Below are positions 1 to 64,000 of a DNA stretch of 64,000 nucleotides, one piece after another. The translations under genes and the position numbers were made by a program. The notes under the pieces are model-generated. The model saw only the letters and a list, made by a program, of their open reading frames with translations. It was not told where the DNA came from and searched no databases. Source of the DNA: an uncultured archaeon (GTDB lineage Archaea; Thermoplasmatota; Penumbrarchaeia; JASLWR01). How positions within the stretch are numbered: position 1 is the stretch's first letter; each line of letters starts with the position of its first letter. The DNA is taken from the NCBI GenBank assembly GCA_964342815.1, contig CAYFHS010000006.1:1-64000 (forward strand), read 5' to 3'.

Positions 1-2278
1 TTCCGGGAGTCCCGTTGAGAATACCAAAGAAGGTATCCAAATTTAGCCAAGTAGCGGTGGTATCAAGGTGCCAAGTAACGTTTCCCTGACCGTCATCGGT
101 GCAATCGTAATCGACACTGTATTCCCGGGCTTCATGAGCGCTGAGAATATTTGGTATGGTGATGGATGGGGCGGTATTATTCACCTGGATGGTGAAATTT
201 ATTATCCCTCTTGCACCCACAGCCTCTGCTAACAGTTCAACCCAGTATCTACCTACATCGGAGTTGTCAGGTCTACCAAATATTTTTTTCTGTCCGGAAT
301 TCCACGCCAGCCATGACGCGTTAGTATTAAATGACCAGGAGTCCGGTACGATAGCGGATGCTTCAAAATGCAGCCTAAAATCTATAGAATCTTCATGGAC
401 ATAGACGGTACTTGGCTTTGGGTTGATATCGATTCCCTGGCCGATAGTGAGGTTAACGAATTTTGTGGGATCCTTGCGGGATGTAATCTGTACCCAGCCA
501 CCTTCTGAGGCATTGATCCATTGGTATCGGTCGTGTGTGCGGTTGGCGATTGTGATGTTGCCTCGGAACTTCCCTGTGTTTGCCCCGGTTTCATGTAATC
601 TCAATCTGAATTGTTGATTAGGATTTGAACTACTTTTGACCCAGACCTGGGCAATATTCTTCCGAGTGGCATCAGCGTCGTTACCTTGTAGTTCCAGGTA
701 TATCTTGTCACCCTGTTCTGCGGACATAATTTCATGTGAGTATTCATCGTCAGAATTGGCTTTGACAGAGGTAATAGATAAAGGTCCCGAATTGTGGTCT
801 GGGAAAATAAGGTATGTCTGGCCTGACAGATCACCACCGTTGTCATCCCCATATGCCCCTGTTAGAATGTCATCATATCCGTCTCCGTTGACGTCCCCTC
901 CACCAGCGACCGATACTCCTAAATTGACGTAAATATCCTCACCCCAGAATGATGCATCCGATATAGAGAGGTCGGTGTCCATGGCCCAACTAGACCCCTT
1001 GCCGAGTATAAGATAAGTCTGACCTGCCTGATTACCACCTTCGTTGTTATTATTTGCTCCAATCAGAATGTCGTCATATCGATCACCGTTGACATCCCCC
1101 GCTCCAGCGACCGACATTCCAGAATTGTCGCCAGACGCCTCTCCCAAGAATGACGCGTCCGAAGCAGAGAGGTCGGTGTCCATGGCCCAGCCAGATGCTT
1201 TGCCGAGTATGAGGTATGTCTGGCCGGACCAAGCAAATGCTCCAATCAGAATATCATCATAACCATCATCGTTAATGTCTCCGGCACCTGCGACCGAGTA
1301 TCCGGAATAGTCGCCTTGGTTCTCTCCCCAGAAGGAAGCATCAGAATCGGATAGGTCGGTATCCATAGCCCAGCCGGAGGGTTTTCCGAGTATGAGGTAT
1401 GTCTGGCCTGCAGATTGACCGCCATCTTCGTCACGATCGGCTCCCACCAAAATGTCGTCGTATCCGTCTCCGTTAACGTCCCCAATACCTGCAACTGAGC
1501 GTCCAGAATAGTCGCCTGCGTCCTCTCCCAGGAATGATGCATCTGCATCCGAGAGGTCGGTATCCATAGCCCAGCCGGAGGATTTTCCGAGTATAAGGTA
1601 TGTCTGACCTGCATCATTACCGCCGTCGTTGTCACTGGATGCCCCAATGAGAATGTCGTCGTATCCATCCCCATTGACATCCCCAGCACCAGCGACTGAA
1701 CTTCCGGATCGGTCCTGCGTGTCTTCCCCTAAGAAAGATGCATCTGAATTAGAGAGGTCGGTGTCCATTGCCCAGCCAGAGGCTTTGCCGAGTATGAGGT
1801 ATGTCTGACCTGCGCCCCTGCCACCGTTACTGTTACTTTCGACTCCAATGAGAATATCATCATATCCATCACTGTTGACATCCCCAGCACACGTGATCCC
1901 TGACCGTCCTGCTGAATCGTCAGTGTCCTCCCCCCAGAATGATGCGTCTGCCGCCGAGAGGTCGGTGTCCATAGCCCAGCTGGAGGATTTTCCAAATATG
2001 AGATATATCTGGCCTGCCGAATTACCGCCGTCATCATCACCGAATGCTCCAATGAGAATGTCGTCGTATCCGTCTCCGTTGACGTCCCCCACGCCAGCCA
2101 CAGATCTTCCTGAACGATCGTCCGCGTCCTCTCCCCAGAATGACGCATCAACATTTCCGATGTCTGTATCCATACCATAATCAATTGCTTTCACTGGTGT
2201 AAATACTAATAAGGGAAGAAGAAATAACACATTCATCAGAAGAATGAAGGTTATCAGAAGGACTTGCCCTTTTTTCAT
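1..2278 (-). CDS. Secreted FG-GAP (integrin alpha-like beta-propeller) repeat protein followed by cadherin/He_PIG-like Ig domains; runs off the window start
   Basis: Not in the ORF track because it has no stop in the window. Manual translation from ATG 2278: MKKGQVLLITFILLMNVLFLL (signal peptide), then repeated DASFWGE..D..G..VAG.GDVNGDGYDDILIGA...AGQ.YLI.G, later ATWLNLDTFFGILNGTP. Frame is open where spot-checked. Confidence 0.9.
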   Translation of the reverse strand, partial: MKKGQVLLITFILLMNVLFLLPLLVFTPVKAIDYGMDTDIGNVDASFWGEDADDRSGRSVAGVGDVNGDGYDDILIGAFGDDDGGNSAGQIYLIFGKSSSWAMDTDLSAADASFWGEDTDDSAGRSGITCAGDVNSDGYDDILIGVESNSNGGRGAGQTYLILGKASGWAMDTDLSNSDASFLGEDTQDRSGSSVAGAGDVNGDGYDDILIGASSDNDGGNDAGQTYLILGKSSGWAMDTDLSDADASFLGEDAGDYSGRSVAGIGDVNGDGYDDILVGADRDEDGGQSAGQTYLILGKPSGWAMDTDLSDSDASFWGENQGDYSGYSVAGAGDINDDGYDDILIGAFAWSGQTYLILGKASGWAMDTDLSASDASFLGEASGDNSGMSVAGAGDVNGDRYDDILIGANNNNEGGNQAGQTYLILGKGSSWAMDTDLSISDASFWGEDIYVNLGVSVAGGGDVNGDGYDDILTGAYGDDNGGDLSGQTYLIFPDHNSGPLSITSVKANSDDEYSHEIMSAEQGDKIYLELQGNDADATRKNIAQVWVKSSSNPNQQFRLRLHETGANTGKFRGNITIANRTHDRYQWINASEGGWVQITSRKDPTKFVNLTIGQGIDINPKPSTVYVHEDSIDFRLHFEASAIVPDSWSFNTNASWLAWNSGQKKIFGRPDNSDVGRYWVELLAEAVGARGIINFTIQVNNTAPSITIPNILSAHEAREYSVDYDCTDDGQGNVTWHLDTTATWLNLDTFFGILNGTPG
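800..2160 (-). repeat. Seven coding FG-GAP repeats, about 185-205 bp period
   Basis: ccc(c)agaatga(t/c)gc(a/g)tc-like blocks near 941, 1141, 1325, 1526, 1727, 1931 and 2133. Confidence 0.85.
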
Positions 2279-2528
2279 ATGAACACCGAACTAGAACTAA
2301 TTTAGATTTAGACCGTAATAATGTATCTATTCTTATTTGGATTTTCCCCTTTCTTTGGGGGACGCTGGAAGGACTTTATACAACTCAGATAAACCATTCT
2401 ACACTATAACCTGTCCACTCCCCGCCAGCCGTCTTTTACAAAAATTATACAACAAGATTTAATATGGTTTAGTAATATTGCCATGAAATCAGCCATGTAT
2501 TATTATATTCATAAAGGAGGAGTGAAAT

Positions 2529-2771
2529 ATGACTATCCGCATCACTATCAGGGATGCCGACACTGGCAGTAAAGTGGAGATGGACCTTGAAGAAGATAAT
2601 TCGATTGAGGAGACCATAGAAAGCGCGGCAAGTTACTGGGAAAAGGAAGCAGGCGCCTACGTGCTTAGATACGGAAAAAAGGTGCTGCGTGGACAGACCA
2701 CCATCGGAATGTCCGCCATCCGCGACGGGGACCTCCTTGAGTTAATTCCAGACCCCGAGGGCGGTTGTTGA
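2529..2771 (+). CDS. Ubiquitin-like (beta-grasp, Ub/YukD-type) small protein with C-terminal GG-Cys
   Basis: 80 aa. YVLRYGKKVLRGQTTIGMSAIRDGDLLELIPDPEGG aligns by eye with ubiquitin [42 protein letters not shown] RBS upstream. Confidence 0.75.
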   Translation: MTIRITIRDADTGSKVEMDLEEDNSIEETIESAASYWEKEAGAYVLRYGKKVLRGQTTIGMSAIRDGDLLELIPDPEGGC

Positions 2772-2969
2772 GCAAACTCAGCCCGAGGGGGTATGTGTTT
2801 TCTCACCCCTTTTGCCTTCAATGCCGCAAACGGATTTCTGACGTTTAGTAAGGTAAATCCACAAAAATATCGGTTGACCGTTTGCCAGAATTATTTGATT
2901 TAGCAAAAATTCTTTATTTAATCTGCTGTACCAGCAGGTAAATTATACCGGTTACAGGTGTATGTAATT

Positions 2970-3836
2970 ATGAAAGCGGATGCTGGAAAACTTCTCGATC
3001 TATTGGAGGAAGAGGTGGAAGGTATCGGGCTCGAGGCTCGTAAAAAACTGTTTCCCATTATCGATGGATTCATAAACGATCTTAAACGTGAGTTGGGAAA
3101 GGTGATGAAACTTAAGGCGGACAAGCGTCTACGGAATCTCGAAATATCACTGAAGCAGAAATACAACAAACGATCTTCTGTGGTACGACTTTCGGACATC
3201 CCCGAACAGCTCATAGCCGAGATACGCGAGATATGCGAGTTAGAACTGGCATCCAAGTACCGGGACAATGAAATAAAATCGTCCGGAAAGATGATTGCCC
3301 GTGATGAACCGGATTCCGAAACCGGGCCTATGGACGCTTCCTTATCCGACGAAATTACCGAGGAACTCCCCGTATTGACCCCAATTGAGCCTGTTGAACT
3401 CTATATCGGGTCTCTGGCATTCAGGACCATGATGGAACATTGTGTCGATCTTGGAAACCAGGAACTGGAAGCCCTGGGATTCCTGCTTGGAGATCATTTC
3501 ACCCATGGAGGGGAAGAATATACCGTTGTGGAGGAAGTGGTCACTTCGGAGCTGGATTCCTCTTCCATATCGGTGAAAATAAAGGATTTCACCTCCATGT
3601 TCGAGAGAATGTACGAGCTTGAGAAAGCTGGAAAGGACTATATTCTCGTCGGTTGGTATCATTCTCACCCGGGTCACACCTGTTTTCTCTCCCCCAGTGA
3701 TATCGAAACTCAGAAACGCATGTTCAGGGAATCTTACCACGTGGCAGTGGTGGTGGACCCCGTTAACACCGAGATCAAATCGTTCAAGCTGAAGCAGGGA
3801 GACACCCGGGAGATATCCTTCGGCGTATATAGATGA
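2970..3836 (+). CDS. JAB/MPN+ (JAMM) metalloprotease, Rpn11/CSN5-like, with a helical N-terminal extension
   Basis: EALGFLLG, VGWYHSHPGHTCFLSPSDIETQ (HxH-x10-D) and AVVVDP. ATG 2970 chosen because AGGTG lies upstream; the track starts at GTG 2958. Confidence 0.9.
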   Translation: MKADAGKLLDLLEEEVEGIGLEARKKLFPIIDGFINDLKRELGKVMKLKADKRLRNLEISLKQKYNKRSSVVRLSDIPEQLIAEIREICELELASKYRDNEIKSSGKMIARDEPDSETGPMDASLSDEITEELPVLTPIEPVELYIGSLAFRTMMEHCVDLGNQELEALGFLLGDHFTHGGEEYTVVEEVVTSELDSSSISVKIKDFTSMFERMYELEKAGKDYILVGWYHSHPGHTCFLSPSDIETQKRMFRESYHVAVVVDPVNTEIKSFKLKQGDTREISFGVYR

Positions 3837-3851
3837 ATTTAACTGGGAATA

Positions 3852-4139
3852 TCAACCTCGTTTAAGCTTTATACCCTTCGGCAGCAGGATTCCCAGTAAC
3901 AGCAGTACGAAAAAACAGATCAGAATAAAGTAGAAGAGGACCACTTCATCCGAAGGCCAATTAATCAGATCTTTAACAACGTTCACGAGAATGAAGAAGG
4001 CCGCTATCACCAATAAGAATCCAAAGACTTTCCAAGTATTCTTCACATTTAAGGGCCAGTTCCTCCTGGGGTCAGGGAATTTAAACCCTATGATCAGCAA
4101 GATCACAATGAATGCCATTATCAACCAATGGGCCCACAT
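3852..4139 (-). CDS. Small membrane protein (about 3 TM)
   Basis: Three hydrophobic stretches; starts 6 bp after the AAA gene stop, same strand. Confidence 0.65.
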   Translation of the reverse strand: MWAHWLIMAFIVILLIIGFKFPDPRRNWPLNVKNTWKVFGFLLVIAAFFILVNVVKDLINWPSDEVVLFYFILICFFVLLLLGILLPKGIKLKRG

Positions 4140-4145
4140 AATTTA

Positions 4146-7100
4146 TCAATCCCAATCGTCGTCTTCGTCATAGTCTTCTTCACGGTACCTGCTGGTTTCC
4201 CGCAGGTCCGCTTCCTCCCACCCGTTCTCCGCTCTATCATCATCCTCTTCATCATAGTCATCATCCCACCCCTCATCATCTTCTTCACCGCCATCATATC
4301 TGCTTACCCTATACGATCTCTCTTGCTCACCCCGCCCGCTTTCTTTGGTCACCTTCTTTCCACCACCGGTTATCTTGTGAACCTTTCTCTCGTAGTGAGA
4401 CTGTAATTCTATGTAATCCTTCTGCATCTTCTTCGAGATCGACGGCTTCAGTATCTCAATCATATCACGGAAATCGTCCATGCTGATCGTGGTGCTCCTC
4501 TTGGTTGAAAGCGCCCGCCTCATTGCCTGGGTGGCGCATTCACGGCAGAGGTTTGCAATGTCCGCTCCGGAATACCCATCGGTGAGCTCGGCAATCTCTT
4601 TCACGTTGATCTTTCCTCCCGTGGGCTTGCCTTTCATGTGTATCTTCAATATCTCCATCCTATCCCGGGGTCCCGGTGGTGGCACGTACATCACCTTGTC
4701 GAACCTACCCGGCCTTAATAGTGCGGGATCCACCAGCTCGGGTTTGTTGGTGGCCGCGATTATTATTATCCCCGAGAACTCGTCCATTCCGTCCATCTCT
4801 GATAGCATGATACTTAAAAGCCTTGGGGTGACGTCGTCTGCGCTGTAGAAGTCTCTCCTCTTTGCAATGGCGTCGATCTCGTCCAGGAACAGCAGGCAGG
4901 GTTGCTTTTCCCGGGCTATCTTGAACAGATCGTTTATCAGGTTCTCGGACTCACCGTACCACTTCGACATTACGTCGGAACATTTGACCCCTATCATCTC
5001 CACATTCAGCTCGGTTGCTATTACCCGCATAAGCAGCGTCTTCCCGCATCCCGGGGGACCGAAAAGTATCATGCCCTTGGGGGGTACCACTCCGTATTTT
5101 CTGGACATTTCCGGCCTAAGGAGCGGGCCTATCATCGAATCGGTTATCTCACTCTTGACGCCTTTCAGACCGCCAACATTTTCGAAAGACGATTTCCGGA
5201 AGCTCATCATATCCGATATCCTCGTACCCACCCCTATGGTCTTCTTATCAACATAGAACTCGGAGTAGGCACCCCTCAGAATGAAGGCAAGGGAAATGGC
5301 GAAAAGGAGAGCCGGGAAGGCAAGAACGTAAACAAATATATACTTCCATGAAAAGACCAGGTCGGTGGTAAAATCGGCAAGGAACATCCCTCCTATGGTG
5401 GCTGCGAGAAGTATGCCTCCTGCGGTGAACGAGTAGATGAATACAGTTTGGTTTTTATTCTTTGTCTCAAGCTTTTTCTTTATGAGATATACCACCAGAA
5501 CCATCAGGACCCATACCAATACCTGCAGTATCGGTACCATTGACGACATGTAATCTTTTATGAAGCTGATCATGGCACCACCGTCGATATCCCTTATACC
5601 GCCGAATGCATTGAAGTATTGAGTGGGTGAAAATAATTTATCCCCCGGGACCTTCGAGAACGTTGTAATGCTGCTCTTTTCGGTTGCGTAGGGTGATACT
5701 ATGAAAGAAAGGTTGATCACGTTGCCTGTGGCCGTCACCATGGATAGGAACAGCCCCGATACAACGGTGACGGTGATGCTGGTAAAAAGCGAGAACAGAA
5801 AGATCGAGAACACGGGAACCAGGAACGAAATCCCGAAGGTAGAGAGAAATACGGTCAGGAACGATAGATAACCGAATTTCCAGTTAAAAAGAGAGCAGAC
5901 ACAGACGATGAGGGCGAATATCATGAATAATAAGCCGAACTGCGCTGTTTGAAAGGCAGTGGAGCCGATGACTGCGAAGCTGATGAACAGCAGTGCGATA
6001 TACGGGAACCGATATCCTATAGCCCCCGTGACGAGAGCGATGATCATGACCATCCACCAGGGATAGAAGGGGCACCACAGGGCTCCGAAGAATCCCAGGA
6101 AACCGAATGCCACGGCAGTGCTGATGTCCTTTTTACGCTCTATGCTCCGAAGGCGTTTCTCGAGATCGATAACTATCTTTCGGTATCCCTTGATTTCAGT
6201 TTTTTCCTGTATTTTTCCCTTCTTCTTTGCCTGTTTCTTCTCTTCCGCAGATTCCCGCTCTCGAGCACCCCGGTCTTTCAGATATAGAAAAGCGATGGGG
6301 AACATTAGGGTTACGATTGCAAGTGTTACAATAACCCTGAGTGACGGAAAGTCCATTATGTCGAGGCCGGTTGAGATGTCTTTCACGTCATAATATATCA
6401 GGAACGTGGATTCCGTTGTATTCTCGTCGATCCTTACGGTTATCTCCTTCGGTTCATAACCGATTTCCAGGGGTTCCACCCTGATGTTGTATTCTCCATC
6501 CACCATGTCCGTGGGCGTCCAGATTAGACCGTTTACAGTTTCCATGGAAAAGAGATATCCAGCAGAGTTGTATACGGTTATCTCCGCTTCGATATAATTG
6601 GATATTATATTGTCGTATGCTCCGGCTATTATTCCGTAATGATACGTTTCTTCAGGCACTTCCACCACGTATTTATAATCTCTCGAGGTCATGGGAGTGT
6701 CGTATTCGTCGTAGGCAGTAACGGAAAAGACAACAGTGGTGTTCCCGTGGTAATAGGGAATATTTGTTTTGTAAGATGTATCGTCGATCCGGGTCATGGA
6801 TTTCGACCAGTCGATCCAATTGGGATTGCCCGGAAGCTGGAAGGAAACGTTTAAGTCGGCCCGGTTGATGATCACCACGGGATTGTTTCCCTCAATCTTC
6901 ACTTCGACGGTATCGTTGACAGAGGGAGGGACCGGGCCGTAGCTTAGGTTCATGTTCGCCTCGAAGGTGTGAAACCGCCAGGATATCTTTGGCTCCACGT
7001 TGTAGTAGTAGGTTCGGGACCTTAACTGCCGGACTCCGTCGTAAACAGTAACGTAGAATGATATGTTGGTGTTCCCCGGGTACCCGTAGAGTTCGACGAA

Positions 7101-7403
7101 GGCATCTGTCTTGCTAGTCAGATTCATTTCATATGCACCGGAGGATTTGAAATCCCCTCCTCTGATGTCCAACCAGATGTATGCCCACAAGAGCTCCACA
7201 TCGTTCAGCGAGTGAATTGTAACGTTAACCTCCTCATATTCAGATGGGATCTCCGGAGTATAAATTAGCTGGACATTGTCGTCGAAATTGTCGTTTACGA
7301 ATACGGCACCTTGGGCGTTGTCCATAGCAAGGGAAAGTGCCAGAGTGGAAATGAATCCAAGCAGTATCAGCGGTATTATCCATCGGTAATTCATGGCTAT
7401 CAC
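4146..7403 (-). CDS. Polytopic membrane-anchored AAA+ ATPase (Cdc48-like module) with an N-terminal ectodomain and acidic tail
   Basis: Signal peptide, about 330 aa beta-rich region, about 10 TM, then GPPGCGKT, LFLDEID, KWYGESE pore loop and ATNKPELVDPALLRPGRFD. No HExxH protease domain seen. Confidence 0.9.
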   Translation of the reverse strand: MIAMNYRWIIPLILLGFISTLALSLAMDNAQGAVFVNDNFDDNVQLIYTPEIPSEYEEVNVTIHSLNDVELLWAYIWLDIRGGDFKSSGAYEMNLTSKTDAFVELYGYPGNTNISFYVTVYDGVRQLRSRTYYYNVEPKISWRFHTFEANMNLSYGPVPPSVNDTVEVKIEGNNPVVIINRADLNVSFQLPGNPNWIDWSKSMTRIDDTSYKTNIPYYHGNTTVVFSVTAYDEYDTPMTSRDYKYVVEVPEETYHYGIIAGAYDNIISNYIEAEITVYNSAGYLFSMETVNGLIWTPTDMVDGEYNIRVEPLEIGYEPKEITVRIDENTTESTFLIYYDVKDISTGLDIMDFPSLRVIVTLAIVTLMFPIAFLYLKDRGARERESAEEKKQAKKKGKIQEKTEIKGYRKIVIDLEKRLRSIERKKDISTAVAFGFLGFFGALWCPFYPWWMVMIIALVTGAIGYRFPYIALLFISFAVIGSTAFQTAQFGLLFMIFALIVCVCSLFNWKFGYLSFLTVFLSTFGISFLVPVFSIFLFSLFTSITVTVVSGLFLSMVTATGNVINLSFIVSPYATEKSSITTFSKVPGDKLFSPTQYFNAFGGIRDIDGGAMISFIKDYMSSMVPILQVLVWVLMVLVVYLIKKKLETKNKNQTVFIYSFTAGGILLAATIGGMFLADFTTDLVFSWKYIFVYVLAFPALLFAISLAFILRGAYSEFYVDKKTIGVGTRISDMMSFRKSSFENVGGLKGVKSEITDSMIGPLLRPEMSRKYGVVPPKGMILFGPPGCGKTLLMRVIATELNVEMIGVKCSDVMSKWYGESENLINDLFKIAREKQPCLLFLDEIDAIAKRRDFYSADDVTPRLLSIMLSEMDGMDEFSGIIIIAATNKPELVDPALLRPGRFDKVMYVPPPGPRDRMEILKIHMKGKPTGGKINVKEIAELTDGYSGADIANLCRECATQAMRRALSTKRSTTISMDDFRDMIEILKPSISKKMQKDYIELQSHYERKVHKITGGGKKVTKESGRGEQERSYRVSRYDGGEEDDEGWDDDYDEEDDDRAENGWEEADLRETSRYREEDYDEDDDWD

Positions 7404-7407
7404 ATCT

Positions 7408-8898
7408 TCAGGTGCCCACAGCGACCTTTTGTCTCGATATCAATCGTTTTTTGAGTTTTAATCGTTCGATGATTCCCAGCCCAACGAAACCGGCAATAAA
7501 GTATTCCACGGGGAAGACAACCGGAGTGGCTGCTGCAGGCAATCCAGTAGGAGCGCTAAGAGGGATCACCGTTGGGGGGGCGGGATTTATCACCACCACA
7601 GGGGAGCCTCCGGGGGGTGGCGGGGGAGGTGGCGGAGGTCCGGGCATTGGCGGCGGGCTCGGAGGGATCATCCATTCCAGGGGGGGTTTAGATGATTTGA
7701 TAGTAAGCGTGACAGTGGAAAAGAACTCCTGGTGTTCATCGTCCCTTACATTGTACACTACTCTGGCAGAGTTAGGGGGATGGAGAGAAACATTTGAATC
7801 TATGAGGTTTGAGGAGATATTGTAGCTGATAAGTATCTTATCACCGATGCTGACCTTGCTTATGTTCCATTCCATGACAGTCAGATTGTCTTCTGTGCCG
7901 TACATGGCATCCGGGTATCTCGTAAACGAGTTTTGGTCGATGTAAAAATCATTGTACAGAACGTCCCGGATCATCGGTTCTGAATCATTGACGTCCGGGT
8001 CGTACCCGGCGGTGTAGTTGCGAAACCTCATTGCTATATTCTCGTAGATGGGCTGCAGATCGTTTGCAGTCTTGGCAATGAAATATTCCCCTCCGGTCAT
8101 ATTTGCGATCCACTTTAACAGCTCCTCGTCAACCAGGGATGAGGACCTATCTTGGTATAGTCCTATGGTATGAATGGTTATGTTCAACGCAATGGTCTCG
8201 TTAAGCACATCGGTGGTTATGTTCGTTGATAGCGGTTCAGGTTTACCATCCGTAAGAAGTATGCAAACCCAAGACTTGTTCTCTTCTCCATAATTTAAAA
8301 ACTCAGCGTTCATTAATTGTATCGCAGCATTGAAGTTTGTTCCATCCTGATTGTCCCAATCGCTGAGATCGCTCATAACCCTGTCATAATCGGAGGACAA
8401 ATGATGGCCGCCTACCAGTTCCGCATTTCCATAGAATCTCACTACGGCAGCCCTATCCGGTGCTAGCAAATGCTCCGTGTAATTCTTTGCCGCCTCGAGC
8501 CTGAGGAAATCCGTATCTGCATCATTCATGCTTGTGGAGCTGTCAACGGTGAAAACAACATCCTGGGAATTGAAATCGATTGCGGGATTTCCTGCACCGG
8601 ATATCTCCAGATTGACAGTTGCATTTTTTGGCCCCCTTTCGTCGTCTTTCTGCCAGATCTCATCGATTGAAACGGATTTATCTACCACCAGATGGGGAGG
8701 TGAGTTTACATCGATACCGGCGTCTGTTCGCTGCCGTGGTCCTTCGACTGGGTTTTCGGCTATTTCAAGATCAAGCGGTTGCGAATTGAGATATACGGAG
8801 CCAGCGGGAGCGGCTCCATGGATTTGGATAAGATAAGCTGCCAGGCAGAAAAGAACCCCAGTTATGATTGCAATGGTTGTGCCCCTCATCTTATACAT
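7408..8898 (-). CDS. vWA-domain surface protein with Pro-rich linker and C-terminal TM
   Basis: MIDAS DSSTS, GTNFNAAI, LLTDG; poly-Pro linker; hydrophobic helix followed by RLKLKKR. Confidence 0.85.
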   Translation of the reverse strand: MYKMRGTTIAIITGVLFCLAAYLIQIHGAAPAGSVYLNSQPLDLEIAENPVEGPRQRTDAGIDVNSPPHLVVDKSVSIDEIWQKDDERGPKNATVNLEISGAGNPAIDFNSQDVVFTVDSSTSMNDADTDFLRLEAAKNYTEHLLAPDRAAVVRFYGNAELVGGHHLSSDYDRVMSDLSDWDNQDGTNFNAAIQLMNAEFLNYGEENKSWVCILLTDGKPEPLSTNITTDVLNETIALNITIHTIGLYQDRSSSLVDEELLKWIANMTGGEYFIAKTANDLQPIYENIAMRFRNYTAGYDPDVNDSEPMIRDVLYNDFYIDQNSFTRYPDAMYGTEDNLTVMEWNISKVSIGDKILISYNISSNLIDSNVSLHPPNSARVVYNVRDDEHQEFFSTVTLTIKSSKPPLEWMIPPSPPPMPGPPPPPPPPPGGSPVVVINPAPPTVIPLSAPTGLPAAATPVVFPVEYFIAGFVGLGIIERLKLKKRLISRQKVAVGT

Positions 8899-8904
8899 CC
8901 GTCC

Positions 8905-11900
8905 CTAGTCGTAAAAATCATCTTCATCGTCAATCCAGCCGCTCATTTCATCAACATCGTCAGCAGCTATTCCATAGGGTTTATCGCTTTCTCCCCTCTC
9001 TTCTCTCATACGCCTGCGCTGATCCTTCCAGTCCTTCTTTCTCCTCTTCGTCTCCGCCTCATCCTCTTCCAGGTAATCCGTTTCGTCTTCTGGCTCGTCT
9101 TCAAGCCATCCCCCCATCTCCTCCATGTCCTCCTGGGCATCCTGGTAGCGTCCTCCACGGCCTTTTTTATTCCCACGTCTCCCTTTTTTCCCCTTTCTCC
9201 CATTACCACGCGTTGAAGACTTTTTCTTCTCCTCTCTCCTTTTGGATCCCTTAAAGGAGGATAATCTTCCGGAAATTCTATCGTCTTCCTCTTCCGTATC
9301 TTCTTCTATCCCATCCTCCGCTTCCAACAGGTCCGAGGTCACAACTGCAGTATCGCTTTCAGTCTCATCAGATTTCCCCTGGTCTTCCTCTTTATTTCCC
9401 CTCTCCGCCTTTTCCATTTTATCGCCTTTCACCCATTTTTTAGCCTGGCCCGTTCGTATCAGCACGAAAATGATAATTATTATCACCAGTATCAGAAGAA
9501 TGAAAAGAATTAACGGCATAGTATCGCTGAATTCCTGAAGGAATGGCGTTTCGTTCTTCACTTCTATCACGGATGATTGGATTCTCTCGTTACCGTACTC
9601 GTCCACTGCTTTTATCTGATATGTGTGCTTACCATTGTCCTCCACATCGGTTGTCCATATGTACCAGAATGAGTTGTCCGCCTCGTCATATCCCATCTCT
9701 TTCCAGCCGGTTCCTTCTATGTTTATATACATTCGCGAAGCATTGTCATTGTTCTCCACCCTGAACTCGATCTCGCTGTCTCCCTTTACTGGTACGTTGT
9801 CAAGCAGGACGCCTGGCCCCATGTTATTGAAGCTTACCTGCACCATAGCAATATTCGACTTTCCCACATAGTCCCTTGCGGTGATAATGAGGGTATGGCC
9901 ACCGTCCTGATATTTCGCGGTATCAATGGGGACTTCGTACAGGCCGGTTACCGGATTGATAAATACGCTGACAGGTGTACCATTGTCCACCGACATGGCC
10001 ACAGATTCTATCGAGACAGTGTCGTAACAATATGCCTTAACAGTATTCGTTCCGGTCAGGTGATCTCCTATCCCCGGAGTGACCACGGTTAGATCCGGTA
10101 CTGAATTGTCCACATTTACTTTTATTGTACGTGTTGTGATGTGTCCGGCCTCATCAACCGCCATTAATTCTATTTCGTGGGCTCCGTCGGTGTAGTTCCT
10201 GGTATCCCAAAGGTTCAGCCCAGTGGAGTTGATCTTCACCCAACCGGTTTTGTCCACATTGTATTGAATATTTGTGTTATAATGATCCGTTGAGCTTACG
10301 ACTATCTCGGCAAGGCCGGTAATATAAGAGTTTCCGGTTGGTTTTTTGATATCGAGTGTGGGGAAGTTCCCGTCGACTCGGAACTGTACCGGAGCAAGGG
10401 TAACCGTGTTAAGGGACCCATCATATGCTGTAACCGTAATTTCATAGCTGCCGTCCGGGATACCGTAAAGTGATTGGGTGTACTCGTAGTAATTGGTGAC
10501 GGAATTGTGTGTTGCCTGAACCCTTTTTGCGTATGAAGAACCTGCAAAAATGTAGAGCTCCACCTTCTCGACGCCCAGGCTGTCCGAGGCAAGTACCCTG
10601 AATGTCATGGATCCTTCCACGAACTGATCCGGTGTTGGACTGTGAACCGTGCATTCCGGAAATCCGTTGTCCACAGTTACCGTGATGGTCTCCACCACAG
10701 TGTGTCCAATGGCGTCCCTTGCTCTTATTGATATGGTATGCATTCCATCCCCGACCCTGGTGGTATCCCATGGAACGCCGATATGATGCCATCCGGATGA
10801 ATCCACGTTGTACTCGGTGGGATTGGGGTACGAATCGATAGTTGTGACGTTGATGTCCACGCTTCCATTGAGATAATTAAGGTTCTTGGGGCTGTTGATC
10901 TCCAGCTTGGGTGGTGTGTTGTCCACGTTGAAGAAGACTGGTCCTGCATTCGCCTCCTTTCCGGAAAGATCGTAAGCCCTGGCTGAGATCGTCTGGATCC
11001 CGTCCTCCAGGATCACAGTGGTATCAAGGCTGTACTCGTAATAACCGCTCTGGCTGTTGAATGTAGCATTTACAAGTTCGTTGTATATGTCCAGGACAAC
11101 TTGAGATATACCAACTGCGTCGCTCACCTTTATCTTGAAGGTCACGACACCCTGCACATATTGGTTATCGTACGGGGTATGTATCTCGCAAGTGGGCTTC
11201 TTGTTATCCACTGTCAACGTTATGGTTTGGAGGGTCGAATGTCCAGCGAGGTCTCTGCCCCGAATATCTATAACGTGCTTTCCGTCGCTTATCGACGTTG
11301 TGTTCCAGTGAACCGAAACATCATTCCAACCGCTGGAATCCACATTGTATTCGAGAGATCGTGGGAATGACTCTCCACTAAATGATGCGTTAAGCTGAAC
11401 CAAACCGGAAACGATATCGCCCTCCCGCGGGGAATCAATAAGGAGCTTGGGTGCATTGTTGTCGACCTGGAAATCAACCTGGGCTGATATCGTAAGATTC
11501 CCGGCTCGATCCAGCGCCATTATAGTGGCCGAATAATTCCCGTCACTGACTCCGTTCGTATCAAAAATACACTCATAGTAACCCGTACCGGCGTTGTAGC
11601 TCATGGAAATGTTCACAATCTCAGTCTGGCTGGACATATCCACGATAACGGCCCTTACACTGCTGAGTCCCACCTCATCGGAGACGATGGCGCCAAGTGT
11701 GTATATCCCTGCCAGGAATTGGTTCGCGGAAGGGAGATTAAGTCTGCATTCCGGGTCATGATTGTCTATGGTAATTATAATGCTCTCAAGGACCTCATGG
11801 CCGGCAATGTCCCTAGCTCGGATCCTCATAACATGGTCCCCGTCCGGAAACAGTCCCGTACTCCAATTGACCGAGCTGTTGACCCAGCCCGAACTATCGA

Positions 11901-14900
11901 TATTATATTCGATAATGTCCAAAAAGGTATCGGTTACTGATATGTTTAGGCTGAATGTCCCGTATACTATCTGGCCGTTCGTTGGCTCATATATCGTCAT
12001 TCTCGGAAAGTTGTTGTCTATGTTGAACTCTCTGCTGGCGGATGATCTGCTAAGACCCGCTTTGTCATGAGCGTATGCTGTGAACCAGTAGCTGCCGTCC
12101 GGGAGATTTGCGGTTCCCAGTACCAGTTCGAAATAGCCGGAATCAGAATTATATCCCATGGAAGTGTTGGAAACCAGCTCTACCCCTGTTTCGTTTATTA
12201 TTGTGCCGTTCACGCTTTCAATCCCGATATCGTCCGTGGCTGTTACCCTGAACGAGTAAAGCCCCTCTATGAATTCCCCCGTTATCGGGGTAATCACAGA
12301 AGATTGATCCGGCGCGGTGTTGTCCGCGATGAAATTTATTTCCAGGGTGGATTCGGCACCGTACGGGTCCTTTGCGTTCACGTAGAGAACATGGGCTCCG
12401 TCAAGATACTGGGATGAATCCATTACGGCTCCGAATTCGCTTCCGGAGAGCAGAGACATGTTGAACCATGCGTTTGCGTCTACCCGGTAACGGGGATTGG
12501 TGTCGGTATCCTGGATCCCATCCGGGTCGCTGATGTTCGCTATGATCTGATAATTACCCGATACAATGGCTCCAGCCACGAGGTTTTTCATTATAATATC
12601 CACGTCGTTGAATATCTCAATATTCCCGGATTGACTGCCCAGATTACCCGCTTTGTCGTATGCGTTTACAGTGTAGGTATAGACCCCCGATACGAGTCCT
12701 GTGGTGACAGTTACGTTTTCCGAGGAGTAGTCGCCGTCGTAGGCTGTTTCGTCGTTCCCCAATCCATCATCCCTCATGGGCACCTGATTGGCACCGCCTA
12801 TGTTGGATGCATCGAGATAAACATTCCCCAACCCGGTCTGACCGTCAGAACAATTGGACACCACGTATATGGAATATCCGTCTTGGGCCTTGGTGCGGCC
12901 AGCGGGATAGGTGGTATTCACCCGGCCTACTGAGGGCTGTATGTTGTCCAATCTCACTGTGTATTGTGTTCCGTTCATGTTGCCCGCACGGTCGGTCCCT
13001 TCCACCTGAAATACGATATCGCCCGTTTCCAGGCTGTTCACGGTAACCAGCTCGGAGCCGTATATGTCGTCGTTGGCCTTTCCGTCGGCGTGCTTTCCGT
13101 CGTCGAACATGTTCACCTTGAGGGCGAGACCTATGGATGAGAGATCCGCCTGGATGGAATCGATTCCGTGGGGCTGTTCTATACCCAGGGTGCTGGCGCC
13201 GAAACTCTGGATCACCTGGGAAACGTTGTTGTAGATGTCATACAAGTCTGTGGAGGACGGAGCAAAATAGTATTTACCCCCAATCGAAGAATTGGCTATG
13301 CTCCAAAGGTCGAACTCGGTGGTGTATTTGTAGGAAGCGGCAGTCGGATCAAGGTAACCGGAAGCTGTGGCATTGGTTCCCTGGGGCCACATCCCCAGAC
13401 CAATGGTGAAGATCGGGATACTGGCATTTACCAGCCCCGTACGCGTCCTTTCGGCCGATCCCCCCGGAAAATTAGCCGTGGTCTTCGCGTTGATAGGATT
13501 GGTATCTCGCTCCCTCTGTATGGAAGGATAGGCTCTCATTGGCGAGTCCCATATACAGCCTCCGCTCACGCTCCAAGTCTGTCTACCCGCACCGTTAGGT
13601 GCTCCGGGACAGTATGTTTCCGAGCCGGTTTCGAGCCGGTTTCCACCAAGTGTTCCACCGGTATCGTTACCGTCGGTCATTGCGATGATTACGGGAACCG
13701 CCTCCTCTCTCCGGTTGTTGAGGGCATACTGGATTCCCGTACCGATGGTATCCCATATGGGAGTGTTGGCCAATGGCTGGCCCGACACCATAGTCAAGTG
13801 GGCCCCGTCGTCCACGGTGATTATGTATTTCGAGATATTGCGCCCGGTGTCCGTTTCAGGGGAGCCCTGCGGATCGTTATAGGTTTCGGACATAATAAAA
13901 AAGGGGGAGTACTGTTTGACGTCTTCCAGAGCCCCACCCCCCTGTCGGTCGAAAGATACTATGGCGCACCTGTCATTATCTGCAAGCTGATCAATAAATG
14001 TGGATGAAGCGTATTCGAGGTCATCCCATTTCATTCCTCCGGAGCCGTTCGAGTCACGCATTGATCCCGAATTATCCAGAACAAGCACCACATCCAGAGG
14101 TTTTCTCTCGACGACATCCTCGATCAATATTTTGTAATCCAACGCCTTTGCCGTGACCCTAATTGTGTCTCCATTTTTGACAGCTACCTGACCCGCCGGG
14201 AGCATGGTATCGATCTCCAGTATCGTTGGTTCGTACTGGTCCACGTTGCATGCGGCAGTGACGTTTCTAAAATTCCCCTGTGAATCTGTGGAATGAACGT
14301 AGGCTGCCCGATATCCCCCGCCAACCGTTACATTTACCAGCGCCGTACCGTAAATATTATCATTGGGTGCCCCATCGTTGTGGAGTCCGTCGTCGTACAT
14401 GGTAAGATCGGATGCGTCACCGATCATAGTGGCATCGCAGAGAACCGAAGAAATAGAGGAAACCGATTCTGTTACTTTTGCGGTAATTGTGACCTTGTCG
14501 CCGGGTTTTGCCGTATCCTGGCCGGTTGGATAGAGTGTTGTTGCATTGGTGATCTGAGGTCCGGAATTGTCGAACTTGACCGGGATCGAGGTAATGTCGT
14601 CAGTGGTATCTCCCGTTGAATCGTATCTGATTATATGGCGCCCGTCACTCCATCCCGATGTGTTTATCTGGAAAGACCATGTGGGACCGCCGGACATAGT
14701 GGCGATCAACACCCCGTCTATACTCAACTCCACCTTGTCTGCATTTGTGGAATTACACCTGAAGTTCACAATGCCGGTAAGGATATCTCCCGATTCCGGG
14801 ATATAGGGAGTAACGGGATTCGCACTTGTGGTTCCGGTGAACAAACCCAAGACTCCAAACCAACTGATAACGATCATTGCGGTCATGGCAGTAGCAGACC

Positions 14901-14931
14901 ATTTACTTCTATAGTTGAACATAACAATCAC
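8905..14931 (-). CDS. Giant (2008 aa) surface protein: Ig-like repeats, vWA, three choice-of-anchor-X-like motifs, C-terminal TM and charged tail
   Basis: DVVLVLDNSGS MIDAS, AMTDG; DDGLHNDGAPNDNIYG, DDGKHADGKANDDIYG and DDGLGNDETAYDGDYS; about 10 'DNxxP' Ig boundaries; TM LILFILLILVIIIIIFVLI. Confidence 0.88.
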   Translation of the reverse strand: MIVMFNYRSKWSATAMTAMIVISWFGVLGLFTGTTSANPVTPYIPESGDILTGIVNFRCNSTNADKVELSIDGVLIATMSGGPTWSFQINTSGWSDGRHIIRYDSTGDTTDDITSIPVKFDNSGPQITNATTLYPTGQDTAKPGDKVTITAKVTESVSSISSVLCDATMIGDASDLTMYDDGLHNDGAPNDNIYGTALVNVTVGGGYRAAYVHSTDSQGNFRNVTAACNVDQYEPTILEIDTMLPAGQVAVKNGDTIRVTAKALDYKILIEDVVERKPLDVVLVLDNSGSMRDSNGSGGMKWDDLEYASSTFIDQLADNDRCAIVSFDRQGGGALEDVKQYSPFFIMSETYNDPQGSPETDTGRNISKYIITVDDGAHLTMVSGQPLANTPIWDTIGTGIQYALNNRREEAVPVIIAMTDGNDTGGTLGGNRLETGSETYCPGAPNGAGRQTWSVSGGCIWDSPMRAYPSIQRERDTNPINAKTTANFPGGSAERTRTGLVNASIPIFTIGLGMWPQGTNATASGYLDPTAASYKYTTEFDLWSIANSSIGGKYYFAPSSTDLYDIYNNVSQVIQSFGASTLGIEQPHGIDSIQADLSSIGLALKVNMFDDGKHADGKANDDIYGSELVTVNSLETGDIVFQVEGTDRAGNMNGTQYTVRLDNIQPSVGRVNTTYPAGRTKAQDGYSIYVVSNCSDGQTGLGNVYLDASNIGGANQVPMRDDGLGNDETAYDGDYSSENVTVTTGLVSGVYTYTVNAYDKAGNLGSQSGNIEIFNDVDIIMKNLVAGAIVSGNYQIIANISDPDGIQDTDTNPRYRVDANAWFNMSLLSGSEFGAVMDSSQYLDGAHVLYVNAKDPYGAESTLEINFIADNTAPDQSSVITPITGEFIEGLYSFRVTATDDIGIESVNGTIINETGVELVSNTSMGYNSDSGYFELVLGTANLPDGSYWFTAYAHDKAGLSRSSASREFNIDNNFPRMTIYEPTNGQIVYGTFSLNISVTDTFLDIIEYNIDSSGWVNSSVNWSTGLFPDGDHVMRIRARDIAGHEVLESIIITIDNHDPECRLNLPSANQFLAGIYTLGAIVSDEVGLSSVRAVIVDMSSQTEIVNISMSYNAGTGYYECIFDTNGVSDGNYSATIMALDRAGNLTISAQVDFQVDNNAPKLLIDSPREGDIVSGLVQLNASFSGESFPRSLEYNVDSSGWNDVSVHWNTTSISDGKHVIDIRGRDLAGHSTLQTITLTVDNKKPTCEIHTPYDNQYVQGVVTFKIKVSDAVGISQVVLDIYNELVNATFNSQSGYYEYSLDTTVILEDGIQTISARAYDLSGKEANAGPVFFNVDNTPPKLEINSPKNLNYLNGSVDINVTTIDSYPNPTEYNVDSSGWHHIGVPWDTTRVGDGMHTISIRARDAIGHTVVETITVTVDNGFPECTVHSPTPDQFVEGSMTFRVLASDSLGVEKVELYIFAGSSYAKRVQATHNSVTNYYEYTQSLYGIPDGSYEITVTAYDGSLNTVTLAPVQFRVDGNFPTLDIKKPTGNSYITGLAEIVVSSTDHYNTNIQYNVDKTGWVKINSTGLNLWDTRNYTDGAHEIELMAVDEAGHITTRTIKVNVDNSVPDLTVVTPGIGDHLTGTNTVKAYCYDTVSIESVAMSVDNGTPVSVFINPVTGLYEVPIDTAKYQDGGHTLIITARDYVGKSNIAMVQVSFNNMGPGVLLDNVPVKGDSEIEFRVENNDNASRMYINIEGTGWKEMGYDEADNSFWYIWTTDVEDNGKHTYQIKAVDEYGNERIQSSVIEVKNETPFLQEFSDTMPLILFILLILVIIIIIFVLIRTGQAKKWVKGDKMEKAERGNKEEDQGKSDETESDTAVVTSDLLEAEDGIEEDTEEEDDRISGRLSSFKGSKRREEKKKSSTRGNGRKGKKGRRGNKKGRGGRYQDAQEDMEEMGGWLEDEPEDETDYLEEDEAETKRRKKDWKDQRRRMREERGESDKPYGIAADDVDEMSGWIDDEDDFYD

Positions 14932-15220
14932 TTCCTAAAGATTTATCCTTCCATAACGCAGGTCATTACTAAATATATTTTATGGTACATATTTCGAAAC
15001 AATTCTTATAAGTGGGTGAGTATATTTAACGGACTCCCCTCATATTTTCTATCAACTTACCTTTTTTGCCATTATTTAGTTTAATTATAGAACTTATGTC
15101 GGATTAATCGCATTTTAGCATATAATCGGATTTCTGATTGACCAAAAGAAAAAGACTTTAACAAAATTTTATATCGCTAAAAGTAGTTAACATTTACATA
15201 ATTCTTATTGGGGTACTTAT

Positions 15221-17287
15221 ATGGATTTCGACCTGAAAAAAAGGAAATATTTTGCCATAACAGCTGTGGTAGTATTGGGCCTAGCCGCTTTTGGTCTTTA
15301 CACCCTCATACAACCTGGGAAAGAGCCCATACCCCCTTATGAACCCACCATCGATCTTCCGAAAGAGTACATAATTCTCGTTGACGAACCCAAAAATCTC
15401 GATGACATGATGTTTATTTCATCCTTGTCCTCAATTGCTGTCAGGGAACAATATCATCCTCTGTTCATACTTGAGGACGGAAAACTGGACGATCATCAAT
15501 TGTGGACCATTGAACACTTTGTTGACGAAATAAAGAACGCCCCGAAGCTTTTGTTCACTTCCGATGAGACTGTGTTGAACAATGTTAAGGGTCAGGTCGA
15601 TGGAGTGGTACAATACGAGATATCCAACGACGTGCTTGCTCAGTTTAAGGGATTTGACGACGTTATCGATGTGAATTCTTACTCTGAGGCGCTATGGGCC
15701 GCCCCGGTGGCTCGGGTGGAAAACAAGGTCATCCGGTTAGGCCGTACAACCTTCACTAAGCAGGAAGAGGCATGGGACCGCTTGCAGGACAATGGAATAA
15801 ACGCAAGATATATCGTGGTGACGAACCCTTATGATCTTTCAACCCCGCTCATGGCCAATAATACGGAATATTACGACGAGTATGATTCGAACTTCCACAC
15901 ACCGTCCCTATCACTGGTATCGGCACAATTGGCTGCCTATCACAAGGCTTACGTACTTACGAGCGCACCTGTTTCCACCAAAGAAGTTTATACATTCGAG
16001 AACCCGAATTTCGATCCAGTGGAAAATTACCAATTAAATGCCAGGGCAACTGGCTATTATCTTGCACTGAAAGAGCTGTCTGCCGGATATTATGACCCTA
16101 AGGCCGATTTTGAACAACATGAGATTTACAAGGATTCTCCCGAATATGTTTGCATCGTGGGGAGTGCCGCTGCCGTTCCCCAGTTCCAGATACCTGGCAA
16201 CGGTGACGGTGACGATCTCGTTAGCTGCGACGTGATCTTCGGATTTCTGGACGATGATGACACACTGATGGATGCAGCCGTAGGTCGAATAGTGAACTAC
16301 AACGTGCAAGGTGCATCGAACCAGATGACGAAGACACTTGGATTCGATTACGTCGTAGATAAGGTAACGGTAGAATATTCGGACGGTCCCCGGGACGTTG
16401 AATGGAGAAAACACGGGGCCTCCTTCAGCGGGTTTGATATAACTTACAAGAGAATGCAGGTTTCTCCTGCAAGGTGGGTTTGCAAGGACTATACTGACGA
16501 GGGATTGGATTATGAATACTATGGACCGGCTCTCGTAGAGCAGGATATTACGGTCACACCGGAGACCACTCTCGAGCCTGCGGTTCAGGCCAGCGGATTC
16601 CTAGCCTACCGGGGACACGGGAGCGACAACGGAGGTTTGTATATGATCGCCTACAAGGCGGGGGATGAAAACGCGGTACTGCGCGGAACCGAGGCCAGGG
16701 AGTTATTCATCCCACCGCAGGTGTCTTTTTTCGTATCGTGCATGAACGGTAAGATCCACGGGAAGGATTTCGGAGATGGGGCTCCGGACGTACCCTACGA
16801 CGAATTGTTTTCCACGAACTATCAATACGGAGGCGCAGTGGCACTGGGAGGGGCAACTGAAGTGAGCTACAGCAATATCGGACAGGATTTATATTCGTAC
16901 CCGGAGGAATATCTCCCCGGTATACTGAATCCGGAATGGGGTGATGGAGATCACGAGTGGAACCGGAACGACGCCTGGTTCGCATTCTTCTGGGAGGGTA
17001 TGCTGAATGATGAGGAAGGCCACGGAAGTATCGGAAAGGCCCTGCAGTGGGCCGAGAACCGTTATATCGCCTATCAAACCTCAAAGGGGATGCCAGTGAC
17101 ACCTTTTAAATCCATAATGTCCGGCGGTAGCAACGGAGATACCGGCGAGGACCCCGCGGTGCACTGGAAAGAGGTGGCAATGTTCGTTATTTACGGGGAT
17201 CCCGCATTCACTCCGTACAGCTGGAAGGCGGGCGAGAACAGTTACAACCCCTGGAAGAACGGTGTTGACGAAGGGGATGACCTCTAG
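15221..17287 (+). CDS. Membrane-anchored/secreted peptidase C25 (gingipain-like) family protein
   Basis: N-terminal TM; VGRI motif, AYRGHG and FVSCMNG (His/Cys dyad), YGDPA near the C-terminus. Confidence 0.7.
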   Translation: MDFDLKKRKYFAITAVVVLGLAAFGLYTLIQPGKEPIPPYEPTIDLPKEYIILVDEPKNLDDMMFISSLSSIAVREQYHPLFILEDGKLDDHQLWTIEHFVDEIKNAPKLLFTSDETVLNNVKGQVDGVVQYEISNDVLAQFKGFDDVIDVNSYSEALWAAPVARVENKVIRLGRTTFTKQEEAWDRLQDNGINARYIVVTNPYDLSTPLMANNTEYYDEYDSNFHTPSLSLVSAQLAAYHKAYVLTSAPVSTKEVYTFENPNFDPVENYQLNARATGYYLALKELSAGYYDPKADFEQHEIYKDSPEYVCIVGSAAAVPQFQIPGNGDGDDLVSCDVIFGFLDDDDTLMDAAVGRIVNYNVQGASNQMTKTLGFDYVVDKVTVEYSDGPRDVEWRKHGASFSGFDITYKRMQVSPARWVCKDYTDEGLDYEYYGPALVEQDITVTPETTLEPAVQASGFLAYRGHGSDNGGLYMIAYKAGDENAVLRGTEARELFIPPQVSFFVSCMNGKIHGKDFGDGAPDVPYDELFSTNYQYGGAVALGGATEVSYSNIGQDLYSYPEEYLPGILNPEWGDGDHEWNRNDAWFAFFWEGMLNDEEGHGSIGKALQWAENRYIAYQTSKGMPVTPFKSIMSGGSNGDTGEDPAVHWKEVAMFVIYGDPAFTPYSWKAGENSYNPWKNGVDEGDDL

Positions 17288-17300
17288 TAGGGAATAGTTC

Positions 17301-19001
17301 ATGGCCAGCAAATCTCACGTTCCGTCATTATATCGTTCCCTTTTACGCGAGGCAAAAGGGTCACAACTCGAAGATATCAAGGGGTTCCGGAGTTTTTTCA
17401 GGGAAGCCAGGAAACTTGACGATCCTTACTATTCTGCATTGGCTCTTTTCAGGCTCTCTTCCGATTCCCGGGTACCGTTGAACGAAGCGTATTTTACAGC
17501 TGGCGAAGCGCTGGATATAGTGAAGAAGGTCAAGAGAATATGGAGGCGGGGGGAGCTGATATCGGCAATAACCCGGTTCATGGGGAAATGGAGGAGTGAC
17601 GCGGGTGACCTGGAGGAGACAGATAAGAAAGAACTGCTTTACGAGCGGATCATGGATCTGATCTCATCGCTGCCGCCGGGAAAAGGACTTTCTACTACTA
17701 TTAAAGAATCGGCAAAGCATCTTTCCCCTAACTTCACTGGACCACTACTCGGGAAGGCGTTGAGTAACGAAAATTTCATTCGTGATGATATCAAGGCAGT
17801 TATCAGGGCATGGGCTAAGGCTATAAATAAAAAAACCGTTTCAGTTGAGAAGATCATATCTCTCTTGTCAACAGTCAATGACCCATATGATGAAAGCCGA
17901 TTCCTTGGTTATCTGCAGTTGCAAATTAACAAGAACGACATACCCGGTTCCATGTTGGCTTTCGAAGGTGCGATAAAGGCGGCACTGAAGGTCGATGACG
18001 GAAACAATCGTGTGGATGCCTTTCGTTATCTCGTCAGTACGGCGGAGACCACGGATGAATTGGAGCGATTGAGGGATGCCGCACACCGTCTCGATAAACC
18101 GGAATATTCTGCTAGACTCCTTTCGGCGCTGGGTGGTAAAGCGGACAAGATCTATCCGGATGTGGCAAAGGATTGGTTCATGGAAGGAGTTTCCCACGCT
18201 GAAAAGGTGATTGATGCAGCGGAACGGGCGGGGTTACGTCTGAATCTGGCGGAGGGTCTCAAGCGATCTGGTTTGAACGACGATGCAAAGGACGTCTTCC
18301 AGCTAGCGCTTGCCGATTGCGACCTGATCTCTCGTGACGGAGTGGAAAAACCGGTCTTGGGAAGGATCGAGCGTTCTGCAGCAGGATATGGGATGAAAGT
18401 TCCTGAAACAAAATCGGCGATGGAAATCTCATCGAGACAGTTGGGAGAAAGGTCTATTCCTCCGGTAGGCGAGCACGTTCTAGCATTATTTAACACCTAC
18501 CAGGGCGGATTGAGCCCTGTGCATCTGAGGGCGATCTCCAGAGCTGCGCCATTGTGCTATGCATATGATCTCGATCTGGCGTTAATAGGTTTTCCCGCGT
18601 ACGATCTTGACAACCTAATCAACGAAGTAATTAGAGAAACCAACGTTGGAAAGGGAGGACGGTACATTCGTGAATTAGCCGCCGAGGGTAGAATCATATT
18701 GAAGGGAACGGATAATATCAACCTTCGGGAATCCGGCAGCATGGGGTTGATGGTAGCGACAACTGCAAATCCTGATGAGATGAAAAAAAGCACCCTCGAT
18801 GAATTGGTGAAGGAAACCGAAAAAGGGAGCGTGGGACCGAAATTATGTTTGATCATGGGTCTCGGGAAAAAGGGTCTTCCGCCATCGTTGTTAAAAGAAG
18901 CGTCTTATCACCTGGAGCTAACCGGAAATAATGTGTCGCTGGAGACCTGTACCGTGATGGGTATTATTGCCGAGAGGCTGAGGAACCTCGCTTCAAATTA
19001 A
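17301..19001 (+). CDS. Helical-repeat protein fused to a C-terminal DUF531 (SPOUT-like) domain
   Basis: C-terminal LALFNTY...HLRAISRAAPLCYAYDLDLALIGFP and GLGKKGLP...LELTGNNVSLETCTVMG resemble archaeal DUF531. N-terminal ~380 aa looks like TPR/HEAT-type helices. Confidence 0.7.
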   Translation: MASKSHVPSLYRSLLREAKGSQLEDIKGFRSFFREARKLDDPYYSALALFRLSSDSRVPLNEAYFTAGEALDIVKKVKRIWRRGELISAITRFMGKWRSDAGDLEETDKKELLYERIMDLISSLPPGKGLSTTIKESAKHLSPNFTGPLLGKALSNENFIRDDIKAVIRAWAKAINKKTVSVEKIISLLSTVNDPYDESRFLGYLQLQINKNDIPGSMLAFEGAIKAALKVDDGNNRVDAFRYLVSTAETTDELERLRDAAHRLDKPEYSARLLSALGGKADKIYPDVAKDWFMEGVSHAEKVIDAAERAGLRLNLAEGLKRSGLNDDAKDVFQLALADCDLISRDGVEKPVLGRIERSAAGYGMKVPETKSAMEISSRQLGERSIPPVGEHVLALFNTYQGGLSPVHLRAISRAAPLCYAYDLDLALIGFPAYDLDNLINEVIRETNVGKGGRYIRELAAEGRIILKGTDNINLRESGSMGLMVATTANPDEMKKSTLDELVKETEKGSVGPKLCLIMGLGKKGLPPSLLKEASYHLELTGNNVSLETCTVMGIIAERLRNLASN

Positions 19002-19059
19002 TTCTCATATATTCCAATATTGCGCAAAGGCGGATTGCGGATCATACATTGTTTATCAT

Positions 19060-19761
19060 TTATTTATTGAATTCCCCCTTACAATACCTTCTCCAGAAAC
19101 TCTTTCCCACGGTCAACCCTATTGCGATCCCGACAAAAATCCCTGCGACAAAATCCGAGAACCAATGAATATTAGTTGATATCCCAAGTCCCACATAGAA
19201 TGCATACGCCAGCGTCAGGTACCCGATCCTCTTTTTGTCAGGGTAAAGTATCATCAGACACACGGCAGTGGCAAAGGCCGTTGTAGTATGCCCGGATGGC
19301 CAGCCGTTGAATATACCGCCTCTCATAAAACCGAATTGAAAACCGCTTTTAATAGTACTGGCCGACAGATCGTCGAACATTTCGGGAGGCAACCTTCCGG
19401 TAAAGGCCTTGTACAACGAACTAACTACCAGACTGATTATCGCTGCCTGGGCAACTGCATAGGATGCGTTTATTGTTCTTACGTTATTTTTTTTCTTTCC
19501 GTAACGGTACAAGACTATGGGAACTGCAATTGGAAGTAATCCTCCAAGAAATACAGCGGGAAAGAAAAATGGTTGGAGGTAGAGATGGTCCATTGAAGAT
19601 CGGGAATAATTCCAGTCCATTTCAGTTGTCACGATCAGATAGGTTACACCCACTGCCATGACGTGAAGCAGTAAATTGAGTTTCCAGAAACTTCTGGCCA
19701 GGTTATATGGGAATCTATGCAATAGACCCCTGATAGAGTATCTTCTCTTGGTACCAGTCAT
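19060..19761 (-). CDS. PAP2-family membrane phosphatase
   Basis: K...GRLP, PSGH and HWFSD motifs. Start reset to ATG 19761 (MTGTKRR); the track extension overlaps the next gene. Confidence 0.85.
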   Translation of the reverse strand: MTGTKRRYSIRGLLHRFPYNLARSFWKLNLLLHVMAVGVTYLIVTTEMDWNYSRSSMDHLYLQPFFFPAVFLGGLLPIAVPIVLYRYGKKKNNVRTINASYAVAQAAIISLVVSSLYKAFTGRLPPEMFDDLSASTIKSGFQFGFMRGGIFNGWPSGHTTTAFATAVCLMILYPDKKRIGYLTLAYAFYVGLGISTNIHWFSDFVAGIFVGIAIGLTVGKSFWRRYCKGEFNK

Positions 19762-19909
19762 GAGGCTTTCGTAATGACGACGGAAATAAAAATGATTGCC
19801 GGTGTAAATTAAAATAGACGGGATAATTTTAATATAATCCGCTTCTTTCTTCAATAGTGGGAATGAAGTTGATTCGGAAAACTTCCTCCAGTAAATAATA
19901 GGTGTTCTG

Positions 19910-22165
19910 ATGACTGCCGATAGAAAAGAGCTGATCCGGAATAAGGTCGAAAAAGTAAAAAAGAAGCTTCCAGTCTCGGAAGATCTTATCTCACGGCTTC
20001 CACCGGCCTTTTTTGAGCTGTCGGACATCGACGATATAATCCATGATCTTAGACATCTTCCAGCAATAATCTCCCGCAAAAAGAAATTCTATAGGTACAA
20101 CTCCGACATAGAGGAATTTTCGATCATGTCCTGCGACCGTCATCGTCTGGTACGAACCCTCAATGGTTTTTACCTGAACAATCTGGCGAACACTAAGCTT
20201 TTCAGGATATATTTCGATAAAGAAAGGAAATTTGCCATAGTCGGTTCATATCATCTATTGAGTGAATCCACAAGGTCGAAGGAAAAAGATCTCGCAGAGC
20301 CAAACTGGAGCAAATTGGCAGTGACGAGTACAGAAGGAACACACAAGAGAATAGTATTCCATCCCATTGTAACGGAAAAAAAGGAAATTACTGCTGAAGT
20401 AGCCAACGTTTCGTTTCTCACTGTAATAAAAAATATCATCGAGACCATGACCCGCTTTGAATGTTCCTTTATAGAAATATGGATGAACCGGTCCTATTCA
20501 AAAAAGGTTCGAACCCTATACTCACTTCGCATACGGTATTACGATCACCTGAACGACGATGAGATCTCGGTCCTGAGTAATGAAGTAATCCATTATCTTT
20601 CTCCGTTCATACAAACCCGAAGCCTATTTTCCATAATCGGACCGGTAATGGTTGGTCCGTCCAGTTCGCACACTGCTGGAGCTGCTAAGATCGGTAACAT
20701 TGCCCGGGAAATGGTTATCTCTTTGCTTAAACAAGGAAAGATAAACAAAATCAGTTCAATAGGTGTCCGTCTTATCGGGTCGTTCCTGGAAACTGGCACC
20801 GGTCACAGCACTCCCGAGGCAGTACTGGGCGGCCTGAACGGTAATGCTGCCGACAGCCAAATGCTTCTCAAAAGAGGGGCCGAATTCATCGTAGACCCCA
20901 AGAGATCCCGCTTCAACTATCTTGGAAATAAGGTTGCCTTTTCCGGTTTTCTTCCACCTGATGAAAGTGCGGAAAAAAGATATTCGAAGGAACATAACCG
21001 GAATATAGCAGAAATACTTTTGGAGACCGATAAGGGTAATTTGAGCATCACGGGTTTCTCCATCGGAGGCGGTGAGATCGAGATAAGATATCTCAACGGA
21101 CAGAGGCTAAGCCACCCCATCGACGGGAAATCGAAAGTAGTGCTGGGCAAAAGATCATTTCCTAAAGTCACCGAACCGTTCCTGGGTATAGATGTTATAC
21201 CAATTGGAGGAAATGAGTTAAAACCGGGAAATAAACACGAATTCCTGCTGGATTTTAACACTTTCGAGGAGATGATGGAAATATTCGGTCACGGGATCAA
21301 GGGGGCCCGGCTCGTCAGGCGTATACTTGACGCCGAAAAGGGTATCAGCGGTATTGAGATAGACGATGCTATCAAGAAAGGACAGCAAATCTGGGAAGTG
21401 ATGTCTGAAAGTATGAAAATCGTTGATGAACGTGAGAAAAATGCCATTTTCAAGATCTGCGGTGGTGATTCGGACCTGCTTCGCAAATATGTCTCTCCCG
21501 GGAATCTGTTCGGAGAAAATCTCTACACCATGGCTTTGAAATATTCGCTGTCTGTAATAGAGAAGAATGCCCTCCACGGTCTCATCGTTGCCTGCCCCAC
21601 CGCAGGTTCCTGCGGTATTCTTCCCGCGGTCCTCCGATCATGGGAGGATCTCGCGGTCGGCGGCGGCAACGAAAAAAAGGAAAAAATAATAGGAGCTCTC
21701 GTGACATCCGGTTTCCTTGGAATGTTATTTTATGACGTGGTTCCAACAGCGGGAGCGACCTACGGCTGTCAGGCAGAGATAGGAGCAGGAGCCGCAATGG
21801 CGGCCAGCGCTCTGACCTTTTTACAGGATGGAAACCTCGAAGAGATCATACATGCCTTCACCCTTGCTATAAAGAACAGCATGGGGCTCACGTGCGATCC
21901 CGTATCGGGCCTTGTGGAGGTTCCGTGCATCAAGCGAAATGGGATTTTCACCTCCCTTGCCATATCCTCATCACTGATGGCGCTTTCCGGTGTACGATCG
22001 GTAATATCGCCTGACGAGGTCATTCTTGCTGTTAAAGAAGTGGGGGAGAAGATGAGCGATGATTTCAAGGAAACGGCCCGAGGCGGCCTTGCGGTTACCC
22101 GGGACGCACGTAAGATTGAAAAGATGATGGACGAGTACAATATCAAAAGGTATCAATACACGTGA
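19910..22165 (+). CDS. sdaA: Fe-S L-serine dehydratase, fused beta+alpha chains, with ~230 aa N-terminal extension
   Basis: IIGPVMVGPSSSHTAG (beta); IVACPTAGSCGILP, GCQAEIG, GLTCDPVSGLVEVPCIKRN (alpha). Confidence 0.9.
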   Translation: MTADRKELIRNKVEKVKKKLPVSEDLISRLPPAFFELSDIDDIIHDLRHLPAIISRKKKFYRYNSDIEEFSIMSCDRHRLVRTLNGFYLNNLANTKLFRIYFDKERKFAIVGSYHLLSESTRSKEKDLAEPNWSKLAVTSTEGTHKRIVFHPIVTEKKEITAEVANVSFLTVIKNIIETMTRFECSFIEIWMNRSYSKKVRTLYSLRIRYYDHLNDDEISVLSNEVIHYLSPFIQTRSLFSIIGPVMVGPSSSHTAGAAKIGNIAREMVISLLKQGKINKISSIGVRLIGSFLETGTGHSTPEAVLGGLNGNAADSQMLLKRGAEFIVDPKRSRFNYLGNKVAFSGFLPPDESAEKRYSKEHNRNIAEILLETDKGNLSITGFSIGGGEIEIRYLNGQRLSHPIDGKSKVVLGKRSFPKVTEPFLGIDVIPIGGNELKPGNKHEFLLDFNTFEEMMEIFGHGIKGARLVRRILDAEKGISGIEIDDAIKKGQQIWEVMSESMKIVDEREKNAIFKICGGDSDLLRKYVSPGNLFGENLYTMALKYSLSVIEKNALHGLIVACPTAGSCGILPAVLRSWEDLAVGGGNEKKEKIIGALVTSGFLGMLFYDVVPTAGATYGCQAEIGAGAAMAASALTFLQDGNLEEIIHAFTLAIKNSMGLTCDPVSGLVEVPCIKRNGIFTSLAISSSLMALSGVRSVISPDEVILAVKEVGEKMSDDFKETARGGLAVTRDARKIEKMMDEYNIKRYQYT

Positions 22166-22191
22166 TCCATTAACGAATCTCCCCAAAATCA

Positions 22192-22815
22192 TTATATTCT
22201 GGGTAATAAACTCAGTGAACTGCTGTTCTCGTAGGCGGAGCCCAAATGACACAGATGGTTCAATGTTTCAGAAAACAGCAGGAAAAGGGATCTGAGCCGT
22301 TCTATATCCTTGATCACCCCTACAACCTGAAAATAAAGCTCGTCAACCCCTTCGGGAAAATTTGCTCCGAACCATCCGTCATCGTCCTTCACCTGGAAAT
22401 AGACATTCGGCTGAAATTGTATCAATTCCCGGATTCTGGGATTTGCAAAAAGCATCTGAACTTTGTAGTCGTTATTTCCCTTAATTATGTAGTCATTGTC
22501 AAACTCAGGAATACCCACCTGTATGTCCTGCATCCCAAAGAACTTGCCTATTTTACCGAATATGTTCTCTCGATAAAGGGTAAAACGAAAACCGTCCTTA
22601 TTCACATAGGGAGCTCTGATCCGAGTATAGGTGGTACTGCTCTTTCCCGTTGACACCCTATAGGTATCCATGGTAACAATCCAATCTTTCACTCTGGCTG
22701 TGACAATGTCGCCTTTCCAGAATCCGCCATCCAGAAACTCGCCACCCATTTCTCTGGATAATTGCCTCCAAACCTCATCTTGGCTCGGACCGAATAATTG
22801 TCGTAACAAACCCAT
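22192..22815 (-). CDS. Conserved hypothetical protein resembling bacterial DUF3137-type proteins
   Basis: MGLLRQLFGPSQDEVWRQL...TYTRIRAPYVNKDGFRF...FPEGVDELYFQVVGVIKD recalled as a bacterial family; start moved to ATG 22815. Confidence 0.6.
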   Translation of the reverse strand: MGLLRQLFGPSQDEVWRQLSREMGGEFLDGGFWKGDIVTARVKDWIVTMDTYRVSTGKSSTTYTRIRAPYVNKDGFRFTLYRENIFGKIGKFFGMQDIQVGIPEFDNDYIIKGNNDYKVQMLFANPRIRELIQFQPNVYFQVKDDDGWFGANFPEGVDELYFQVVGVIKDIERLRSLFLLFSETLNHLCHLGSAYENSSSLSLLPRI

Positions 22816-23010
22816 TTTATTCACCACTTTATATTATTTCGTTGTTCATCAACTTTTGTTACAATCAAGGTAACTTTAATTATAATTTTCGGTTCTAATC
22901 AGTAGGGTGTATGCAAGGTAAGCAGATGCAACTATAAATGAGAGGGTATGGAGTATGGTGGTTTTTACAACTTTTTTTTATTTTAGTTTTGATATTATCT
23001 TCTCACACGG

Positions 23011-23415
23011 TTATAGGTCCGCACAATTTAGCAATGCACTTGCATTCATAATACTGATTCCTCGAAAATTTTTCAATTTTATTAAATGTTTGTCTCCGGA
23101 GATTATATGATCAACTTTGGCTTCCATGGCGCATTCTAAAAACATATTGTCAGTTGGATCTTCTTTGATTAATTCAACTTTTTCTTGGGGGATTACCATA
23201 TCGCAAACTTCAATAAGCGAAGTTACAAATTCTTCAATTTCATCTTTTGAAAACCTAAACTTTTTTCTGTTAGCGACCGCTATAAACTCCTCCAATATTT
23301 GTGGAGACATAAATAATTTGATCTCTCCCATAAATATTCTTTTAAGGAGCTGATGTTCGGATTTCTTCCAGCCAAGTGCGGAGATTAGAACATTTGTATC
23401 CACAACAATTTTCAT
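23011..23415 (-). CDS. vapC: PIN-domain toxin (VapC-like)
   Basis: MKIVVDTNVLISAL...DPTDNMFLECA...IISGDKHL; AT-rich. Confidence 0.9.
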   Translation of the reverse strand: MKIVVDTNVLISALGWKKSEHQLLKRIFMGEIKLFMSPQILEEFIAVANRKKFRFSKDEIEEFVTSLIEVCDMVIPQEKVELIKEDPTDNMFLECAMEAKVDHIISGDKHLIKLKNFRGISIMNASALLNCADL

Positions 23416-23419
23416 CCGC

Positions 23420-23680
23420 CTACCAGCCTGATCGAGATGATCCTATCTCCTTTTCCACATCTTTTTTACGTATCCCATCTTTTTCGAATCTTTCCCTCGT
23501 TTTTCTAGATAAAGATTCAAATACATCAAGAGGCGAGCGTTTTTGTTTAACAATTATCATATCATCATTATAGTAAAATTCTAAAATAGTTCCAATCTCG
23601 ATTCCACTGCTGTCCCGAATAACTTTGGGAACCGTGATTTGCCCCTGACGAGTAACAACTCCGCTGCCTGCATATCTCAT
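23420..23680 (-). CDS. AbrB/MazE/SpoVT-family antitoxin
   Basis: VTRQGQITVPKVIRDSSGIEIG; ends 4 bp before the PIN gene; start set to ATG 23680. Confidence 0.88.
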   Translation of the reverse strand: MRYAGSGVVTRQGQITVPKVIRDSSGIEIGTILEFYYNDDMIIVKQKRSPLDVFESLSRKTRERFEKDGIRKKDVEKEIGSSRSGW

Positions 23681-23818
23681 TTTGTCACCAATACTATACA
23701 TAGTATTAATAGTATTTAACTTTGTCATGTATAATCAATGAAATTTCGGGAAAACCGTTTAATACCGGCAGTATAATTTATCAAAAACTTTACTGTAAAA
23801 AATCAAGGAAGGATCATC

Positions 23819-25198
23819 ATGGACCTGATAATAAAGAACGGAACGATAGTTACGGACAGCGAGACCTTCGAAGCGGATATCGGCATCAAGAACGGCAGGA
23901 TCGCCCTCATCGGTAAGAACCTCACAGGTGCGGACGAGGTAATAGATGCAGTGGGAAAATACGTAATGCCGGCGGGATTGGACGTTCACGTTCACCTGCA
24001 GCTTCCTTTCTGCGGGACTGTTTCCTCGGACGATTTCGTAACCGGAACCAAGGCTGCGGCAGCCGGCGGTGTCACCACAATTGTGGATTTCGCTATTCAG
24101 AGCAAGGGTAATTCCGTAACGGAAGCTGTTCGAGCACGCCGTGGCGAGGCCGATGGAAAGGTATGCGTGGATTATTCGCTGCACGGCGGCATCACCGATT
24201 GGAACGAGCAGACGAGAAATGAGCTGAAATCACTCATCGACGACGGTATCGTATCGTACAAGATGTTCATGATATACAGAAGCGAGGGATGGATGGCAAC
24301 CGATTCCATGCTGTACCAGGCCCTTCTGGAAACCAAAGAACACGGCGGGACCATAATGGTTCACGCAGAATCGGTTGACGTTCTCGATTATCTTCTGGAC
24401 AAATATCACAACGAAGAAGATATGAAGAAATATGGAGCTTACTGCCACGTTCTCTCAAGACCCAACTTCATAGAGGAGGAAGCCATTCAGCGGGCCATCA
24501 CGTGGACCGAGGCCACAGGCGGCCGGCTTTACGTGGTCCACATGTCTACCGGCGGAGGAGCCGATCTCATAAAGGAGGCCAAGAAGCGCGGCGTGAACGT
24601 GTTTGCCGAGACCTGCCCCCAGTATTTACTGCTGGAAGACGATCTGTTCAAGGGCGAGAACGGCCACTTATACGGAACCTGTCCACAGATAAAAAAGAAA
24701 GAAGATATCGACCGCCTATGGCATGGTCTCGCAGTGGGTGATGTGGATACCCTTGCAACCGATACCTGCACTTTCGATACAAAACAAAAGGCCATGTGGA
24801 ATGGCGACTTTACTAAGATCCCATTCGGTATGCCCGGCTCCGAGCTGATGATTCCTCTAGTATATACCTATGGCGTACGGGAAGGAAAGATCACTCTCAA
24901 TCAATTCGTGCACTATCTCTCAACGAACCCAGCCAAGATATTCGGGATGTACCCCGACAAGGGTTCTCTGCAGGTGGGAACCGATGCCGATATTATGATA
25001 TTCGATCCCCACCGAAAGGTAACCGTCGATTATCGGAACATGGAGACCAACTGCGACTGGTCCCCCTATCAGGGATGGGAGCTCACCGGTTATCCCCATA
25101 TCACACTTCTCCGCGGCAGGGTAATTGCCAAGCAAGGTCAATTCGTGGGCCAGATCGGCGGGGGCAAGTTCATCCGTCGAAAAAAGGTACTTAATTAA
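23819..25198 (+). CDS. hydA: Dihydropyrimidinase
   Basis: DVHVHLQLPFCGTVSSDDF, SYKMFM, MVHAE, YVVHMS, ETCPQYL, TDTC, GMPG. Confidence 0.93.
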   Translation: MDLIIKNGTIVTDSETFEADIGIKNGRIALIGKNLTGADEVIDAVGKYVMPAGLDVHVHLQLPFCGTVSSDDFVTGTKAAAAGGVTTIVDFAIQSKGNSVTEAVRARRGEADGKVCVDYSLHGGITDWNEQTRNELKSLIDDGIVSYKMFMIYRSEGWMATDSMLYQALLETKEHGGTIMVHAESVDVLDYLLDKYHNEEDMKKYGAYCHVLSRPNFIEEEAIQRAITWTEATGGRLYVVHMSTGGGADLIKEAKKRGVNVFAETCPQYLLLEDDLFKGENGHLYGTCPQIKKKEDIDRLWHGLAVGDVDTLATDTCTFDTKQKAMWNGDFTKIPFGMPGSELMIPLVYTYGVREGKITLNQFVHYLSTNPAKIFGMYPDKGSLQVGTDADIMIFDPHRKVTVDYRNMETNCDWSPYQGWELTGYPHITLLRGRVIAKQGQFVGQIGGGKFIRRKKVLN

Positions 25199-25215
25199 AT
25201 TAAGGACGTGACCGT

Positions 25216-25437
25216 ATGGGACTTTGTCTGGATCACGGAGCCTATTCAGGTAGAGAATGTCCCGGATGTTCTAAGAAATCAATGGTCGGAAAGATAGTTT
25301 GCCAATACTGCCAGGGCCAGGGATATCATATTATAAGTGAGCCAACAGAGCCGGCGGCAAGAAAGGATGACGGCATACGGATTCCCTGCTCTTCCTGTGG
25401 TGGTAAGGGTTTCATCATTACTCAGCATCCTGATTGA
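25216..25437 (+). CDS. Small Zn-finger protein with DnaJ-type CxxCxGxG motifs
   Basis: CLDH, CPGC, CQYCQGQG and CSSCGGKG; starts 17 bp after hydA. Confidence 0.65.
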   Translation: MGLCLDHGAYSGRECPGCSKKSMVGKIVCQYCQGQGYHIISEPTEPAARKDDGIRIPCSSCGGKGFIITQHPD

Positions 25438-25503
25438 CGTTTTTCGGATTTCGGCGTTCTTTTTTACGCAAGTTTCTTTCGGGACGGCACCAATATAAAA
25501 GCT

Positions 25504-25556
25504 ATTTCGGCATGATCGAGAATTAATTATCCTGGATAATAGCTCCGGGCCGAAAT
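25504..25556. promoter_or_regulatory. Long imperfect palindrome upstream of the wHTH regulator (possible operator or terminator)
   Basis: atttcggc/gccgaaat outer arms enclosing attatcc-t-ggataat. Confidence 0.35.
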
Positions 25557-25689
25557 TATTAATGCATGCGTCACGTTCACTTGATTACAAATCCGATAAC
25601 GATTATTTTGTATAATCCTTAATTGTTACATCAATATCGGGAGCGTTGAGATACCAGAGGATTTATCAAAAAAAGGAGTCCGGTCAGTA

Positions 25690-25974
25690 ATGAAACGGTT
25701 ATTGTGGTGGTTGATCGCAGGTACGAAGGGCGGAATGAATCGGGCAAGGATAATTATGATTCTGCATGATAGACCGTACAATGCGAATCAGCTTACCGAA
25801 AAGCTGGGATTGGACTACAAGACAGTCCAGCATCATCTGGAGGTCCTGAAAAAGAACGATATAATTATCTCACCCCGTGGAAAGAAGTACGGGGCAATGT
25901 ATTTTCTTTCGGACCTTATGGAAGCTCATTATGAGATTTTCCGGGAGATTTGGGATCAAATTGGGAAAAAATGA
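25690..25974 (+). CDS. ArsR-like winged-helix transcriptional regulator
   Basis: [19 protein letters not shown]...[25 protein letters not shown], a common archaeal family. Confidence 0.9.
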
Positions 25975-26007
25975 ATAAAGCAGGACGCAAATATTAAAGG
26001 TGTGACA

Positions 26008-26490
26008 ATGAAAAGATCTTCAGTAATAATAATCCTCGTCATCATTATTGTTATGGGGCTGCTGGGAGTTGTCCTGGGAAATCGAGCCTCGGATGCCCCG
26101 CCGGATCGAGCGAGGGATCGTATCGGAAGACGCTTCTTTCCCGAGAAAAACCGTACCGAATCCTTCAACCGCAGCGATTTTTTCCATCGTGTCGAGGACA
26201 TCGATCATAAAGCTTACATGGTGGTAAAATCCACGGTAACCATGGTCAACATGACTATTTCCATTATTCTTATCTTCATCTACGTGAAGATATACCGAGA
26301 GATCAAGACCGACTTTACGCTGGGACTGCTGATAGTAATGTTCGCATTTCTCGTTTACGCCATCACATCCAATCCGCTTTTCTATTCCATATTCGGCTAC
26401 TGGGGATTCGGAATGGGCCCATTCCAGATGATACCGGATATATTTGGGACCATCGCATTGTCGGTACTGCTGTATCTGAGTCTGAAATGA
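26008..26490 (+). CDS. Membrane protein usually paired with this wHTH family
   Basis: About 4 TM; IY..IK..FTLGLLIVMFAFL...SNP and PDIFGTIALSVLLYLS. Confidence 0.75.
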   Translation: MKRSSVIIILVIIIVMGLLGVVLGNRASDAPPDRARDRIGRRFFPEKNRTESFNRSDFFHRVEDIDHKAYMVVKSTVTMVNMTISIILIFIYVKIYREIKTDFTLGLLIVMFAFLVYAITSNPLFYSIFGYWGFGMGPFQMIPDIFGTIALSVLLYLSLK

Positions 26491-26568
26491 TTTTTTCAAT
26501 AATATTATTAACGATGTTACGATATTATATCCATGACCGAGATTGAAACGACCTAAAAAGGATGGTGA

Positions 26569-29049
26569 TTGATGACCACAGAAGGGAGCGAAGGAACGAA
26601 TAAGGCGTCGAAGAGGAATAAAATTTTTCCCGAATCCTCCAAGAATACCAGTGAGAACCTTTCCTCCAGTAAGAGTTCTGTTATTCCCCGGAAATCGCTC
26701 CGTAACCCAAAAAGGGTGGTCAAGCTTTCAGCTATTGGTACCGTTTTGATAATTATCCTTGCTTTTAGCGTTCATTACTTCCTTACGGGACACACAATAT
26801 TCAGTCTGGATAACCTCCCACCGGAGGTAAAAGTCTCTGTGAACAATGATAATATTCATACTTTGGAAAAGGTGGAGTTAACGGCAAAATTCTCAGATGA
26901 GGACGGAAGCGTTGTGAAATGGGAATGGGATTTCGACGGGGACGGGACATATGAGCTGGAGTTATCATCGTACCATGGCGTTTACTGGGAATATACCGAC
27001 GACGGCGTTTACTTTCCATCACTGCGGGTGACCGATGACAACGGGGATACCGGGACCGGATCGGTGGAAATTACAGTGCGCAACCGCCCACCAGACACCA
27101 GTTTAGATATTAGCTCGTTCCAGGAATTAACCAATGAAGATATCATTTTCGAAGTTTCCGGAGTGGACCCCGATGGACTTATAACGGAGTATAAATGGGA
27201 TTTCGACGGAGACGGTGATATAGATCTTTCTAGCCCGGATGCCACCGCAACGCACAGCTATCAGGATGATGGGATTTACATTGCAGAGCTAATCGTGGTG
27301 GACGACGATGGTGACGAAACCACATCCTCCGTAATAATTACAATAGAGAACCGTAATCCACTGATTACTATCAAAGTTAATCGGACGACGGTGGCCACCA
27401 ACGAACTTTTATTTTTCGATGCCGATGTTAGCGATACCGACGGCGAGGTGATCCTCTATGAGTGGGATTTTACCAATGATGGAATTGTCGACTCAAGCTC
27501 AAAGACTGCTGCCGACGTAGAATATTCATTTGCGGATGACGGTAATTATGAAGTGAAATTGAAAGTTACCGACGACGATGATGGATTGGCTCAATCATCG
27601 GTCTTGATAACGGTGGACAACGTAGAACCTGTGGCCGAGGCATCAGTATCGGAAAAGAACGTAAGCACGCTTGTTGATCTGATTTTCCAGTGCGGCGGAA
27701 GTGATTCCGACGGAACGATCGTGAAATACCAGTGGGATTTCAATGGTGACGGGGAATTCGATTGGGAAACGATCAATCCTGATGATTCTGTTACCCATTC
27801 GTACGATGATGACGGAGACTACAAAGCCGTACTCAGGGTAACGGATGACGATGGTGCGACAAGCACGGATGATTTATTATTAAAAGTAAATAACCGAGCA
27901 CCCACCGCAGAGATACAAATCGATGATAGCCGCGAGACCACCGGTGTATCAATCGAATTTTTAGCAAACGGAACTGATTTGGATGGCGAAATAGTAATGT
28001 ATGAATGGGATTTTAACGGGGATGGAACTTACGATATCAACTCATCGTCGACCCCCTTGACCACTTATGTATATGAAAATGAGGGAAGCTACGATGCTAG
28101 ATTACGTATCACCGATGATGATGGTGCTGTCTCCGTGGTTTCGGTTACCATGACCATTGACGAGAATCGACCCCCGGTAGCCCATGCTGGCGATGATGCT
28201 AAATCAATTCCCGGTGAGACCATCATATTTGATGGGTCGGGATCTTCCGACCCGGACGGTCAAACTCTCACTTATCTATGGGATTTCGGAGACGGTATAT
28301 TCGGGAACGGTAAGACATCATCCCATCTGTATACTAACCCGGGAACTTTTACCGTCACCCTTACTGTTACCGATGAGGGTGGGCTCAAGGATACGGATAC
28401 CTGCGTGAAAACTATTATCGGAGGGAAATATGCAGTGGTCGTGGGTATTGCGGATTATTCCGGATCGTGGAACGATCTTGATTACTGCGATGAGGATGCG
28501 GATCACTGGGAATCCTATCTGGAGGGAAAGGGGTACGCGGTTCATAAACTTCTGGATAGTGAGGCTACAAAAGAAAATATATTGCTCGAGATCGCGTGGA
28601 TGGCAAGCGCCGAGGGGCCTGGAAGCTATTGTGTCTTCACCTACTCGGGCCACGGTGATTACGACTCTGGATCATATCTTCTCGATTATACCGAGGAGGG
28701 ACTGTGGGATTACGAGCTGGCAAATGCTTTTTCCTCGTTCGAAAGTGATCATATATTCTTTTTCTTTGATTGCTGCGCCAGCGGGGATTTCAATGATAAT
28801 CTTGGAGGGTATGGCCGCTATGTTGTGGAAGCCAGTGGATATGACGAATTCAGTCTGGATGACCCGGATCACAGGTATGGTGCATTTACCTATTGGTTCC
28901 TGGTGGACGGATTGGACGACAATGATTCGTGGTCCGTTGAGGACGCTTTTCAGAATGCCTATAACCACTGTTCAAGCGATTACGGCAGTGACAGTTTTCA
29001 TCCCGAACAGGATGATTCGGACCCTGAAAATCCTTTTTACCTTTTTTAA
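26569..29049 (+). CDS. Membrane-anchored PKD-repeat protein with C-terminal caspase-like (C14) domain
   Basis: N-terminal TM; five WDFxxDG repeats plus one WDFGDG PKD domain; then YAVVVGIADY, ATKENI, FTYSGHG and FFFDCCASG. Confidence 0.85.
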   Translation: MMTTEGSEGTNKASKRNKIFPESSKNTSENLSSSKSSVIPRKSLRNPKRVVKLSAIGTVLIIILAFSVHYFLTGHTIFSLDNLPPEVKVSVNNDNIHTLEKVELTAKFSDEDGSVVKWEWDFDGDGTYELELSSYHGVYWEYTDDGVYFPSLRVTDDNGDTGTGSVEITVRNRPPDTSLDISSFQELTNEDIIFEVSGVDPDGLITEYKWDFDGDGDIDLSSPDATATHSYQDDGIYIAELIVVDDDGDETTSSVIITIENRNPLITIKVNRTTVATNELLFFDADVSDTDGEVILYEWDFTNDGIVDSSSKTAADVEYSFADDGNYEVKLKVTDDDDGLAQSSVLITVDNVEPVAEASVSEKNVSTLVDLIFQCGGSDSDGTIVKYQWDFNGDGEFDWETINPDDSVTHSYDDDGDYKAVLRVTDDDGATSTDDLLLKVNNRAPTAEIQIDDSRETTGVSIEFLANGTDLDGEIVMYEWDFNGDGTYDINSSSTPLTTYVYENEGSYDARLRITDDDGAVSVVSVTMTIDENRPPVAHAGDDAKSIPGETIIFDGSGSSDPDGQTLTYLWDFGDGIFGNGKTSSHLYTNPGTFTVTLTVTDEGGLKDTDTCVKTIIGGKYAVVVGIADYSGSWNDLDYCDEDADHWESYLEGKGYAVHKLLDSEATKENILLEIAWMASAEGPGSYCVFTYSGHGDYDSGSYLLDYTEEGLWDYELANAFSSFESDHIFFFFDCCASGDFNDNLGGYGRYVVEASGYDEFSLDDPDHRYGAFTYWFLVDGLDDNDSWSVEDAFQNAYNHCSSDYGSDSFHPEQDDSDPENPFYLF

Positions 29050-29270
29050 TAAATTATGTGTGATCCGGTAATTGTATGACAAGTTTTCAAGCTGAAAAAT
29101 TGGACAGAATTTATATCATATATGTATGTAATTTGGAGCTGATTCAGGTATAATGACATATAATCCGCAATTCATGAAATAGTTGGATCCTGTTTGAAGT
29201 TAGGTATGTTAGGTGACATTAATGGGATTCTCTCGTAAGATGTGAGGTATTGATCGAGGAAGGATAACGA

Positions 29271-32200
29271 ATGGAAATAATTGGCAAAAATCAATTGGCA
29301 TTTATCATAATTTTATCTCTTCTGATAATGCCATTAAATTATGTGATCGTTGAGTCCCATTTCAAAATTGAATCCAAAAAAATCGACAATAATTCATTAA
29401 TTGGAAGGGCCGAGAATTTCTCGTTTACCACAGATATTCCGACTCTTTTTATCGGTGACGCATGGAATTATGTAACTATGCTGAACGTGACAAGCACCTT
29501 GGATGTTCCGGGCCAGCCGATTTCTTTGGATGGAAATATTACTGAGAATATAAATTATTCCGTTGGAAAAATTGTTCGGATCGAGAGAAATGGTACCGAA
29601 ACGCTGTGTTACAGGATCGATTTTTCCGGTTCAAGCATAATGGATGTTTCAGGATTGGACGGAAATGTCCGTGCGGTGATGGATTTTGCTGTAACTGGTA
29701 ATGAGTATTTTAGCGTGGCAGACCTTTCATTGGTAGGAAAAGATACTTTCAGGAACGGAACCTTATCCATCATCTCTCCCTTCGGAAATGACATATCTGG
29801 AGTGAATATTACCTCCAACGAGACATGGAATACACCTCTGGAGGAATACGATTTCCCTCTCTCTTACATGGAGGATTGGAACCAATCGTTTTCCAGATTC
29901 GTACTGTACTCGGGCGATATAATGGGAAATCCCATCGATTCACAGTACACGGAAAATATTCTCTATAACAATTCCTGCACCGGGATAATTTTTACAAATG
30001 TTAAAGCTGGGGCTCTTGATACGTTGGTGGTGGAGGTCGATGACGGAACCCAAATAAAATATTTTTCCCCGGAGGCCCGTGCCGAGCTTAAGACGATCTT
30101 CAATTCAGGTAATTACCTTGATATTCCGGGTCTCCTGGTAGAAATAAAGGAAGGAAAATCAGAATTGAATTCATTTGCTCTCGCTAACGTTGATTATCCA
30201 ATCCATCTCGAGATTCCAGCAGTTGTGATACCTGATTCCACGGTTCTGATCTCGGGGATCATATCGGGGAATCTTACGGGAAATGTCCATATTGAAATTC
30301 CCGGAACCGGAATGTCAATTTCGGCCTTTTTGGAACAGGGCAGTTTTTCCCGCGGTGTAATACTTTACAGGTCCGGCGATAATACTCCAACATATGCGGA
30401 TATCGGTTCCCATGGAGTGGTGGTCTACCATGGAGAGCTCCATGTTCTGGGAGTGGCAACCATAACTCTCGCCGATCCCGAGGTAAGCATATTTTCAGGG
30501 AATTTATCTGCTAAACCTTTCGGCGGAGTGTATGCTGGGGCGGAGGTGAAAATATCGGCTGAGGTGAACAATCCTTCCATAGTACCTCTTGAGAACCTTG
30601 TTCTCAGAATAGAAGACAATGGAAAGGTAGTTTTGCCCGACAGAATAATTTCCATGGCACCGCGCCGCAAAAAGACGATCTTCTGGAACTGGACAATACA
30701 TCATCCGGGTGATCATATATTTACTGTTATACTTGATCCAAACAATGTTTATGCTGAGACGCAGGAAAACAACAACATTGCCGCTATCCATTACAGCGTT
30801 AGCGAAAAACCGATACCAGGATTTACAAATGTCACACCCGCACCAGGCAATTTTACGTTGTACGAAAACGGATTGATGCTCTTCTCGGCTGAAGGTGTGG
30901 ACCCGGACGGTACAATCCCTCTGTTGGAGTGGCACCTGGATGGGGTATTCGTTATTGTAAATAATAATACATTTCAGTATCATCCCGATTTCAATTCCTC
31001 AGGAAATCATACTCTCAGTGTCACGGCCGTGGATGTAGATGAACCAAATAATGTATCCATGAGAACAACGATTGAATGGAATATAGAAGTATTCAACGTG
31101 AATCGGTTTCCTCTTGCTTCCATTAACCCACTTTCGTCCGATTCTCAATACTACGCGGGTGATGTCATAAACTTTTCAGGTAACCGGAGCCGTGACCCTG
31201 ATATCGCCCTGGAAAACATCTCCAAGCAGATGAATTTCACCTGGAATTTCGGAGATGGGAATTCTGCTGATGGAATGGAGGTAAAGCACAGTTTCAGCAA
31301 AGCGGGTATTTATGAAATACGGTTGAATGTCACCGATCCGGAGGGAGCATTTAATTTTACCAAAATATATCTGAATACCACTGAACGGATACCGGATCCG
31401 GGGGAAATCCCCAATGAGACAGGTAATGACACCGATTCGGAACCGAATGATGATTTGGTTATTTCCGAACCATCTATGATTCGCTCTCCTCTTATTTTCG
31501 GACTTTTGTTAATATTGATGCCGGTAATTATTGTCATTATTGTGGTTAAAAAACGAAGGATGATAAAGAAAAAAAATGAAAGTTGGGGTGGAGAAATAGA
31601 TTTACAGCCAAAAGGTCCTGGTGATGTGTCGCAATACGGGAAACCCGTGCTTCGAGAGACGTCATTCGAAGGGCCACTTGTGGAATGTCAGGGTCTGAAG
31701 AAATCCTTCAAGCTTCCCGGCGGTGGGGATTTACCGGTACTGAAGGAGATCGACCTGAAGTTAATGCCGGGGGAGTTCGTGACACTCATGGGTCCCTCCG
31801 GGTCCGGAAAGTCAACTCTTCTAAATGTGATCGGAGCCATGATCCCGTCCAGCGGTGGTGTGGTTAAGGTAAATGGAAAATCCCTTGGCGAAATGGATTA
31901 CGGCGAATTGACCGCTATCCGTCGAAACGATGTTGGTTGGATATTTCAGGATTTCAATCTGATCGAGAACCTCACTGCCCTTGAAAATATTATCATACCA
32001 ATGAACCTGGCTGGAAAGGTGGGTCCTGATGTCGATCTGCGGGCGAAGCAGCTCCTGTCGTTGGTTGGTCTGGGAGATCGGATGGGCCATTTTCCGGATA
32101 CGCTTTCGGGAGGTCAGCAGCAGAGAGTGGCTGCTGCCCGAGCCCTGGTTAACGACCCACCGTTAATCCTGGCCGATGAGCCAACGGGAAACCTTGATTC

Positions 32201-32366
32201 CGCATCGGGTAATGATATCATCGAGTTATTTAAAAGGCTGGCGAGGGAGAAAAAAGGTATTTTAATGGTAACCCATGACATTGAACTGGCCCGGGCGTCC
32301 GACAGGGTCTATATAATCAGGAACGGTAGTCTGGAGGAATCACTTACCCAGGAGGTGGGAGTGTGA
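29271..32366 (+). CDS. Fusion protein: large ectodomain (CARDB/Ig/PKD), TM, LolD/MacB-type ABC ATPase
   Basis: Signal peptide; LDPNNVYAETQENNN (CARDB); WNFGDG (PKD); TM plus KKRR; GPSGSGKST, LSGGQQQRVA, LADEPTGNLD, VTHD. Confidence 0.85.
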   Translation: MEIIGKNQLAFIIILSLLIMPLNYVIVESHFKIESKKIDNNSLIGRAENFSFTTDIPTLFIGDAWNYVTMLNVTSTLDVPGQPISLDGNITENINYSVGKIVRIERNGTETLCYRIDFSGSSIMDVSGLDGNVRAVMDFAVTGNEYFSVADLSLVGKDTFRNGTLSIISPFGNDISGVNITSNETWNTPLEEYDFPLSYMEDWNQSFSRFVLYSGDIMGNPIDSQYTENILYNNSCTGIIFTNVKAGALDTLVVEVDDGTQIKYFSPEARAELKTIFNSGNYLDIPGLLVEIKEGKSELNSFALANVDYPIHLEIPAVVIPDSTVLISGIISGNLTGNVHIEIPGTGMSISAFLEQGSFSRGVILYRSGDNTPTYADIGSHGVVVYHGELHVLGVATITLADPEVSIFSGNLSAKPFGGVYAGAEVKISAEVNNPSIVPLENLVLRIEDNGKVVLPDRIISMAPRRKKTIFWNWTIHHPGDHIFTVILDPNNVYAETQENNNIAAIHYSVSEKPIPGFTNVTPAPGNFTLYENGLMLFSAEGVDPDGTIPLLEWHLDGVFVIVNNNTFQYHPDFNSSGNHTLSVTAVDVDEPNNVSMRTTIEWNIEVFNVNRFPLASINPLSSDSQYYAGDVINFSGNRSRDPDIALENISKQMNFTWNFGDGNSADGMEVKHSFSKAGIYEIRLNVTDPEGAFNFTKIYLNTTERIPDPGEIPNETGNDTDSEPNDDLVISEPSMIRSPLIFGLLLILMPVIIVIIVVKKRRMIKKKNESWGGEIDLQPKGPGDVSQYGKPVLRETSFEGPLVECQGLKKSFKLPGGGDLPVLKEIDLKLMPGEFVTLMGPSGSGKSTLLNVIGAMIPSSGGVVKVNGKSLGEMDYGELTAIRRNDVGWIFQDFNLIENLTALENIIIPMNLAGKVGPDVDLRAKQLLSLVGLGDRMGHFPDTLSGGQQQRVAAARALVNDPPLILADEPTGNLDSASGNDIIELFKRLAREKKGILMVTHDIELARASDRVYIIRNGSLEESLTQEVGV

Positions 32367-35251
32367 AGTTTTCCTTGGCAAATTTTCTCCTCTCCGTTAA
32401 CGAGTCCCTAAACGGAATCATGAGGAACCGACGTCGTTCTATGGCCATGATCAGTGGGATAATACTCGGAACACTTATTATTTCAAGCATTCTTATCTAT
32501 ACGGGAATTCTCCAGGAAGATAATTACCGCTCAATAATTCAGACCACATCCTACGAGGTTTCCTTCACCCTGTCCGATCCGGGTCGGGAAAGCCGGCTCT
32601 GGAACGTAGCAAAGAGCCTGGAGTCGGAGGAACGAATAGAATCCCTGACCGTATTCGGAGGTATTCCGCTTAGCTCTATGTTCGGTGGCGGAGAAGGAAT
32701 GGGCCGCTCGTCCCTGAGGATTTCCATACCGGGCGATGTTAAACTGCTGGACATCGATGATTTTGCCAGGGGGGCGCAGATAACTCCATTATTTGTAAGG
32801 GATAATTTCACTTCCACCTCCATATACGACAAGATGATCGGTTCGAATATCGAGGGCACCTTTGATCTGGATGACGGTGTGAACCGCACAGTTATCCCAC
32901 GGACTACGGCGAATCGTTTGAATCTCGAAGTTGGCGACGTTATTTCCCAGATGAACATAACATTGGTGGAATTGAGAAGAAATGAAGTGACCACCACCGA
33001 GTTCAGCCTTAAAGATATATACGTGAGCGGGATATATGATACGGAACAGGAAGGTTTAGGGGGAATGCTGTCAAACTTTCTGAGGGTCGAGACAATATAT
33101 TTCAACACTGAATTGCTCTATAAATACAACAGCGATCTCGTTCCTATGTTCGAAAAAAAAGGATATTTCTACCTGGCTGCAAAGATAGAACAGGATGAGT
33201 TCACTCTCGAAGATACGGATACGCTGAATCTGGAGATCAATCGTTTGATAAATGATATCACCGATGAATCCGGAGAGGTGGTGACAGGTACGAACAATGT
33301 GGGGAGTTTGCTTACGCCCTTTACCATACTGAATTATTTTTTAATAGTTTTCGATTTTTTGCTGGTTCTCCCCACGGTGGTTCTATCGATCTACCTGCTG
33401 ATATTCGGCCTGGATCTGTCCCTTGAAGAAAGAAGACGTGAGATCGCCATCTTAAAGGTACAGGGGGCCGATAGCAAGCAGATATTCAGAATATTGAGGA
33501 ATGAATCCTTAGTGCTATTCCTGATCGGAGTGATTCTGGGTTATGTACTGGCAATGGTTGGTGCATGGGTGATCAGTTCGTCAGTCGGATTCATGAATTT
33601 CAATCTTGATCCGGCCTCTCTTGCAAATTTCATTGAGTTCGATTTCTGGGCCTTCCTGTTCGGCTTTCTAATTATAGGCTCGGTGGTTTTATTGGCGATC
33701 CGGAAAAAGGGAAAGACCTTCATCGAGCTGGAGGTAACCCAGGCTGTACAGCGAATGGAATGGAAAAAAGCAGGATTCGTAAAGAGGAACAATCTGGATA
33801 TTATTATGCTGACATTCGGTGGTCTCTGCGCGCTGATCACGATTCTGGAGCTGGTTTTCGGGATCACTAGCATATTCGGAATTGAGTTGAGCCTCGGGAC
33901 GGCCTTCGATGTGTTCGTTATAGGTTTTCTTGGTACTATTTTCTTCTGGCTGGGTGGAATGCTCAGCGGGCCCAGGATCGCCAAATGGATATCTATAAAA
34001 CTGGAGGTTGTCTTCCTGAGATTGAGCTATCTCAAGGATGTGGGCAATATTGTAAAGAGCGGTCTAAAAAGGCGGGGTGATGTGGCCCGGTTGGTCGTGA
34101 TAATCGTTTTGACGCTCTCCGTGGCAACACTGGCGGTGGCGCAGGGTTTCACTGACGAGCAGTACAGCATTAGAACATTGGAGTATGAGATCGGCAGTGA
34201 TTATCAACTTGAGTTTTCGATCGAGGAGAATCATACGGCCCTGATAAAGGATATTGAAGGAGTTTCCAGGATAATGGCCTTACCAAGCCTCACAGCGAAA
34301 ATATTGAGCACGGCAACTTCTGTCTATGGTATGGACCCAGCGAACGCCACTTTTGCCGTATGGCACGAAAACAGTTTCGAAGATCTTAGCTACGATGAAG
34401 CTCTTTCCACCCTGGATGCGGACGATGGCATACCCCGGGTGTTTCTTGGTACAGAACTGGCCCTTCATGTGGATGCTAGAGTGGGAGATATAATAAAGTT
34501 AAAGGCCGTAATCGAGAACGATGAAGAGGAGTTGGAGGTCACGGTACCCCTCGAGGTGAAGGTTGCGGTACTATTCGACCATGCTCCCGGTCACATCGGT
34601 TCCAACTCTGTTATATGCACGTACGGTACGATCCACAAACTGAAAGGATTGATGGGAAATTACACTCCTGTGATTAGTGATGAATTGGAGGCAACAAAAT
34701 ATCTTGTAGGTCTCAGCAACGATGCCCGTAGGAAGAATGTAGAGAAGGGTTTCGATCAACTGGAGGGAATTCTCAGCGTACGTGACCTTGAGGATGAGAA
34801 GGGCAATATCGGAAACCAGATGAACTTCGGCATACCGGGTCTTCTTACCATGATGTTCATTACCGCGCTTGCAGCTTCCATCACCAGCGCATTTGCCTTT
34901 TCATCCATCATTATGAAGCGTAGAAAACGGGAATTTGCCGTTCTCCAGACCCTGGGGGCTTCCAGAGGACAGGTTTATAAGACAGCCATTGGAGAGAACG
35001 CCTTATTGATGCTTATATCTGTGGTACTGGGGATTCTCCTGGGGATCGGAGTAAGTTATCAGATGAATGGTTTTTTCGAATTCATCGGTGAAATACTGGG
35101 CCGCGGGGAACTTGACCGTATTGTGTTTATACCCTGGGGGACCGTGTTGATAATCGGTCTGGTGACCCTTGCCGGTATGCTGGTTGCCGTGGCCCTGAGC
35201 GCGAGAAGCGCCGCTCGGCAGGACCTTGCCGTTGCCACGAGGGTGATATAA
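32363..35251 (+). CDS. FtsX/MacB-type ABC permease with two repeats
   Basis: Two ERRREIAILKVQGA / RRKREFAVLQTLGA motifs and large extracellular loops; start overlaps the upstream stop. Confidence 0.9.
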   Translation: MKFSLANFLLSVNESLNGIMRNRRRSMAMISGIILGTLIISSILIYTGILQEDNYRSIIQTTSYEVSFTLSDPGRESRLWNVAKSLESEERIESLTVFGGIPLSSMFGGGEGMGRSSLRISIPGDVKLLDIDDFARGAQITPLFVRDNFTSTSIYDKMIGSNIEGTFDLDDGVNRTVIPRTTANRLNLEVGDVISQMNITLVELRRNEVTTTEFSLKDIYVSGIYDTEQEGLGGMLSNFLRVETIYFNTELLYKYNSDLVPMFEKKGYFYLAAKIEQDEFTLEDTDTLNLEINRLINDITDESGEVVTGTNNVGSLLTPFTILNYFLIVFDFLLVLPTVVLSIYLLIFGLDLSLEERRREIAILKVQGADSKQIFRILRNESLVLFLIGVILGYVLAMVGAWVISSSVGFMNFNLDPASLANFIEFDFWAFLFGFLIIGSVVLLAIRKKGKTFIELEVTQAVQRMEWKKAGFVKRNNLDIIMLTFGGLCALITILELVFGITSIFGIELSLGTAFDVFVIGFLGTIFFWLGGMLSGPRIAKWISIKLEVVFLRLSYLKDVGNIVKSGLKRRGDVARLVVIIVLTLSVATLAVAQGFTDEQYSIRTLEYEIGSDYQLEFSIEENHTALIKDIEGVSRIMALPSLTAKILSTATSVYGMDPANATFAVWHENSFEDLSYDEALSTLDADDGIPRVFLGTELALHVDARVGDIIKLKAVIENDEEELEVTVPLEVKVAVLFDHAPGHIGSNSVICTYGTIHKLKGLMGNYTPVISDELEATKYLVGLSNDARRKNVEKGFDQLEGILSVRDLEDEKGNIGNQMNFGIPGLLTMMFITALAASITSAFAFSSIIMKRRKREFAVLQTLGASRGQVYKTAIGENALLMLISVVLGILLGIGVSYQMNGFFEFIGEILGRGELDRIVFIPWGTVLIIGLVTLAGMLVAVALSARSAARQDLAVATRVI

Positions 35252-36306
35252 TGAAAGGTGACAAGGGCAAGAGGGAAAAGGTGGGAGCTGATCAAGGAAC
35301 CCGTGACAAAACCAAGAAGGACGATATAAAAGTGGAATATCTGGTACGGGCCAAGAACGTTTACAGTCTCTACAAGGGAAAGGAGGGCAGCCCGAACGTG
35401 GTGGCCTTGAGAGGCCTGAACTTCAAGATCAAACCGGGTGAGCTAGTTTCTGTGGTTGGGCCTTCGGGATCTGGTAAATCAACGCTTCTGAGAATTCTGG
35501 GAGGATTACAGGCCCCCTCGGCCGGACACGTGTATTATCACGGGGAAGATATTACGAAACTTTCAGAAATTCAGCTCGTACCTTTCAGGCGCGCCCTAGT
35601 TGGATATGTTTTCCAAGAAGGCAATCTCATACCGACCAAGACTGCACTCCAGAATGTTATACAGACCCTGAGATTCGCTGGCAAATCCATCAGGGAATCG
35701 AGGACCAGAGCCGTGGAGCTGATGGAATTGCTCGGGATAAAAGATAGGATGAACGCGTTGCCCGGTTACCTCAGCGGGGGCGAAAGACAGAGAGTGGCCA
35801 TAGCGAGAGCGCTGGCCAATAACCCGGAGATCATTCTTGCGGATGAACCCACTGGCAACCTGGACTATGCAAATGCCGAGAACGTAATGAAGTTGATCCA
35901 GGATCTGAGGGGGGAATTGAACATGGCTTGCCTGGTAGTTACCCACTCCAAACACGTTTCTTCCTTTACGGATCGATCCGTGGAACTTCGTGACGGGAGA
36001 TTCATCGGGCAGCACGGGGCGGACCTGGACCTAGCGGAGCTGTCCAGTTCCCGGCAGGTATTCATATCACCTGACGGGACGCTGACCTTGCCGCCGGAGG
36101 TAATTCCGGTCATCGACGCCTTCGGAGATCTATGGGATATCAATATGGAAACGGACCCACACGGAAATCCAAAGCTCATCGGGACTCCCGCCAACGGAAT
36201 TCGAAGAGAGGGACCAACCGATCTGATGAGTTGGTGTCCCGTATGTAATGCGGTTATTGACGGGAAAAAGTTCTTCTGTGACTCATGCGGTGCCAAATTG
36301 GATTGA
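35251..36306 (+). CDS. LolD-type ABC ATPase with C-terminal AbrB-like segment and double Zn-ribbon
   Basis: GPSGSGKST, LSGGE, DEPTGNLD; VFISPDGTLTLPPE; CPVC...CDSCG. Confidence 0.9.
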   Translation: MKGDKGKREKVGADQGTRDKTKKDDIKVEYLVRAKNVYSLYKGKEGSPNVVALRGLNFKIKPGELVSVVGPSGSGKSTLLRILGGLQAPSAGHVYYHGEDITKLSEIQLVPFRRALVGYVFQEGNLIPTKTALQNVIQTLRFAGKSIRESRTRAVELMELLGIKDRMNALPGYLSGGERQRVAIARALANNPEIILADEPTGNLDYANAENVMKLIQDLRGELNMACLVVTHSKHVSSFTDRSVELRDGRFIGQHGADLDLAELSSSRQVFISPDGTLTLPPEVIPVIDAFGDLWDINMETDPHGNPKLIGTPANGIRREGPTDLMSWCPVCNAVIDGKKFFCDSCGAKLD

Positions 36307-36318
36307 TAATTGTTGCGA

Positions 36319-36370
36319 ATTTGGGTATGATTTGGGTGTAAATGGGTATCGATTTCGGTAAATTGGTATT
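36319..36370. repeat. Degenerate ~11-bp tandem repeat, 5 units
   Basis: atttgggtatg / atttgggtgta / aatgggtatcg / atttcggta / aattggtatt. Confidence 0.5.
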
Positions 36371-36406
36371 AATTCCCTGACCATATCTATCCTGTCTACT
36401 TGTAAG

Positions 36407-36551
36407 TAAAGGTGACCCATCCTGGCTCCTGTAGGTACACAAGTACCGAAGGAGCAGGAGCATACTAATGCTCTGGAGCCCGTAGATTTCATCTTGAAAT
36501 TGAGGGATCAGGGCAATCTCTGATTGTCCAGAGTGAAACGGGCTCACCAAA
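36407..36551 (+). repeat. Hairpin cluster with two GTAG-stem-GA modules (REP-like)
   Basis: cct-gta-ggtac-acaa-gtacc-ga-agg; gagcat-acta-atgctc; ccc-gta-gatttca-tct-tgaaatt-ga-ggg; gggcaatc-tct-gattgtcc; closed by ggtga-ccc...ggg-c-tcacc. Confidence 0.65.
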
Positions 36552-36581
36552 CTTGTCAAGTTGTGACTTTACTTGACAAGA
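36551..36581. promoter_or_regulatory. Pair of palindromic ACTTGWCAAG boxes 20 bp apart (putative operator)
   Basis: acttgtcaag (36551-60) and acttgacaag (36571-80), about 75 bp upstream of the ATG at 36655. Confidence 0.5.
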
Positions 36582-36654
36582 CGGAGGCTACTGGCCCGGC
36601 TTGAAAGTTTGACATGCCAACAGGTGTGTCTTTACAAGACAGGAGGTATAGAAA

Positions 36655-37374
36655 ATGAATCGAAAAACGATATTAATCGGACTGGGTGTATTGACCCTTT
36701 TGCTGACCGTTGGAATTGCTGCGGCTGGTTTCGACGAGGAAATCGAAGATTTGATGCCTGGAAAAAGGGGCGGAAGAGGTGGTTATTGTGATATGGAAGG
36801 CGGGGAATCCGGACGAACGTACGGAATGAATGGCCCTCGCATGACGGGTGATCTGGACAACGACAGCATAGCCAACTGCGAGGACCCCGACGACGATGGT
36901 GACGGGATAAACGACACCGATGACGAATATCCCCACGACCACGACAATGATGGTATACCAGACCCGAAGGACGACGACGATGACAATGACGGCATACCCG
37001 ATTCGGAGGACGATTCCTATGTCGGGAACTGTCCCGAAGGCGAACGTCCGGGACCCAGAAGACCGCATAAGAGGATGATGGAGCGCCGCAAGGCCTTCAT
37101 GAACGGCGATCTGGATAATGACAGTATTGCCAACTGCGAGGACCCCGACGACGACGGTGACGGGATAAACGACACATCTGACGAGTATCCCCACGACCAC
37201 GATAATGACGGGATTCCCGATTTCAGGGACGACGATGATGACAACGACGGTATTCCCGATGGTGAGGACGACGATTATGTGGGGAACACCCCTGAGATGA
37301 AAGGCCGTAAAGAGATGAGAAAGAACCATCGTAGTGGAGAGGGGAGAGGAGGACGTAAGGGAAGAAGATGTTAA
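36655..37374 (+). CDS. Secreted Asp-rich protein with thrombospondin-type-3-like DxDxDG Ca-binding repeats
   Basis: Signal peptide; two copies of GDLDNDSIANCEDPDDDGDGIND..DEYPHDHDNDGIPD; basic RG-rich spacers. Confidence 0.85.
   Translation: MNRKTILIGLGVLTLLLTVGIAAAGFDEEIEDLMPGKRGGRGGYCDMEGGESGRTYGMNGPRMTGDLDNDSIANCEDPDDDGDGINDTDDEYPHDHDNDGIPDPKDDDDDNDGIPDSEDDSYVGNCPEGERPGPRRPHKRMMERRKAFMNGDLDNDSIANCEDPDDDGDGINDTSDEYPHDHDNDGIPDFRDDDDDNDGIPDGEDDDYVGNTPEMKGRKEMRKNHRSGEGRGGRKGRRC
36847..37287 (+). repeat. Intragenic 183-bp duplication (36847-37029 and 37105-37287)
   Basis: Near-identical 61-aa units with many synonymous differences. Confidence 0.9.
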
Positions 37375-37383
37375 TGACCTGTT

Positions 37384-37419
37384 ATCGGGAAACGGGAATT
37401 TCCGTTTTCCGATTTTTTT
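37384..37419 (+). terminator. Hairpin plus T-tract terminator
   Basis: atcgggaaacgg-gaattt-ccgttttccgat followed by a T run, just after the stop at 37374. Confidence 0.7.
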
Positions 37420-37554
37420 CTAATCCAATATTTATTGTACAATAAACACGATAAGGACTGAGATATTTCAATTTGATCGAAGATTAGGTAACGATTCAAC
37501 GTTTTTTCCCGTCCTGGAGGGCATCCCGAAAGAGAGCCGCGGAGGCGATTAGAA

Positions 37555-38457
37555 ATGAGTAAGAAAACGAATAGCATACTGGTAGCAAGGCAACTCGACA
37601 AGATATTCGAGAAACAGGGGAATCAGGTCAAGGCCCTCAAGGGTGTGAACCTATCAATTAAAAAGGGAGAGTACATTACCCTTCAGGGTCCGTCTGGTTC
37701 GGGGAAGACGACTCTTCTGAATATTCTGGGCTGCCTTGACCGGCCCACTTCCGGGAAGGTCGTAATAGACGGTACGGACGTATCCGAGATGAGCGAAAAA
37801 GAACTGGCGAGTGTAAGGGGGAAGAAGATAGGTTTCGTGTTCCAGGCATTCAATCTCATACCAATCCTCAATGCACTCGAGAACGTGGAGCTTCCCATGG
37901 AACACAATTTGAATCTTACGAAATCCGAAAAACGTGCGAAGGCAAGGGAATTGTTGAAACTCGTGGGCCTTGCCACCAGGGAAAAACACAATCCTGAGGA
38001 GCTGAGCGCCGGAGAGCAGCAGAGAGTTGCCATTGCCCGTGCTCTCTCTAACGACCCGGCCATCATTCTCGCCGACGAGCCCACCGGTAACCTGGATTCC
38101 AAGAAGGGAAAACATATAATGAAATTATTGGGAGAGTTGAACAGAAAACTGGGGACCACCATTGTACTGGTGACTCATGACGATTCAATGGCAAGGTTAA
38201 GCAAAAAGATAGTGAAATTGAAGGATGGCAAGATCCGCAACGTAAGAGACCTTAAAGGCGAAAGAAATTCATTGGACATCTCTGACGAGCTGGAACTGTC
38301 CAAGCACATCGTGGACAAGCTCATTAATGGAGGATACGATACTCTTGCCAAAATATTGAAGCTGAAGGACCGTGATATGAAGACCATTTCAAAGATCACG
38401 AATAAGGATGTGAAGAGGATAAGGAGCAAGATCCGGGCGTACAAGCACGGGATATAG
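37555..38457 (+). CDS. LolD-type ABC ATPase with a C-terminal HhH-like extension
   Basis: GPSGSGKTT, LSAGEQQRV, DEPTGNLD; tail LSKHIVDKLINGGYDTLAKILKL...ISKITNKDVKRI. Confidence 0.9.
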   Translation: MSKKTNSILVARQLDKIFEKQGNQVKALKGVNLSIKKGEYITLQGPSGSGKTTLLNILGCLDRPTSGKVVIDGTDVSEMSEKELASVRGKKIGFVFQAFNLIPILNALENVELPMEHNLNLTKSEKRAKARELLKLVGLATREKHNPEELSAGEQQRVAIARALSNDPAIILADEPTGNLDSKKGKHIMKLLGELNRKLGTTIVLVTHDDSMARLSKKIVKLKDGKIRNVRDLKGERNSLDISDELELSKHIVDKLINGGYDTLAKILKLKDRDMKTISKITNKDVKRIRSKIRAYKHGI

Positions 38458-38477
38458 GGAGACCTGAGGCGTATAAT

Positions 38478-39869
38478 ATGGGATTATTCAGTATGGCCAC
38501 TAGAAATATTTTAAGAAAGATAAACAGAACGTTGCTGGTCTCAATGGCCCTCTGCTTTGCCATCGCTTCGATAATATCCGTCTATTCGGGTATCGAGGCC
38601 TCCAGTGCGGAAACCAAGGAGATGATCGATGAATATCAATCGTACATCGTCGATATGAGTGAACTCAGCGACGTGCAGGAGAGTATGATACAGGTCAGTG
38701 TGGGCTGGGGAGGAGGTATGGGCCACGGAGGTGGCTGGGGGGGCATGGGCGGTGGTTCCTCAGACGCAGTTAAACTAACCCAGGAGGAAATTGATATCGT
38801 GTCCTCAGTGGAATTAGTCGAGGCGGTCATTCCCAAGATCAGCAATTCGGTGGGCGAGGTGGATATGGAGCAGATAAGAGCGCAGATGAGGGCTATGAGG
38901 GAGCAGGGTGGCGGCGGTGCCTGGGGTGCCGGTGGTGGTGGTCATGGAGGCGGAGGTGGTGGTGGATTCGATAGAAATGCGATGATGGCATCATTCTATG
39001 ATTATTACGTGGAGGGAGTTCCCCTCGATTCTTCTCTGAATGAGAAATATTCGATACTTCCATCGAATATCGTTGAGGGAAGGCAACTCAACGAGAACGA
39101 TTCCGGGGTGGTTCTGATCCGGGATGAGTTGAAAAGCTTCTTCTCTGCGGGGCTAGGGAGCACGATCGACATCGAGGGACACGATTTCAGGATAGTGGGC
39201 ATCTACAACAGCTTTGTGAACCGGAACACTGTCTACATGAGTCTTCCGGACGCCCAACTGGTTGCGGGAATGGATGCAAATGAATACTCCTCCCTTGATG
39301 TGTACGTGGAAGACAAATCTCTGATCGATCTTGTGGTTTATGACATGGAGGAACAGTTGACGGATAGTTTCCGTGTAACGTCGTACGCAGAACGCAACGC
39401 CCGTTTCTCAGATCGTGTGCAACAGGCCCAGGAGGCGGAAATAGAAAGCCTCCAGGATGCCAACGACGAGGTTGAGAACTCCGGGAACGCGATCATCATC
39501 ATATCTCTCATTACTGCTGCCCTGATAGTGTTGTTCCTGATGATGTATACGGTGAAAGAGCGAACCAAGGAGATCGGCATATTCAAGGCGCTGGGATTCA
39601 CGGAGAACCGCATCATGAGCCAATTCGTATTGGAAGGAGGCATTGTCGGCTTGATAGGCGGCATATTCGGAATCGCCATCGGCTGGGCCGGCGCTCCCTT
39701 TATCGCGGAATTCTTCTTGCCGCCCACTGATGTTTATTCCACCATCGACCCGAGTATATTTTTAATCGCGGCAGGTCTGGGCTTATCGATCTTTCTGGGT
39801 GTCGTCGGGAGCATATACCCTGCCTGGAAAGCTTCCAGAAAATCTCCTGCGGAGGCGATCCGTGGGTGA
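38478..39869 (+). CDS. MacB/FtsX-type ABC permease with Gly-rich inserts
   Basis: RNILRKINRTLL, ERTKEIGIFKALG and YPAWKASRKSPAEAIR. Confidence 0.9.
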   Translation: MGLFSMATRNILRKINRTLLVSMALCFAIASIISVYSGIEASSAETKEMIDEYQSYIVDMSELSDVQESMIQVSVGWGGGMGHGGGWGGMGGGSSDAVKLTQEEIDIVSSVELVEAVIPKISNSVGEVDMEQIRAQMRAMREQGGGGAWGAGGGGHGGGGGGGFDRNAMMASFYDYYVEGVPLDSSLNEKYSILPSNIVEGRQLNENDSGVVLIRDELKSFFSAGLGSTIDIEGHDFRIVGIYNSFVNRNTVYMSLPDAQLVAGMDANEYSSLDVYVEDKSLIDLVVYDMEEQLTDSFRVTSYAERNARFSDRVQQAQEAEIESLQDANDEVENSGNAIIIISLITAALIVLFLMMYTVKERTKEIGIFKALGFTENRIMSQFVLEGGIVGLIGGIFGIAIGWAGAPFIAEFFLPPTDVYSTIDPSIFLIAAGLGLSIFLGVVGSIYPAWKASRKSPAEAIRG

Positions 39870-39931
39870 GGATTCAGTATAAAACTGGGATAATAGAACG
39901 TATCATTCATGAGATCCCGGATCAAGGCGTT

Positions 39932-40222
39932 TTAATTTAAAAGAGCATCGAGCATCAGAATGGCCGCTTTGCACATGACAGCACTGTCCTCGGTGGATAT
40001 TTTCAGCATCATTCTCTTCCGGAACAGTTGATCCGCTTCCACGAGCAAAGTCTCGGACCTATGAATTCCCCGCTGTTTCGCCTTAATAATAAGCGAATAG
40101 AACCTCTTCTCTGCATTCCAGAAACTTTTTTCTATGTTAGCTGTAGAATTGTCGATTTTATCATCACACCGGGTGATTTCTCTTTCAAGATCCTCTGATG
40201 ATACATCAATCAATAGTTCCAT
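39932..40222 (-). CDS. Hypothetical helical protein
   Basis: 96-aa ORF filling the gap between genes; no motif recognised. Confidence 0.5.
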   Translation of the reverse strand: MELLIDVSSEDLEREITRCDDKIDNSTANIEKSFWNAEKRFYSLIIKAKQRGIHRSETLLVEADQLFRKRMMLKISTEDSAVMCKAAILMLDALLN

Positions 40223-40295
40223 AATTCATCATCCCATCTCTTTCGGTAATTTAAAATTCCGTCATAAGTTTGTTACTATCATTCCTTATTTTCCC

Positions 40296-43200
40296 CTACC
40301 GATCATCAAATTTTTTATTCATCGGCAATCTGCCAAATTCATCATCTTCAAGATCGTCTTCCGGCTTTTTTTTCATACCGAGATATATGGCAATAACAAG
40401 GAAGGCCGTCACAATCATAACCACGATCCACAAGATGTAAAGCCAAATACTCATATTTTCTTCTGAAAATATTTTATTACCGTCATCATCCGGATTCTCT
40501 TCATCATCGGTTGTTAAGTCCAGTACAAGCGGAGGTTGTGAAGTCGAATTCTTTTCGGACATTCCCGGATTCCACTTATCCGGCATACCGTCGAAGTCCG
40601 TGTCCACGGATGCCGCGGGATCATATGGAAAAGCATCTTGCTCATCGGGGACTCCATCGTTATCGGAGTCCTTTATCTTCACTATGAGGGTGTAATCGTA
40701 ATGGTCTTTTCCACCTCGCCCGTCCGAAACAGTAACGTTTACCCAATATATCCCCTCTGATAACTTTCCAGAAAGATTTCCTGTGTGTCGATCTATTTCC
40801 AGCCACATGGCATTGGTATATATAGACCAGGTCAATTTATCAGCAACGGGATCATCGTCCGTAGCATTGAACCGAACAAAATAAATCTCCCCATCCATCG
40901 CAGACATCGGAGGTGTTGTGGTGATTATGGGTGGATCGTTAATATTATAAACGGTCAGAGAATAATTATACCATCCTTTCCCACCGTTACCATCGTTCAC
41001 CAAGACCGAGAGCAGGTATTGCCCCACTTCATCGTTGGTTGGAGTCCCGTACAATTCACCCGTATCATTGTTAAAATACAACCAGGTCGAATTCGTTTTC
41101 AGGTTCCAGGTAATTGTCCCCTGCATATCATCATCGGAGCTGAAATTAACGTAATATAATTCGTCTTCAGCAGTACTTATCCTGGGCTTTGTCATGATAA
41201 AAGGAGATGTGTTTTTCACAGTTAAAGTAAAATTTTTAAAATCGAACTCTCTCTGATCAGCAGTTACAGATATATTTACCCAAAACCTTCCTACATTCTC
41301 GTTGGTTGGTATACCAAAAAGAAATCCTGTTGTCTCGTTTAGAGTTAACCATTTCGCGTTCGTATCCAGGTTCCATAAGATAGATTCATCATTATTGAAT
41401 GCAATCTCATATTCATAATCTATTCCATATGGCACATCTTCCTCGTGTGTGGTAAGATCAATGGTGGTGATTCTTAAAATTATTCTTCGTGGCGCCTCCC
41501 AGTGAAAAAACGGATAAGTAAGCCCATCATGTATCCTCCAAATTGTTGAAAAATCCCAATTTGAATCTATAAAGGTTTTCCTGCTCATCATTTGCGTGGT
41601 GTTCTTCCCTATACCGCCGTCGCTCTGGGTTTGACCCGAAGTTTCATTATCCCAAAAACAATTCAGAAAAATGCCGATATCATTATCTCCCGCAAGCCCT
41701 CCGGTATTAAATTCACCGGACACGCTGGTCGCCGTATAACAGTCCTCAACCATACCGGAGTTGAATCCAATAAGCCCACCAATAAAACTATTACCACCCA
41801 CCGAACCAATCGTATAACAGTTTTCCATCTTACCCTCGTTTGTACCAACAAGCCCGCCGATATGGGTATTTCCACTTACATTTCCAATTACACGACACCT
41901 ACTTATCAAACAATCATTACCGGAGATGCCGACAAGTCCGCCCACCCAATTATTTCCACTTACATTGATATCAATCAATGAAACATTTGATATCTTCGCA
42001 TTATTATCCAATTGGCCGAAAAGTCCTGTATAGCTGTCATCTGGAAAAGATAAATTCAGGTTGGAAATCAGGAAACCATTTCCATCGTATTCACCCCCGG
42101 AGAAAACGGGTATATGAATGCCTGGTTCTTGGGATAGATCAATATTTGATAGCTGTCTGAAATTATAATCCAGTAATGCAAAGGGAAGTATGCATTTCAG
42201 ATCGGATACGGACGAAACATTATAGCTGACAGTCCCCGGGATCTTATTCAGGTAATCATCTATATATATTACCATATCCTGGGATATCCAATCATTAAAT
42301 TGCGGGTTTAAAATACCATATGGCGTGGGGTGTTTCTTTCCGTTTATAGTTGATTGATCGATGCAATAGAATGAATTTTTCACTTGTGTGAATGAATATG
42401 TATATCCAACAAGCCCACCAACAAAATCACCTTTTCCACTCACGTTACTCTTTGCATAGCAGTTTTTTACCGTTCCGGATGTTTGGAATCCGATAAGCCC
42501 GCCAATGAAACTTTGGTTACCTGTAACGGTTCCAAATGATTTGCATTTCTTAACATCCCCCCAACTGTTTCCCACAAAACCCCCGACCCTTTTATTTCCA
42601 TGTACATCGCCAGTCGCAGAACAATTATCAACAATGTTGTCGCAATCACCCACAAGTCCTCCCACAGACAATTTCCCGTATATATTGTTAGAAGCCGAGC
42701 TGTTCTCTATCAGACCGTGATAATTCCTTCCTACTAGGCCCCCGACGTTCTCATATGCTTCCACCGATCCTGCAGCCGAGCAATTTGTGATTATACCTAG
42801 ATTCTTTCCAACCAATCCCCCGACGTTATAATCTCCCTTCACATTACCAGTTATGCTAGAGCCATTTATCCGGCCAAGATTGTTTCCAACAAGCCCGCCG
42901 AGGTTGTTTTTTCCAGTGATATTTGCGTCCACAAGATTAATGTTACTTAATAATCCGTTGCTTTCCATGTAGCCGAAAAGGCCAAGGTTAATGTCGGTGC
43001 GGTTGATGAATATACCCGTAATATTATATCCTTGGCCATCGAGACTGCCATTGAAGCGGCCATAGAATTTGCCGATTGGATCAAATCCAATACCATCGTT
43101 CCAATATCGTGTTGAATTGGCATTTATATCGCATACGAGTATATAATGTGCATGTCTGTCACGGCTTATATTCTGGAGAAGTGACACATTGGAGATTCGG

Positions 43201-43391
43201 TAGGGATTGCTTTCCGAGCCGTTTCCTCTTCTAAAAAGTGTATCAACAATCACATTATTTCCGTCAGTGTGTGTCGAGTAATTTTTCATTATTATTTTCT
43301 TTTTGATAATATTCGAAGTTGGAAAGATAATTATTGAATTCCCGACAAGCAGAAGGCACACTACCATTATCGCCGTGGTCTTAGGATACAT
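40296..43391 (-). CDS. Surface protein with GLUG-like repeats, cadherin/He_PIG-like domains, DxDxDG motif and C-terminal TM
   Basis: Repeated VGGLVG.N.G; WL...TG.L.GTP; DSDNDGVPDEQDAFP; TM WLYILWIVVMIVTAFLVIAIYLG. Confidence 0.88.
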   Translation of the reverse strand: MYPKTTAIMVVCLLLVGNSIIIFPTSNIIKKKIIMKNYSTHTDGNNVIVDTLFRRGNGSESNPYRISNVSLLQNISRDRHAHYILVCDINANSTRYWNDGIGFDPIGKFYGRFNGSLDGQGYNITGIFINRTDINLGLFGYMESNGLLSNINLVDANITGKNNLGGLVGNNLGRINGSSITGNVKGDYNVGGLVGKNLGIITNCSAAGSVEAYENVGGLVGRNYHGLIENSSASNNIYGKLSVGGLVGDCDNIVDNCSATGDVHGNKRVGGFVGNSWGDVKKCKSFGTVTGNQSFIGGLIGFQTSGTVKNCYAKSNVSGKGDFVGGLVGYTYSFTQVKNSFYCIDQSTINGKKHPTPYGILNPQFNDWISQDMVIYIDDYLNKIPGTVSYNVSSVSDLKCILPFALLDYNFRQLSNIDLSQEPGIHIPVFSGGEYDGNGFLISNLNLSFPDDSYTGLFGQLDNNAKISNVSLIDINVSGNNWVGGLVGISGNDCLISRCRVIGNVSGNTHIGGLVGTNEGKMENCYTIGSVGGNSFIGGLIGFNSGMVEDCYTATSVSGEFNTGGLAGDNDIGIFLNCFWDNETSGQTQSDGGIGKNTTQMMSRKTFIDSNWDFSTIWRIHDGLTYPFFHWEAPRRIILRITTIDLTTHEEDVPYGIDYEYEIAFNNDESILWNLDTNAKWLTLNETTGFLFGIPTNENVGRFWVNISVTADQREFDFKNFTLTVKNTSPFIMTKPRISTAEDELYYVNFSSDDDMQGTITWNLKTNSTWLYFNNDTGELYGTPTNDEVGQYLLSVLVNDGNGGKGWYNYSLTVYNINDPPIITTTPPMSAMDGEIYFVRFNATDDDPVADKLTWSIYTNAMWLEIDRHTGNLSGKLSEGIYWVNVTVSDGRGGKDHYDYTLIVKIKDSDNDGVPDEQDAFPYDPAASVDTDFDGMPDKWNPGMSEKNSTSQPPLVLDLTTDDEENPDDDGNKIFSEENMSIWLYILWIVVMIVTAFLVIAIYLGMKKKPEDDLEDDEFGRLPMNKKFDDR

Positions 43392-43702
43392 GATCGCTCT
43401 CCAGCATCAGTGGTCAAGTATAATTATCTAACTTCTTTCTATAAATCACATCTCCCTTTATTTTAATAAATCTATTGATGTAAATTGAAAAGCTTATGAC
43501 TGGGAATAAATTACATGAATTTGCAGACCTCTCAGGCGGTAATTCCAGATTTTCGGAGTAACGCAGTTTTCCATTTAGATTCTCATTCGTTGGATTCACA
43601 CCATGGAACTACGGATTGTTATTGTGTATCATTCCTTATATATGATTAAATCCATGTTCACTATAAGAGGGGGATTTACTGTTGAGGAAATGGTGAATCC
43701 AA

Positions 43703-44098
43703 ATGAGTCAAACTGAAACGACTATCGATGTCAGGGAAGTAATAGACATCAAAGAACTTGTCATGGCCCAATTGCTGACCGATGATTACTGTTTGAAGAT
43801 CATTTCGGGAACAGCCAAGAAGGGCATGAGCGTAAAGGAGATGGCCTTTACCTATTTTATCCCCTTTGCCACCTGCTACAAGAAAGTGGCCCAGCTTGAA
43901 GCCATCGGGCTGTTGCGGGAAGACGGTAAAGCACTCAAAGGGAATGGAAAAAAATATTCTGTTTACCGCTCATGCTTGAAAAACCTAGAGGTCAATTACA
44001 AGAACAAACATATCGTGCTGGAAATAGAGCTGGAAGGTAAAGCGCCGAAAAAGTTATCGCTGGACCTTGTCGGGGGTTCGCTCCTTACAACCACATGA
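43703..44098 (+). CDS. Archaeal winged-helix regulator
   Basis: LLTDDYCLKII...SVKEMA...IPFATCYKKVAQLEAIGLL...GK....YRS. Confidence 0.8.
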   Translation: MSQTETTIDVREVIDIKELVMAQLLTDDYCLKIISGTAKKGMSVKEMAFTYFIPFATCYKKVAQLEAIGLLREDGKALKGNGKKYSVYRSCLKNLEVNYKNKHIVLEIELEGKAPKKLSLDLVGGSLLTTT

Positions 44099-44127
44099 TC
44101 CCGTTTATCTTTGATGTCTATTATTCA

Positions 44128-44139
44128 TTTTTTTTTTTT
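44128..44139 (+). terminator. Oligo-T (T12) archaeal-type terminator
   Basis: 12 consecutive T about 30 bp after the stop at 44098. Confidence 0.55.
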
Positions 44140-44251
44140 AATAAGACAATCTGAAAGATCGATCGTAATTAGTATTTCTTTTCGCTTCAACAGATAATAT
44201 TAAAGTATTTTAAAACCTTATCAACCCAATGAAATCGTTCCGGGGGAGCTG

Positions 44252-45373
44252 ATGGCCAAGAGACGAATGGACCGGGAAACCTGGGAAAAGGAAAATTCTG
44301 ATAGCGGGGATTTTATTCCAAAGGACCGACCCAAGAAACGGAGCGTCGGTGGCAAGATTCTTTTCCTAATAGGCAGTTTTATAAAACACCTGGCCATAAT
44401 CGTTTTTATGATATCCGTGGTGCTGGTGTTATTGTGGGGTTATACGGGAAGCTGGCCGCCGTTCGTGGTAGTGCAGTCGGGCAGCATGATGCATCATGAA
44501 ACCGACAGCCAATACGGTGCAGTTGACACCGGTGATATTATCCTTTATAGAAACGTCGATCAAAGCGTGATACAATCAGAGACCACCAGTTGGGTGGACC
44601 AAGAAGAAAAACATTACGGCACGTGGGGTGACGTTCTTATATTCGAGAAAAACGGTGAGGACAGCACACCGATGATCCACAGGGCTGTGGTATGGCTGGA
44701 AGTGAACCTGGCTGATTATGATGGAAACACAAAAAGAGGCGCAACATACGACATACCTTCCATGGGTCTCTATGGACAATCCGGGATAGTGATCATACCA
44801 GGGTACCCGGCCTTTGCCACAAACAGCTCGGATACCACAGATTTGAAAATAGACCTCGACCATATATTGAATAAATATCATGAGCAAGGCCAAAAACCCA
44901 GAAGCGGTTATATTACTAAAGGCGATAATAATCCCCGAATAGACCAGCCCGATATATGCATGCCGGTGGTTGACGAGTGGGTTATGGGGAAGGGCGGGGG
45001 CGAGATTCCATGGCTGGGTCTCATCAGCCTGATATACAAGGATAATCCCGACCCCATCCCCCGCAATTCGATCATATGGTCCGTCTTCACATTAATTATT
45101 CTCTTTGGTATCTCTATAAATCTTGAGATAGTAATAAAGATGATTAGAAGACGCCGGAAGGTAAAGAAGGAGAAATCCAAGAAGAAGGAAGAAAAGCGAT
45201 TTAAAAAGATATACTCAAAACTCGACGCAGGCCCCAAAAATAAAAGAAATTGGAATGAAACAGTTGTAGTTGAGGACGATTATGATGATGGTTGGGATCA
45301 AGGGGGCGGTCCATCGGAAGATGAATGGGACTGGGATGACGATGACGATTATGACGATTATTATGACGATTAA
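44252..45373 (+). CDS. Signal peptidase I (S26, archaeal Sec11-like) with acidic tail
   Basis: PPFVVVQSGSM (Ser), MIHRAV (His), ITKGDNN, GEIPWLG. Confidence 0.9.
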   Translation: MAKRRMDRETWEKENSDSGDFIPKDRPKKRSVGGKILFLIGSFIKHLAIIVFMISVVLVLLWGYTGSWPPFVVVQSGSMMHHETDSQYGAVDTGDIILYRNVDQSVIQSETTSWVDQEEKHYGTWGDVLIFEKNGEDSTPMIHRAVVWLEVNLADYDGNTKRGATYDIPSMGLYGQSGIVIIPGYPAFATNSSDTTDLKIDLDHILNKYHEQGQKPRSGYITKGDNNPRIDQPDICMPVVDEWVMGKGGGEIPWLGLISLIYKDNPDPIPRNSIIWSVFTLIILFGISINLEIVIKMIRRRRKVKKEKSKKKEEKRFKKIYSKLDAGPKNKRNWNETVVVEDDYDDGWDQGGGPSEDEWDWDDDDDYDDYYDD

Positions 45374-45555
45374 GCTGAAGTGTATGTCGAATTTACTGAG
45401 CTAATTACTTTCATAATAATAATGAATAAATGGCTTTAGATTCATTAAACCTTGCTTTTTTTATCATATAGGAAATACAGACCATCCAGTCGATTTGTAC
45501 TTTATTTAGGCAATCAAGTATTTGCGATAACGCAGGAGTGGAACTCTGCTAAGTC

Positions 45556-45827
45556 GCCAATTTCCTTTGGAATTTGGCTCCCCGAGGGAGCCCATCCCGA
45601 AGGGATATATTTGGGGGGGATGCCCACTTCGTTCCGCTAAATCAGAGATTTAGCTGCACCCTCGGTTTTGCGAACAAAACCTACGGGTGGCCCCGCTTTC
45701 CCGCAGGAATCCCATCTGGGATTCCGAGGGTGCTCACCTTGTTACGATGCATCAGAGATACATCTGCTTCCTCGGGAGTAAACTCCCTACGGATGCAGGC
45801 GTATCTTCGATGCGCCGTGTCATCGTA
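45556..45827. repeat. Dense cloverleaf hairpin cluster containing two GTAG-stem-GA modules on the minus strand and an inverted GCAG module on the plus strand
   Basis: At least 8 stems, e.g. ggctccc-cga-gggagcc, gctaaatc-aga-gatttagc, ggttttg-cgaa-caaaacc, ggaatccc-atct-gggattcc, gggag-taaa-ctccc, ggcgtatc-ttc-gatgcgcc. Confidence 0.7.
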
Positions 45828-45909
45828 GAAAAGTGGTTTTTCATTGCTCTTTTTTGACACCTATCAGTAACATTATTATATGTATAAAATCCTTGTACAC
45901 TAGATAACT

Positions 45910-48231
45910 ATGAGCTTACCACCGGCCCCATCCGATTCCTATACTCGTTTTCTGACACCTCCTGCCACAAAGGCCGCACCACACTACGTAATGAATATCC
46001 TGCCAATTTTCAAGATCACCCATATACTCGGCAGCGGAGGTTCGGCCGACGTTTACGCAGCCGAAGATGATGACGGAAGCGAGATCGCAATAAAGATACC
46101 TCATCAGAAGTTCGATAATACCATCGACACATCAATTTATAAGAGATTCGAGAAAGAAGCGGAGATGTGGAATAATCTCGACCATCAGAACATAGTAAAT
46201 TTTTTCTCGGCCCATGACCAACCTGTACCCCATATATCCATGGAATTGGTCAAGGGCGGGTCACTCCGATCATTGATGAAGAACCACCGGCTTACAGTAA
46301 GCGAAGCAATCCATATCATGCAGCAGGTATTGGAAGGCCTTTCTTATGCACATCGAATGGCCATAGTGCACCGGGACCTGAAACCCGAGAACATCCTTTT
46401 CACGGAAGAGGGCCTTGCAAAGATCACCGATTGGGGTATAGGAAAGTTCATGTCATCGGCTACCAGCTCGAAAACGGTTGGACATCTCGGGACCATGGCC
46501 TACAGCGCCCCGGAGCAGTTCGACAAGAAACAGTTCGGGACCATCGATTGGCAGACCGATATTTTTCAGGCGGGGATCATGTTTTATGAGATGTTGACCG
46601 GGGAAAATCCTTTTGCCGACCTGGACAACGCCAGCGTAATGGGCAAGGTCCTGATACTCGATCCCAAACCGCCGAGCAGTTATAACAGTGAAATTCCATT
46701 TGCTCTGGACAATATTGTGCTTGGAGCCCTGGGGAAAAAGAAAAGCTCGAGATGGAGGAGTGCTGATGTCATGCTCTTCCAGTTGAGGCACATGATCAGC
46801 GGGGGAAAGGTGAGCCGTCAGGGTGGGATGAAAGTCCCTCCCGAGCGATCGGAAAAACTTTCTCCAAAGGAGCGGGCACGTGTCATGGCTGAAAAACTTG
46901 ATCAAATGCTAGAGGAATTGAAGAAAATGGATGTGGATGTATCGGGTTTTCTGGAAAATCATTCCAAGGTGAAACGATCCATTAAGATGGGATGGTACGA
47001 GGACGCTGTCACTTTGGGCATTGGATTACTCAAGGAATTTGAATCAAGTTACGCGGAAAAGATGAGGGAAAGGTCGCGAAAGAGAGAAATGCTCCGGCGG
47101 AACGTGAAGATACTTTTCGGGACAGCTTTTAGGTTTAAGATAGACTGCGAGCATTTATTCGAAAAGAACCTGAAAGCCCGGGAGGCTCAGGAGAACGGCG
47201 ATCTTCAGAGAGAGGAGAAACTCAACCGGGAATTGTTACAAGAGTTAACCGAAGGGATCAATGAACATCGTGAGAGGCTGAAGGAGAAGAACAAGGTCGA
47301 GAGATTGGGTGAAGAGATCTCTCAATTATATCAGAGAGCTCTTATATACGGCATCGGTCTCTCAGAAGCACCCCGCTTGATCACCAATGCATCGGCCTTC
47401 CTGAACGAAGGCCGGTTTCAGGAGGCGAAAAAAGCTTTCGCCAAGGCAAATTCCGAACTGGAGACAGCTATCCGGAAATATGAGAGGCTTGAGGGCAGCA
47501 GGAGAAGGAAAGAATATCAGGACATATGGAACGCATCCGAGAAGACCATCCGTTTGAAGTCCACGGTTTATGTGAAAAAACTATTTGTCCAGCACAAAGA
47601 GATTAGAAAGAACAATATAGTGCAGCGGAGGAATTTTATGGGAACCCCATTTGTCAAGATCCCTGGAAAGAACTTTTACATGGCCCGCCACACCGTGACA
47701 CAGAGGGAGTGGAGCATCGTCATGGGGACGGCCCCATGGGAGGGGAGGCGTTATGGGACCGAAGGGGATGAATTTCCTGCCACCTATGTCTCGTGGTATC
47801 ACTGCAGGGATTTCATAAAGAGGCTGAACGAGATGGAAGGTGTCGTCCTGTATCGGCTTCCCACCGAAGAGGAATGGGAGTTTGCTTGCAGTGCCGATAG
47901 TGATACATATTATTATTTCGGGGATGATGAAAAGCATCTGAGATATTACGCATGGTACAGGGATAATGCATGGGCTGCGGGTAAAAAGTTCGCCCACCGA
48001 GTATGCCAGAAGAAACCGAATGCATGGGGTCTCTATGACATGCACGGCAATGTATGGGAATGGTGCGAGGACGAATACGACGCAGGTGGAGAGGCCCGTG
48101 TGATAACTGGCGGGAGCTGGGATGATCTTGCCGAATACTGCCGTACCGGTGAGCACCACGGCAATGTCCCCGATGACGCAACCGACGACGTGGGTTTCCG
48201 ACTGGTTCGGGACATGTCCGGTGGGAAATGA
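45910..48231 (+). CDS. Hanks-type Ser/Thr kinase, coiled-coil, FGE-sulfatase (C-type-lectin fold) domain
   Basis: GSGGSADV, AIK, HRDLKPEN, DWG, APE; VTQREW, RLPTEEEWE, PNAWGLYDMHGNVWEWC, GGSW, GFRLV. True start may be ATG 45991. Confidence 0.9.
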   Translation: MSLPPAPSDSYTRFLTPPATKAAPHYVMNILPIFKITHILGSGGSADVYAAEDDDGSEIAIKIPHQKFDNTIDTSIYKRFEKEAEMWNNLDHQNIVNFFSAHDQPVPHISMELVKGGSLRSLMKNHRLTVSEAIHIMQQVLEGLSYAHRMAIVHRDLKPENILFTEEGLAKITDWGIGKFMSSATSSKTVGHLGTMAYSAPEQFDKKQFGTIDWQTDIFQAGIMFYEMLTGENPFADLDNASVMGKVLILDPKPPSSYNSEIPFALDNIVLGALGKKKSSRWRSADVMLFQLRHMISGGKVSRQGGMKVPPERSEKLSPKERARVMAEKLDQMLEELKKMDVDVSGFLENHSKVKRSIKMGWYEDAVTLGIGLLKEFESSYAEKMRERSRKREMLRRNVKILFGTAFRFKIDCEHLFEKNLKAREAQENGDLQREEKLNRELLQELTEGINEHRERLKEKNKVERLGEEISQLYQRALIYGIGLSEAPRLITNASAFLNEGRFQEAKKAFAKANSELETAIRKYERLEGSRRRKEYQDIWNASEKTIRLKSTVYVKKLFVQHKEIRKNNIVQRRNFMGTPFVKIPGKNFYMARHTVTQREWSIVMGTAPWEGRRYGTEGDEFPATYVSWYHCRDFIKRLNEMEGVVLYRLPTEEEWEFACSADSDTYYYFGDDEKHLRYYAWYRDNAWAAGKKFAHRVCQKKPNAWGLYDMHGNVWEWCEDEYDAGGEARVITGGSWDDLAEYCRTGEHHGNVPDDATDDVGFRLVRDMSGGK

Positions 48232-48276
48232 ACCGCAAACCGAGATCTTATTTTCATCCGATTCATAGGCTGGTCT

Positions 48277-49674
48277 CTAATCCTCATGCATTATGTTGCC
48301 GAACAATTCTTCGTCGGTGGGCTGCGTGCTGGGTATCGGATACGATATCCAGGTGTAATTCAATAGATGTTCCCAGGTTACATTCGATGTTGTGCTGTTC
48401 CCCCCCCACGAGCCGCATCCCAAGGTCATTGACATGGGCATACCGTTTGTCCACGCCCCGCTGTTTGCCAGGCACTGCGGCTGCCTTATCATTATCCGTG
48501 ATACCTTCACGCTGAGCCCGAGCTCCCTGATGCGGGATTCTATTTTCGTATGTATACTGCAGGAATGGCCCGGTCCCGAAAAGGTTGTTATCCTGTTTAC
48601 GAGGTCTATGGCGTCTGGGAATTCCCTCCATTTGTAGAGGGTGGTGGTTACGGATAACTTTTCCCCGGAAAAGGGATAACCCACACCGACTCCCGTCTCC
48701 TCGATCATGATGAAGGTTTTTCCCTCCGGAAGGTCGATCCCCGCAAGTCCGGCAATCTTTTCCGGAGCTTGTGCAACGATGTCGCGGTTCAGTATTCCTC
48801 CGTCAACCCACATGGTATCCTGCAGCTTCTTCTTTTCTTCCGGGGATACCAGATATCCGCCTACGGCCTTAAGTTCATCCACCATATCATCGTAAACCTC
48901 TTCCTGAATTAGAATCGAGTTTTCAGTCGAGCAGCTCGTGGCATAATCGAATGTCTTGGATCGCATTATCTTGTCCGCGGCGTCCGCGAGGTCTGCCGTC
49001 TCGTCCACGATACACACTGAATTACCGGCACCAACTCCCTGGCTGGGGGTTCCGCTGCTGTATGCTGCCCTCACCATTCCGCTGCCGCCTGTGGCAAGGA
49101 TCATATCGCACTGCTTCATAAGCTCCTTGCTTGCTTGGACCGTGAGTTCATCGACGTTTATCACCAGATCTTCCGGCCAACCGTTCTTCTTCAATGTGGC
49201 CCTGATCCTGTTCGTAGCCATCTGATTGCAGGCAATTGTCCTGGGATGGGGTGCCATTATAATGGCATTTCTGGTCTTGATGGCTGTAATGGCTTTCACG
49301 AAGGGAGTCGCTTCGGCATTTGTAACCGGGATCAACGCACCGATGACACCCATTGGTTTAGCGATCTTAATGATACCTTTTTCTATGTCATGTTCGACGA
49401 TCCCTACGGATTTTTTACCTAACATATCCCGAAGGGTTCCCTTTATTTTTGTCATTATTTTACCGTATTTATGCGGTGCGTAGCCCATGCGGCTGTCCTC
49501 GACGCAGAACTCCGCCAGCTCGGTGGCGAATTTGGGTTCGACACCCGACCAGGCAACCCTTGTTGCCAGATCGTCCACCTGTTCCTGTGTAGCGAATTCA
49601 ATTTTTTTCTGTGCGGCTTTTGCCCGCTCTATTAGTCCTCTGATATAATCTGCAGCTTCCTGTTGGTCTGCCAT
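48277..49674 (-). CDS. CoA-acylating aldehyde dehydrogenase (SauS/SucD/AdhE-ALDH type)
   Basis: P.TN, ATGGSGMV, GVGAGN, SKTFDYATSCSTENS, GEKLS, TLGCGSWGGN. Confidence 0.85.
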   Translation of the reverse strand: MADQQEAADYIRGLIERAKAAQKKIEFATQEQVDDLATRVAWSGVEPKFATELAEFCVEDSRMGYAPHKYGKIMTKIKGTLRDMLGKKSVGIVEHDIEKGIIKIAKPMGVIGALIPVTNAEATPFVKAITAIKTRNAIIMAPHPRTIACNQMATNRIRATLKKNGWPEDLVINVDELTVQASKELMKQCDMILATGGSGMVRAAYSSGTPSQGVGAGNSVCIVDETADLADAADKIMRSKTFDYATSCSTENSILIQEEVYDDMVDELKAVGGYLVSPEEKKKLQDTMWVDGGILNRDIVAQAPEKIAGLAGIDLPEGKTFIMIEETGVGVGYPFSGEKLSVTTTLYKWREFPDAIDLVNRITTFSGPGHSCSIHTKIESRIRELGLSVKVSRIMIRQPQCLANSGAWTNGMPMSMTLGCGSWGGNSTTSNVTWEHLLNYTWISYPIPSTQPTDEELFGNIMHED

Positions 49675-49735
49675 TAATTACCCTCCTTTATCTGGATTAT
49701 TTATTTCTTGAATTTTATATCCTTGGACCAGTTCT

Positions 49736-49930
49736 CGTGTAAAGCCGTCCCATTCTGGTTCAACTTTACCAAGAAGTCAGTCCAAATGTTCCTGACTTTA
49801 CGTGTAAAGCCGTCCCTTTTTGGTACGTCTTTACCAATAAGTCTGTCCAAATGTGCCTGACTTTACGTGTAAAGCCGTCCCATTCTGGCACGTCTTTACC
49901 AAGAAGTCAGTCCAAATGTTCCTGACTTTA
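49736..49930. repeat. Intergenic tandem repeat, 3 x 65 bp
   Basis: Units 49736-49800, 49801-49865 and 49866-49930 (cgtgtaaagccgtccc...tttaccaagaagtcagtccaaatgttcctgacttta), with a few substitutions each. Confidence 0.95.
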
Positions 49931-50015
49931 CTCATGAACTGCCCCTCGATCCTTTTCAACATGCTTGTCAAACTGCCGGATCCCATGGGAAATCCGTACA
50001 GGAATATGAACATTA

Positions 50016-51260
50016 CTATCTCGAGACCGGGGGTACTATTTCCTTCTTGCCCGGCACGTGTTCATAGCATATCATGGGGGGATCGGACACCGGACAGATG
50101 AAGGAGCAAATCATGCAGCTCACGCATTTTTCATCGTCAGGGATTGGTCTCCGTTTTCCCCCGTCCCAACCCAGGCACTGACCGCCGGCATCCCGGCAGA
50201 CGATATAGCACTGGCCGCACCCGATACACCGATCGAGGTCGTAACGGGCGACCCCCTGGTGATCCAGGTCGAAGGCATCCGTTGGGTGTATGTTGGGAAG
50301 TGCTTTTCCGACGAGTTCGGAAACGCTGTCGATGCCTTTCGAATCCATGAAATCGGAAAGCCCCTCTATCATGTCCTCCACTATCCCGTACCCGTAATGT
50401 ATGACGCCAGTGGTCATCTGGACCGTGGACGAACCGCAGAGTATATATTCAAGGGCATCCACCCACGTTTCGACACCGCCGAGGCCCGAAAGGGGCAGGC
50501 TAAGCTCTCTGCACTGGGCGAGCTGGGCTATGCAGCGAAGGCCGATGGGCTTCACCGCCGGTCCGGAGTATCCACTCATGGCGCTCTTTCCGGCCACGTT
50601 GGGATGTGGTATGAATGTATCGGGATCGATCCCCACCAGGGCACTCACAGTATTGATCGCCGAGATTCCATCCGCACCTCCCCTCTTTGCATAGAGAGCA
50701 GGCTCTGTGATATCGGTGATGTTGGGGGTCATCTTTGCTATGATGGGCAGTGAAGTGTTCTCCCGCACTATTCGGGTGAAGTTCTCAAGAAGTTCGAAGG
50801 CCTGCCCCACCTTCATTCCCGAGCCCTCAACTGTCATGTGGGGACAGGAAAAGTTAAGCTCCAGCATGTCGGCGCCGGTCTCCTCCACCCCCCTTGCCAG
50901 CAGGCCCCACTCCTCCTCGGAGAAACCCATTATACTTACTATGACCGGATGATCTGGATAATGCCTCTTCAAGTAGCTTATGTCGGCCAGGTTGTCCTCG
51001 AAGCTTCGGTCAGATATCTGTTCCACGTTCTGGAGACCTACAAGCTTTCGAGATTCGTAATCGTATCCTGCCATTCGCGGTGATGGGTGAATTATCTTTG
51101 TCCTACCCGCATGTACGGTCTTGAAGACGGCCCCCCCAAAACCCTGATCGAAAGCTCTTGCCACCATTTCCGCTGTGTTAGATACCGGCGAGGACGATAG
51201 AAGGAAGGGATTGGGAAACTGAACCCCACACATCTCGATACTCAAATCCTTTCCTGTCAT
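50016..51260 (-). CDS. preA: Dihydropyrimidine dehydrogenase subunit PreA
   Basis: GLQNVEQIS, ELNFSCPH, KMTPN, SAINTV, GYSGPAVKP; C-terminal 2x[4Fe-4S] (CIGCGQC, CVSCMIC). Confidence 0.95.
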   Translation of the reverse strand: MTGKDLSIEMCGVQFPNPFLLSSSPVSNTAEMVARAFDQGFGGAVFKTVHAGRTKIIHPSPRMAGYDYESRKLVGLQNVEQISDRSFEDNLADISYLKRHYPDHPVIVSIMGFSEEEWGLLARGVEETGADMLELNFSCPHMTVEGSGMKVGQAFELLENFTRIVRENTSLPIIAKMTPNITDITEPALYAKRGGADGISAINTVSALVGIDPDTFIPHPNVAGKSAMSGYSGPAVKPIGLRCIAQLAQCRELSLPLSGLGGVETWVDALEYILCGSSTVQMTTGVIHYGYGIVEDMIEGLSDFMDSKGIDSVSELVGKALPNIHPTDAFDLDHQGVARYDLDRCIGCGQCYIVCRDAGGQCLGWDGGKRRPIPDDEKCVSCMICSFICPVSDPPMICYEHVPGKKEIVPPVSR

Positions 51261-52597
51261 TCAAACGCACCTCCTGCGGATTTATTTTCCTCAAGCATCT
51301 TCATTATACATTCGGCGGCTGTCTTGCCGTCCTGCACCGCCTGAACGATAAGAGCCGGTCCCCTTGCGGCATCCCCTCCGACGAATATCCTTTTATGGGT
51401 CGTTGAAACTCCATCATCGCCGGTCTTTACTAGGCCGTTTGGCAGATTTTCGACCAACTCGGAAAGCCCCTTGTTGCCCTCCTCGGACCTCATACCGATA
51501 GCCTTGACAAAAAAATCCACATTCAGACGGTATTCGGTCCCGGGAACGGTCACGAGATTCGCCGCAGAATGATCATCAGGGTTCTTCCAGTCTGTCTCGC
51601 AGCCCTTAAGACCGGTTAGCCTGCCGTCCTCGCCTATCAGCTCCGTGACAATACTCTGAGTGCGCAACGTAATGTTGTGGGAAAGGGCCAAATCGAGATC
51701 CTCCTCGTCTGCAGGCATCTCCCGGAGGCTGCGGCGGTAAATGACATAAACCTTGTTAGCGCCCAGGGTTGCACAAGTAGTGGCCGCGTCCATGGCAACG
51801 GAACCGCCTCCCACCACCGCAACGTTCTTGCCACGTATCTTTGATCCCAGTTCGACGTTCCTTCCCGATCTCATGCCCTCAAGGAACTTCTGCGAATCGG
51901 TAACGTTCACAAGATCGCTTCCCGGGATGTCCAATCGCGCAGGATTCCAAGTGCCTATTCCCATGAAGACGGCTTCGAATCCTTCCGAGAGGAGCCTGTC
52001 GGCCTCCCCCCTCTCGATCCTGCTTCTGGTTTTCAATTCCACTCCCAGGGTAAGAACGTCCTCAAGTTCACGTTCCACGAATTCCGTGTTCATGCGAAAT
52101 TCCGGCACGCCGTACCTTAGGACACCTCCCGCCTTCTCCCTCCCCTCGAATATAGTAATGCCGTACCCGTTCTTGGCCAGCTCGGCAGCACAGGCGAGGC
52201 CAGCAGGGCCGGAGCCGATGACTGCAATTTGTCCCTTCCCAGATCCCTTTTTCTTAATAGCATCAAATCCGGTCTCCCAGCCATATTCCACCAGGAACCT
52301 CTGGATCTTGCCGATTTCAATGGGACGGTCTATACCGGTGGCGCTGCACCCTTTCATACATAGTCTTTCCGTAGGACAGAGTGCGCCGCATATCCCTCCG
52401 AGTATGTTGTTGTTCTTTATGGTCCTTACTGCTCCCTTTATGTTCTTGAGCTTCAGTTTTCTAATGAATGTGCCCGGGTCCGTACCCGCAGGGCAGTCCC
52501 GGCTGCAGGGCGGCTCGTGGCAGTTCAGGCACCGGGACGCTTCGGAGATCGCTTGAAGAACACCATATGCCTTCTTATTACGTTCCAACCCGTTCAT
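51257..52597 (-). CDS. preT: Dihydropyrimidine dehydrogenase subunit PreT (GltD-like)
   Basis: EASRCLNC...CPAG, CGALCP..LC, GSGPAG, GGGSVAMD, GGD; overlaps the preA start. Confidence 0.9.
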   Translation of the reverse strand: MNGLERNKKAYGVLQAISEASRCLNCHEPPCSRDCPAGTDPGTFIRKLKLKNIKGAVRTIKNNNILGGICGALCPTERLCMKGCSATGIDRPIEIGKIQRFLVEYGWETGFDAIKKKGSGKGQIAVIGSGPAGLACAAELAKNGYGITIFEGREKAGGVLRYGVPEFRMNTEFVERELEDVLTLGVELKTRSRIERGEADRLLSEGFEAVFMGIGTWNPARLDIPGSDLVNVTDSQKFLEGMRSGRNVELGSKIRGKNVAVVGGGSVAMDAATTCATLGANKVYVIYRRSLREMPADEEDLDLALSHNITLRTQSIVTELIGEDGRLTGLKGCETDWKNPDDHSAANLVTVPGTEYRLNVDFFVKAIGMRSEEGNKGLSELVENLPNGLVKTGDDGVSTTHKRIFVGGDAARGPALIVQAVQDGKTAAECIMKMLEENKSAGGAFE

Positions 52598-52599
52598 AT

Positions 52600-53928
52600 C
52601 TAACCCTCCATCACCCTGAAAGCGTCATCCATAATCTCAAGGGATCTGTCTATCTGATCCATGGTCAATACCAATGGCGGCTGTATTCGGATAACATTTG
52701 CCAAAAGTCCCCCTAGTCCCAGAAGTAATCCGTTGTCCTTGCAAATTTCCATGAACTTCTTTGCTTCGGCCGTCCCGGGCGTCTTTTTCTCACGATCGCT
52801 AACCAGCTCAAACCCGATCATGAGTCCTTTTCCCCTGATATCACCGATCAATGCATGTTCCTCCATCATTTCATTGAGGCGCCGCTTGTAATAATTGCCC
52901 TTGGCCAGGGCTCCTTCCTGAAGGTTTTCCTTCTCTATTATCTCAAGATTGGAGAGCCCTGCTACCATGGCCAGCGGATTTCCGCCGAAGGTGGAGAACA
53001 GGTCTTTGGGCATGAGACAGTCGGATATTTCTTCGGAGGTAATAAGTGCCCCCATTGCAAAACCCGAACCAATGCCTTTTGCCATAGTCATCATGTCCGG
53101 TTTAACCCCCCAGTTCTCGATCCCCCAGAAATGCTTTCCGGTTCTTCCGAAACCGGTCTGTACCTCATCGCTAATAAAGAGCCCGTCGTATTTATGGACG
53201 ATCTCAGCCAGTATTGGAAAGAAATCCGGTACCGGCTCCGTAATACCCCCCACGCCCTGAAGTGGCTCGGCCAGCAGGGCCGCGACCCTCTTTGGCGTCT
53301 GACACCTTATTACCTTATCGGCGAACCACGCACATTCCATATCACACGTTTCGGGGTCCTTTCCGAAGTCACACCTGTAACAGTAACAGTTCGGCGTTCC
53401 TATGGTACCGGTGGCGTAGGTCATGTTTTGCCGCCAGGTGCCCTGGTTGGTAAGGCTCATGGCCATAAGCGTCCTCCCGTGAAAAGCTTCCAGCAGGGAG
53501 ACCACAAAATTGCAGTTGGTGTATTTTTTAGCAAGATGCAGTGCCGCTTCGTTCGCTTCGCTGCCCGAATTAACGAAAAAACATTTCTCTAAGCCTTCGG
53601 GGGAAATGGAAGCCAGTTTCTTGGCATATAGAGCCATGGGTATGGTAGGATAAAGCGTAGTGGTGTGCATCAAAAGGTCGAGTTGTTTTTTCAGGGCTTT
53701 GGTCATCGTGGGATGGCAGTGCCCCGAGTGAACGGTGCAGACACCTGCGAAAAGATCGATGTATGATTTACCTTCGCAGTCGAAGAGGATCGCTCCCTCA
53801 CCCTTGACGAATAATTTTGGTTCAGCATAGTAATGACCCACTGCGGGAACAAGGTGTTTTTTCTCTATTTCCAGTATGTCTTCTGTGGAGAATTTGCTTA
53901 AATTGAAAAGGTCTTCAAATTCACTCAT
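52600..53928 (-). CDS. Class III aminotransferase, AGXT2-like (probable beta-alanine aminotransferase)
   Basis: SGSEANE, FHGRT, DEVQTGFGRTG, TMAKG, STFGGNP; located in the pyrimidine operon. Confidence 0.85.
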   Translation of the reverse strand: MSEFEDLFNLSKFSTEDILEIEKKHLVPAVGHYYAEPKLFVKGEGAILFDCEGKSYIDLFAGVCTVHSGHCHPTMTKALKKQLDLLMHTTTLYPTIPMALYAKKLASISPEGLEKCFFVNSGSEANEAALHLAKKYTNCNFVVSLLEAFHGRTLMAMSLTNQGTWRQNMTYATGTIGTPNCYCYRCDFGKDPETCDMECAWFADKVIRCQTPKRVAALLAEPLQGVGGITEPVPDFFPILAEIVHKYDGLFISDEVQTGFGRTGKHFWGIENWGVKPDMMTMAKGIGSGFAMGALITSEEISDCLMPKDLFSTFGGNPLAMVAGLSNLEIIEKENLQEGALAKGNYYKRRLNEMMEEHALIGDIRGKGLMIGFELVSDREKKTPGTAEAKKFMEICKDNGLLLGLGGLLANVIRIQPPLVLTMDQIDRSLEIMDDAFRVMEG

Positions 53929-53983
53929 GATTATTTCACCTCACATATGTGGTAATTTATTTGCCCCTGGGAACCGTTGAAGA

Positions 53984-54853
53984 TCAGAGTTCTAAGAGGT
54001 CGTCGTACATTTCCGGCCGTCTGTCCCTGAAGAACTGCCATATGTTTCGCACCTCGTCGATCATGTCGAAATCCAGAGCGGCTGCAATGATCTCATCCTT
54101 GTCTCTGCTTCCTTCAGCAACAATCTGGCCTCGGGGGTCGCAGAAATAACTGGTACCGTAGAATTCACCGATGTTCCATGGTGCTTCAAATCCCACTCTG
54201 TTTATGGCACCGACGAAATACCCGTTGGCCACAGCATGGGCAGGCTGTTCCAGTTTCCAAAGATACTCGGAAAGTCCGGCAACTGTAGCAGAGGGGTTGA
54301 AAATAATCTCCGCTCCGTTCAATGCCAGTGCCCTTGCTCCTTCAGGGAAATGACGGTCGTAGCAGATGTATACCCCTACGTCAGCATATTCGGTCTCGAA
54401 CACTGGATACCCAAAATTCCCAGGTCGGAAATAATACTTTTCGAAAAATCCAGGCAGTACATGTGGTATGTGTGTCTTTCGATATTTTCCAAGGTAGGTT
54501 CCGTCGGCATCGATAACCGCGGCGGTATTATAATAGAAACCTGACATTTCCTTTTCATAAATAGGAACTATGAGGACCATGTGGTGCTTCTCTGCTAGAT
54601 CCATCATGGCTTCCGTGGTGGGACCGTCGGGTATCGGTTCTGCCATGTCATACCATTTTGGTCTCTGTTCGGCGGCGAAATAGGGCCCGTTGAACAGTTC
54701 CTGGAGACATAGTATCTTCACGCCCTTGGATGCGGCTTCTCCTATCAATTTCACATGCTTTTCCATCATGTAGCTCTTTATCTCGTCTACGGGAAGGTCG
54801 GTAGAAATATCGGCCTTGGCCTGTATCAATCCACATTTTACTATTCTTGACAT
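53984..54853 (-). CDS. Nitrilase-fold beta-ureidopropionase
   Basis: LQELF, KYRKTHIP, ICYDRHFPEGAR (E-K-C triad); probable start ATG 54853 (MSRIVKCGLIQ). Confidence 0.88.
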   Translation of the reverse strand: MSRIVKCGLIQAKADISTDLPVDEIKSYMMEKHVKLIGEAASKGVKILCLQELFNGPYFAAEQRPKWYDMAEPIPDGPTTEAMMDLAEKHHMVLIVPIYEKEMSGFYYNTAAVIDADGTYLGKYRKTHIPHVLPGFFEKYYFRPGNFGYPVFETEYADVGVYICYDRHFPEGARALALNGAEIIFNPSATVAGLSEYLWKLEQPAHAVANGYFVGAINRVGFEAPWNIGEFYGTSYFCDPRGQIVAEGSRDKDEIIAAALDFDMIDEVRNIWQFFRDRRPEMYDDLLEL

Positions 54854-54999
54854 GTTATTCACCATTTTATATATATTCGGCAATGTCGATATTGATGGAA
54901 ATATGCCAATCTTATTTAAATTATTAATATATCATATACTTACTTGGACAAATTTCATACGGTATTGTTGAATCCAATGTTAAAGGCAGGGAGCTTCTG

Positions 55000-55788
55000 A
55001 TGGATTACGCGGAAAAAATCCGAAAAGCCATTGAATGGATCGTCGGATCGAACCGTCTTGTGATATTCACCGGCGCAGGGGTAAGTACGGAGTCTGGCCT
55101 CCCGGATTACCGCGGTCCCCATGGGGTATGGACCAGAAGGGACAAGGGATTGGCTCCGCCGAAGTCCAAAAACATGGATGAGGTCCATCCCAATCGGACC
55201 CATTATTCCCTGGTCGAGCTTTTGGGATTGGGGAAACTCAATTTTCTCATATCCCAGAACGTGGACAACCTGCATCTTGCTTCCGGAATACCCCCGGATA
55301 TGATCGCCGAGCTGCATGGAAATCACGCGTTGATGAAGTGCATGGATTGCGACCATCGCCTATCTTTCAGCAAAGCAGGATGGGATAAAGGTACCTGGGG
55401 ACAGGGGTATCGTACGCAAAAATCACGCTTGGGACAACCCCAATGTCCGAGGTGCAGCGGCCGGCTAATATCCAGTGTGGTGAATTTTGGAGACCCCATG
55501 CCTGAAAAAGAGATTTCCATATCAATGGAAAGGTCGAGAACCTGCGACGTCTTTATTGTCATTGGCTCTTCTCTAGTTGTTAGTCCGGCAGCTAATATGC
55601 CTGCACTGGCTCTCGAGAACGGCGCGAAATTGATCATTATTAATCAGGGTGAGACTCCTTACGACCACTTGGCCGAATTAAGGTTCTGGGAGAACGCCGG
55701 CTCTGTGATGGAAGATATAGTCAATGGATTGAAGAGAATTGTTCAGCAAAAGAGCAAATCCTATAATGTCAATAGAGCGAACAAGTAA
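55000..55788 (+). CDS. cobB: NAD-dependent deacylase (sirtuin), SIRT6/7-like sequence pattern
   Basis: GAGVSTESGLPDYRGPHGVWT, SQNVDNLH, ELHGN, two CxxC, GSSL, IIN. Confidence 0.9.
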   Translation: MDYAEKIRKAIEWIVGSNRLVIFTGAGVSTESGLPDYRGPHGVWTRRDKGLAPPKSKNMDEVHPNRTHYSLVELLGLGKLNFLISQNVDNLHLASGIPPDMIAELHGNHALMKCMDCDHRLSFSKAGWDKGTWGQGYRTQKSRLGQPQCPRCSGRLISSVVNFGDPMPEKEISISMERSRTCDVFIVIGSSLVVSPAANMPALALENGAKLIIINQGETPYDHLAELRFWENAGSVMEDIVNGLKRIVQQKSKSYNVNRANK

Positions 55789-55795
55789 AGAAAAT

Positions 55796-55875
55796 AAAGA
55801 GGGCCGATGACCCCCAAGGCAAACATCGGCCCGATAGAAAAATAATAATATCAAGCATACAGAGGAAGAGGGCCT
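55796..55875 (-). repeat. Left copy of an inverted structured element
   Basis: gggccgatg-acccccaaggcaaa-catcggccc plus an A-rich linker and agagga; homologous to the reverse complement of 57055-57129. Confidence 0.65.
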
Positions 55876-56256
55876 GGTGCCCTCAGGGTCGGTGTGAGCC
55901 GACCTTATTTGTGCGAATAATATTGGTGAAACACTATTTGACGAGGCAGATGTTCCGCTAGAGCCACATCAGTCTTGAAATCTATTAGGCTAAATGAAAA
56001 GGCAGTTCCCCATCAAATCCTTTTCGAGGTTCGCCTGTTTGACAATATCCAAGAGAAAAGCACTTTGGCGTACCCAGATATGAATATATCGTACATAGCA
56101 GAATGAAATGAGTGGATGGCTGTTCAACGACAGACTAGTGAATTCCTTTTGACACTGTGGCGAGTTTATTTGAATACCACGTTTTACGAAATCAATAGTT
56201 ATAGTCCTAAGAATTTAAGTAACATAATCCAATATAAAGAAATTGAGGGGTATATT

Positions 56257-56838
56257 ATGTCACTCGTTACAATAGTATTTATTATTTTGTTGCTTATATT
56301 AAATGCTTGTCTAATAGGATTAATAATCTATTTTTGGAAAAATTTATCAGTCATAAAAGCAGAAAATAAAACACTTAAGGATAACCAATGGGAAATAAAG
56401 CAAGAATTTGAAAAAAATAAACTGATCGAAATTGAAAGAATAAAACAAACATGGGATGCTCAAAAACAAAATGAAATTGCGAACATAGTTGCACAGACAA
56501 GACAAGATACAAGCAATCGTTCAAGAGCAGCATTAAAAGGTAGAATTGGAGAACAAATGGCTCCACTAATGACAGAATTTTATTCGAAATACGAGTTATC
56601 TGATGCAAGGTTTATTGGAGAACCAATAGATTATATAATCTTTAAGAATTTATCTAAATACAAGTCCGAGAGAGAAAACAAAATTCCCCCGGACCAACGT
56701 TCACAAATTGAGATTATAATTGCTGACGTAAAGACTGGTAAAGCATATCTTAGTCAAGAACAAAGAAGAATTCGAGATGCTATATTATGTAAAAGAGTAA
56801 ATTGGGATATAATTCGTTTAACAATACCAGACGATTAA
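56257..56838 (+). CDS. Membrane-anchored Holliday-junction-resolvase-like PD-(D/E)xK endonuclease (Endonuc_Holl-type)
   Basis: TM plus coiled coil; SR...GRIGEQMAP, DARFIGEPIDYIIF, DVKTG..LSQEQRRI. GAGGGG RBS before ATG 56257. AT-rich (16/60 and 18/60 GC in two sampled lines). Confidence 0.85.
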   Translation: MSLVTIVFIILLLILNACLIGLIIYFWKNLSVIKAENKTLKDNQWEIKQEFEKNKLIEIERIKQTWDAQKQNEIANIVAQTRQDTSNRSRAALKGRIGEQMAPLMTEFYSKYELSDARFIGEPIDYIIFKNLSKYKSERENKIPPDQRSQIEIIIADVKTGKAYLSQEQRRIRDAILCKRVNWDIIRLTIPDD

Positions 56839-57054
56839 AATGTGAGTACAGTTAACTAACAATTATTTGCCCATTGACTTCACGTAACTCTCTTGGCTTC
56901 TGAAGTTTCCGAGGGGCCGTTGCATCTCGGATTCAACGGAGTAAAAAGGGCACACTTGCCGATACTGAAAACTTCCTTTCTGGAACGTTTTTGTATTTTC
57001 TCACAGCTATGCTCGAAAATAACACAGGGGCAATGCCCCGGAGCGGAGTTAGCG

Positions 57055-57129
57055 CCACCCCTCCTCTATCTTTTCGATATTATTTTTGGGTCAGGCCTGC
57101 GTTGGCCTTAGGGGCCGCAGGCCCTTTTT
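57055..57129 (+). repeat. Right copy of an inverted structured element, ending in hairpin plus T5
   Basis: ggcctgcg-ttggccttaggggc-cgcaggcc-c-ttttt. Confidence 0.65.
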
Positions 57130-57300
57130 GGATAAGAAGAAAGAGATTATAAAAACAAAAGCGGTGAAAGTAATCCACCAATATATTTATCCATAAGATG
57201 TATTATAGTTGTCAATATTTCCGTTAGCTTTATTATAGAAAAAAGACGATGTTATTCAAAGTACAAATTTCAAGTTTTATACCTCTAGAACGGTGATCAC

Positions 57301-60300
57301 ATGTTCGGTTCTCTGAAAAGGTCTCTTAATGTCTTTATACTTGTCCTTATGATAACCAGCAGTTCTTATCATTTTTCCTTCCCGACCGATGATGGAGATA
57401 CTTTTTATAACGGTAAAATACGCAGGGTCGACTTAGATATCGATACCTCCCAGGAATCAACTAGGGCTGAATTGTCTCAGATACTACTAACCGAAACTTT
57501 CGAATCCAATTCTTTTGCAACAAATGGATGGGCCAAGGAGGACGGCAGCGGCGGGGTCGAGATAGTCACCACCAACCCGAAGAATGGTACACGACACCTG
57601 CATTTCAAAGGAAACAGCTATAATACACACGGCTATATTTCAAAGGTTTTGAACCTGTCCGCTTATTCCCAAGCAGTCCTGGAATTCGAAGCCTACGGGG
57701 GGCCTAGCAGCGGTGGAGGTATAGACGGACCGGGAGGAAGCGAGGACATTCTCTGGGTGGATTTTCGTTCGTCGGCAACCAGCCAATGGACCACTTTAAA
57801 CTACTGGCATGGAGCTAACTGCAGCCTAAACCAGTACCGCTTCGAAAGAGTGACCCTACCTTCTTCGTCGTTTACGAACACCAGTGCAATTCGATTTAGA
57901 AACAAGATAAGTGTGAATAGCGAGTATTATCGCATTGACGATATTAAGGTAAAAGCAGCACCGCAGTTGGAAATTAATACTGATAACATCGCAGCTACTC
58001 CATCCTCGATATTGAGATACAATGGGACTATTAATATAAGCGGATCGTTCACGGATGACGTTGGTTTCGGGATATTGGATTATAAAATATCAATCGGAAT
58101 AAGGGATCCGGAGGGAAAAGAGACTCTATTGATAGATAACAAAACAAGCGGGAACGATTCTCTGAATATTCAACAACAGTCGCCAGGTGAATTTAATTTT
58201 TTCTACATCTGGTCCCCTTCGGAGAATTTTCTTTTCGGTAAATACGATATCAATATTAAGGTCTACCACAGACTCGGATGGAAATGTCTGCTTAGTTATG
58301 ACGATAATGATTGTAACTTCACACTTTTATCCGTAGCTCCTTACTTTCGGAATGAGTCTATCTTTTTCGAAAAAGAACCTCTAAACGCTCTGGACCCGGA
58401 TGGGATTCCAATTACAATAAAATTCCATGATGTTGATCGCCAATCCCCCGATGACTTTTTCATGAATCTGACCCTACGAGGAACGGAGAACAATATTACT
58501 ATATTCAAAAGTGCAACAAACGTGTCCGGGCTGAATATTTCAATGACGGAAAACGGGACCTACGAAGCAGCCCACGTATGGTATCCGGAAAATCCGGATG
58601 ATTTGGTCGAGGGGAGATACAGCGTTGACCTTGGTTTGTGGGAGGAAGGCGGACCGTTGGTAGAGATGGAAATCTTTAATATCGAAAGAAACGTCACTCT
58701 GGTAAAGAGATATGTTCCAGGGATAATATCACTGGCGTGTCAACCGGACACTATCAATATGAGCGGTTCCGGGAAAACCACGATACAGGGTGAGTTTTTC
58801 GATAAGGACACGAGCTCCATGATGGATTTCGAAATATCACTGAAGATAAGGGATGGAGATGATAAGGAGATAATTCTTACAGATGGGGCAAAGAGCGGCG
58901 AGAATGGTGTAATCATCGAGAAATCGGGAATATTCAGGTGGCGTATTACTTTTGCATATGATCCCCCGGTGACCCTTCGTCCGGGACCCTATGATCTTTA
59001 TATGGATGTATTCGACGGTGAATCAACCCTCACTAGTGAAGGGTTTAATAACAATACCGATGAGCTGTTTATTTACAACAACACCAGTCCAATAATCCAT
59101 GAGATCACACTCAGCAGATCGGTAGTGAACAAATACGGCAATGATTCCGCAAGGCTGAGCATCATCTTTTCAGATCCAGATGGCGAATCCATGGGTAATT
59201 TCACCATCAATCTGACCCTAATTGACTCGGAGGGCAATTTATATACACTGGTGAACGGTGAAAAGGAAGGCCCCAATGCAAGCATATCGTATCTGGCCCC
59301 CATAGACGGTCACAGTTACGTATTCACGTTTGATATCGACCCAGATACTTCGTTTACGGAGGGCCCGTACGGACTGTCTTTCAATGTCCGGGACAAATGG
59401 GGTGGTATTGATGGATTGGCTTACGGTGAGAACGACCTGAACCTTACTTTCTTCTACAATTATATACCGTCCCCTCCATCGAAAATTTGGCCCAACAGCA
59501 CCACCGATAAGCTTCCATTGATAAGCTGGTGGGGGGCATTGGACCTGGAAACACCCCACGAAGAGCTCGAGTATTCTATAAGGATCGGAACCGCCGGAGT
59601 TGACGATAATATCCTGGCCTGGCACGATGTAGGCCAGCGAACGACCTATCAGGTAATGGAAGAACTTGAGGTAGGTTTTTACCATATCCAGGTAAAGAGT
59701 TATGACGGTGATTTTTACTCCGAAGTTTCCAGCTCCATCATGACCATTGCCCCTGATGGCAATCACCCTCCAGGGGTGCCTGGTGCCATCAGTCCGCTTT
59801 ACACCGTCCGTCGAGATCCCACCATCACCTGGGATGCCAGTATTGACCGGGATGTCAACGATCTTATCGAGTACTTCATAAGCATTGGAACGGACTGGCA
59901 TGCCAGTGATATCATAAAGAGCACACCCACCAGTGTGAACACGATCTACCAGCTACCGTTCATGCTGTCCTACGGCACATATTACGTTCAGGTTATGGCC
60001 ACCGACGGATACGAATTTTCCCCTGTCAGGGAACAGCGGATGATCATCTTCGATCCGTCAGATAACATAGCTCCGTTCCCGCCCAAATCTATTATGCCGG
60101 ATGTGACCCGGAACCCATACCCATTGATCCAGTGGGAAGGCGCCGTGGACCTGAACGGCGACGACCTTCTTTTCTGGTTCAGGATAGGCAGCGGCCCCGG
60201 CCAGGGGGATATTATACCTTGGAGTAGCACGGGGAAGAGCAATTATTTCCAGATCGAGAAGTCAATGGCCCCCGGGGATTATTATGTCCAGGTAAAATGT

Positions 60301-62265
60301 TATGACAGCCAGGCATTCTCAAGGATATTCGAAGCAGTTATCCGGGTGAAAACGGAAAGAGAAATCATCGGTCCCACGGAGATCATACCTCGTATCTCAT
60401 CGGATCCCACGCCTCTCATAAACTGGAGCGGAGCACATTACATGAACAGTCCCGGTACAAATGAAAACTTTTCTTACCTTATCCGTTTAAGCAGCGAGCC
60501 TTCTCTCGGTGATCTGCTCCCGTGGAGTCTGGTTTCGAATACTACGAGTTATCAGGTGGAAAAGCCCTTAAGACGCGGCGATACTGTTTATGTGGAGATC
60601 AAGGCATTCGATGGGCACCAGTATTCCGAAGTTTCAATATTCGATCTGTGGATCGGTGATTTTTCTCTGACGGTTGGGTTCAACGAAACGAACTATATCT
60701 ATAAGATAACGGGAGAGGCCAATCAGACCATCCGAGGATTCATCAAGAACAGCGGCCGGGATGACGTTACCGTGGAACTGGGTTTGGGCGGTACTTTTGC
60801 GAAATACGTCAAAGTACCAGCAGAGCCGCTTCATATCAAAAGCGGGGAGATGGTGAGCGTTCTTCTGACGGTGAACATACCCGATTCGGCCAATGTGAAC
60901 CGTGACTCGGTGATCGTTCTAATAGCCACTTCGACGGATGGTGCTGCCGCTCAGTCCGAGCTTTTGGGATTCGCAAGAGAGAAAGCGGAGGATGAAACAT
61001 GGAGTGAGGCACTGGGGATGAACCTGAACCTAATTCTCGGTTCTATAGTGCTGTTATTGGCTTTTTTCATTCTCCTTATATTGATAGTAAAACGTTCAAA
61101 GCGAGGTAAACGTGAACGATTCGAAGTAATGGAGGTGTCTAAAAGCTCCGAGGCCGTGGTAATCGATGATCTCGTACAGACCAGCATCTATTCCACCCAA
61201 CGCTTAAGCGATCGGCGTACCTTCGAAGCACTGGACAAGACGCTTCTCAAAATGTTCAAGGCTCATGGTGTAAGAACGAAATCCAGAGTGAAAGGCCAAA
61301 AGGGCAGGGCATTGGGTGATGGTAGCAAGGGTAAGAAGACTCCAGCACTTCCACCTCCATCTCCCGGTGCGCTAGAGCCGGGAGAAGTTAAGAAAATGCC
61401 GCCACCTCCAGGAGAACGTGTAGAGTTCCTTCCGCCGGGGGAGGACGTCCCGGCTGAGGAGCTTCCTCCCGCTCCGGAAATGGAATACATTCCGCCTGAG
61501 GGGTCCGGGAAGACACCTGTGGCCATTGGGGATGCCATAGTTGATGCAGAGGAAATTACCGAGAAAATACTTGAGTCCGATGAGATATCGGAACAACCGG
61601 AAGCGGATGCCGTTGCGGTTTCGTTAGAAGATGACGAGAACGTCGATGAAATGCCTGAGGGATTTGCGGAAACGCCCGAAGATGTATCAGTTGCAGTTGA
61701 GGGAGATGGTGAAGAGCCACTCTACGACTTGTCGGAAGATGCCGGGTCACTCCGGCCTACAGGAGATGATGATGATTCGGAACTGTCCGAAGTATTATCA
61801 CAGGATATGGATGAGGATTCGGAACTGTCCGAAGTATTATCACAGGATATGGATGAGGATTCGGGAATATCAGATGCAGTGACGGATGAGCCAAACAAGG
61901 GTGATCCGGCGGAACCGGATGAGCCACTCGAGTCGGCGGAACCGGATGAGTCTCATCCTGAAGAATCCGTCATTCAACCCGATTCCCCCATTGGAGCCGA
62001 GCCGTCAGGGGAGGTGGCTCCCGAACCTAGATCCGAATCACCGGAGCCGGTAGAGCAGCCAAAAGAGCCCGAAACTCCGCCTTCGGAAGCTGATATGTCA
62101 GTACCATCCGAAGGGGATCGCCCAACCACGGATGATCCGACGCCCCCGAAGTCCCTGGAGGAGGCTCCCGAGGCGGAAAAGGAAGATAGCGCAACTGATG
62201 TCGGTGACGATTCCAGCGCCCTTGATGATATAATGGATATACTGGGTATCGATGAGGATGAGTAA
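57301..62265 (+). CDS. Giant surface protein (1654 aa): jelly-roll tip, Ig stalk, FN3-like repeats, TM, Pro/acidic cytoplasmic tail
   Basis: Signal peptide; repeated P..P..I.P...P.I.W...D....L.Y.I.IG; TM LILGSIVLLLAFFILLILIV. Confidence 0.88.
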   Translation: MFGSLKRSLNVFILVLMITSSSYHFSFPTDDGDTFYNGKIRRVDLDIDTSQESTRAELSQILLTETFESNSFATNGWAKEDGSGGVEIVTTNPKNGTRHLHFKGNSYNTHGYISKVLNLSAYSQAVLEFEAYGGPSSGGGIDGPGGSEDILWVDFRSSATSQWTTLNYWHGANCSLNQYRFERVTLPSSSFTNTSAIRFRNKISVNSEYYRIDDIKVKAAPQLEINTDNIAATPSSILRYNGTINISGSFTDDVGFGILDYKISIGIRDPEGKETLLIDNKTSGNDSLNIQQQSPGEFNFFYIWSPSENFLFGKYDINIKVYHRLGWKCLLSYDDNDCNFTLLSVAPYFRNESIFFEKEPLNALDPDGIPITIKFHDVDRQSPDDFFMNLTLRGTENNITIFKSATNVSGLNISMTENGTYEAAHVWYPENPDDLVEGRYSVDLGLWEEGGPLVEMEIFNIERNVTLVKRYVPGIISLACQPDTINMSGSGKTTIQGEFFDKDTSSMMDFEISLKIRDGDDKEIILTDGAKSGENGVIIEKSGIFRWRITFAYDPPVTLRPGPYDLYMDVFDGESTLTSEGFNNNTDELFIYNNTSPIIHEITLSRSVVNKYGNDSARLSIIFSDPDGESMGNFTINLTLIDSEGNLYTLVNGEKEGPNASISYLAPIDGHSYVFTFDIDPDTSFTEGPYGLSFNVRDKWGGIDGLAYGENDLNLTFFYNYIPSPPSKIWPNSTTDKLPLISWWGALDLETPHEELEYSIRIGTAGVDDNILAWHDVGQRTTYQVMEELEVGFYHIQVKSYDGDFYSEVSSSIMTIAPDGNHPPGVPGAISPLYTVRRDPTITWDASIDRDVNDLIEYFISIGTDWHASDIIKSTPTSVNTIYQLPFMLSYGTYYVQVMATDGYEFSPVREQRMIIFDPSDNIAPFPPKSIMPDVTRNPYPLIQWEGAVDLNGDDLLFWFRIGSGPGQGDIIPWSSTGKSNYFQIEKSMAPGDYYVQVKCYDSQAFSRIFEAVIRVKTEREIIGPTEIIPRISSDPTPLINWSGAHYMNSPGTNENFSYLIRLSSEPSLGDLLPWSLVSNTTSYQVEKPLRRGDTVYVEIKAFDGHQYSEVSIFDLWIGDFSLTVGFNETNYIYKITGEANQTIRGFIKNSGRDDVTVELGLGGTFAKYVKVPAEPLHIKSGEMVSVLLTVNIPDSANVNRDSVIVLIATSTDGAAAQSELLGFAREKAEDETWSEALGMNLNLILGSIVLLLAFFILLILIVKRSKRGKRERFEVMEVSKSSEAVVIDDLVQTSIYSTQRLSDRRTFEALDKTLLKMFKAHGVRTKSRVKGQKGRALGDGSKGKKTPALPPPSPGALEPGEVKKMPPPPGERVEFLPPGEDVPAEELPPAPEMEYIPPEGSGKTPVAIGDAIVDAEEITEKILESDEISEQPEADAVAVSLEDDENVDEMPEGFAETPEDVSVAVEGDGEEPLYDLSEDAGSLRPTGDDDDSELSEVLSQDMDEDSELSEVLSQDMDEDSGISDAVTDEPNKGDPAEPDEPLESAEPDESHPEESVIQPDSPIGAEPSGEVAPEPRSESPEPVEQPKEPETPPSEADMSVPSEGDRPTTDDPTPPKSLEEAPEAEKEDSATDVGDDSSALDDIMDILGIDEDE
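61774..61864 (+). repeat. Exact 42-bp coding tandem duplication (DSELSEVLSQDMDE x2)
   Basis: 61774-61815 is identical to 61816-61857, followed by a partial third unit. Confidence 0.92.
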
Positions 62266-62427
62266 TTGGTATTATTGTATCCATGTAGAACCTGATTTAT
62301 AATGATTGGACGGCTCATTATCCGATTCTGATTCCTCAATCTATAGAATCGGCGTTAATTATATAATGATAATAGACAATGGCTTTTCATCGATTCCCAT
62401 CTTCCGGATTCGATCAGGTGAGAGTGG

Positions 62428-64000
62428 ATGTTGATAAAACTGCTGAAGAGGATTATGTTATCCCGTATCTTAATTTTTTTACTTTCGTGTTCGGTGATTT
62501 TTCCCTCGATATTTTCAGCAATTATTTATTCTAATCATCATTATAATGGGAAAGTGGTTTCAAATGGAGAAAACACCCGGAAAGTTCATTTTTCGAGAGA
62601 TCGAGCTTCCATTATTATCTTTGAAGATGATGTGGAACCGGGCGGGGATGCCGCGAACGGACTTTGGGCGATAACCGAGCTGGTGGATGAGGGTACTTGT
62701 GAGCCATGGGCCATAAGCTCAAGCAGGTCCCACAGTGCGACCCATTCATGGTGGATCGATGACAGTGATAAAAGGACCGCAGAGGTGATGGATACTCCAT
62801 TGATCAACATTCCCCGACAAGTTACTGACCCGGAACTGAGATTCTGGCACTATATTGATACCGAGAGCAGCTATGACGGCGGTTGGCTGCAGTACCGAAA
62901 GGACAACGGTGCATGGACCGACGTGCCAAAGGGAATAATCTCGAAAAACGCCTATAACGATCGTATAGGCTTTCAGGGTTCAGGGATACCTTCGCAGGTC
63001 GAAAAACAGGCGTGGTCCGGCAAACCCTATGCCGCTTTCTCGGAAGTTGTGGTGGATCTCACTAGTCTGAACCTTTCTGGACATATGCTGAATATCAGAT
63101 GGAGATTCGAATCTGACGGTGCTGTTGGAGGTGGGGGATGGTGGGTTGATGACGTAAAGATTACCGTGGAACCCAAACTTGTATTTGATAACGGCTCCAT
63201 AAGCTCTTCAGCGTCATCCCTGTATCGATATAACGGAACCACGAATATCACTGGCTTTTTTTCGGACCTAGCGGGATACGAGATCAATGATTATGAACTT
63301 ACCCTGGCCATCCGCGACCCGGAGATGAATGTTACGAATATATTAGACAACCAAACCCATGGTAATCATTCATTGAATGTGTTTAAACTATCACCGGGGA
63401 ATTTCTCCTTTTCCCTGAAACTGATACCCTCCTTGGACTTGCCATTCGGACCCTATGATATTTCGGTCTCAATAAGTAATGTAAATGGTTGGAATGACAG
63501 CGTCTCATTCGATGAAAATGATGCTACCTTTACGCTTCTCTCAACCCCCCCCTTTTTCAGAAATGAAACCGTCTATATCTTGGGTAACACTATAAATGTT
63601 CTTGATCACCGCGGTATTGCCATCAAGATAGTTTTCCATGATCCGGATGCCCAGGATCCCAACGATTTCTCGTTGGACCTATATCTGTCCGGATTCAATG
63701 TAAGGATTACCCTATTCGAAAATTCAACCAATAGCTCCGGTCTGGATATATCTAGGGGACCTGATAATGTATATAATGTATCATACATATGGCACCCTGA
63801 AGAGCCGGAAACGATGCTCGAGGGCAGGTATGAAATTGAATTAATCTTAAGGGAAGGTGACGATTATGAAATCGATCTGGGAATGTTCGATATTGCCCGT
63901 AATGTCACAATTGCAAAGGGATATGTCCCGGATATAATTTCACTCTCGTGTCTGCCCGAGACATTGAATGTAAGCGGTTCCGCAAGCACGGTATTTTTTG
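62428..64000 (+). CDS. Paralog of the 57301 surface protein; runs off the window end
   Basis: Not in the ORF track. Manual translation from ATG 62428 (AGGTGA RBS): MLIKLLKRIMLSRILIFLL...FWHYIDTESSYDGGW...WWVDDVKI...SLYRYNGTTNITGFFSD, matching SILRYNGTINISGSFTD of the upstream gene. Confidence 0.88.
   Translation, partial: MLIKLLKRIMLSRILIFLLSCSVIFPSIFSAIIYSNHHYNGKVVSNGENTRKVHFSRDRASIIIFEDDVEPGGDAANGLWAITELVDEGTCEPWAISSSRSHSATHSWWIDDSDKRTAEVMDTPLINIPRQVTDPELRFWHYIDTESSYDGGWLQYRKDNGAWTDVPKGIISKNAYNDRIGFQGSGIPSQVEKQAWSGKPYAAFSEVVVDLTSLNLSGHMLNIRWRFESDGAVGGGGWWVDDVKITVEPKLVFDNGSISSSASSLYRYNGTTNITGFFSDLAGYEINDYELTLAIRDPEMNVTNILDNQTHGNHSLNVFKLSPGNFSFSLKLIPSLDLPFGPYDISVSISNVNGWNDSVSFDENDATFTLLSTPPFFRNETVYILGNTINVLDHRGIAIKIVFHDPDAQDPNDFSLDLYLSGFNVRITLFENSTNSSGLDISRGPDNVYNVSYIWHPEEPETMLEGRYEIELILREGDDYEIDLGMFDIARNVTIAKGYVPDIISLSCLPETLNVSGSASTVFF

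Follow-up and report, generated by a model that had tools for sequence, protein, structure and literature searches.

Gene content and organisation of the locus

The stretch of DNA analysed here (the window, 64 kb; C6:1-64000) belongs to an uncultured marine archaeon of the phylum Thermoplasmatota, whose genome is 89% complete. It carries a reading frame for an 80-aa ubiquitin-like protein (Ubl) that ends ELIPDPEGG-Cys-stop, followed on the same strand by the gene for a JAMM protease (Table 1). Both open reading frames lie where an earlier note on this DNA had placed them. The end given there for the protease (3836) stands, while the start should probably move 12 nt downstream, from GTG 2958 to ATG 2970, with which the M-N/K-x-D beginnings of the closest homologues align.

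Table 1 Features of the Ubl-JAMM locus, in window coordinates.
Feature	Positions	Strand	Remarks
Ubl 5' region	2440-2528	+	A/T-rich, promoter-like; conserved with the same-genus genome; GGAGG ribosome-binding site 2516-2520
Ubl modifier precursor	2529-2771	+	Mature part 2529-2765; extra Cys codon 2766-2768; stop 2769-2771
Intergenic spacer (198 nt)	2772-2969	+	T-runs past the Ubl stop; A/T-rich TATA-like patch at about 2913-2925
JAMM protease ORF	2970-3836	+	Downstream of Ubl
N-terminal helical extension (JAMM residues 1-107)	2970-3290	+	Lineage-specific; three model helices, pLDDT 63-89
Acidic disordered linker (JAMM residues 110-131)	3297-3362	+	pLDDT <50; length variable among relatives
MPN+/JAMM catalytic domain (residues 133-288) and stop	3366-3836	+	Glu167 3468-3470; H-x-H-x7-S-x2-D 3660-3701

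The ribosome-binding site sits 8 nt upstream of the Ubl ATG. Alignment with a genome of the same genus (G077) revealed near-identity 5' of this ATG and a sharp drop in identity just past the stop codon. Within the gene itself, 24 changes are synonymous and only one is non-synonymous; the latter falls in the codon after Gly-Gly, where Tyr (TAT) replaces Cys (TGT) in an otherwise identical protein. These substitutions, together with the 103 Ubl homologues that were found, show that the Ubl is no chance ORF.

The spacer is poorly conserved within the genus apart from short patches, and its TATA-like patch lies some 45-55 nt upstream of the JAMM ATG, so the two genes may be transcribed separately. 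A promoter and terminator scan of the spacer returned no terminator; as its consensus is bacterial and lacks archaeal signals, the scan is uninformative here. Two metatranscriptome contigs from one marine study match the window exactly, at 3128-3323 and 3697-3897; both match inside the JAMM gene, neither covers the Ubl gene, and DNA carry-over is possible in RNA libraries.

The neighbouring genes on the minus strand (3852-14931) encode 3-TM, membrane AAA and vWA proteins. A functional link to these genes is not supported, since the gene order is common only to the same-genus genome and is absent in the other two genera of the family. At the thresholds used, the window contains no match to ThiF, UQ_con or zf-RING_2, and a RING-pattern scan of its six frames found nothing; the nearest RING-like match (C6:67793-67906) lies 3.8 kb beyond the window end. 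All matches to these three models fall outside the window, as expected from the earlier note, which had seen no E1, E2 or E3 in the 64 kb.

The modifier and its predicted fold

The AlphaFold2 model of the Ubl (pLDDT 89.3) has the order beta-beta-alpha-beta-beta-beta. When this model was searched with Foldseek, the top 50 matches were all SUMO, ubiquitin, NEDD8, ISG15, Hub1 or Caldiarchaeum ubiquitin (TM 0.79-0.87), and ThiS, MoaD and CysO were not among them. The best solved relatives of the Ubl family profile are likewise ubiquitin. In sequence the protein is more distant: structural alignments with ubiquitin give only about 20% identity, and it scores below the Pfam gathering thresholds for ubiquitin (PF00240; 18.0 bits against 25.4, or 16.9 bits in a whole-genome search with the same cut-off) and for YukD (20.2 bits against 27). 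Membership in the ubiquitin type is therefore based on fold and context, and not on sequence score. The modelled structure supports a ubiquitin-type beta-grasp fold, as opposed to a ThiS/MoaD type, in agreement with the pattern that the earlier note had recognised. The same genome encodes another protein, with an integral Ubl domain that lacks the Gly-Gly.

The adjacent JAMM protease

The protease contains the strings VGWYHSHPGHTCFLSPSDIETQ and AVVVDP, from which an Rpn11/CSN5-like enzyme had been proposed. Its JAMM signature is intact (E167, H231-S-H233, S241, D244), with motif residues that are invariant in 36 homologues, and it matches the Pfam JAB family with an E-value of 3.9e-13 (49.7 bits, above the cut-off of 22.5). 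In a phmmer search against the PDB, the JAMM domain matched yeast Rpn11 best (4.8e-17), followed by human PSMD14 (1e-14), the Caldiarchaeum Rpn11-like protein (2e-14, about 32% identity), CSN5 (6e-11) and AMSH (1e-4). Foldseek placed Rpn11, CSN5 and Caldiarchaeum Rpn11 (CsRpn11) at the top for the structural model, in the same order as phmmer. These comparisons support the proposed assignment, with the protease closest to Rpn11/CSN5 among JAMM subfamilies.

The model consists of helices at residues 2-15, 21-71 and 79-106, a disordered segment at 110-131 and an MPN domain at about 144-288. The N-terminal domain is thus helical, as first described, though its length is about 107 aa followed by a disordered linker, and not some 130 aa. 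This extension can be aligned only in the closest relatives (P0105-P0111, P0115-P0117), and the JAMMs of other families have shorter, unrelated N-termini. A Pfam search with the helical domain returned nothing, and the ESM Atlas gave no feature match, only generic helical-bundle look-alikes (TM 0.47-0.65). The extension would probably serve in oligomerisation or docking.

Prediction of the complex between modifier and protease

The predicted Ubl:JAMM complex reached an ipSAE of 0.90, against 0.00 for the best control; since similar complexes have been solved (6FNN, 5U4P), this score is evidence of likeness and may reflect model memory. Of 80 solved complexes, 58 attain the ipSAE mark, as do 2 of 110 mismatched pairs. 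The runs share at least 97% of their contacts, and the partner pLDDT is at least 90. In the predicted complex, Ubl residues 73-80 touch E167, H231, H233, S241 and D244 of the protease.

A conserved cassette in Thermoplasmatota

The protein family to which this pair belongs is present in 99 of the 401 Thermoplasmatota genomes sampled, about a quarter, including many Methanomassiliicoccales. Across 80 species-level loci the JAMM gene lies downstream of the Ubl in 72, in keeping with the dedicated modifier/isopeptidase pair that the earlier note had inferred. The predominant gene order is E1>Ubl>E2>JAMM (46 loci), followed by Ubl>E2>JAMM (19) and Ubl>JAMM (5), and the four-gene order is the ancestral context. 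No conserved fifth gene was found among the clustered neighbours of the relatives' cassettes. Within whole families the Ubl is near-universal (14/14 and 41/48 genomes), mostly with one match per genome, and in several families the cassette is flanked by conserved genes; the pattern is therefore vertical and housekeeping-like.

Full-text literature searching found no description of an E1/Ubl/E2/JAMM system in Thermoplasmatota. For one marine group II genome, Grau-Bove 2015 gives DUB and RING genes only. The cassette may correspond to 'JAMM-3', a group assigned to Ub/E1/E2 operons by Fuchs et al. 2018.

E1 and E2 genes elsewhere in the genome

In the family to which our archaeon belongs, the cassette is split into Ubl>JAMM, E2>JAMM (with a membrane-anchored protease), a lone E2 and a lone E1; both two-gene modules are retained in all three genomes of the family that were searched. 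The earlier note had supposed that conjugation might act in trans, and a genome search for ThiF/E1 and E2-like genes located the candidates on other contigs: a short, cassette-type E1 of the ThiF type on contig 22 (171 bits to ThiF) and, on contigs 15 and 48, two E2s of the UBC type. These genes, with the Ubl and JAMM of the window, are orthologous to those of the E1>Ubl>E2>JAMM cassette in Methanomassiliicoccales and other Thermoplasmata MAGs, with identities of 48-100% for the Ubl, 35-81% for the MPN domain, 47-53% for the E1 and 47-58% for the E2s. Only 26-29% identity to cassette E1s is found for the other ThiF protein of the genome, encoded on contig 17 beside a thiazole-synthase-like gene. 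A conserved Cys (Cys203) is present in the E1, and both E2s score above the UQ_con cut-off and keep HPN and the catalytic Cys. Among 14 control prokaryotes, neither UQ_con nor zf-RING_2 had a match.

The contig 48 E2 is followed by a JAMM paralogue that is membrane-anchored, with a long acidic tail and two hydrophobic helices. A PF01398 search of the genome returned only these two MPN+ paralogues, and both Rpn11-like proteins fall, on separate branches, in one well-supported clade of cassette JAMMs. RING-like matches occur on other contigs (1 of 14 above the cut-off), none of them linked to the cassette; a search with RINGv (PF12906) matched nowhere, controls included, and is uninformative. 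As E1 and E2 are not linked at the Ubl locus, the case for a functional tie between them and the Ubl in this genome depends on orthology to the cassettes of other families, and on these sequence grounds conjugation in trans is supported.

Variable residues after Gly-Gly

In eukaryotic ubiquitin genes the Gly-Gly is followed by one or a few variable residues, and these must be trimmed. In the Ubl homologues, Gly-Gly and the seven residues before it (ELIPDPEGG) are invariant, including I73, P74, D75, P76, G78 and G79 of our protein, which bears out the Gly-Gly conservation on which the earlier note depended. What follows Gly-Gly varies freely in both length (0-15 residues) and identity: among 78 species, 37 have no further residue, 26 have one varied residue and 15 have 2-15 residues. 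Cys appears seemingly common as the first tail residue among representatives of 90%-identity clusters (23 of 71 tails), whereas in the set with one genome per species it begins 5 of the 41 tails.

In the Mec+/CysO system, JAMM enzymes release Cys, and the earlier note had drawn on this analogy, positing that the terminal Cys must be trimmed or provides a reactive thiol. A special role for the Cys is rejected, since conservation fails already at genus level, the same-genus Ubl carrying Tyr at this position. To judge from the compared sequences, the Cys after Gly-Gly appears to be a disposable residue at a position that drifts freely. The JAMM gene is kept in 33 of 35 loci with a Gly-Gly-ending Ubl and in 32 of 35 with a tailed one; as it is kept equally with or without a tail, deconjugation is probably its main, conserved role.

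Proposed function and alternative readings

Taken together, we propose that the Ubl and JAMM form one module of a scattered E1/E2 ubiquitin-type tagging system, a reading that we hold at a probability of roughly 0.8. The Ubl would be produced as a modifier precursor with a one-residue tail. The Rpn11-like zinc protease would grip its beta-grasp body and extended LIPDPEGG tail and cleave after Gly-Gly, so that the terminal Cys is lost, and could later cut the same bond to remove the tag from modified proteins. Activation and transfer to putative targets would be carried out in trans by the contig 22 E1 and the contig 15 and 48 E2s, with the RING-like fingers of large membrane proteins as possible helpers.

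The two JAMM paralogues might instead share the labour, the soluble one mainly maturing the precursor and the membrane-anchored one of contig 48 untagging (membrane) substrates. The placement of both enzymes on separate branches of the cassette-JAMM clade, the retention of both modules in all three family genomes and the acidic tail and hydrophobic helices of the contig 48 protein all fit such a division. A post-Gly-Gly tail that is freely lost and regained, and that differs within the genus, speaks against it, and a gene for trimming only is hard to square with a JAMM kept beside mature-form Ubls elsewhere; we consider this division unlikely, if still worth some weight.

A bolder extension, which we regard as doubtful, is that this large-genome marine family has rebuilt the cassette into a dispersed, eukaryote-style network, with one tag, two E2s, a soluble protease with a coiled-coil-like docking domain, a membrane-anchored protease and about a dozen RING-like fingers carried by the tails of giant membrane proteins. 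If true, tagging by this network would be directed at proteins of the membrane or surface and would resemble a primitive form of receptor turnover or of ERAD, in which the neighbouring membrane AAA ATPase might take part, and it would do so in an archaeon distant from Asgard.

It is improbable that the Ubl is never conjugated and acts as a non-covalent adaptor, as the earlier note had allowed, or as a regulatory subunit of JAMM. Such a role would suit a window without E1 or E2 and a genome that also encodes a Gly-Gly-less protein with an integral Ubl domain, but it conflicts with the invariant Gly-Gly and its seven preceding residues, with the linkage of E1 and E2 to the Ubl in the ancestral cassette of relatives, and with the orthologous E1 and E2s that this genome keeps with their catalytic residues.

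Equally, there is very little to recommend a role in defence against viruses like that of the bacterial Bil/CBASS-Cap2-Cap3 systems, in which the same gene content is found (Ubl, E1, E2, JAB protease). PADLOC gave weak matches of JAMM to the BilC and CBASS JAB models (about 23 bits) and of the E1 to Cap2-type E1-E2 models (46 bits); no PADLOC model matched the Ubl or either E2, JAMM and the E1 match Rpn11 (66 bits) and ThiF far better, and the vertical pattern of inheritance is unlike that of defence islands.

We dismiss a sulfur carrier of the CysO/ThiS/MoaD type, with a Mec+-like JAMM that acts on a Ubl-GG-Cys adduct or precursor to free the Cys. Although the Ubl does end in GG-Cys, the analogy fails on fold, on gene context (the cassette holds a UBC-type E2, lacking in sulfur-carrier systems) and on a Cys that is rare or missing in relatives. 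For reactions of this sort the genome also encodes another E1, of the MoeB/ThiF type.

Comparison with known systems

The nearest known system to the scattered tagging system proposed here is that of Caldiarchaeum subterraneum, with CsUb, CsRpn11 and an E1-E2-RING operon (PMC3082918, PMC5654768, PMC6043591; PDB 6FJ7, 6FJV, 6FNN). Both have a ubiquitin-type beta-grasp precursor with residues after Gly-Gly and, encoded beside it, an Rpn11-like JAMM that stands alone; in each the E1 is short and of the ThiF type, and the E2 is of the UBC type. The Ubl model superposes on CsUb with a TM of 0.84-0.86, and the predicted Ubl:JAMM binding mode resembles the solved CsUb:CsRpn11 complex. CsRpn11 cleaves the CsUb precursor exactly after Gly-Gly and also deconjugates (PMC6043591, PMC5654768), a precedent that the Gly-Gly trimming proposed by the earlier note fits.

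The two systems differ in several respects. Unlike Caldiarchaeum, our archaeon has the tail motif PDPEGG and a JAMM that starts with some 107 aa of helical extension. The E1 and E2 genes of its lineage lie apart from the Ubl locus, and the four-gene Thermoplasmatota cassette includes no RING gene. The tail is one residue here and often absent in the family, as against nine residues in CsUb, and the phylum is Thermoplasmatota, not Aigarchaeota or Asgard. The complete operon of the Caldiarchaeum/Asgard type, with Ub, E1, E2, RING E3 and Rpn11 clustered, is not found in the window, which holds only the Ubl and JAMM of this set.

In eukaryotes, precursors are processed by DUBs; Rpn11 is active only within the proteasome lid, paired with Rpn8, and takes no part in precursor maturation (PMC6043591), whereas the JAMM described here stands alone. 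The SAMP/UbaA/JAMM1 system of Haloferax and CysO/Mec+ also combine a beta-grasp protein ending in Gly-Gly, a ThiF-type E1 and a JAMM protease. They lack an E2 and use Ubls of the ThiS/MoaD type, in contrast to the UBC-type E2 and the Ub/SUMO/NEDD8 fold matches found here.

Implications

For archaeal tagging of the ubiquitin type that employs a true E2, study has been limited to in-vitro reconstitution with the system of the uncultured Caldiarchaeum, and discussion of such systems has centred mainly on Aigarchaeota and Asgard archaea. The order Methanomassiliicoccales includes cultured gut methanogens, so the presence of the cassette there makes study in living cells possible, including the targets of tagging and whether tagged proteins go on to degradation by the proteasome. 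The window adds that the cassette can be dismantled, with E1 and E2 presumably acting in trans, and that the residue after Gly-Gly, here Cys, drifts freely. Work in living cells would bear on how far the ubiquitin toolkit predates eukaryotes.

A ubiquitin-type tag encoded beside an Rpn11-like protease

The window's genome (4.35 Mb, 116 contigs, 89% complete; the window is contig 6, 1-64000) has near-identical DNA in marine and seawater metagenomes. The names attached to homologues, and a Thermoplasmatota MAG (isolate ETNP2) that is its nearest public relative, assign it to uncultured Thermoplasmatota. Near the start of the window, a Ubl, or ubiquitin-like protein, is encoded ahead of a JAMM protease. 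The earlier note had begun the protease at GTG 2958, 12 nt upstream of ATG 2970; its end at 3836 and the quoted motif strings were borne out, but the start is best set at the ATG, because the closest homologues begin there.

Coordinates of the Ubl-JAMM locus and of other features discussed in the text
Feature	Location	Strand	Details
Ubl ORF	2529-2771	+	80 aa; strong GGAGG site; C-terminus ...ELIPDPEGG-C-stop
Spacer between Ubl and JAMM genes	downstream of Ubl ORF		198 nt
JAMM ORF	ATG 2970 to 3836	+	start aligned with that of closest homologues
Four tightly packed genes	3852-14931	-	end 15 nt from JAMM stop; 3-TM protein; 1,085-aa polytopic AAA ATPase with acidic tail; vWA protein with Pro-rich anchor; 2,008-aa surface protein
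Large secreted protein, 5' part	2-2278	-	repeats of ~65 aa
Nearest RING-like finger	C6:67793-67906		3.8 kb past window end
E2 > JAMM module	contig 48, L004:264-1980	-	E2 (191 aa), then directly JAMM (324 aa)
Ubl-domain protein	contig 2, L006:1477-2979	+	500 aa
Prok-JAB protein	contig 8, L060:1399-3231	-	610 aa
Ubl-E2 fusion P0238	L143:259-1008		single 2.9-kb metagenome contig

Pfam matches to the Ubl were all below threshold (YukD, 20.2 bits; ubiquitin, 18.0 bits). AlphaFold with 30 homologues produced a confident beta-grasp (pLDDT 89.3), and the best 50 Foldseek matches in the PDB (TM 0.79-0.87) were all SUMO, ubiquitin, NEDD8, ISG15, Hub1 or Caldiarchaeum ubiquitin, with no ThiS, MoaD or SAMP among them; the family profile ranked ubiquitin chains first among relatives of solved structure. 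Both the fold and the call of ubiquitin type rather than ThiS/MoaD, made earlier from sequence alone, are thus upheld. As only 138 matches at E <= 0.001 were recovered from 1.84 billion representative proteins, the family is small and tight. Elsewhere in the genome, the contig 2 protein begins with a Ubl domain akin to the tag (32% identity, E 3.6e-5), without Gly-Gly, followed by zinc-ribbon-like motifs of paired Cys and by extended acidic segments; kept in genus and family (G077 and G170, respectively), it may be a ubiquitin-domain adaptor.

The JAMM motif of the protease is complete (E167, H231-x-H233, S241, D244; Pfam JAB, 3.9e-13). Among solved structures, its sequence best matches yeast Rpn11 (4.8e-17), human PSMD14 (1e-14) and the Caldiarchaeum Rpn11 homologue CsRpn11 (2e-14), and more weakly CSN5 (6e-11) and AMSH (1e-4), while the MPN domain of its model (pLDDT 79) superposes on Rpn11, CSN5 and CsRpn11, as the proposed kinship to Rpn11/CSN5 had implied. 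In an MPN-domain tree, a supported clade (98/97) unites the Ubl-linked JAMMs of the genome's family and is nested in a larger supported clade that includes the contig 48 paralogue and the JAMMs of E1 > Ubl > E2 > JAMM cassettes. The model's N-terminus comprises helices 2-15, 21-71 and 79-106 and a disordered acidic linker (110-131). This helical extension, for which no informative structural look-alike was found, is alignable in the closest relatives only, JAMMs of other families having an N-terminus that is short and unrelated, or a membrane anchor at the C-terminal end; it may mediate oligomerisation or docking.

Many cassette JAMMs beside Ubl genes elsewhere (e.g. L020-L033; P0133-P0219) share a conserved basic start, M-x-R-P-[KR]-I-[VL]-x-E-T-[KR]-R ... 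E-P-P, which the window's JAMM lacks, and many in other families end in a short basic tail, R-R-L-K. The contig 8 protein, whose sole Pfam match is a C-terminal Prok-JAB (residues 496-576, 38.7 bits), is a third JAMM, of non-Rpn11 type. The four-gene arrangement flanking the window's JAMM is common to this genome and the same-genus genome only, and the repeats of the secreted protein are of the D-V-N-G-D-G-Y-D-D-I-L-I-G type, FG-GAP/integrin-like as judged by eye.

The Ubl and JAMM are a conserved pair

A JAMM gene lies downstream of the Ubl on the same strand at 23 of 29 loci of related genomes and 72 of 80 species-level loci, in support of the dedicated pair postulated earlier. Predicted as a complex, the MPN domain and the Ubl precursor reached an ipSAE of 0.90, a mark attained by 58/80 solved complexes and 2/110 mismatched pairs; of three controls, the best scored 0.00. 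Across runs, at least 97% of contacts agreed and partner pLDDT was at least 90, with Ubl residues 73-80 placed against the JAMM-motif residues. Because the complexes of CsRpn11 with the Caldiarchaeum ubiquitin precursor (CsUb) and of Rpn11 with ubiquitin are already solved, this prediction is a likeness and not independent proof.

E1 and E2 are encoded elsewhere in the genome

A census of 80 species-level Thermoplasmatota Ubl loci revealed the order E1 > Ubl > E2 > JAMM at 46, Ubl > E2 > JAMM at 19 and Ubl > JAMM at five, the compact cassette being the arrangement in most other families. Searching the window's genome for the missing partners located an E1 orthologue on contig 22 (a 274-aa ThiF-family protein, 47-53% identical to the cassette E1) and one UBC-type E2 on each of contigs 15 and 48, both above the UQ_con cut-off (no match in 14 control prokaryotes), 47-58% identical to cassette E2s and retaining HPN and the catalytic Cys. 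A second ThiF protein, beside a thiazole-synthase-like gene on contig 17, shares only 26-29% identity with the cassette E1 and presumably belongs with the MoeB/ThiF proteins of sulfur transfer.

Directly behind the contig 48 E2 comes another Rpn11-like JAMM, whose tail is acidic and which carries two hydrophobic helices at its C-terminal end, and a primase-like gene adjoins the module. All three family genomes searched have Ubl > JAMM and E2 > JAMM on separate contigs plus a further lone E2, and none has an E2 on the Ubl contig, even where that contig is 251 kb long; the split is therefore no assembly artefact but genuine and old. In G170 and G083, genomes of the family, the E2 > JAMM module shows two tandem MPN matches. 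It is possible that the two JAMM paralogues share out the work.

The window's genome also holds 14 zf-RING_2-like matches (one above cut-off; none in 14 control prokaryotes), most in open frames of ~1,000-2,700 aa and none inside the 64-kb window; the fingers are E3 candidates borne by giant membrane proteins.

A Bil/CBASS-like defence role is unlikely: the JAMM and E1 match PADLOC models weakly, the Ubl and both E2s match none, and the Ubl gene is near-universal in whole families (14/14 and 41/48 genomes). Of the two options raised previously, conjugation in trans gains from the E1 and E2 orthologues on other contigs, whereas a Ubl that is a non-covalent adaptor, never conjugated, conflicts with their retention and with a Gly-Gly invariant in the family.

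The residue after Gly-Gly is disposable

ELIPDPEGG is invariant across 103 Ubl homologues, confirming conservation of the Gly-Gly, and the sequence beyond it is variable. In a one-genome-per-species collection, 37 of 78 loci have no residue after it, 26 have one and 15 have 2-15; the first tail residue may be F, C, I, R, Q, Y, A, H or others, with Cys in 5/41. Compared with the same-genus genome, the Ubl gene carries 24 synonymous changes and a single non-synonymous one, at the codon after Gly-Gly (TGT, Cys, in the window; TAT, Tyr, in its relative). The Cys thus drifts and can be dispensed with, being neither the reactive thiol proposed in the earlier note nor an adduct of the CysO/Mec+ kind cited there. 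That note's observation is confirmed, and its interpretation is supported in part. Sulfur-carrier chemistry fails given the ubiquitin-type fold, the unconserved Cys and the association of the Ubl with E2.

Relation to known systems and proposed function

Among characterised systems, CsUb/CsRpn11, which comes with an E1/E2/RING operon, is the nearest. It differs in that the tail here is one residue, often absent in the family, the tag carries a PDPEGG motif, the Thermoplasmatota cassette is without a RING gene, the gene order is split in the window's genome, and the window's JAMM has its N-terminal extension. The cassette family may correspond to 'JAMM-3', a group that Fuchs et al. (2018) mention as sharing operons with homologues of Ub, E1 and E2. 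No description of a Thermoplasmatota E1/Ubl/E2/JAMM system was found in full-text literature searches; Grau-Bove 2015 records DUB and RING genes for a single marine group II genome only.

Following the Caldiarchaeum precedent (PMC5654768, PMC6043591), the JAMM would trim the residue after Gly-Gly from the precursor, and E1 and E2 would activate and transfer the tag. JAMM is kept equally with mature-form (33/35 loci) and tailed Ubl (32/35), which points to deconjugation as the role for which selection has conserved the gene: the protease probably also takes the tag off targets, as its main role. Two Ubl variants stand out: P0240, a tandem di-Ubl, has a hydrophobic C-terminus, and in P0238 a Ubl (...PDPTGG) is fused in frame to E2, possibly through sequencing error. 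Two genes downstream of P0238 lies a JAMM gene; were this fusion real, the JAMM would need to cut after the Gly-Gly.

Follow-up and report, generated by a model that had tools for sequence, protein, structure and literature searches.

A conserved four-gene cassette around a membrane AAA protein in uncultured Thermoplasmatota

Four tightly packed minus-strand genes in the genome of an uncultured archaeon are best explained, we infer, as a single-copy operon that is passed on vertically and encodes a machine of the cell envelope in part of the Thermoplasmatota. The genes and their surroundings lie as follows in the window, namely the whole stretch of 64,000 nucleotides that was analysed:

8905-14931, minus strand: gene 1, 2008 aa, giant Ig-repeat/vWA type-I surface glycoprotein
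7408-8898, minus strand: gene 2, 496 aa, stalked vWA type-I membrane protein
4146-7403, minus strand: gene 3, 1085 aa, membrane AAA protein
3852-4139, minus strand: gene 4, 95 aa, 3-TM protein
2529-2771, plus strand: Ubl gene, 80 aa
2958-3836, plus strand: JAMM gene, 292 aa
14932-15220, no strand: divergent intergenic region, AT-rich, 289 bp, between the cassette and a C25 peptidase gene

Direct reading of the sequence confirmed the open reading frame positions and the gaps of 6, 4 and 6 bp which the first-pass annotation had given for the four minus-strand genes, and it places the stop codon of the JAMM gene (3834-3836) 15 bp from that of the 95-aa gene (3852-3854). The gap of 4 bp between genes 2 and 3 presumes a GTG start of the AAA gene at 7403; in the database record the protein starts with the ATG at 7394 and has 1082 aa, by which the gap to gene 2 becomes 13 bp. 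At the other end, 14932-15220 is the likely promoter region of both the cassette and the C25 peptidase gene.

Conservation of the cassette among relatives

The arrangement of the four genes goes far beyond chance, since their order is repeated identically in 18 of 20 relatives' loci, which come from several families and in which the identity of the AAA protein falls to about 33%. Gene 4 directly follows the AAA gene in 19 of the 20 loci, while the contig of the twentieth stops inside the AAA gene; a gene 1 orthologue stands at the equivalent position in 18 of 20, and the gene 2 orthologue is present in one copy per genome and always adjoins the AAA gene, which is itself single-copy in the source genome. 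The membrane part of the AAA protein was matched in 31 of 41 relatives and in 37 of 401 genomes of the phylum, and the cassette is retained in most searched genomes of one class of uncultured Thermoplasmatota. This class is apparently one of marine sediment. In the complete genome G012 the AAA and small-protein genes are present and the two partner genes are absent beside them, thus the motor can exist without both partners. No published description of the four-gene cassette was found in the literature, and the module is apparently undescribed; the earlier proposal of a new module, with a membrane AAA motor and vWA/Ig proteins of the surface at its core, is supported in this respect.

Domain structure of the four proteins

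According to hydropathy, both vWA proteins have an N-terminal signal or anchor and one C-terminal TM segment, the AAA protein has about 10-11 hydrophobic helices and the 95-aa protein has 3. The predicted topology is accompanied by a density of 2.1-3.0 N-glycosylation sequons per 100 aa in the parts predicted to lie outside and by none in the parts predicted to be cytoplasmic. The domains, all on the minus strand, are the following:

6354-7319, minus strand: AAA protein ectodomain, residues 29-350, three tandem FnIII/Ig-like beta-sandwiches
5259-6353, minus strand: family-specific membrane domain, polytopic with about 10 helices, residues 351-715
4383-5201, minus strand: AAA module, residues about 735-1007, single classical AAA
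4149-4382, minus strand: AAA protein C-terminal tail, acidic, with GWDD, GWEE and terminal DDDWD
about 8029-8565, minus strand: gene 2 vWA domain, complete MIDAS, VWA/VWA_2 matches
7411-7524, minus strand: gene 2 C-terminal module, PVEY, Gly-rich TM helix and basic 19-aa tail ending KVAVGT
about 13132-14094, minus strand: gene 1 vWA domain, DNSGS motif
8908-9435, minus strand: gene 1 cytoplasmic tail, two GW(L/I)(D/E) motifs, ending ...GWIDDEDDFYD

In the AAA protein, the AAA and AAA_lid_3 matches occur only at residues 778-978 (PF00004 with 138 bits, AAA_lid_3 with 54 bits). Invariant in 19 orthologues are the Walker A GPPGCGKT, the Walker B DEID, the KWYG of pore loop 1, the RRDFY..DDVTPR of pore loop 2, the sensor-1 N886 and the Arg fingers R897/R900; with Walker A/B, two Arg fingers, an AAA lid and an aromatic pore loop 1, the module belongs to the classical AAA clade (PF00004), and judged by these residues the motor looks intact. 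The ectodomain (AF2 model medc3f84fb344, pLDDT 85.6) retrieves FnIII/Ig triplets from the PDB by Foldseek at E of about 2e-8 and carries conserved residues, and some family members have no ectodomain. The membrane domain between them belongs to no Pfam family and has no clear fold match in the PDB, with nothing found by Foldseek at E<0.2; its family counts only 28 representatives among 1.84 billion proteins. The relatives whose source names were inspected came from Thermoplasmatota. The domain has the invariant residues P445, F446, P448, W450, Q485, G490, F506, Y512 and G524, and among its invariant residues no Cys, His or Arg points to a sortase-like enzyme. Comparison with the ECF S-component, a six-helix bundle, gave Z of 7.0-7.7 by VIA-align over 142-166 residues (rmsd 3.5-4.4, model residues about 162-380), which is below the level that the tool treats as meaningful for helical bundles, and the match to the Atlas ThiT cluster is likewise weak (TM 0.61 by target, 0.30 by query). 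The membrane domain is always accompanied by AAA modules, whether one, two, or split into adjacent overlapping genes, and this constant association suggests that the two parts work together.

In the product of gene 2 a signal peptide precedes the vWA domain and a beta-rich domain, and a polyproline stalk then leads to the TM helix and the short tail. In 17 orthologues the MIDAS residues of this protein (D119, S121, S123, T187 and D217) do not vary, and from PVEY to the C-terminus there is not a single indel across 18 aligned orthologues; this ending is found on no other protein of the source genome. Analogous upstream partners in the double-ring or split cassettes of another class all end (7/7) in ...(K/R)(R/I)(V/I)TL with a tail of about 16-19 aa, and their ectodomains have no Pfam match. 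The 19 conserved residues after the TM helix of gene 2 are longer than the sorting signals of the archaeosortase/exosortase type (PGF-CTERM and kin), and neither vWA protein matched an NCBIfam CTERM model at E<=0.01, a search in which short models can miss.

In gene 1 a signal peptide, an N-terminal Ig-like region, the vWA domain and many Ig-like repeats precede a TM helix (residues 1797-1832) and a charged cytoplasmic tail of 176 aa; the repeats match Big_7/Big_13/Big_3_3, and VWA is matched weakly and in its N-terminal half only. The description of this gene as a giant vWA protein holds only for the source family and one other; in most orthologues the DxSxS vWA motif is absent.

Trp is placed among the last 14 residues of the gene 1 tail in 14 of 18 orthologues and of the AAA protein in 12 of 16, there mostly 2-5 residues from the end, with no strict co-variation between the two. 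Such acidic Trp-ended tails are not cassette-specific and are common on surface proteins genome-wide: at least 23 of the 83 large TM-anchored proteins with acidic tails in the source genome have a terminal Trp motif resembling the one in gene 1, and Trp is fourfold enriched in the last 5 residues. Gene 4 has a conserved basic cytoplasmic loop (P22, W28, P29) and a conserved P87.

Comparison with known systems

Among solved structures the nearest relative of the AAA module is the D2 domain of the unfoldase VAT (256 bits). The likeness to VAT/Cdc48/p97, the type-II classical AAA unfoldases of archaea and eukaryotes (PDB 5vc7, 5g4f), covers positions 450-731 of TIGR01243 and extends to the Walker, pore-loop and RPGRFD motifs and to a C-terminal tail that is acidic and aromatic. 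However, the cassette protein of the source lineage has one AAA module instead of D1 and D2, carries an ectodomain and about 10 TM helices in the same chain, and has no HbYX ending. It matches neither CDC48_N nor CDC48_2, has a single AAA stretch, and reaches 271 bits in TIGR01243 against a cut-off of 803; in the relatives with two AAA modules in other lineages, the membrane domain replaces the Cdc48 N domain. Like FtsH/Yme1 it would have one classical AAA ring, tethered to the membrane through N-terminal TM segments flanking an extracytoplasmic domain, and the mechanism proposed below is modelled on the way in which these enzymes drag membrane proteins out via cytosolic tails. The cassette protein differs in its about 10 TM helices, compared with 2, and in its dedicated co-encoded partners; no Peptidase_M41 was found in the protein or in the genome (88.9% complete), and TIGR01241 gives 228 bits against a cut-off of 600. 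Msp1/ATAD1 is a protease-less single-ring membrane AAA with a KWYG-type pore loop which extracts proteins with a single C-terminal TM segment. By description it is similar in being a protease-less single-ring AAA at the membrane, whereas Msp1 has one N-terminal TM helix and neither ectodomain nor operon partners; it does not appear among the 60 best solved relatives of the AAA module.

For archaea, a "putative secretion system" has been described around arCOG01314, in which an ATPase gene is clustered with genes for secreted vWA/Ig-like and small membrane proteins (Makarova et al. 2015, PMC5898192), and our cassette resembles it in being archaeal, in its mix of genes and in being predicted as a surface or secretion machine. 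But the ATPase there, as in MoxR-vWA systems, is a soluble MoxR/GvpN (COG0714) AAA+, while that of the cassette is a classical AAA fused to a polytopic domain, and the cassette has no flavodoxin-like anchor of the arCOG01314 type. The AAA protein gave no AAA_3/MoxR match, its best matches being to classical AAA (PF00004). The vWA domains are predicted to be extracellular, because each is preceded by a signal peptide and followed by a C-terminal TM helix, and the AAA ring is predicted inside, so that a vWA-ATPase contact in the MoxR style is topologically excluded; the motor-adaptor analogy that had been drawn with MoxR is thus not supported, the ATPase being of the classical type nearest to VAT D2. 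The MBA proteins (membrane-bound AAA) of Sulfolobales, named as a separate archaeal AAA cluster (PMC3493965), are alike by description, as archaeal, membrane-bound, protease-less classical AAA of unknown function. The HbYX motif of proteasome-activating AAA (PAN/Cdc48/AMA), i.e., a small or hydrophobic residue, Tyr/Phe and any residue at the C-terminal end (PMC3493965), is missing from the AAA protein, which ends in DWD, with WEGS, WEEK and the like in orthologues. The gene 1 protein of the source family ends in FYD and fits the pattern; however, this protein is no ATPase, and its ending is kept in three loci only.

A known anti-phage defence system was considered and rejected: with the PADLOC models the AAA protein shows only generic similarity to IetA and TRIP13, the other three proteins have no match, and the cassette is single-copy and vertically conserved.

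Candidate mechanism and its alternatives

The most sensible reading of the cassette is that it pulls on, assembles or turns over surface proteins. More specifically, we would give about an even chance to the reading, drawn by analogy, that a ring-shaped unfoldase below the membrane engages the gene 2 tail, and perhaps the acidic Trp-ended tails, and so pulls on, remodels or extracts surface proteins. The AAA modules would assemble below the membrane into a ring whose entry face is turned to the bilayer, as it is in FtsH, Yme1 and Msp1; the short basic tail of the gene 2 partner would enter the pore and be pulled, by analogy with FtsH, Msp1 and VAT, and the ring might also take acidic tails that end in Trp, among them the tail of the giant protein. 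Pulling could lead to extraction and turnover of surface proteins, or else the stalked vWA head and the giant adhesin on the outside could receive a force or a change of conformation through it. The idea of the tail as a handle comes from the indel-free stretch from PVEY to the end in 18 orthologues and from the similar basic tails of the 7/7 partners in the other class. Against threading counts the length of the gene 2 tail, which at 19 aa is short for engagement by an AAA pore.

It is unlikely that the cassette is instead an assembly or anchoring platform, where the stalked vWA and giant proteins build a surface spike or coat that stands on the AAA ring, its FnIII ectodomains and the 3-TM protein, and ATP is spent on assembly, disassembly or remodelling rather than on tail threading. 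The AAA protein does bear its own three-domain ectodomain with conserved residues, the partner has a rigid polyproline stalk, and its conserved MIDAS could bind the giant protein or the ectodomain, and the single copy in most class genomes searched is as expected for a structural envelope component. However, the fully conserved substrate-gripping pore loops favour polypeptide threading, and the existence of ectodomain-less family members suggests that the ectodomain is dispensable for the core function.

Somewhat less probable is general membrane-protein quality control by a protease-less analogue of FtsH/Msp1 with many clients, for example 20-30 large acidic Trp-tailed proteins, of which the co-encoded proteins would be adaptors or the commonest clients. 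The source genome, where no FtsH protease domain was found, and its many Trp-ended acidic tails would agree with such a role; yet the AAA gene is strictly paired, one to one, with an adjacent partner whose tail is unique, which suggests a dedicated system; the AAA protein lacks the HbYX motif by which substrates would be passed to the 20S proteasome (PMC3493965), and a Trp tail on the AAA protein itself is odd for a degron. At a similarly low level we place a transmembrane winch, by which the AAA ring would grip the fixed-length tail of the stalked vWA protein and mechanically actuate or retract giant adhesins, with about 20-30 other Trp-tailed giant proteins as its wider clientele; if true, prokaryotes would have here a motor-driven equivalent of inside-out integrin signalling, or of dislocation in the ERAD manner, that evolved without ubiquitin.

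Quite improbable is an export motor, in which the AAA ring would push polypeptides out via a channel in the membrane domain as a new secretion route for the giant protein. It is suggested by the fusion of an unfoldase to a polytopic domain and by the large secreted proteins encoded beside it, but both partners have N-terminal signal peptides and are hence probably Sec substrates, and, save for the weak ECF S-component match, the membrane domain is unlike known channel or transporter cores. Moreover, substrates of the known membrane-anchored classical AAA proteins enter from the N-terminal side, which faces the membrane, and are thus moved towards the cytoplasm, against the direction of export.

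The 292-aa neighbour has a JAB match, and the 80-aa neighbour has weak ubiquitin/YukD matches below cut-off. This pair adjoins the cassette only in the source genus (the source genome and a same-genus genome); in sister genera it is located on another contig (G003) or 70 kb off (G002), it was found in none of the 24 genomes of family f7, though the AAA query had matches in 20 of the 24, and G005, G006, G037 and G040, in which no cassette was found, do have the pair. The synteny across relatives thus upholds the four-gene cassette but not the link of Ubl-JAMM to the vWA/AAA operon that the first-pass annotation had drawn, as the two gene sets occur independently, an outcome which that annotation had itself named as refuting the link. 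Ubl and JAMM are best seen as a pair of their own, unrelated to the cassette and conserved independently of it, which came to lie next to it in this genus alone. An ERAD-like pathway, with surface proteins tagged by the Ubl and with the JAMM protein and membrane AAA acting jointly, can therefore be practically dismissed, despite the 15 bp between the stops in the source and same-genus genomes and despite the cooperation of eukaryotic Cdc48 with ubiquitin and deubiquitinases, also because the Ubl-JAMM and cassette genes converge and hence are not co-transcribed. Attractive as it is, the "proto-ERAD" reading of Ubl-JAMM-AAA has no support from comparative genomics.

The classical AAA unfoldases known from membranes are either proteases (FtsH, Yme1) or extractases anchored by one helix (Msp1). 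In the cassette such a motor is joined in one chain with a large membrane domain that has no clear fold match and with surface domains of its own, and it is genetically tied to dedicated surface partners. If the motor pulls the tails of these partners, as in the reading we prefer, it would represent a new prokaryotic coupling of cytoplasmic ATP to surface adhesion, remodelling or the turnover of giant glycoproteins, and it would offer a simple archaeal model for ubiquitin-free membrane-protein dislocation by Cdc48-type motors.

Gene layout and conservation of the cassette

The ORF map and the translations bear out the layout of four closely packed minus-strand genes drawn in the first-pass annotation.

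Genes of the cassette in the window (ORF map and translation)
8905-14931, minus strand: giant gene, 2008 aa
7408-8898, minus strand: stalked vWA gene, 496 aa
4146-7403, minus strand: membrane AAA gene, 1085 aa
3852-4139, minus strand: small 3-TM gene, 95 aa

As read directly from the sequence, the junction of the giant and stalked vWA genes is TAG-ggacgg-ATG and that of the AAA and 95-aa genes is TGA-taaatt-ATG; between the stalked vWA and AAA genes it is TGA-agat-GTG, or 13 nt if the ATG start of the database record is used. The stop of the 95-aa gene lies 15 bp from that of the plus-strand JAMM gene. Searches of Pfam and NCBIfam find an AAA module with its AAA lid just once in the 1085-aa protein (residues 778-978). 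The 496-aa protein has a vWA domain, and in the giant protein the matches are to Ig-like repeats and to half of a vWA domain, the N-terminal one. Sequons occur at 2.1-3.0 per 100 aa in the predicted outside parts and at 0 in the cytoplasmic parts, and this density, along with hydropathy, fits a topology in which both vWA proteins are surface glycoproteins of type I whose tails, like the AAA module, lie in the cytoplasm.

The N-terminal and membrane part of the AAA protein was matched in 31 of 41 relatives, representing most families of the class, and in none of four genomes from other classes; across the phylum, 37 of 401 sampled genomes had it, and these belong to the same class and to two other families. 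The order giant, stalked vWA, AAA and small 3-TM is kept in 18 of the 20 fetched loci, the exceptions being a contig that stops short of the giant gene and a complete genome, G012, with the AAA and small-protein genes only. In the latter (locus L029, 3754-7291, single contig) the AAA gene has a shortened ectodomain and stands with the small 3-TM gene, the stalked vWA and giant genes are absent, and a divergent Big_9/PKD/TSP3 protein adjoins instead. The stalked vWA partner is present in one copy per genome, invariably beside the AAA gene, and its MIDAS residues are invariant. As for the giant protein, its vWA domain is restricted to the family of the source organism and one other, and its constants are the Ig-like repeats, a single C-terminal TM helix and a charged tail.

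In another family, f7, the giant gene is immediately preceded on its own strand by two genes (L025, 16738-18539; equivalents in L030, L032, L033 and L039), one for a RadA/KaiC-like ATPase of about 240 aa and an unknown one of about 360 aa (361 aa). Both were considered as extra components of the cassette; since the homologue of the ATPase gene in the source genome is on another contig (C1), that gene is probably a mere neighbour.

The motor and the cytoplasmic tails

Residues 29-350 of the membrane AAA protein form three beta-sandwiches in a confident model (pLDDT 85.6), matching FnIII/Ig triplets, and residues 351-715 form about 10 helices in which Pro, Phe, Trp, Gln and Gly residues are invariant and the orthologue alignment has no enzyme-like invariant Cys, His, Asp or Glu. 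For this membrane part, the AF2 model reached medium quality (pLDDT 70, pTM 0.73) and had no Foldseek match in the PDB (best E 0.2); its sole recurring resemblance, a weak one, is to the six-helix bundle of ECF S-components (VIA-align Z 7-7.7; Atlas TM 0.61 by target), a level which is possibly that of a mere common helical arrangement. Feature searches of the ESM Atlas with the membrane domain and with the 95-aa protein returned unnamed clusters only, all below 0.9. By exhaustive HMMER search the membrane domain is found in just 28 proteins among 1.84 billion representatives. Of nine representatives scanned, eight have AAA modules (one or two each), some with the ectodomain and some lacking it; in the ninth, a naturally split form, the membrane domain and the AAA module are encoded by two overlapping genes within the same kind of cassette.

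The nearest solved relative of the AAA module is the D2 domain of the unfoldase VAT. Judged by its sequence the motor is intact: 19 orthologues show no variation in Walker A or B, the pore loops (KWYG and pore loop 2), sensor 1 or either arginine finger. Docking to the proteasome through an HbYX motif was ruled out, because the endings of the AAA tails are W-acidic rather than Hb-Y/F-X.

Variants of the arrangement were also observed. In G014 an additional 363-aa AAA-domain ORF (L036, 3332-4423) lies between the membrane AAA and small 3-TM genes, possibly a second ring that has split off or degenerated, which would place it between the one-ring and two-ring forms. A natural split form is seen on a JGI metagenome contig (L046, 4148-7664), where a 705-aa gene encoding the ectodomain and membrane domain overlaps a separate 468-aa AAA gene by 8 bp; its cassette also encodes two upstream partners ending (K/R)VTL, a protein of 117 aa and a PKD protein of 1473 aa.

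Going towards its C-terminus, the stalked partner has its polyproline stalk, then an extended segment that is conserved, the PVEY motif, a TM helix rich in Gly and finally a basic tail of 19 residues that ends (K/R)V.VG(A/T/S/V) and in the 496-aa protein reads ERLKLKKRLISRQKVAVGT. Zero indels separate PVEY from the C-terminus in the alignment of 18 orthologues, and no second protein of the source genome has this ending. In the cassettes of another class with two AAA modules or a separate AAA gene, the ectodomains of the proteins just upstream of the AAA gene had no Pfam match, yet all 7 of these partners that were examined finish in a single TM helix followed by a comparable short, basic tail, ...(K/R)(R/I)(V/I)TL. 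A constant cytoplasmic tail under a changing ectodomain is as expected of an element coupling to a cytoplasmic motor. A complex prediction, made as a monomer from alignments of the membrane-plus-AAA part and of the last 70 residues of the stalked vWA protein, scored 0.01 ('no answer'), and counts neither for nor against binding because a monomer cannot show a hexameric pore. Sortase-like processing of this C-terminus is unlikely, as no CTERM model matched it and the membrane domain of the AAA protein has no catalytic-looking invariant residues.

Besides the basic tail, the cassette has acidic ones: the giant protein (14 of 18 orthologues) and the AAA protein (12 of 16) each have an acidic tail in which a Trp lies a few positions before the end. 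A scan of the source genome, the sole genome scanned, found 83 large C-terminally TM-anchored proteins with acidic cytoplasmic tails (median 1220 aa), of which 23 have Trp within the last ten residues, with about fourfold enrichment of Trp in the last five positions of the 83; ELEWED, DDEWEV and DDWEYD are example endings.

Example loci from the tail scan (source genome)
Contig C1, 134812-139377
Contig C13, 8915-12889
Contig C26, 5615-9046
Window, 44252-45373, plus strand

Since the motif is genome-wide, the idea of a tail link specific to the giant and AAA proteins is weakened. The ending is possibly a genome-wide tail tag, and such tails may mark a wider client set or serve something unrelated.

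Proposed action, alternatives and the Ubl-JAMM pair

In FtsH, Yme1 and Msp1 the ring lies beneath the membrane, its entry face, on the N-terminal side, turned to the bilayer, and substrates are pulled out via their cytosolic tails. For the cassette, the analysis shows a conserved set of genes, a motor that is intact, the membrane topology and a dedicated partner whose tail is fixed; the rest we infer from these known membrane AAA machines. The AAA ring under the membrane may well take hold of the cytoplasmic tail of the stalked partner, and perhaps of Trp-acidic tails too, the outcome being extraction or mechanical actuation of surface proteins; we regard this reading as about evenly balanced. 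That the same gene set serves as an assembly platform is unlikely. General quality control with a wide clientele is a little more doubtful again, and an export motor is quite improbable.

The first-pass annotation had also linked the cassette to a Ubl-JAMM pair beside it, and had named independent occurrence in relatives as the finding that would speak against the link.

Plus-strand neighbours of the cassette in the window
2529-2771, plus strand: Ubl gene, 80 aa, ends GG-Cys
2958-3836, plus strand: JAMM gene, 292 aa, JAB match

In Pfam and NCBIfam, the 292-aa protein has its JAB match and the 80-aa protein, with its GG-Cys ending, has sub-threshold ubiquitin/YukD matches only. The pair adjoins the cassette solely in the source genome and a genome of the same genus; in two sister genera it lies 70 kb away or on another contig, Ubl-JAMM queries had no match in 24 genomes of family f7, 20 of which matched the AAA query, and the pair is present in four genomes where the cassette search found nothing. 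Pair and cassette thus occur independently, the very result named beforehand, and we reject the link; as their distribution indicates, the pair is unrelated to the cassette, and a Ubl-coupled version of the machine is exceedingly improbable. Moreover, the Ubl and JAMM genes stand side by side in at least six other genomes and therefore form a conserved pair in their own right. Identity of the Ubl is unusually high, at 100% within the genus, 96% and 87% for the sister genera and about 80% for another class, while the AAA protein drops to 43-49% within the family.

Two other neighbours were observed in the window. A membrane-anchored, gingipain-like peptidase C25 of 688 aa (15221-17287, plus strand) is divergent from the giant gene, an arrangement found in 3 of 3 other genomes of the family (L020-L022) and in none outside it; the peptidase may process surface proteins, or the arrangement may be just retained synteny. 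Just beyond the Ubl gene (2-2278, minus strand) a large protein of FG-GAP repeats (beta-propeller, integrin-alpha-like) is encoded, with a hydrophobic segment at its N-terminus, and no conserved linkage was seen for it; together with the vWA proteins, it lends the region an 'integrin-like' flavour.

Comparison with known systems

The membrane AAA protein is built from a VAT-D2-like module and would work most like FtsH or Msp1. It lacks the defining features of Cdc48 (no N domain in Pfam or NCBIfam), of FtsH (no M41 protease domain) and of proteasome activators (no HbYX ending). The earlier likening to MoxR-vWA pairs also fails, the MoxR signature being absent in the same databases. An archaeal neighbourhood of vWA, Ig and ATPase genes, the MoxR-type arCOG01314 system, was described by Makarova et al. 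2015 (PMC5898192); unlike the cassette, it combines a soluble MoxR ATPase with other membrane proteins. Membership of a known defence system was rejected by a defence-system profile search.

No paper on the architecture or the operon was found in the literature searched, the nearest being that MoxR-type system and a mention of the Sulfolobales MBA group (PMC3493965). The cassette is apparently undescribed, as first proposed. Altogether, it is a real, conserved variant of a membrane AAA machine, whose function we infer.

Follow-up and report, generated by a model that had tools for sequence, protein, structure and literature searches.

How archaea remove and remodel their membrane and surface proteins is poorly understood, and archaea are not known to possess FtsH. 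In FtsH and Yme1, an N-terminal membrane anchor with an extracytoplasmic domain is joined by a short linker to one classical AAA ring, the entry face of which is turned towards the membrane. The only named archaeal precedent that was found for a membrane-bound, protease-less classical AAA protein is the MBA group (membrane-bound AAA proteins) of Sulfolobus, which is listed as an archaeal AAA group in PMC3493965.

Here, a protein is described that is encoded in a 64,000-nucleotide stretch of DNA from an uncultured marine archaeon of the Thermoplasmatota (the window). It has the arrangement of anchor, extracytoplasmic domain, linker and single ring found in FtsH and Yme1, and presumably shares with them the job of extracting membrane proteins by their tails. 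Its closest AAA sequence is that of VAT/Cdc48/p97 (PDB 5vc7, 5g4f), with which it has classical-clade motifs and a KW(Y/V)G-type pore loop in common. The family to which it belongs is a concrete candidate for membrane-protein extraction in archaea.

Results

The gene is located at positions 4146-7403 on the minus strand, occurs once in the genome and comprises an open reading frame of 1085 amino acids that is interrupted by neither stop codons nor frameshifts. Translation probably begins at codon 4, an ATG at position 7394, since the database copy has 1082 amino acids. One copy each of the fused frame was detected in 41 of 401 Thermoplasmatota genomes sampled, always within frames of 1000-1440 amino acids; in this sample it is present in nearly all genomes of the class of the window, and several families are among the carriers. 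In addition, 15 independent database proteins cover the protein over 95-100% of its length. An assembly or gene-calling artefact that fused a membrane protein gene with an AAA gene, which the first-pass annotation had named as an objection, is refuted by this recurrence and by the uninterrupted frame and can be given practically no credence. No point in its favour was found; contigs from four other marine metagenome runs yielded short, low-coverage fragments only (at least 99% identity), none of which spans the whole gene. The unusual architecture, with a signal peptide, an ectodomain, a block of transmembrane (TM) helices and an AAA module without protease, is thus supported as real. Nor did it match an already characterised family, the other objection raised, as no description of such an architecture was found in the literature.

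At the N-terminus, a signal-peptide-like segment (aa 1-31; 7311-7403, minus strand) was recognised by hydropathy, with a hydrophobic stretch at aa 8-28, in agreement with the earlier annotation. It is followed by an ectodomain (aa ~29-345, of which aa 32-345 correspond to 6369-7310, minus strand), for which AlphaFold2 predicted three Ig/FnIII-like beta-sandwiches in tandem (mean pLDDT 88.5); a Foldseek search with this model matched tandem FnIII/Ig structures with E about 1e-8. The first two units (aa 38-140 and aa 141-252) repeat each other in sequence, with 29% identity over 102 amino acids (E 5e-6). The two similar Ig-like units that had been noted before are therefore present, together with a third beta-sandwich. 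The ectodomain is rich in N-x-S/T sequons and is conserved.

The membrane part starts with a first TM helix running from outside to inside (aa 353-375; 6279-6347, minus strand; hydropathy and model) and a basic, helical cytoplasmic linker of 50 amino acids (aa 376-425; 6129-6278, minus strand; sequence and model), after which a polytopic block of about ten helices follows (aa 426-712; 5268-6128, minus strand), with its hydrophobic part at aa 427-712. Hydropathy and model together predict 1 + about 7 + 3 helices, an approximate count of 10-11 that is in line with the roughly ten helices proposed earlier. By parity and the positive-inside rule, the loop at aa 570-622 is put outside and the AAA module inside. 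Signature motifs of the block are PFYPWW (445-450), YRFP (464-467) and AFQ (483-485; AYQ in the family consensus). Family alignments contained neither an invariant catalytic-type residue nor conserved charged or polar lining residues in this block, Gln485 being the sole invariant polar residue; because no His, Asp, Ser or Cys is invariant, the block looks non-enzymatic. When all 18 membrane-domain sequences were compared with Pfam at E values up to 1, no consistent family emerged. A Foldseek search of the PDB with the membrane-domain model (pLDDT 69, pTM 0.75) gave a best E of only 0.57, and the ESM Atlas returned no usable match for the domain. The ten-to-eleven-helix domain therefore represents a previously undescribed module without a known fold. 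From its last helix, a conserved linker leads to the AAA module (aa 713-737; 5193-5267, minus strand). This linker carries a GTRI motif, of which G726 is invariant in the wider set and all four residues are invariant among 12 closer relatives.

The cytoplasmic part consists of a classical AAA module with its lid (aa 738-1006; 4386-5192, minus strand), as judged by Pfam, NCBIfam, PDB comparison, a tree and motifs. Pfam matches were obtained to AAA (PF00004) at 778-908 (E 3.5e-40) and to AAA_lid_3 (PF17862) at 932-978 (E 1.4e-14). All catalytic and pore motifs are intact, namely Walker A (GPPGCGKT), the pore loop (KWYG), Walker B (LLFLDEID), sensor-1 (ATN) and the arginines in PALLRPGRFD, and they are kept family-wide save for the first residue of sensor-1 (ATN, TTN or STN). 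With Walker A and B, an aromatic pore loop, the sensor-1 Asn and an SRH with two arginines, the module belongs to the classical AAA clade. Its best NCBIfam match is CDC48, confined to positions 450-731 of TIGR01243 (the D2 part); among solved structures, Thermoplasma VAT (PDB 5vc7) is closest, scoring 255 bits with its D2 and 185 bits with its D1. The first-pass annotation had described one intact, Cdc48-like AAA module and no protease domain, and both descriptions hold: Pfam gave no match to Peptidase_M41, and only an acidic tail of 80 amino acids extends beyond the lid.

This low-complexity cytoplasmic tail (aa 1007-1085; 4149-4385, minus strand; sequence) contains GW-acidic motifs and ends in DWD. 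In the same genome, the C-termini of both Cdc48 proteins and of one of the two PAN-like ATPases read GYG, MYM and IYL. In relatives of the membrane AAA protein, the tail Trp stands at a variable distance from the end (DWE, WEGS, WEDE, YWM). Docking to the proteasome by an HbYX motif was ruled out by the DWD end and by this variable position, and the analysis brought up no protease partner. The acidic-Trp tail is also found on about 27 other type-I-like surface proteins encoded in the same genome.

A search with a profile of the membrane module among 1.84 billion representatives retrieved 54 proteins, all archaeal, 27 of them below E 1e-30; there were no matches outside the membrane module family. 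Most of the relatives that were examined are likewise fused to ring ATPases. In distant relatives the module is N-terminal and is followed by two AAA rings (Micrarchaeota) or by a KaiC-type ATPase (Nezhaarchaeales), and hhalign aligned the membrane module with these distant relatives with 99.6% probability (E 1e-24). Judged by these profiles, the proteins form a new family, defined by a membrane module with PFYP, YRxP and AYQ motifs that is fused to AAA or KaiC ring ATPases.

Many of the relatives are two-ringed, which the first-pass annotation had not noted, whereas the protein in the window has a single ring. All Thermoplasmatota members compared keep KWYG and Walker A in the membrane-proximal ring, and nearly all keep Walker B there; in the distal ring no aromatic pore loop is present and Walker B is often missing. 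Because of this difference, the proximal ring is the predicted motor. In a tree of 44 AAA domains (quick search, with E. coli FtsH as sole outgroup), the proximal rings group together in a clade supported at 99%, and the AAA module of the window is orthologous to D1 of the two-ring relatives. The rings of the family stand apart from D1 and D2 of the two Cdc48 proteins of the same genome; the deep placement relative to Cdc48, PAN, Vps4 and Msp1 is left without resolution by this tree. Since two-ring relatives exist and their second ring is decaying, the form in the window is evidently a Cdc48-like double-ring protein minus its decayed second ring, at the site of which the acidic tail now stands. 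The loci of the Micrarchaeota relative were sought with the membrane part alone, as a full-length query drew mostly bacterial FtsH-type AAA genes. In a genome of 0.8 Mb, this relative is encoded by a solitary gene among housekeeping genes. Relatives without ectodomain or partners still keep the motor.

In the window, the membrane AAA gene is part of a four-gene cassette with two VWA surface proteins, of which the first-pass annotation had given no account. The partners were characterised by domain searches and locus comparison. Upstream of the AAA gene lies the gene of a VWA stalk protein of 496 amino acids (7408-8898, minus strand) with a signal peptide, a VWA domain with an intact MIDAS (DSSTS), a polyproline stalk, a TM helix and a tail of ~20 amino acids that is conserved and ends in RQKVAVGT. 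It is preceded by the gene of a giant surface protein of 2008 amino acids (8905-14931, minus strand). Behind its signal peptide, this protein has a VWA domain whose MIDAS (DNSGS) is likewise intact and numerous Ig repeats of the Big_7/Big_13 type; a single TM helix leads to a charged, disordered cytoplasmic tail of ~190 amino acids with GW-acidic motifs and the end DDFYD. A small protein with three TM helices (95 aa; 3852-4139, minus strand) is encoded 6 nt downstream of the AAA gene. The intergenic gaps of the cassette measure 6-13 nt. Both the VWA stalk protein and the 3-TM protein are single-copy, no paralogues of either being found within the genome.

The giant protein, the VWA stalk protein and the membrane AAA protein are encoded in this order in 8 of 11 loci from five families (L020-L030), down to about 30-35% identity. 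The 3-TM gene, also kept in the cassette, follows downstream in six of these eight; the other three loci hold the cassette in part. The tail QKV(A/S)VG(T/A/V) of the VWA protein was present in nine of ten homologues compared (families f1, f3, f6 and f9), while the f13 copy ends otherwise. In the Thermoplasmatota lineage f26 there are no VWA genes, and single-pass surface proteins that share the conserved C-terminal tail AEAEEKR(V/I)TL are encoded directly upstream of the membrane AAA gene.

Two further associations were considered and discarded. A functional link to a neighbouring Ubl/JAMM pair was ruled out, as the JAMM gene is adjacent in the same genus only. An anti-phage system of the IetA/TRIP13 type was rejected because the similarity to IetA models is generic and restricted to the AAA core (residues 757-973), the cassette partners had no match in PADLOC, and the gene is a single-copy core gene throughout the class.

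Discussion

We tentatively favour the reading, at a little under even confidence, that the protein is a membrane-embedded hexameric unfoldase which acts on single-pass surface proteins by pulling at their cytoplasmic tails, those of its operon partners first. A hexamer would have its Cdc48-type ATPase ring immediately beneath a collar of non-enzymatic membrane modules of about ten helices each, with eighteen Ig-like domains on the outer face; the first-pass annotation had likewise proposed that a hexamer would set about 60 TM helices around the pore. Because the last TM helix enters the N-terminus of the AAA module through the conserved linker of 25 amino acids, the substrate-entry face of the ring is expected to be turned towards the membrane, as is established for FtsH, Msp1 and Cdc48 D1. 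The KWYG pore loops would then pull polypeptides from the membrane side into the cytoplasm. Likely clients are the cytoplasmic tails of the VWA stalk protein, which is short and strictly conserved, and of the giant protein, which is long and disordered and is suited to an AAA pore. The motor may extract these integrin-like proteins for turnover, or the VWA protein may serve as a MIDAS-bearing adaptor that is pulled from inside, in a transmembrane version of the logic of MoxR-VWA systems. Of the two functions that had been suggested earlier, a dislocase fits the polarity of classical AAA proteins, whose N-terminal face is towards the membrane, although the direction of pulling is itself deduced; nothing speaks for a signal-gated channel. 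The end DWD instead of an HbYX motif counts against the favoured reading, as does the finding that the acidic-Trp tail is not specific to the motor and the giant protein. Given the many other surface proteins with this tail, a specific link of these two through it was ruled out. The tail of ~20 amino acids of the VWA protein could equally be a stable docking element and not a handle for threading.

Several other readings have to be weighed against tail pulling within the cassette. The solitary gene of the Micrarchaeota, set among housekeeping genes in a reduced genome and encoding the module with two AAA rings, argues that the ancestral role was general and not tied to VWA partners. It fits a protein that acts in general membrane-protein quality control, as a protease-less archaeal stand-in for FtsH which takes all sorts of damaged or orphan proteins out of the membrane and hands them to soluble proteases such as the 20S proteasome and LonB, the VWA cassette being a lineage-specific add-on or a mere co-regulation. 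One copy per genome, near-universal presence in the class, a score as distant FtsH relative only (the M41 domain being absent) and the many surface proteins of the genome with long disordered cytoplasmic tails, all of them possible handles, are consistent with such a role. Against it stand the tight one-to-one cassette across five families with its single-copy partners and strictly conserved partner tail, a conserved ectodomain of 300 amino acids that would be superfluous for a role on the cytoplasmic side, and the absence of an HbYX motif for docking to the proteasome, so that we regard it as unlikely, if well worth keeping in mind. Rather unlikely, too, is a fused retrotranslocon and motor, in which six membrane modules would make up a conduit or lateral gate over the Cdc48-type ring, and the VWA/Ig proteins would be reeled in or mechanically loaded through the membrane by ATP hydrolysis within the cell. 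Should it be true, the protein would correspond in archaea to Cdc48-driven, ERAD-type dislocation, or would act as a winch for adhesins across the membrane, and other archaeal phyla would use the same membrane module with other ring ATPases (two-ring AAA, KaiC).

The conserved ectodomain, the intact MIDAS in both VWA domains (predicted to serve protein-protein binding), a short conserved VWA tail that resembles a docking peptide and four membrane-protein products encoded in fixed order would all suit a permanent envelope or adhesion complex. In such a complex, the ectodomains would be joined with the VWA stalk, the giant and the 3-TM proteins into a stable scaffold, and the AAA ring would be limited to assembly, disassembly or inside-out regulation without threading its partners. 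However, a pore loop with strictly conserved aromatics, together with the intact ATPase site and arginine fingers, is characteristic of threading motors and not of scaffolds, and the motor is kept by relatives that have neither ectodomain nor partners, which makes this improbable. Even less can be said for an export or secretion motor that, like PTEX or Bcs1, drives cargo such as the giant adhesin out of the cell by way of a conduit built from the membrane modules, a reading under which the idea of a signal-gated channel was also counted. It draws on the large membrane domain of unmatched fold next to a ring ATPase and on the neighbouring giant surface protein, which must cross the membrane. 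Yet both VWA proteins possess ordinary N-terminal signal peptides and thus point to the Sec route, an entry face towards the membrane would, from what is established for classical AAA proteins, imply inward threading, and no charged or polar residues that might line a conduit are conserved in the membrane block; we consider this reading highly improbable.

The motor described here is of the Cdc48 class and hard-wired into the membrane; its family is near-universal in one marine class of the Thermoplasmatota and is present in DPANN archaea. The family stands in a fixed cassette with integrin-like VWA/Ig proteins and bears on the pre-eukaryotic history of Cdc48 at membranes. Its membrane module, which recurs with different ring ATPases and has no known fold, is an attractive structural target.

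Among described systems, Cdc48 has two tandem rings, like the relatives of the protein in the window, which itself has one. No CDC48_N or CDC48_2 match corresponding to the Cdc48 N-domain was found in the protein, residues 1-735 being occupied by the signal peptide, Ig-like domains and TM helices. It scores 271.4 bits against Cdc48 TIGR01243 (cut-off 802.65) and lacks the HbYX tail of the proteasomal ATPases PAN, archaeal Cdc48 and AMA. The first-pass annotation had set the protein apart from FtsH and from single-pass anchors of the Msp1/Bcs1 type, and this distinction is borne out: the score against FtsH TIGR01241 is 227.7 bits (cut-off 600), the M41 zinc-protease domain is absent, and FtsH has two TM helices compared with about 11 plus Ig-like ectodomains here. 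MBA proteins, which the first-pass annotation did not name, are said to have an N-domain flanked by two TM segments, in which they would differ from the polytopic module of the present family. Msp1/ATAD1 and the Hrd1 and Cdc48 proteins of ERAD offer a functional analogy only, in that a classical or Cdc48-class ring extracts single-pass proteins at a membrane. Unlike the protein described here, Msp1 has one TM anchor, and in ERAD channel and motor reside on separate proteins and extraction depends on ubiquitin. MoxR-VWA systems (RavA-ViaA, CbbQ-CbbO and BatA/B-type operons) resemble the cassette in that genes for a ring ATPase of the AAA type and for VWA/MIDAS proteins occur together. The protein has no match to MoxR (AAA_3), its best matches being classical AAA families. 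The logic by which the VWA protein grips and the ATPase pulls would apply here by analogy; with VWA domains that are predicted to be extracellular and a motor that is cytoplasmic, however, any coupling must cross the membrane.

Architecture and spread of the membrane AAA protein

The membrane AAA protein is encoded by a single open frame of 1085 aa on the minus strand (4146-7403), whose database copy starts at the ATG of codon 4 and comprises 1082 aa. A signal-peptide-like hydrophobic segment (aa 8-28) precedes an ectodomain of ~315 aa with many N-x-S/T sequons, which is followed by a single TM helix (aa 353-375), a basic linker of 50 aa and a hydrophobic block (aa 427-712) that is interrupted at 570-622 by a hydrophilic loop of 50 aa. 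From this membrane block a conserved 25-aa linker with a GTRI motif leads into a classical AAA module and its lid (Pfam AAA 778-908, E 3.5e-40; AAA_lid_3 932-978), and an acidic tail of 80 aa with the last residues DWD forms the C-terminus. Intact copies of Walker A (GPPGCGKT) and Walker B (LLFLDEID) are present, as are an intact pore loop (KWYG), sensor-1 (ATN) and arginine-finger stretch (PALLRPGRFD); these motifs are kept family-wide, except that the first residue of sensor-1 varies (ATN/TTN/STN). No protease domain was detected after the lid in a Pfam search.

With AlphaFold2 and the family alignment, the ectodomain was modeled as three tandem beta-sandwiches (mean pLDDT 88.5), which gave generic matches to tandem FnIII/Ig domains among solved structures (E ~1e-8). 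Units 1 and 2 are sequence repeats of each other (29% identity, E 5e-6). The model of the membrane part reached a pTM of 0.75 with a core pLDDT of 80-90, and its helix count is 1 + ~7 + 3, a total of "10-11 helices" being approximate. Judged from the lysine-rich loop 646-652 and from the requirement that the AAA module be cytoplasmic, loop 570-622 would lie outside. Domain searches, motifs and models thus confirmed the architecture described in the first-pass annotation, namely an ectodomain, about ten TM helices and an intact AAA module without a protease.

When the non-AAA part (aa 1-735) was used as query, 15 Thermoplasmatota proteins of ~1000-1400 aa were retrieved (27-84% identity), most of which cover 95-100% of the query and all of which contain an AAA domain; their database name is merely "AAA family ATPase". 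The membrane part was present in 41 of 401 sampled Thermoplasmatota genomes, among them nearly all genomes of the class Penumbrarchaeia and six of the nine from one further family, almost always as a single copy within open frames of 1000-1440 aa. One copy is found in the genome of the window, which also encodes two each of soluble Cdc48 and PAN-like ATPases. DNA of at least 99% identity occurs in marine/seawater metagenomes of several studies, solely as short, low-coverage fragments. The concern that assembly or gene calling had artefactually joined two genes is excluded, as the fusion recurs in 41 genomes and 15 database proteins. What is conserved is a complete, threading-competent classical AAA module in fusion with both a polytopic membrane module and the Ig-like ectodomain.

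A membrane module recurring with ring ATPases

Searches with the membrane module gave no Pfam match across 18 members, even at E up to 1, no match in the ESM Atlas and, for Foldseek of its model against the PDB, nothing under E 0.57. The invariant positions of the module are occupied by Pro, Gly, Trp, Phe and a single Gln (PFYPWW 445-450, P467, Q485, G524, P530, G550, W631), a pattern which argues for a structural or conduit-like role of the module and against catalysis.

A profile of the module was compared with 1.84 billion representative proteins, yielding no more than 54 matches, 27 of them below E 1e-30, and ten of the weaker matches were inspected for domain content. Six of these carry the module at the extreme N-terminus, lack the ectodomain and continue with two classical AAA modules; the two that bear an organism name come from Micrarchaeota. 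Two of the six (P0055 and P0065) harbor an intein inside the first AAA module, directly after Walker A, with Intein_splicing in both and LAGLIDADG additionally in P0055. In one match from Nezhaarchaeales (P0049, 557 aa), the module, with the motifs PFYP / YKxP / AYQ, is followed by a KaiC/RAD55-type ATPase. The C-terminal parts of the other three (P0051, P0052 and P0063) had no Pfam match; the end of P0052 resembles a zinc ribbon plus winged helix. Profile-profile comparison of near and distant modules gave 99.6% probability (E 1e-24) over 235 columns, which take in PFYP, YRxP and AYQ, motifs visible by eye in the distant members. The membrane module thus recurs with ring ATPases and, judged from these searches, is new.

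Relationships of the AAA module and the second ring

Among NCBIfam models, the AAA module scored highest with CDC48, in its D2 part (271 bits), ahead of PAN (249), FtsH (228) and CdvC (175), all far under the family cut-offs. Thermoplasma VAT and p97 are its best solved relatives, with 255 bits for VAT D2 and 185 bits for D1. Many family members have a second AAA module behind the first. In a small tree of 44 domains, beyond whose reach deeper placement lies, the proximal modules (first ring) of all Thermoplasmatota members form one clade (99% support) and their distal modules (second ring) a separate one (99%), joined at 94% by the distal modules from Micrarchaeota. Both clades stand apart from D1 and D2 of the two Cdc48 proteins in the genome of the window. 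In the proximal ring, every member keeps the KWYG pore loop and Walker A, and nearly all keep Walker B; in the distal ring, the aromatic pore loop is absent (e.g. SALAGQ) and Walker B is often degenerate. The simplest reading is that the ancestor would have combined the membrane module with two rings, and that the lineage of the window would have lost a decaying second ring, the acidic tail now standing in its place.

Genomic context

The membrane AAA gene (4146-7403) is the third of four tightly packed genes that run in one direction and are separated by 6-13 nt. The first of them (8905-14931) encodes a giant surface protein of 2008 aa, which combines a signal peptide and a VWA domain (MIDAS DNSGS) with numerous Big_7/Big_13 Ig repeats, has a single TM helix and extends ~190 aa into the cytoplasm as a tail. 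The second (7408-8898) encodes a VWA stalk protein of 496 aa, in which a signal peptide and a VWA domain (DSSTS) are combined with a polyproline stalk, a TM helix and a tail of 20 aa, and the fourth (3852-4139) a small protein of 95 aa with three TM helices. The order of the first three genes is kept in 8 of 11 compared loci from five families, at identities down to ~30-35%, with the small protein downstream in six of these eight; the remaining three loci have a partial cassette. The VWA stalk protein and the 3-TM protein have no paralogue within the genome. In 9 of 10 compared homologues (families f1, f3, f6 and f9), the stalk protein ends in QKV(A/S)VG(T/A/V); the end in f13 differs. The motor is thus fixed in a cassette with two MIDAS-bearing surface proteins.

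The other Thermoplasmatota lineage has the two-ring form, no such ectodomain and no VWA genes. Directly upstream, its loci (L031:11889-19941 and L033:11560-15692) encode one to several paralogous single-pass surface proteins of 630-750 aa, which have no Pfam domain and share a conserved C-terminus, AEAEEKR(V/I)TL. In Micrarchaeota ARM-1 the gene is solitary amid housekeeping genes.

On the plus strand, a Ubl/JAMM pair converges on the operon (2529-3836; an 80-aa ORF, then a JAB/MPN+ (JAMM) protein with intact HSHPGH...SPSD) and, by a synteny check of the JAMM gene, lies next to it solely in the same genus. The gene at 2-2278 (minus strand), immediately downstream of the cassette, runs off the window end and encodes seven FG-GAP repeats (integrin-alpha-type propeller, E 6e-46); this adjacency is not kept beyond the genus. 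Together with the VWA proteins, its product lends the locus an integrin-like flavour. Divergent from the cassette, 15221-19001 (plus strand) encodes a Peptidase_C25 (gingipain-type) protein and a 566-aa protein with DUF531 as its C-terminal 170 aa. Further plus-strand genes encode serine dehydratase beta and alpha chains in a single 751-aa frame with an unassigned N-terminal extension of ~245 aa (19910-22165), and, at 26569-32366, a six-PKD protein with a caspase-like C14 domain at its end as well as an ABC ATPase to which a large CARDB/PKD ectodomain is fused.

Acidic tails with tryptophan

The tails of the motor and of the giant protein both carry acidic GW motifs and an acidic-aromatic end, as do their homologues of single-ring lineages. 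HbYX-type proteasome docking by the motor tail was rejected, because an acidic residue precedes the aromatic one, the aromatic residue is Trp, and this Trp lies at differing distances from the C-terminus in the relatives. Canonical ends (GYG, MYM, IYL) are found in the same genome in the two Cdc48 proteins and one of the two PAN-like ATPases; among the family members, such a canonical HbYX-like end (GMYR) was seen in P0055 alone.

In a genome-wide scan, ~27 type-I-like (large single-pass) surface proteins had an acidic tail with Trp within the last 14 residues (e.g. GWDDEDDEWEV, EWEDDYYEED, DWLD), an enrichment over other ORFs with an odds ratio of 8.7 (p ~1e-11) by a crude classifier. Examples are encoded at 8905-14931 and 44252-45373 of the window and elsewhere in the genome (C1:134812-139377, C13:8915-12889, C26:5615-9046). 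As the motif is common to so many surface proteins, a private link between motor and giant protein was rejected. It is rather a general signature of the organism's surface-protein tails, motor included, and resembles a common short linear motif that a putative cytoplasmic partner would recognise.

Proposed function

Classical AAA proteins (FtsH, Yme1, Msp1, Cdc48 D1 to D2) act as hexameric rings, and their substrates enter on the face that bears the N-terminus of the AAA module. In the motor, this entry face would be tied to the membrane by the conserved 25-aa linker, and because of this tethering the ring is expected, from what is known of classical AAA proteins, to thread polypeptide from the membrane into the cytoplasm. 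Such inward threading would favour a motor that extracts membrane-protein tails or pulls on them, and it argues against one that exports; we consider a function in export or as a channel very improbable. Of the two functions suggested in the first-pass annotation, the dislocase fits the predicted direction, and no observation supports the signal-gated channel.

The most likely clients would be the operon partners; the tail of the giant protein is long and disordered, that of the VWA stalk protein short and strictly conserved. If MoxR-VWA pairs are a guide, the stalk protein might also serve as a gripping adaptor that is pulled by the motor across the membrane. We tentatively prefer this reading, a motor pulling on membrane-protein tails with the operon partners as probable clients and the VWA protein perhaps as adaptor, while rating it slightly below an even chance. 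Its main rival, a general FtsH-like role in quality control, draws support from the reduced DPANN genome in which the gene stands alone and is held to be rather unlikely; a scaffold or assembly role seems less probable still.

Comparison with known systems

No paper on this architecture or cassette was found in the literature, and the possibility that the architecture matches an already characterised family was not borne out, as no published account of it was found. Protease-less membrane-bound archaeal AAA proteins have been described as the MBA group of Sulfolobus (PMC3493965). This group is the only named archaeal precedent found for a protease-less membrane-bound AAA protein. MBA proteins have two TM segments and are not known to carry the present membrane module. 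In sequence, VAT/Cdc48 comes closest to the motor, AAA-module similarity being the sole defining feature in common. In its manner of working, the motor would be closest to FtsH, whose protease it lacks, and to Msp1, whose single anchor it does not share. Among known systems, the family appears to belong with the membrane-anchored classical AAA unfoldases.

What the first reader, a model, noticed from the sequence alone, without database searches (positions are those of the whole stretch)
55796..57129. AT-rich endonuclease gene bracketed by two inverted, covarying structured elements: a possible new mobile or invertible cassette
Seen: the reverse complement of 55796-55875 aligns with 57055-57129. 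Left(-): ccctcttcctct...gatattattattttt-ctatc-gggccGATG-tttgccttgggggt-CATCggccc-tcttt. Right(+): ccctcctct...gatattattttt-gggtc-aggccTGCG-ttggccttaggggc-CGCAggccc-ttttt. The 4-bp GATG/CATC to TGCG/CGCA swap is fully compensatory, the 14-nt loop is 11/14 identical, and a G-C to G-U change favours the outward-reading strands. Weaker similarity and the same hairpin order continue inward for about 100-170 nt. Between them is a ~28-30% GC (sampled) TM-anchored PD-(D/E)xK nuclease gene, against 37/60 GC in a sampled sirtuin line. Inference: structured recombination ends of a non-autonomous cassette, an invertible segment, or two copies of an unknown ncRNA. No transposase or exact target duplication was found.
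Basis: partly seen in the sequence, partly recalled or inferred. Interest (0 to 1): 0.75.

Follow-up and report, generated by a model that had tools for sequence, protein, structure and literature searches.

The report
Dispersed archaeal hairpin repeats bracketing nuclease
The two "ends" are ordinary copies of a hairpin repeat scattered about 40 to 55 times through this marine archaeon's genome. They bracket a recently acquired AT-rich nuclease gene in a hairpin-outward arrangement that recurs around other accessory genes, so the repeat family, not the nuclease, is the thing of interest.

Summary
The inverted repeat is real: about 72 nt, local score 25 against 8.2±1.5 in shuffles, with a compensatory stem swap. 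The claimed weaker similarity further inward is not significant. The two copies are not private ends of a nuclease cassette. A covariance model finds about 40 copies in this archaeal genome, 18 and 9 in two relatives, and none in 34 other genomes of the class. All 40 are intergenic. The left and right copies are 66% identical, which is the family average.

A full unit is a roughly 190-240 nt module: a REP-like hairpin D, an A-rich tract, two GC hairpins, a T-rich tract, and REP-like hairpin C. It folds like a REPIN and has the layout of a bidirectional terminator.

The gene between the copies is an intact PF10107 Hjc-like nuclease with GC3 of 20%, absent from relatives. The whole 1444-bp block is replaced by 133 unrelated bases in the sister species.

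Hairpin-outward pairs are enriched (4 within 3.5 kb, 0.3 expected) and enclose other accessory genes. The best reading is a new REP/MITE-like repeat family delimiting accessory gene blocks. Transcriptional insulation is the main rival. I found no transposase, target duplication, inversion or excision.

The parts
55743..55800 (-). Outer tail of the left module. It also supplies the last 15 codons and the stop codon of the sirtuin gene, and it marks the left edge of the block missing in the sister species.
   Evidence: Homology to G003 ends at 55742. G003's sirtuin ends 13 codons earlier. A purine-rich tail follows hairpin C in many copies.
55801..55832 (-). Left hairpin C, a REP-like hairpin. 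It has a 9-bp stem GGGCCGATG/CATCGGCCC, a TTT bulge, an inner stem GCC/GGT and loop TTGGG.
   Evidence: (94.3 bits)
55833..55867 (-). T-rich tract of the left module, read on the minus strand.
   Evidence: 31 of 40 copies are at least 50% T here
55868..55904 (-). Family-typical GC hairpins B (55868-55884) and A (55887-55904, the GGTCGG..CCGACC type).
   Evidence: A-type hairpin upstream in 23 of 40 copies
55934..55974 (-). Degenerate inner hairpin D of the left module, with the tag CCTCGTC. It still carries GATG..CATC, which matches this copy's hairpin C.
   Evidence: the D type is GAGGCCTGCG..CGCAGGCCTCGTCTACGAC in other copies
56257..56838 (+). The cargo gene, encoding a 193-aa protein. It has an N-terminal hydrophobic helix, a K/E/Q-rich region that looks like a coiled coil (by eye, not tested), and a PF10107 (COG4741) Hjc-like PD-(D/E)xK nuclease domain. 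E99, D125 and K159 are conserved.
56905..57059 (+). Inner part of the right module. It holds a GTTGCAT..CAAC hairpin (about 56911-56960) that resembles an insert nested in other copies, and a B-like hairpin GGGGCaatGCCCC at 57027-57039.
   Evidence: (C23 copy)
57060..57093 (+). T-rich tract of the right module.
57094..57124 (+). Right hairpin C. It has the stem GGCCTGCG/CGCAGGCC (the family's majority stem), a TTG bulge, an inner stem GCC/GGC and loop TTAGG.
   Evidence: (86.2 bits)
57125..57186 (+). Outer tail of the right module and the right edge of the block missing in the sister species.
   Evidence: homology to G003 resumes at 57187

Best explanation
Shown:
- The two elements are two average members of a dispersed, lineage-restricted family of structured intergenic repeats in an uncultured marine archaeon.
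- A full unit is about 190-240 nt. It runs: REP-like hairpin D (its complement carries a GTAG tag), an A-rich tract, GC hairpins A and B, a T-rich tract, REP-like hairpin C, and a short purine-rich tail.
- D and C are inverted copies of each other, so the unit can fold into one long hairpin, as a REPIN does. Its core (A-tract, hairpins, T-tract) has the layout of a bidirectional terminator.
- At this locus two units lie with hairpin C pointing outward, around a foreign AT-rich gene for a membrane-anchored Hjc-like nuclease.
- The whole 1444-bp block (55743-57186) is an accessory segment that the sister species lacks.

Inferred:
- The units are insertion-prone, MITE/REP-like DNA.
- Inverted pairs of them delimit accessory transcription units. 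This could arise because foreign DNA is captured between inverted partners, or because a pair can be moved in trans as a composite.
- As a side effect the outward-facing T-tracts and hairpins would stop transcripts that leave the AT-rich island.

The elements are not nuclease-specific recombination ends, and the segment is not an invertible switch.
For: Family membership:
- The covariance model built from 3 copies finds 40 hits at E<0.1 in the genome, 18 in G003, 9 in G001 and 0 in G002.
- Only 3 of 37 genomes of the class have it.
- All 40 copies are intergenic.

Structure is under selection:
- 97.5% of cells are paired, 8 of 12 pairs show changes on both sides, and slid controls reach at most 60%.

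Module anatomy and fold.

Indels:
- A G003-specific insert of about 485 bp is exactly one module, placed 3-5 nt after a stop codon. G000 has the empty site.
- The window block is 1444 bp, against 133 unrelated bp in G003.

Pairs:
- Four hairpin-outward (-,+) pairs lie within 3.5 kb, against 0.30 expected. P(>=3) is 0.002.
- Six of seven adjacent pairs within 7 kb are (-,+).
- The five gene-carrying pairs hold the nuclease, an FGE-like protein, a vWA/HTH protein, a 1533-aa ORF and a 3-ORF unit.
- Three pair loci (this one, C19, C1:118k) were compared with G003. The cargo is missing at that place in all three.

Foreign origin of the cargo:
- GC3 is 20%, against 51-56% in the neighbours.
- The nuclease is absent from the 3 family relatives.
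- Its nearest homologues are only 54-59% identical and sit in unrelated contigs.
Against: - No transposase partner was found. G000 (88.9% complete) has no Y1 (PF01797) or TnpB (PF07282) match. The IS200-type genes in G003 and G001 are not flanked by these hairpins.
- There is no target-site duplication at either indel.
- The window event is a replacement, not a clean insertion.
- The left and right copies are no more alike than random family members, so nothing shows the block moved as one piece.
- Gene-sized indels are common between the two species: about 6 in 57 kb, and 5 of them lack these elements.
- Five modules sit at orthologous sites in both species, which suits a retained function as well as it suits old insertions.
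- Copy number is modest for a REP or MITE family.
Confidence: 0.5

Rival explanations
1. RNA-level function only. The modules are bidirectional transcription terminators or 3'-end stabilisers that happen to be sequence-related. The hairpin-outward pair insulates the neighbours (the sirtuin, from antisense reads; the surface-protein gene, from read-through) against transcripts that start inside the AT-rich foreign gene. The modules play no part in moving DNA.
For: - The core is an A-tract, two GC hairpins and a T-tract of about 25 nt. Oligo-T is the archaeal termination signal (established knowledge; the layout is).
- G-U pairs (13 G-U against 9 G-C at one pair) and the one-sided T bulge show a fold specific to the outward strand, as expected for RNA.
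- Of 40 copies, 33 face at least one gene's 3' end, and in 22 of 40 a convergent gene lies next to hairpin C, usually 4-45 nt away.
- Five modules are kept at orthologous sites in the sister species, with hairpins A and B and the T-tract well conserved.
- An outward orientation is what insulation of a transcriptionally noisy island predicts, whichever way the cargo points.
Against: - About 40-55 copies serve roughly 1% of genes, so this is not the organism's general terminator.
- Nine or more loci share an identical 28-nt hairpin and the loops fall into subfamilies. Independent terminators would not show this.
- Seven of 40 copies lie between divergent genes, and the spread over classes of intergenic region is close to random.
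- There is a clean module-sized indel with an empty site, and there are nested inserts inside hairpin loops.
- The family is absent from 34 of 37 genomes in the class.
Confidence: 0.3
2. Chance juxtaposition. Two independent insertions of a common repeat happen to lie on either side of a separately acquired gene.
For: The ends are not specially related: 66% identity against a family mean of 64.7%, and R ranks 14th of 39 among L's partners. Gene-sized indels are frequent in this region.
Against: The expected number of (-,+) pairs within 3.5 kb is 0.30 and 4 were observed. Orientation is (-,+) in 6 of 7 adjacent pairs within 7 kb. The edges of the indel coincide with the outer ends of both modules.
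Confidence: 0.1
3. A REPtron-like system. The Hjc-like nuclease flanked by inverted family hairpins is the enzyme that cuts or mobilises the hairpin family, as a functional analogue of a RAYT flanked by its REPs. It would act on cruciforms extruded by the palindromes.
For: The arrangement REP-gene-REP in inverted orientation mirrors that of RAYT genes (PMC3733652, PMC2817692). Holliday-junction resolvases cut four-way or cruciform DNA (established knowledge). The genome that carries the nuclease has the most copies: 40, against 18, 9 and 0. The catalytic residues are intact.
Against: - G003 and G001 carry the family without the nuclease.
- Four other pairs enclose unrelated cargo.
- The protein has an N-terminal membrane anchor, and the family is annotated as a predicted secreted nuclease (PMC3424549).
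- Homologues elsewhere have no such repeats.
- The gene looks recently imported.
Confidence: 0.05
4. An invertible segment: a DNA switch that flips by recombination between the inverted copies.
For: The only support is the presence of inverted repeats 1.2 kb apart.
Against: The arms are only 66-73% identical, and no recombinase gene lies in or beside the block. Contigs from four marine runs of four studies show only the one orientation and no joints, though contigs would miss rare forms. Nine contigs that carry the gene all have the same arrangement.
Confidence: 0.02

Closest known systems
Bacterial REP / BIME / REPIN elements (with RAYT transposases)
   Same: Both are short GC-rich imperfect palindromes with a bulge, confined to intergenic DNA, and they often lie just past stop codons. 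In both, the stems covary and subfamilies exist. Units occur as inverted doublets that fold into one long hairpin, one hairpin type has a GTAG tag next to its stem, and DNA can sit between dimer partners (PMC3733652, PMC3116915).
   Different: The host here is archaeal and there are only about 40-55 copies. No RAYT was found: G000 has no Y1 gene, and the relatives' Y1 genes are IS200-type and are not flanked by the hairpins. The GTAG tag is on hairpin D only. The unit carries two extra hairpins and A/T tracts. Partners can lie kilobases apart with genes between them.
MITEs and MITE-bounded composite cassettes (for example integron mobilisation units, and Correia elements with terminator activity). 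This comparison is from general knowledge and was not checked against papers here.
   Same: Both are non-autonomous, about 100-250 nt long with inverted termini. Both show presence/absence differences between close genomes with an empty site. In both, pairs bracket a passenger gene. Some MITEs act as terminators.
   Different: No target-site duplication was seen, no parent IS with matching ends was found, and the two ends of the pair are no more alike than unrelated family members.
Bidirectional intrinsic terminators
   Same: Both have an A-tract, GC hairpin(s) and a T-tract. Both lie between convergent or tandem genes.
   Different: Here the sequence is repeated between loci, down to identical 28-mers, and the module carries extra flanking REP-like hairpins. 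The family is restricted to one lineage and shows indels. Archaeal termination is not known to need hairpins (established knowledge).
Integron attC sites / gene cassettes
   Same: Both are imperfect hairpins with a conserved base, a variable upper stem and loop, extrahelical bases on one strand and strand-specific folding. Both border single accessory genes.
   Different: These copies are dispersed rather than arrayed and are inverted rather than direct. No integrase or attI lies nearby, and no integron integrase was searched for or found.
IS200/IS605 ends and their miniature derivatives (PATEs). The PATE comparison is from general knowledge.
   Same: Both have subterminal hairpins set back some tens of nt from the element's edge, no target duplication, and strand-specific structure.
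   Different: The two ends of an IS200/IS605 element fold on the same strand, whereas here the hairpins are inverted. G000 has no TnpA or TnpB.

Membership tests
REP/REPIN-RAYT system | Short GC-rich palindromes, repeated and confined to extragenic DNA | tested here: met
   40 covariance-model hits, all intergenic. About 50 family-like hairpins were found by regex.
REP/REPIN-RAYT system | Conserved unpaired GTAG (or CGTC) tag at one end of the palindrome | tested here: inconclusive
   Hairpin D carries ..CCTCGTCTACGAC, whose complement is GTCGTAGACGAGG.., in about 15 copies. Hairpin C has no such tag.
REP/REPIN-RAYT system | Inverted doublets (REPINs) that form one long hairpin | tested here: met
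   In the C2:326315-326510 unit, D pairs with C at -85.8 kcal/mol. (-,+) pairs are enriched.
REP/REPIN-RAYT system | A cognate RAYT (Y1 HUH transposase) gene, itself flanked by the REPs | tested here: not met
   G000 has no PF01797 match. G003 and G001 have IS200-type Y1 genes without flanking family hairpins. G000 is 88.9% complete, so absence is not proven.
MITE | Terminal inverted repeats on a short non-coding unit | tested here: met
   Hairpins D and C are inverted copies at the two ends of units of about 190 nt.
MITE | Target-site duplication flanking insertions | tested here: not met
   None is seen at the G003 insert against the G000 empty site, nor at the edges of the window block.
MITE | A related autonomous IS with the same ends | tested here: not met
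   No Y1 or TnpB in G000. Other transposase families were not searched.
Rfam ncRNA families | Match to a curated covariance model at its gathering score | tested here: not met
   0 matches in the 64-kb window.
PF10107 / COG4741 Hjc-like nuclease (the cargo gene) | Profile match above the curated cut-off, and PD-(D/E)xK catalytic residues | tested here: met
   89.1 bits against a cut-off of 23.8. E99, D125 and K159 are invariant in 11 relatives.
Invertible DNA switch | Inverted repeats plus a site-specific recombinase, and both orientations present in populations | tested here: not met
   No recombinase ORF lies nearby. Only one orientation appears in contigs of 4 runs, and contigs cannot exclude rare forms.
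Integron cassette / attC | Direct-oriented attC sites in an array next to intI and attI | tested here: not met
   The copies are dispersed and the pairs are inverted. intI was not searched for.

The most novel reading that the evidence does not exclude
A previously undescribed archaeal system in which inverted pairs of REP-like hairpin modules act as the borders of gene-sized accessory cassettes. The cassettes would be captured or mobilised by a structure-specific enzyme that is not a known transposase. Candidates are a host factor or, less likely, the Hjc-like nuclease itself. In this reading hairpin C behaves as an exchangeable mini-cassette, which would explain why it swaps subfamily at orthologous sites.
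Probability: 0.15. Interest if true: 0.8.

Novelty: new variant of a known kind. Interest (0 to 1): 0.5.

Why it matters
REP/REPIN-type repeats and their enzymes are well studied in bacteria but barely described in archaea. Here an uncultured marine archaeal lineage carries a young, structured repeat family with clear covariation, module-sized indels and nested insertions. The family also has a significant tendency to sit as outward-facing pairs around accessory genes, and no recognisable transposase accompanies it. If the pairs really delimit or move gene blocks, this would be a new route of gene flux in archaea. If the modules are terminators, they would be a rare case of hairpin-based, copy-and-paste transcription insulators in archaea. 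For annotation, the practical point is that the nuclease locus is not a special mobile element with private ends.

Tried and rejected
- Rfam at gathering scores on the whole window: no match.
- tRNA/tmRNA scans: none in the window. The genome has no tmRNA, and its SRP RNA is archaeal.
- Strict loop pattern over about 186,000 species genomes: 10 hits, all in high-GC bacteria, about the number I estimate by chance from the 19 fixed bases. Over JGI metagenomes: 2 chance hits.
- Close homologues of the nuclease: three contigs at 54-59% identity, with no family elements and no convincing flanking inverted repeats.
- Other nuclease searches: no viral relatives, no PADLOC or NCBIfam family, and no PDB sequence relative.
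- Public runs: no RNA holder is listed.
- Contigs of four DNA runs laid on 54800-58000: the same arrangement, with no joints, loose ends or variants. Contigs cannot exclude rare forms.
- Y1 transposase and TnpB: not found in G000. The Y1 genes of G003 and G001 lack flanking family hairpins.
- BLAST of the inner arms and of G003's 133-bp filler against the genome: no other copies.
- Protein atlas look-up, meant to place the organism: uninformative. The taxon below 'archaeon' was not determined.
- K-turn reading of the 3-nt bulge: rejected by eye, because no G-A pairs follow the bulge.
Full report
**Observation**

The sirtuin gene (55000-55788, +) is followed by a 1.5-kb stretch, and then a 1654-aa surface-protein gene starts at 57301. 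The reverse complement of 55792-55868 matches 57060-57133. The repeat finder reports arms of 52 nt at 73% and 26 nt at 77% complementarity. A local alignment of the terminal parts scores 25, against 8.2±1.5 (maximum 18) for shuffles.

Each copy ends in a hairpin with four features. There is a 9-bp (left) or 8-bp (right) outer stem, and a 3-nt T-rich bulge on the 5' side. There is a 3-bp inner stem GCC/GG(T/C) and a 5-nt loop. A T-run follows on the outward-reading strand.

The claimed weaker similarity further inward is not significant: score 11 against 9.9±1.4, reached by 146 of 500 shuffles.

**The gene between the copies**

The gene at 56257-56838 encodes a 193-aa protein. It has an N-terminal hydrophobic helix and a PF10107 domain, described as an endonuclease related to the archaeal Holliday junction resolvase (E 3.5e-25). 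E99, D125 and K159 are invariant among 11 relatives. The family, COG4741, is catalogued as a predicted secreted Hjc-like nuclease in which archaeal sequences nest among bacterial ones (PMC3424549).

The gene is 30.1% GC with GC3 of 20%. Its neighbours have GC3 of 51-56%.

**The elements are not private to this locus**

The strict loop pattern occurs a third time in the genome, at C34:6736-6812. A covariance model built from the three copies finds 40 hits at E<0.1 in this 4.35-Mb assembly, which is 88.9% complete. It finds 18 in the same-genus genome G003, 9 in G001 and none in G002. At E<=1e-4 only these 3 of the 37 genomes in the class have any hit. Only the two copies of the finding lie in the 64-kb window. 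The organism is an archaeon: its SRP RNA scores 163 bits on the archaeal model and it has no tmRNA. It is marine, since identical contigs come from ocean metagenomes.

All 40 copies are intergenic. On 28 copies from three genomes the hairpin is 97.5% paired. Eight of 12 pairs show changes on both sides (36 cells), while partners slid by 1-3 columns reach at most 60% pairing. This alignment was fitted to the model, which favours pairing. One inner pair is G-U in 13 copies and G-C in 9. Together with the one-sided bulge, this places the fold on the outward-reading strand.

The left and right copies are 66% identical over the 77-nt unit. That equals the family mean of 64.7±7.3%. R ranks 14th of 39 among L's partners, and L ranks 26th of 39 among R's. 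The compensatory swap therefore reflects covariation across the family, not a matched pair of ends.

**Anatomy of the family**

Printing the copies in register shows a larger module. In order it holds:
- hairpin D, which is an inverted copy of hairpin C, typically ..GAGGCCTGCG-loop-CGCAGGCCTCGTCTACGAC, so its complement carries GTAG next to the stem;
- an A-rich tract of about 25 nt;
- hairpin A, of the type GGTCGG..CCGACC, present upstream in 23 of 40 copies;
- hairpin B, of the type GAGGGC..GCCCTC;
- a T-rich tract, at least 50% T in 31 of 40 copies;
- hairpin C;
- a short purine-rich tail.

Hairpin C falls into subfamilies with identical loops. One 28-mer recurs at 9 or more loci. In a well-preserved unit (C2:326315-326510) D pairs with C into one long hairpin of -85.8 kcal/mol, with A and B at its tip.

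The left arm of the finding (55743 to about 55975, minus strand) is such a full unit. Its D is degenerate but still carries GATG..CATC. The right arm holds a B-like hairpin, the T-tract, hairpin C and the tail. It also holds a GTTGCAT..CAAC hairpin resembling inserts nested inside the hairpin loops of other copies.

**Comparison with relatives**

The window from 2152 to 59462 is colinear with G003 contig C114. At this locus homology runs up to 55742 and resumes at 57187. The 1444-bp block is replaced by 133 unrelated bases in G003, where the sirtuin is followed directly by the surface-protein gene. The block edges lie about 50-55 nt outside each hairpin C, at the outer ends of the two modules. 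The block also supplies the last 15 codons of the sirtuin, which is 13 codons longer than G003's.

The nuclease is not found in any of the three family relatives. Its closest homologues are 54-59% identical. They sit in unrelated contigs of 28%, 39% and 55% GC, with no family elements. In the 39% and 55% GC contigs the gene is again AT-rich relative to the rest of the contig.

This evidence needs tempering. About six gene-sized indels separate the two species in this 57 kb, and only this one has the elements.

**Are the modules themselves insertion-prone?**

I took G003 loci centred on family hits and compared them with G000 by BLAST.
- Two modules are at orthologous sites with both flanks conserved.
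- Three are conserved together with only the flank on the hairpin-C side. Synteny ends 20-45 nt upstream of the T-tract.
- One G003 module, about 485 bp, sits 3-5 nt after a TGA stop where G000 has a clean empty site. It has a roughly 230-nt insert nested in the loop of hairpin D, and no target duplication.

At all five orthologous sites hairpins A and B and the T-tract are well conserved. The inner stem and loop of hairpin C, however, have switched to another subfamily. That looks like replacement or gene conversion rather than point divergence.

**Pairs**

Among the 40 hits there are four adjacent pairs within 3.5 kb, and all are (-,+), meaning hairpin C points outward. Random placement gives 0.30 such pairs. 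No simulation in 20,000 reached 4, and P(>=3) is 0.002. Within 7 kb, six of seven adjacent pairs are (-,+).

One pair is cargo-free, with a 14-nt gap. The others enclose:
- the nuclease;
- a low-GC FGE-sulfatase-like membrane protein, again with about 1.23 kb between the arms;
- an 884-aa vWA/HTH protein;
- a 1533-aa ORF;
- a three-ORF unit.

Cargo points in either direction. Besides this locus, the FGE and vWA pair loci were compared with G003. In both the cargo is missing at that place, and G003 homology resumes just outside hairpin C.

**Interpretation**

It is shown that the two elements are ordinary members of a young, lineage-restricted family of structured repeats. It is also shown that the block is an accessory, foreign-looking segment, and that hairpin-outward pairs around accessory transcription units recur here.

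My best reading (confidence about 0.5) is that these are REP/REPIN- or MITE-like insertion-prone modules, and that inverted pairs of them delimit accessory gene blocks. The mechanism is inferred. DNA may be captured between inverted partners, as described for REP dimers (PMC3733652), or a pair may be moved in trans as a composite.

The main rival (about 0.3) is a purely RNA-level role. The core of A-tract, hairpins and T-tract is the layout of a bidirectional terminator. The fold is strand-specific, and outward orientation is what insulating neighbours from a noisy AT-rich island would require. The two readings are not exclusive.

Several things count against the mobility reading:
- No transposase was found. 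G000 has no Y1 or TnpB, and the relatives' IS200-type genes are not flanked by the hairpins.
- There is no target duplication.
- The ends are not matched.
- The window event is a replacement rather than a clean insertion.

An invertible switch is unsupported. The arms are diverged, there is no recombinase, and only one orientation appears in contigs from four studies.

A REPtron-like role for the nuclease is conceivable but unlikely. Relatives have the family without the gene, other pairs carry other cargo, and the protein has a predicted membrane anchor.

**Novelty**

There is no Rfam family for these elements, and they occur nowhere outside two genera in the collections searched. The kind of element is known: REP/BIME/REPIN repeats, MITEs and composite MITE cassettes, and bidirectional terminators. 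Several defining features of each are not met, as the membership table shows. I therefore file it as a new variant of a known kind. Interest is moderate, and it attaches to the family and its pairing behaviour rather than to the nuclease locus itself.

Noticed in passing
G003 loci L036, L038, L040, L044, L048 against G000 C34:6736, C5:102647, C2:14589, C11:109174, C13:34138: At all five orthologous module sites the flanking hairpins and the T-tract are conserved. The inner stem and loop of hairpin C, however, have switched to a different subfamily, sometimes one found at another locus in the other species. This looks like replacement or gene conversion of a mini-cassette of about 20-25 nt.
   Followed up: partly
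window 57187-57250: This 64-nt intergenic stretch upstream of the 1654-aa surface-protein gene is 98% identical to G003, while the adjacent coding DNA is 78-86% identical. It holds two 24-nt direct repeats 30 nt apart (57185-57208 and 57215-57238), each ending in TTATTATAG. It is probably a promoter or regulator site.
   Followed up: no
window 55743-55788: The sirtuin's last 15 codons and its stop codon lie inside the accessory block. The G003 orthologue ends 13 codons earlier, so the insertion or replacement rewrote the C-terminus.
   Followed up: partly
L046 about 1640-1890 (G003:C114); G000:C23:38252-38384; window about 56911-56960: A second repeat type, CGAGGG..GTTGCAT-loop-ATGCAAC..GGGCGCAGG, is found nested inside the loops of hairpins C and D. 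A relative of it lies in the right arm of the window block.
   Followed up: no
G000:C19:32381 region and C10:1486 region (L054 about 1886-2126): A further repeat of about 270 nt is 99% identical between two contigs of G000. Many partial copies occur in G003 and G001, next to family modules.
   Followed up: no
window 22146-23743, 37608-39929, 40230-43577; G003:C114 47269-49369, 69285-70326: These are other gene-sized indels between the window and the sister species. None is flanked by the hairpin family.
   Followed up: partly
G003 C65:2976-3338, C158:39095-39454; G001 C1:9184-9543: IS200-type Y1 transposase genes are present in the two relatives that carry the hairpin family and absent from the relative that lacks it (G002). 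None was found in G000, which has the most copies. With only four genomes this pattern carries little weight.
   Followed up: partly
L064 784-1476, L065 188-802: Homologues of the nuclease in unrelated contigs are also markedly AT-rich relative to their surroundings (33% against 41.5%, and 39% against 58%). This suggests the gene family is repeatedly transferred from low-GC donors.
   Followed up: no
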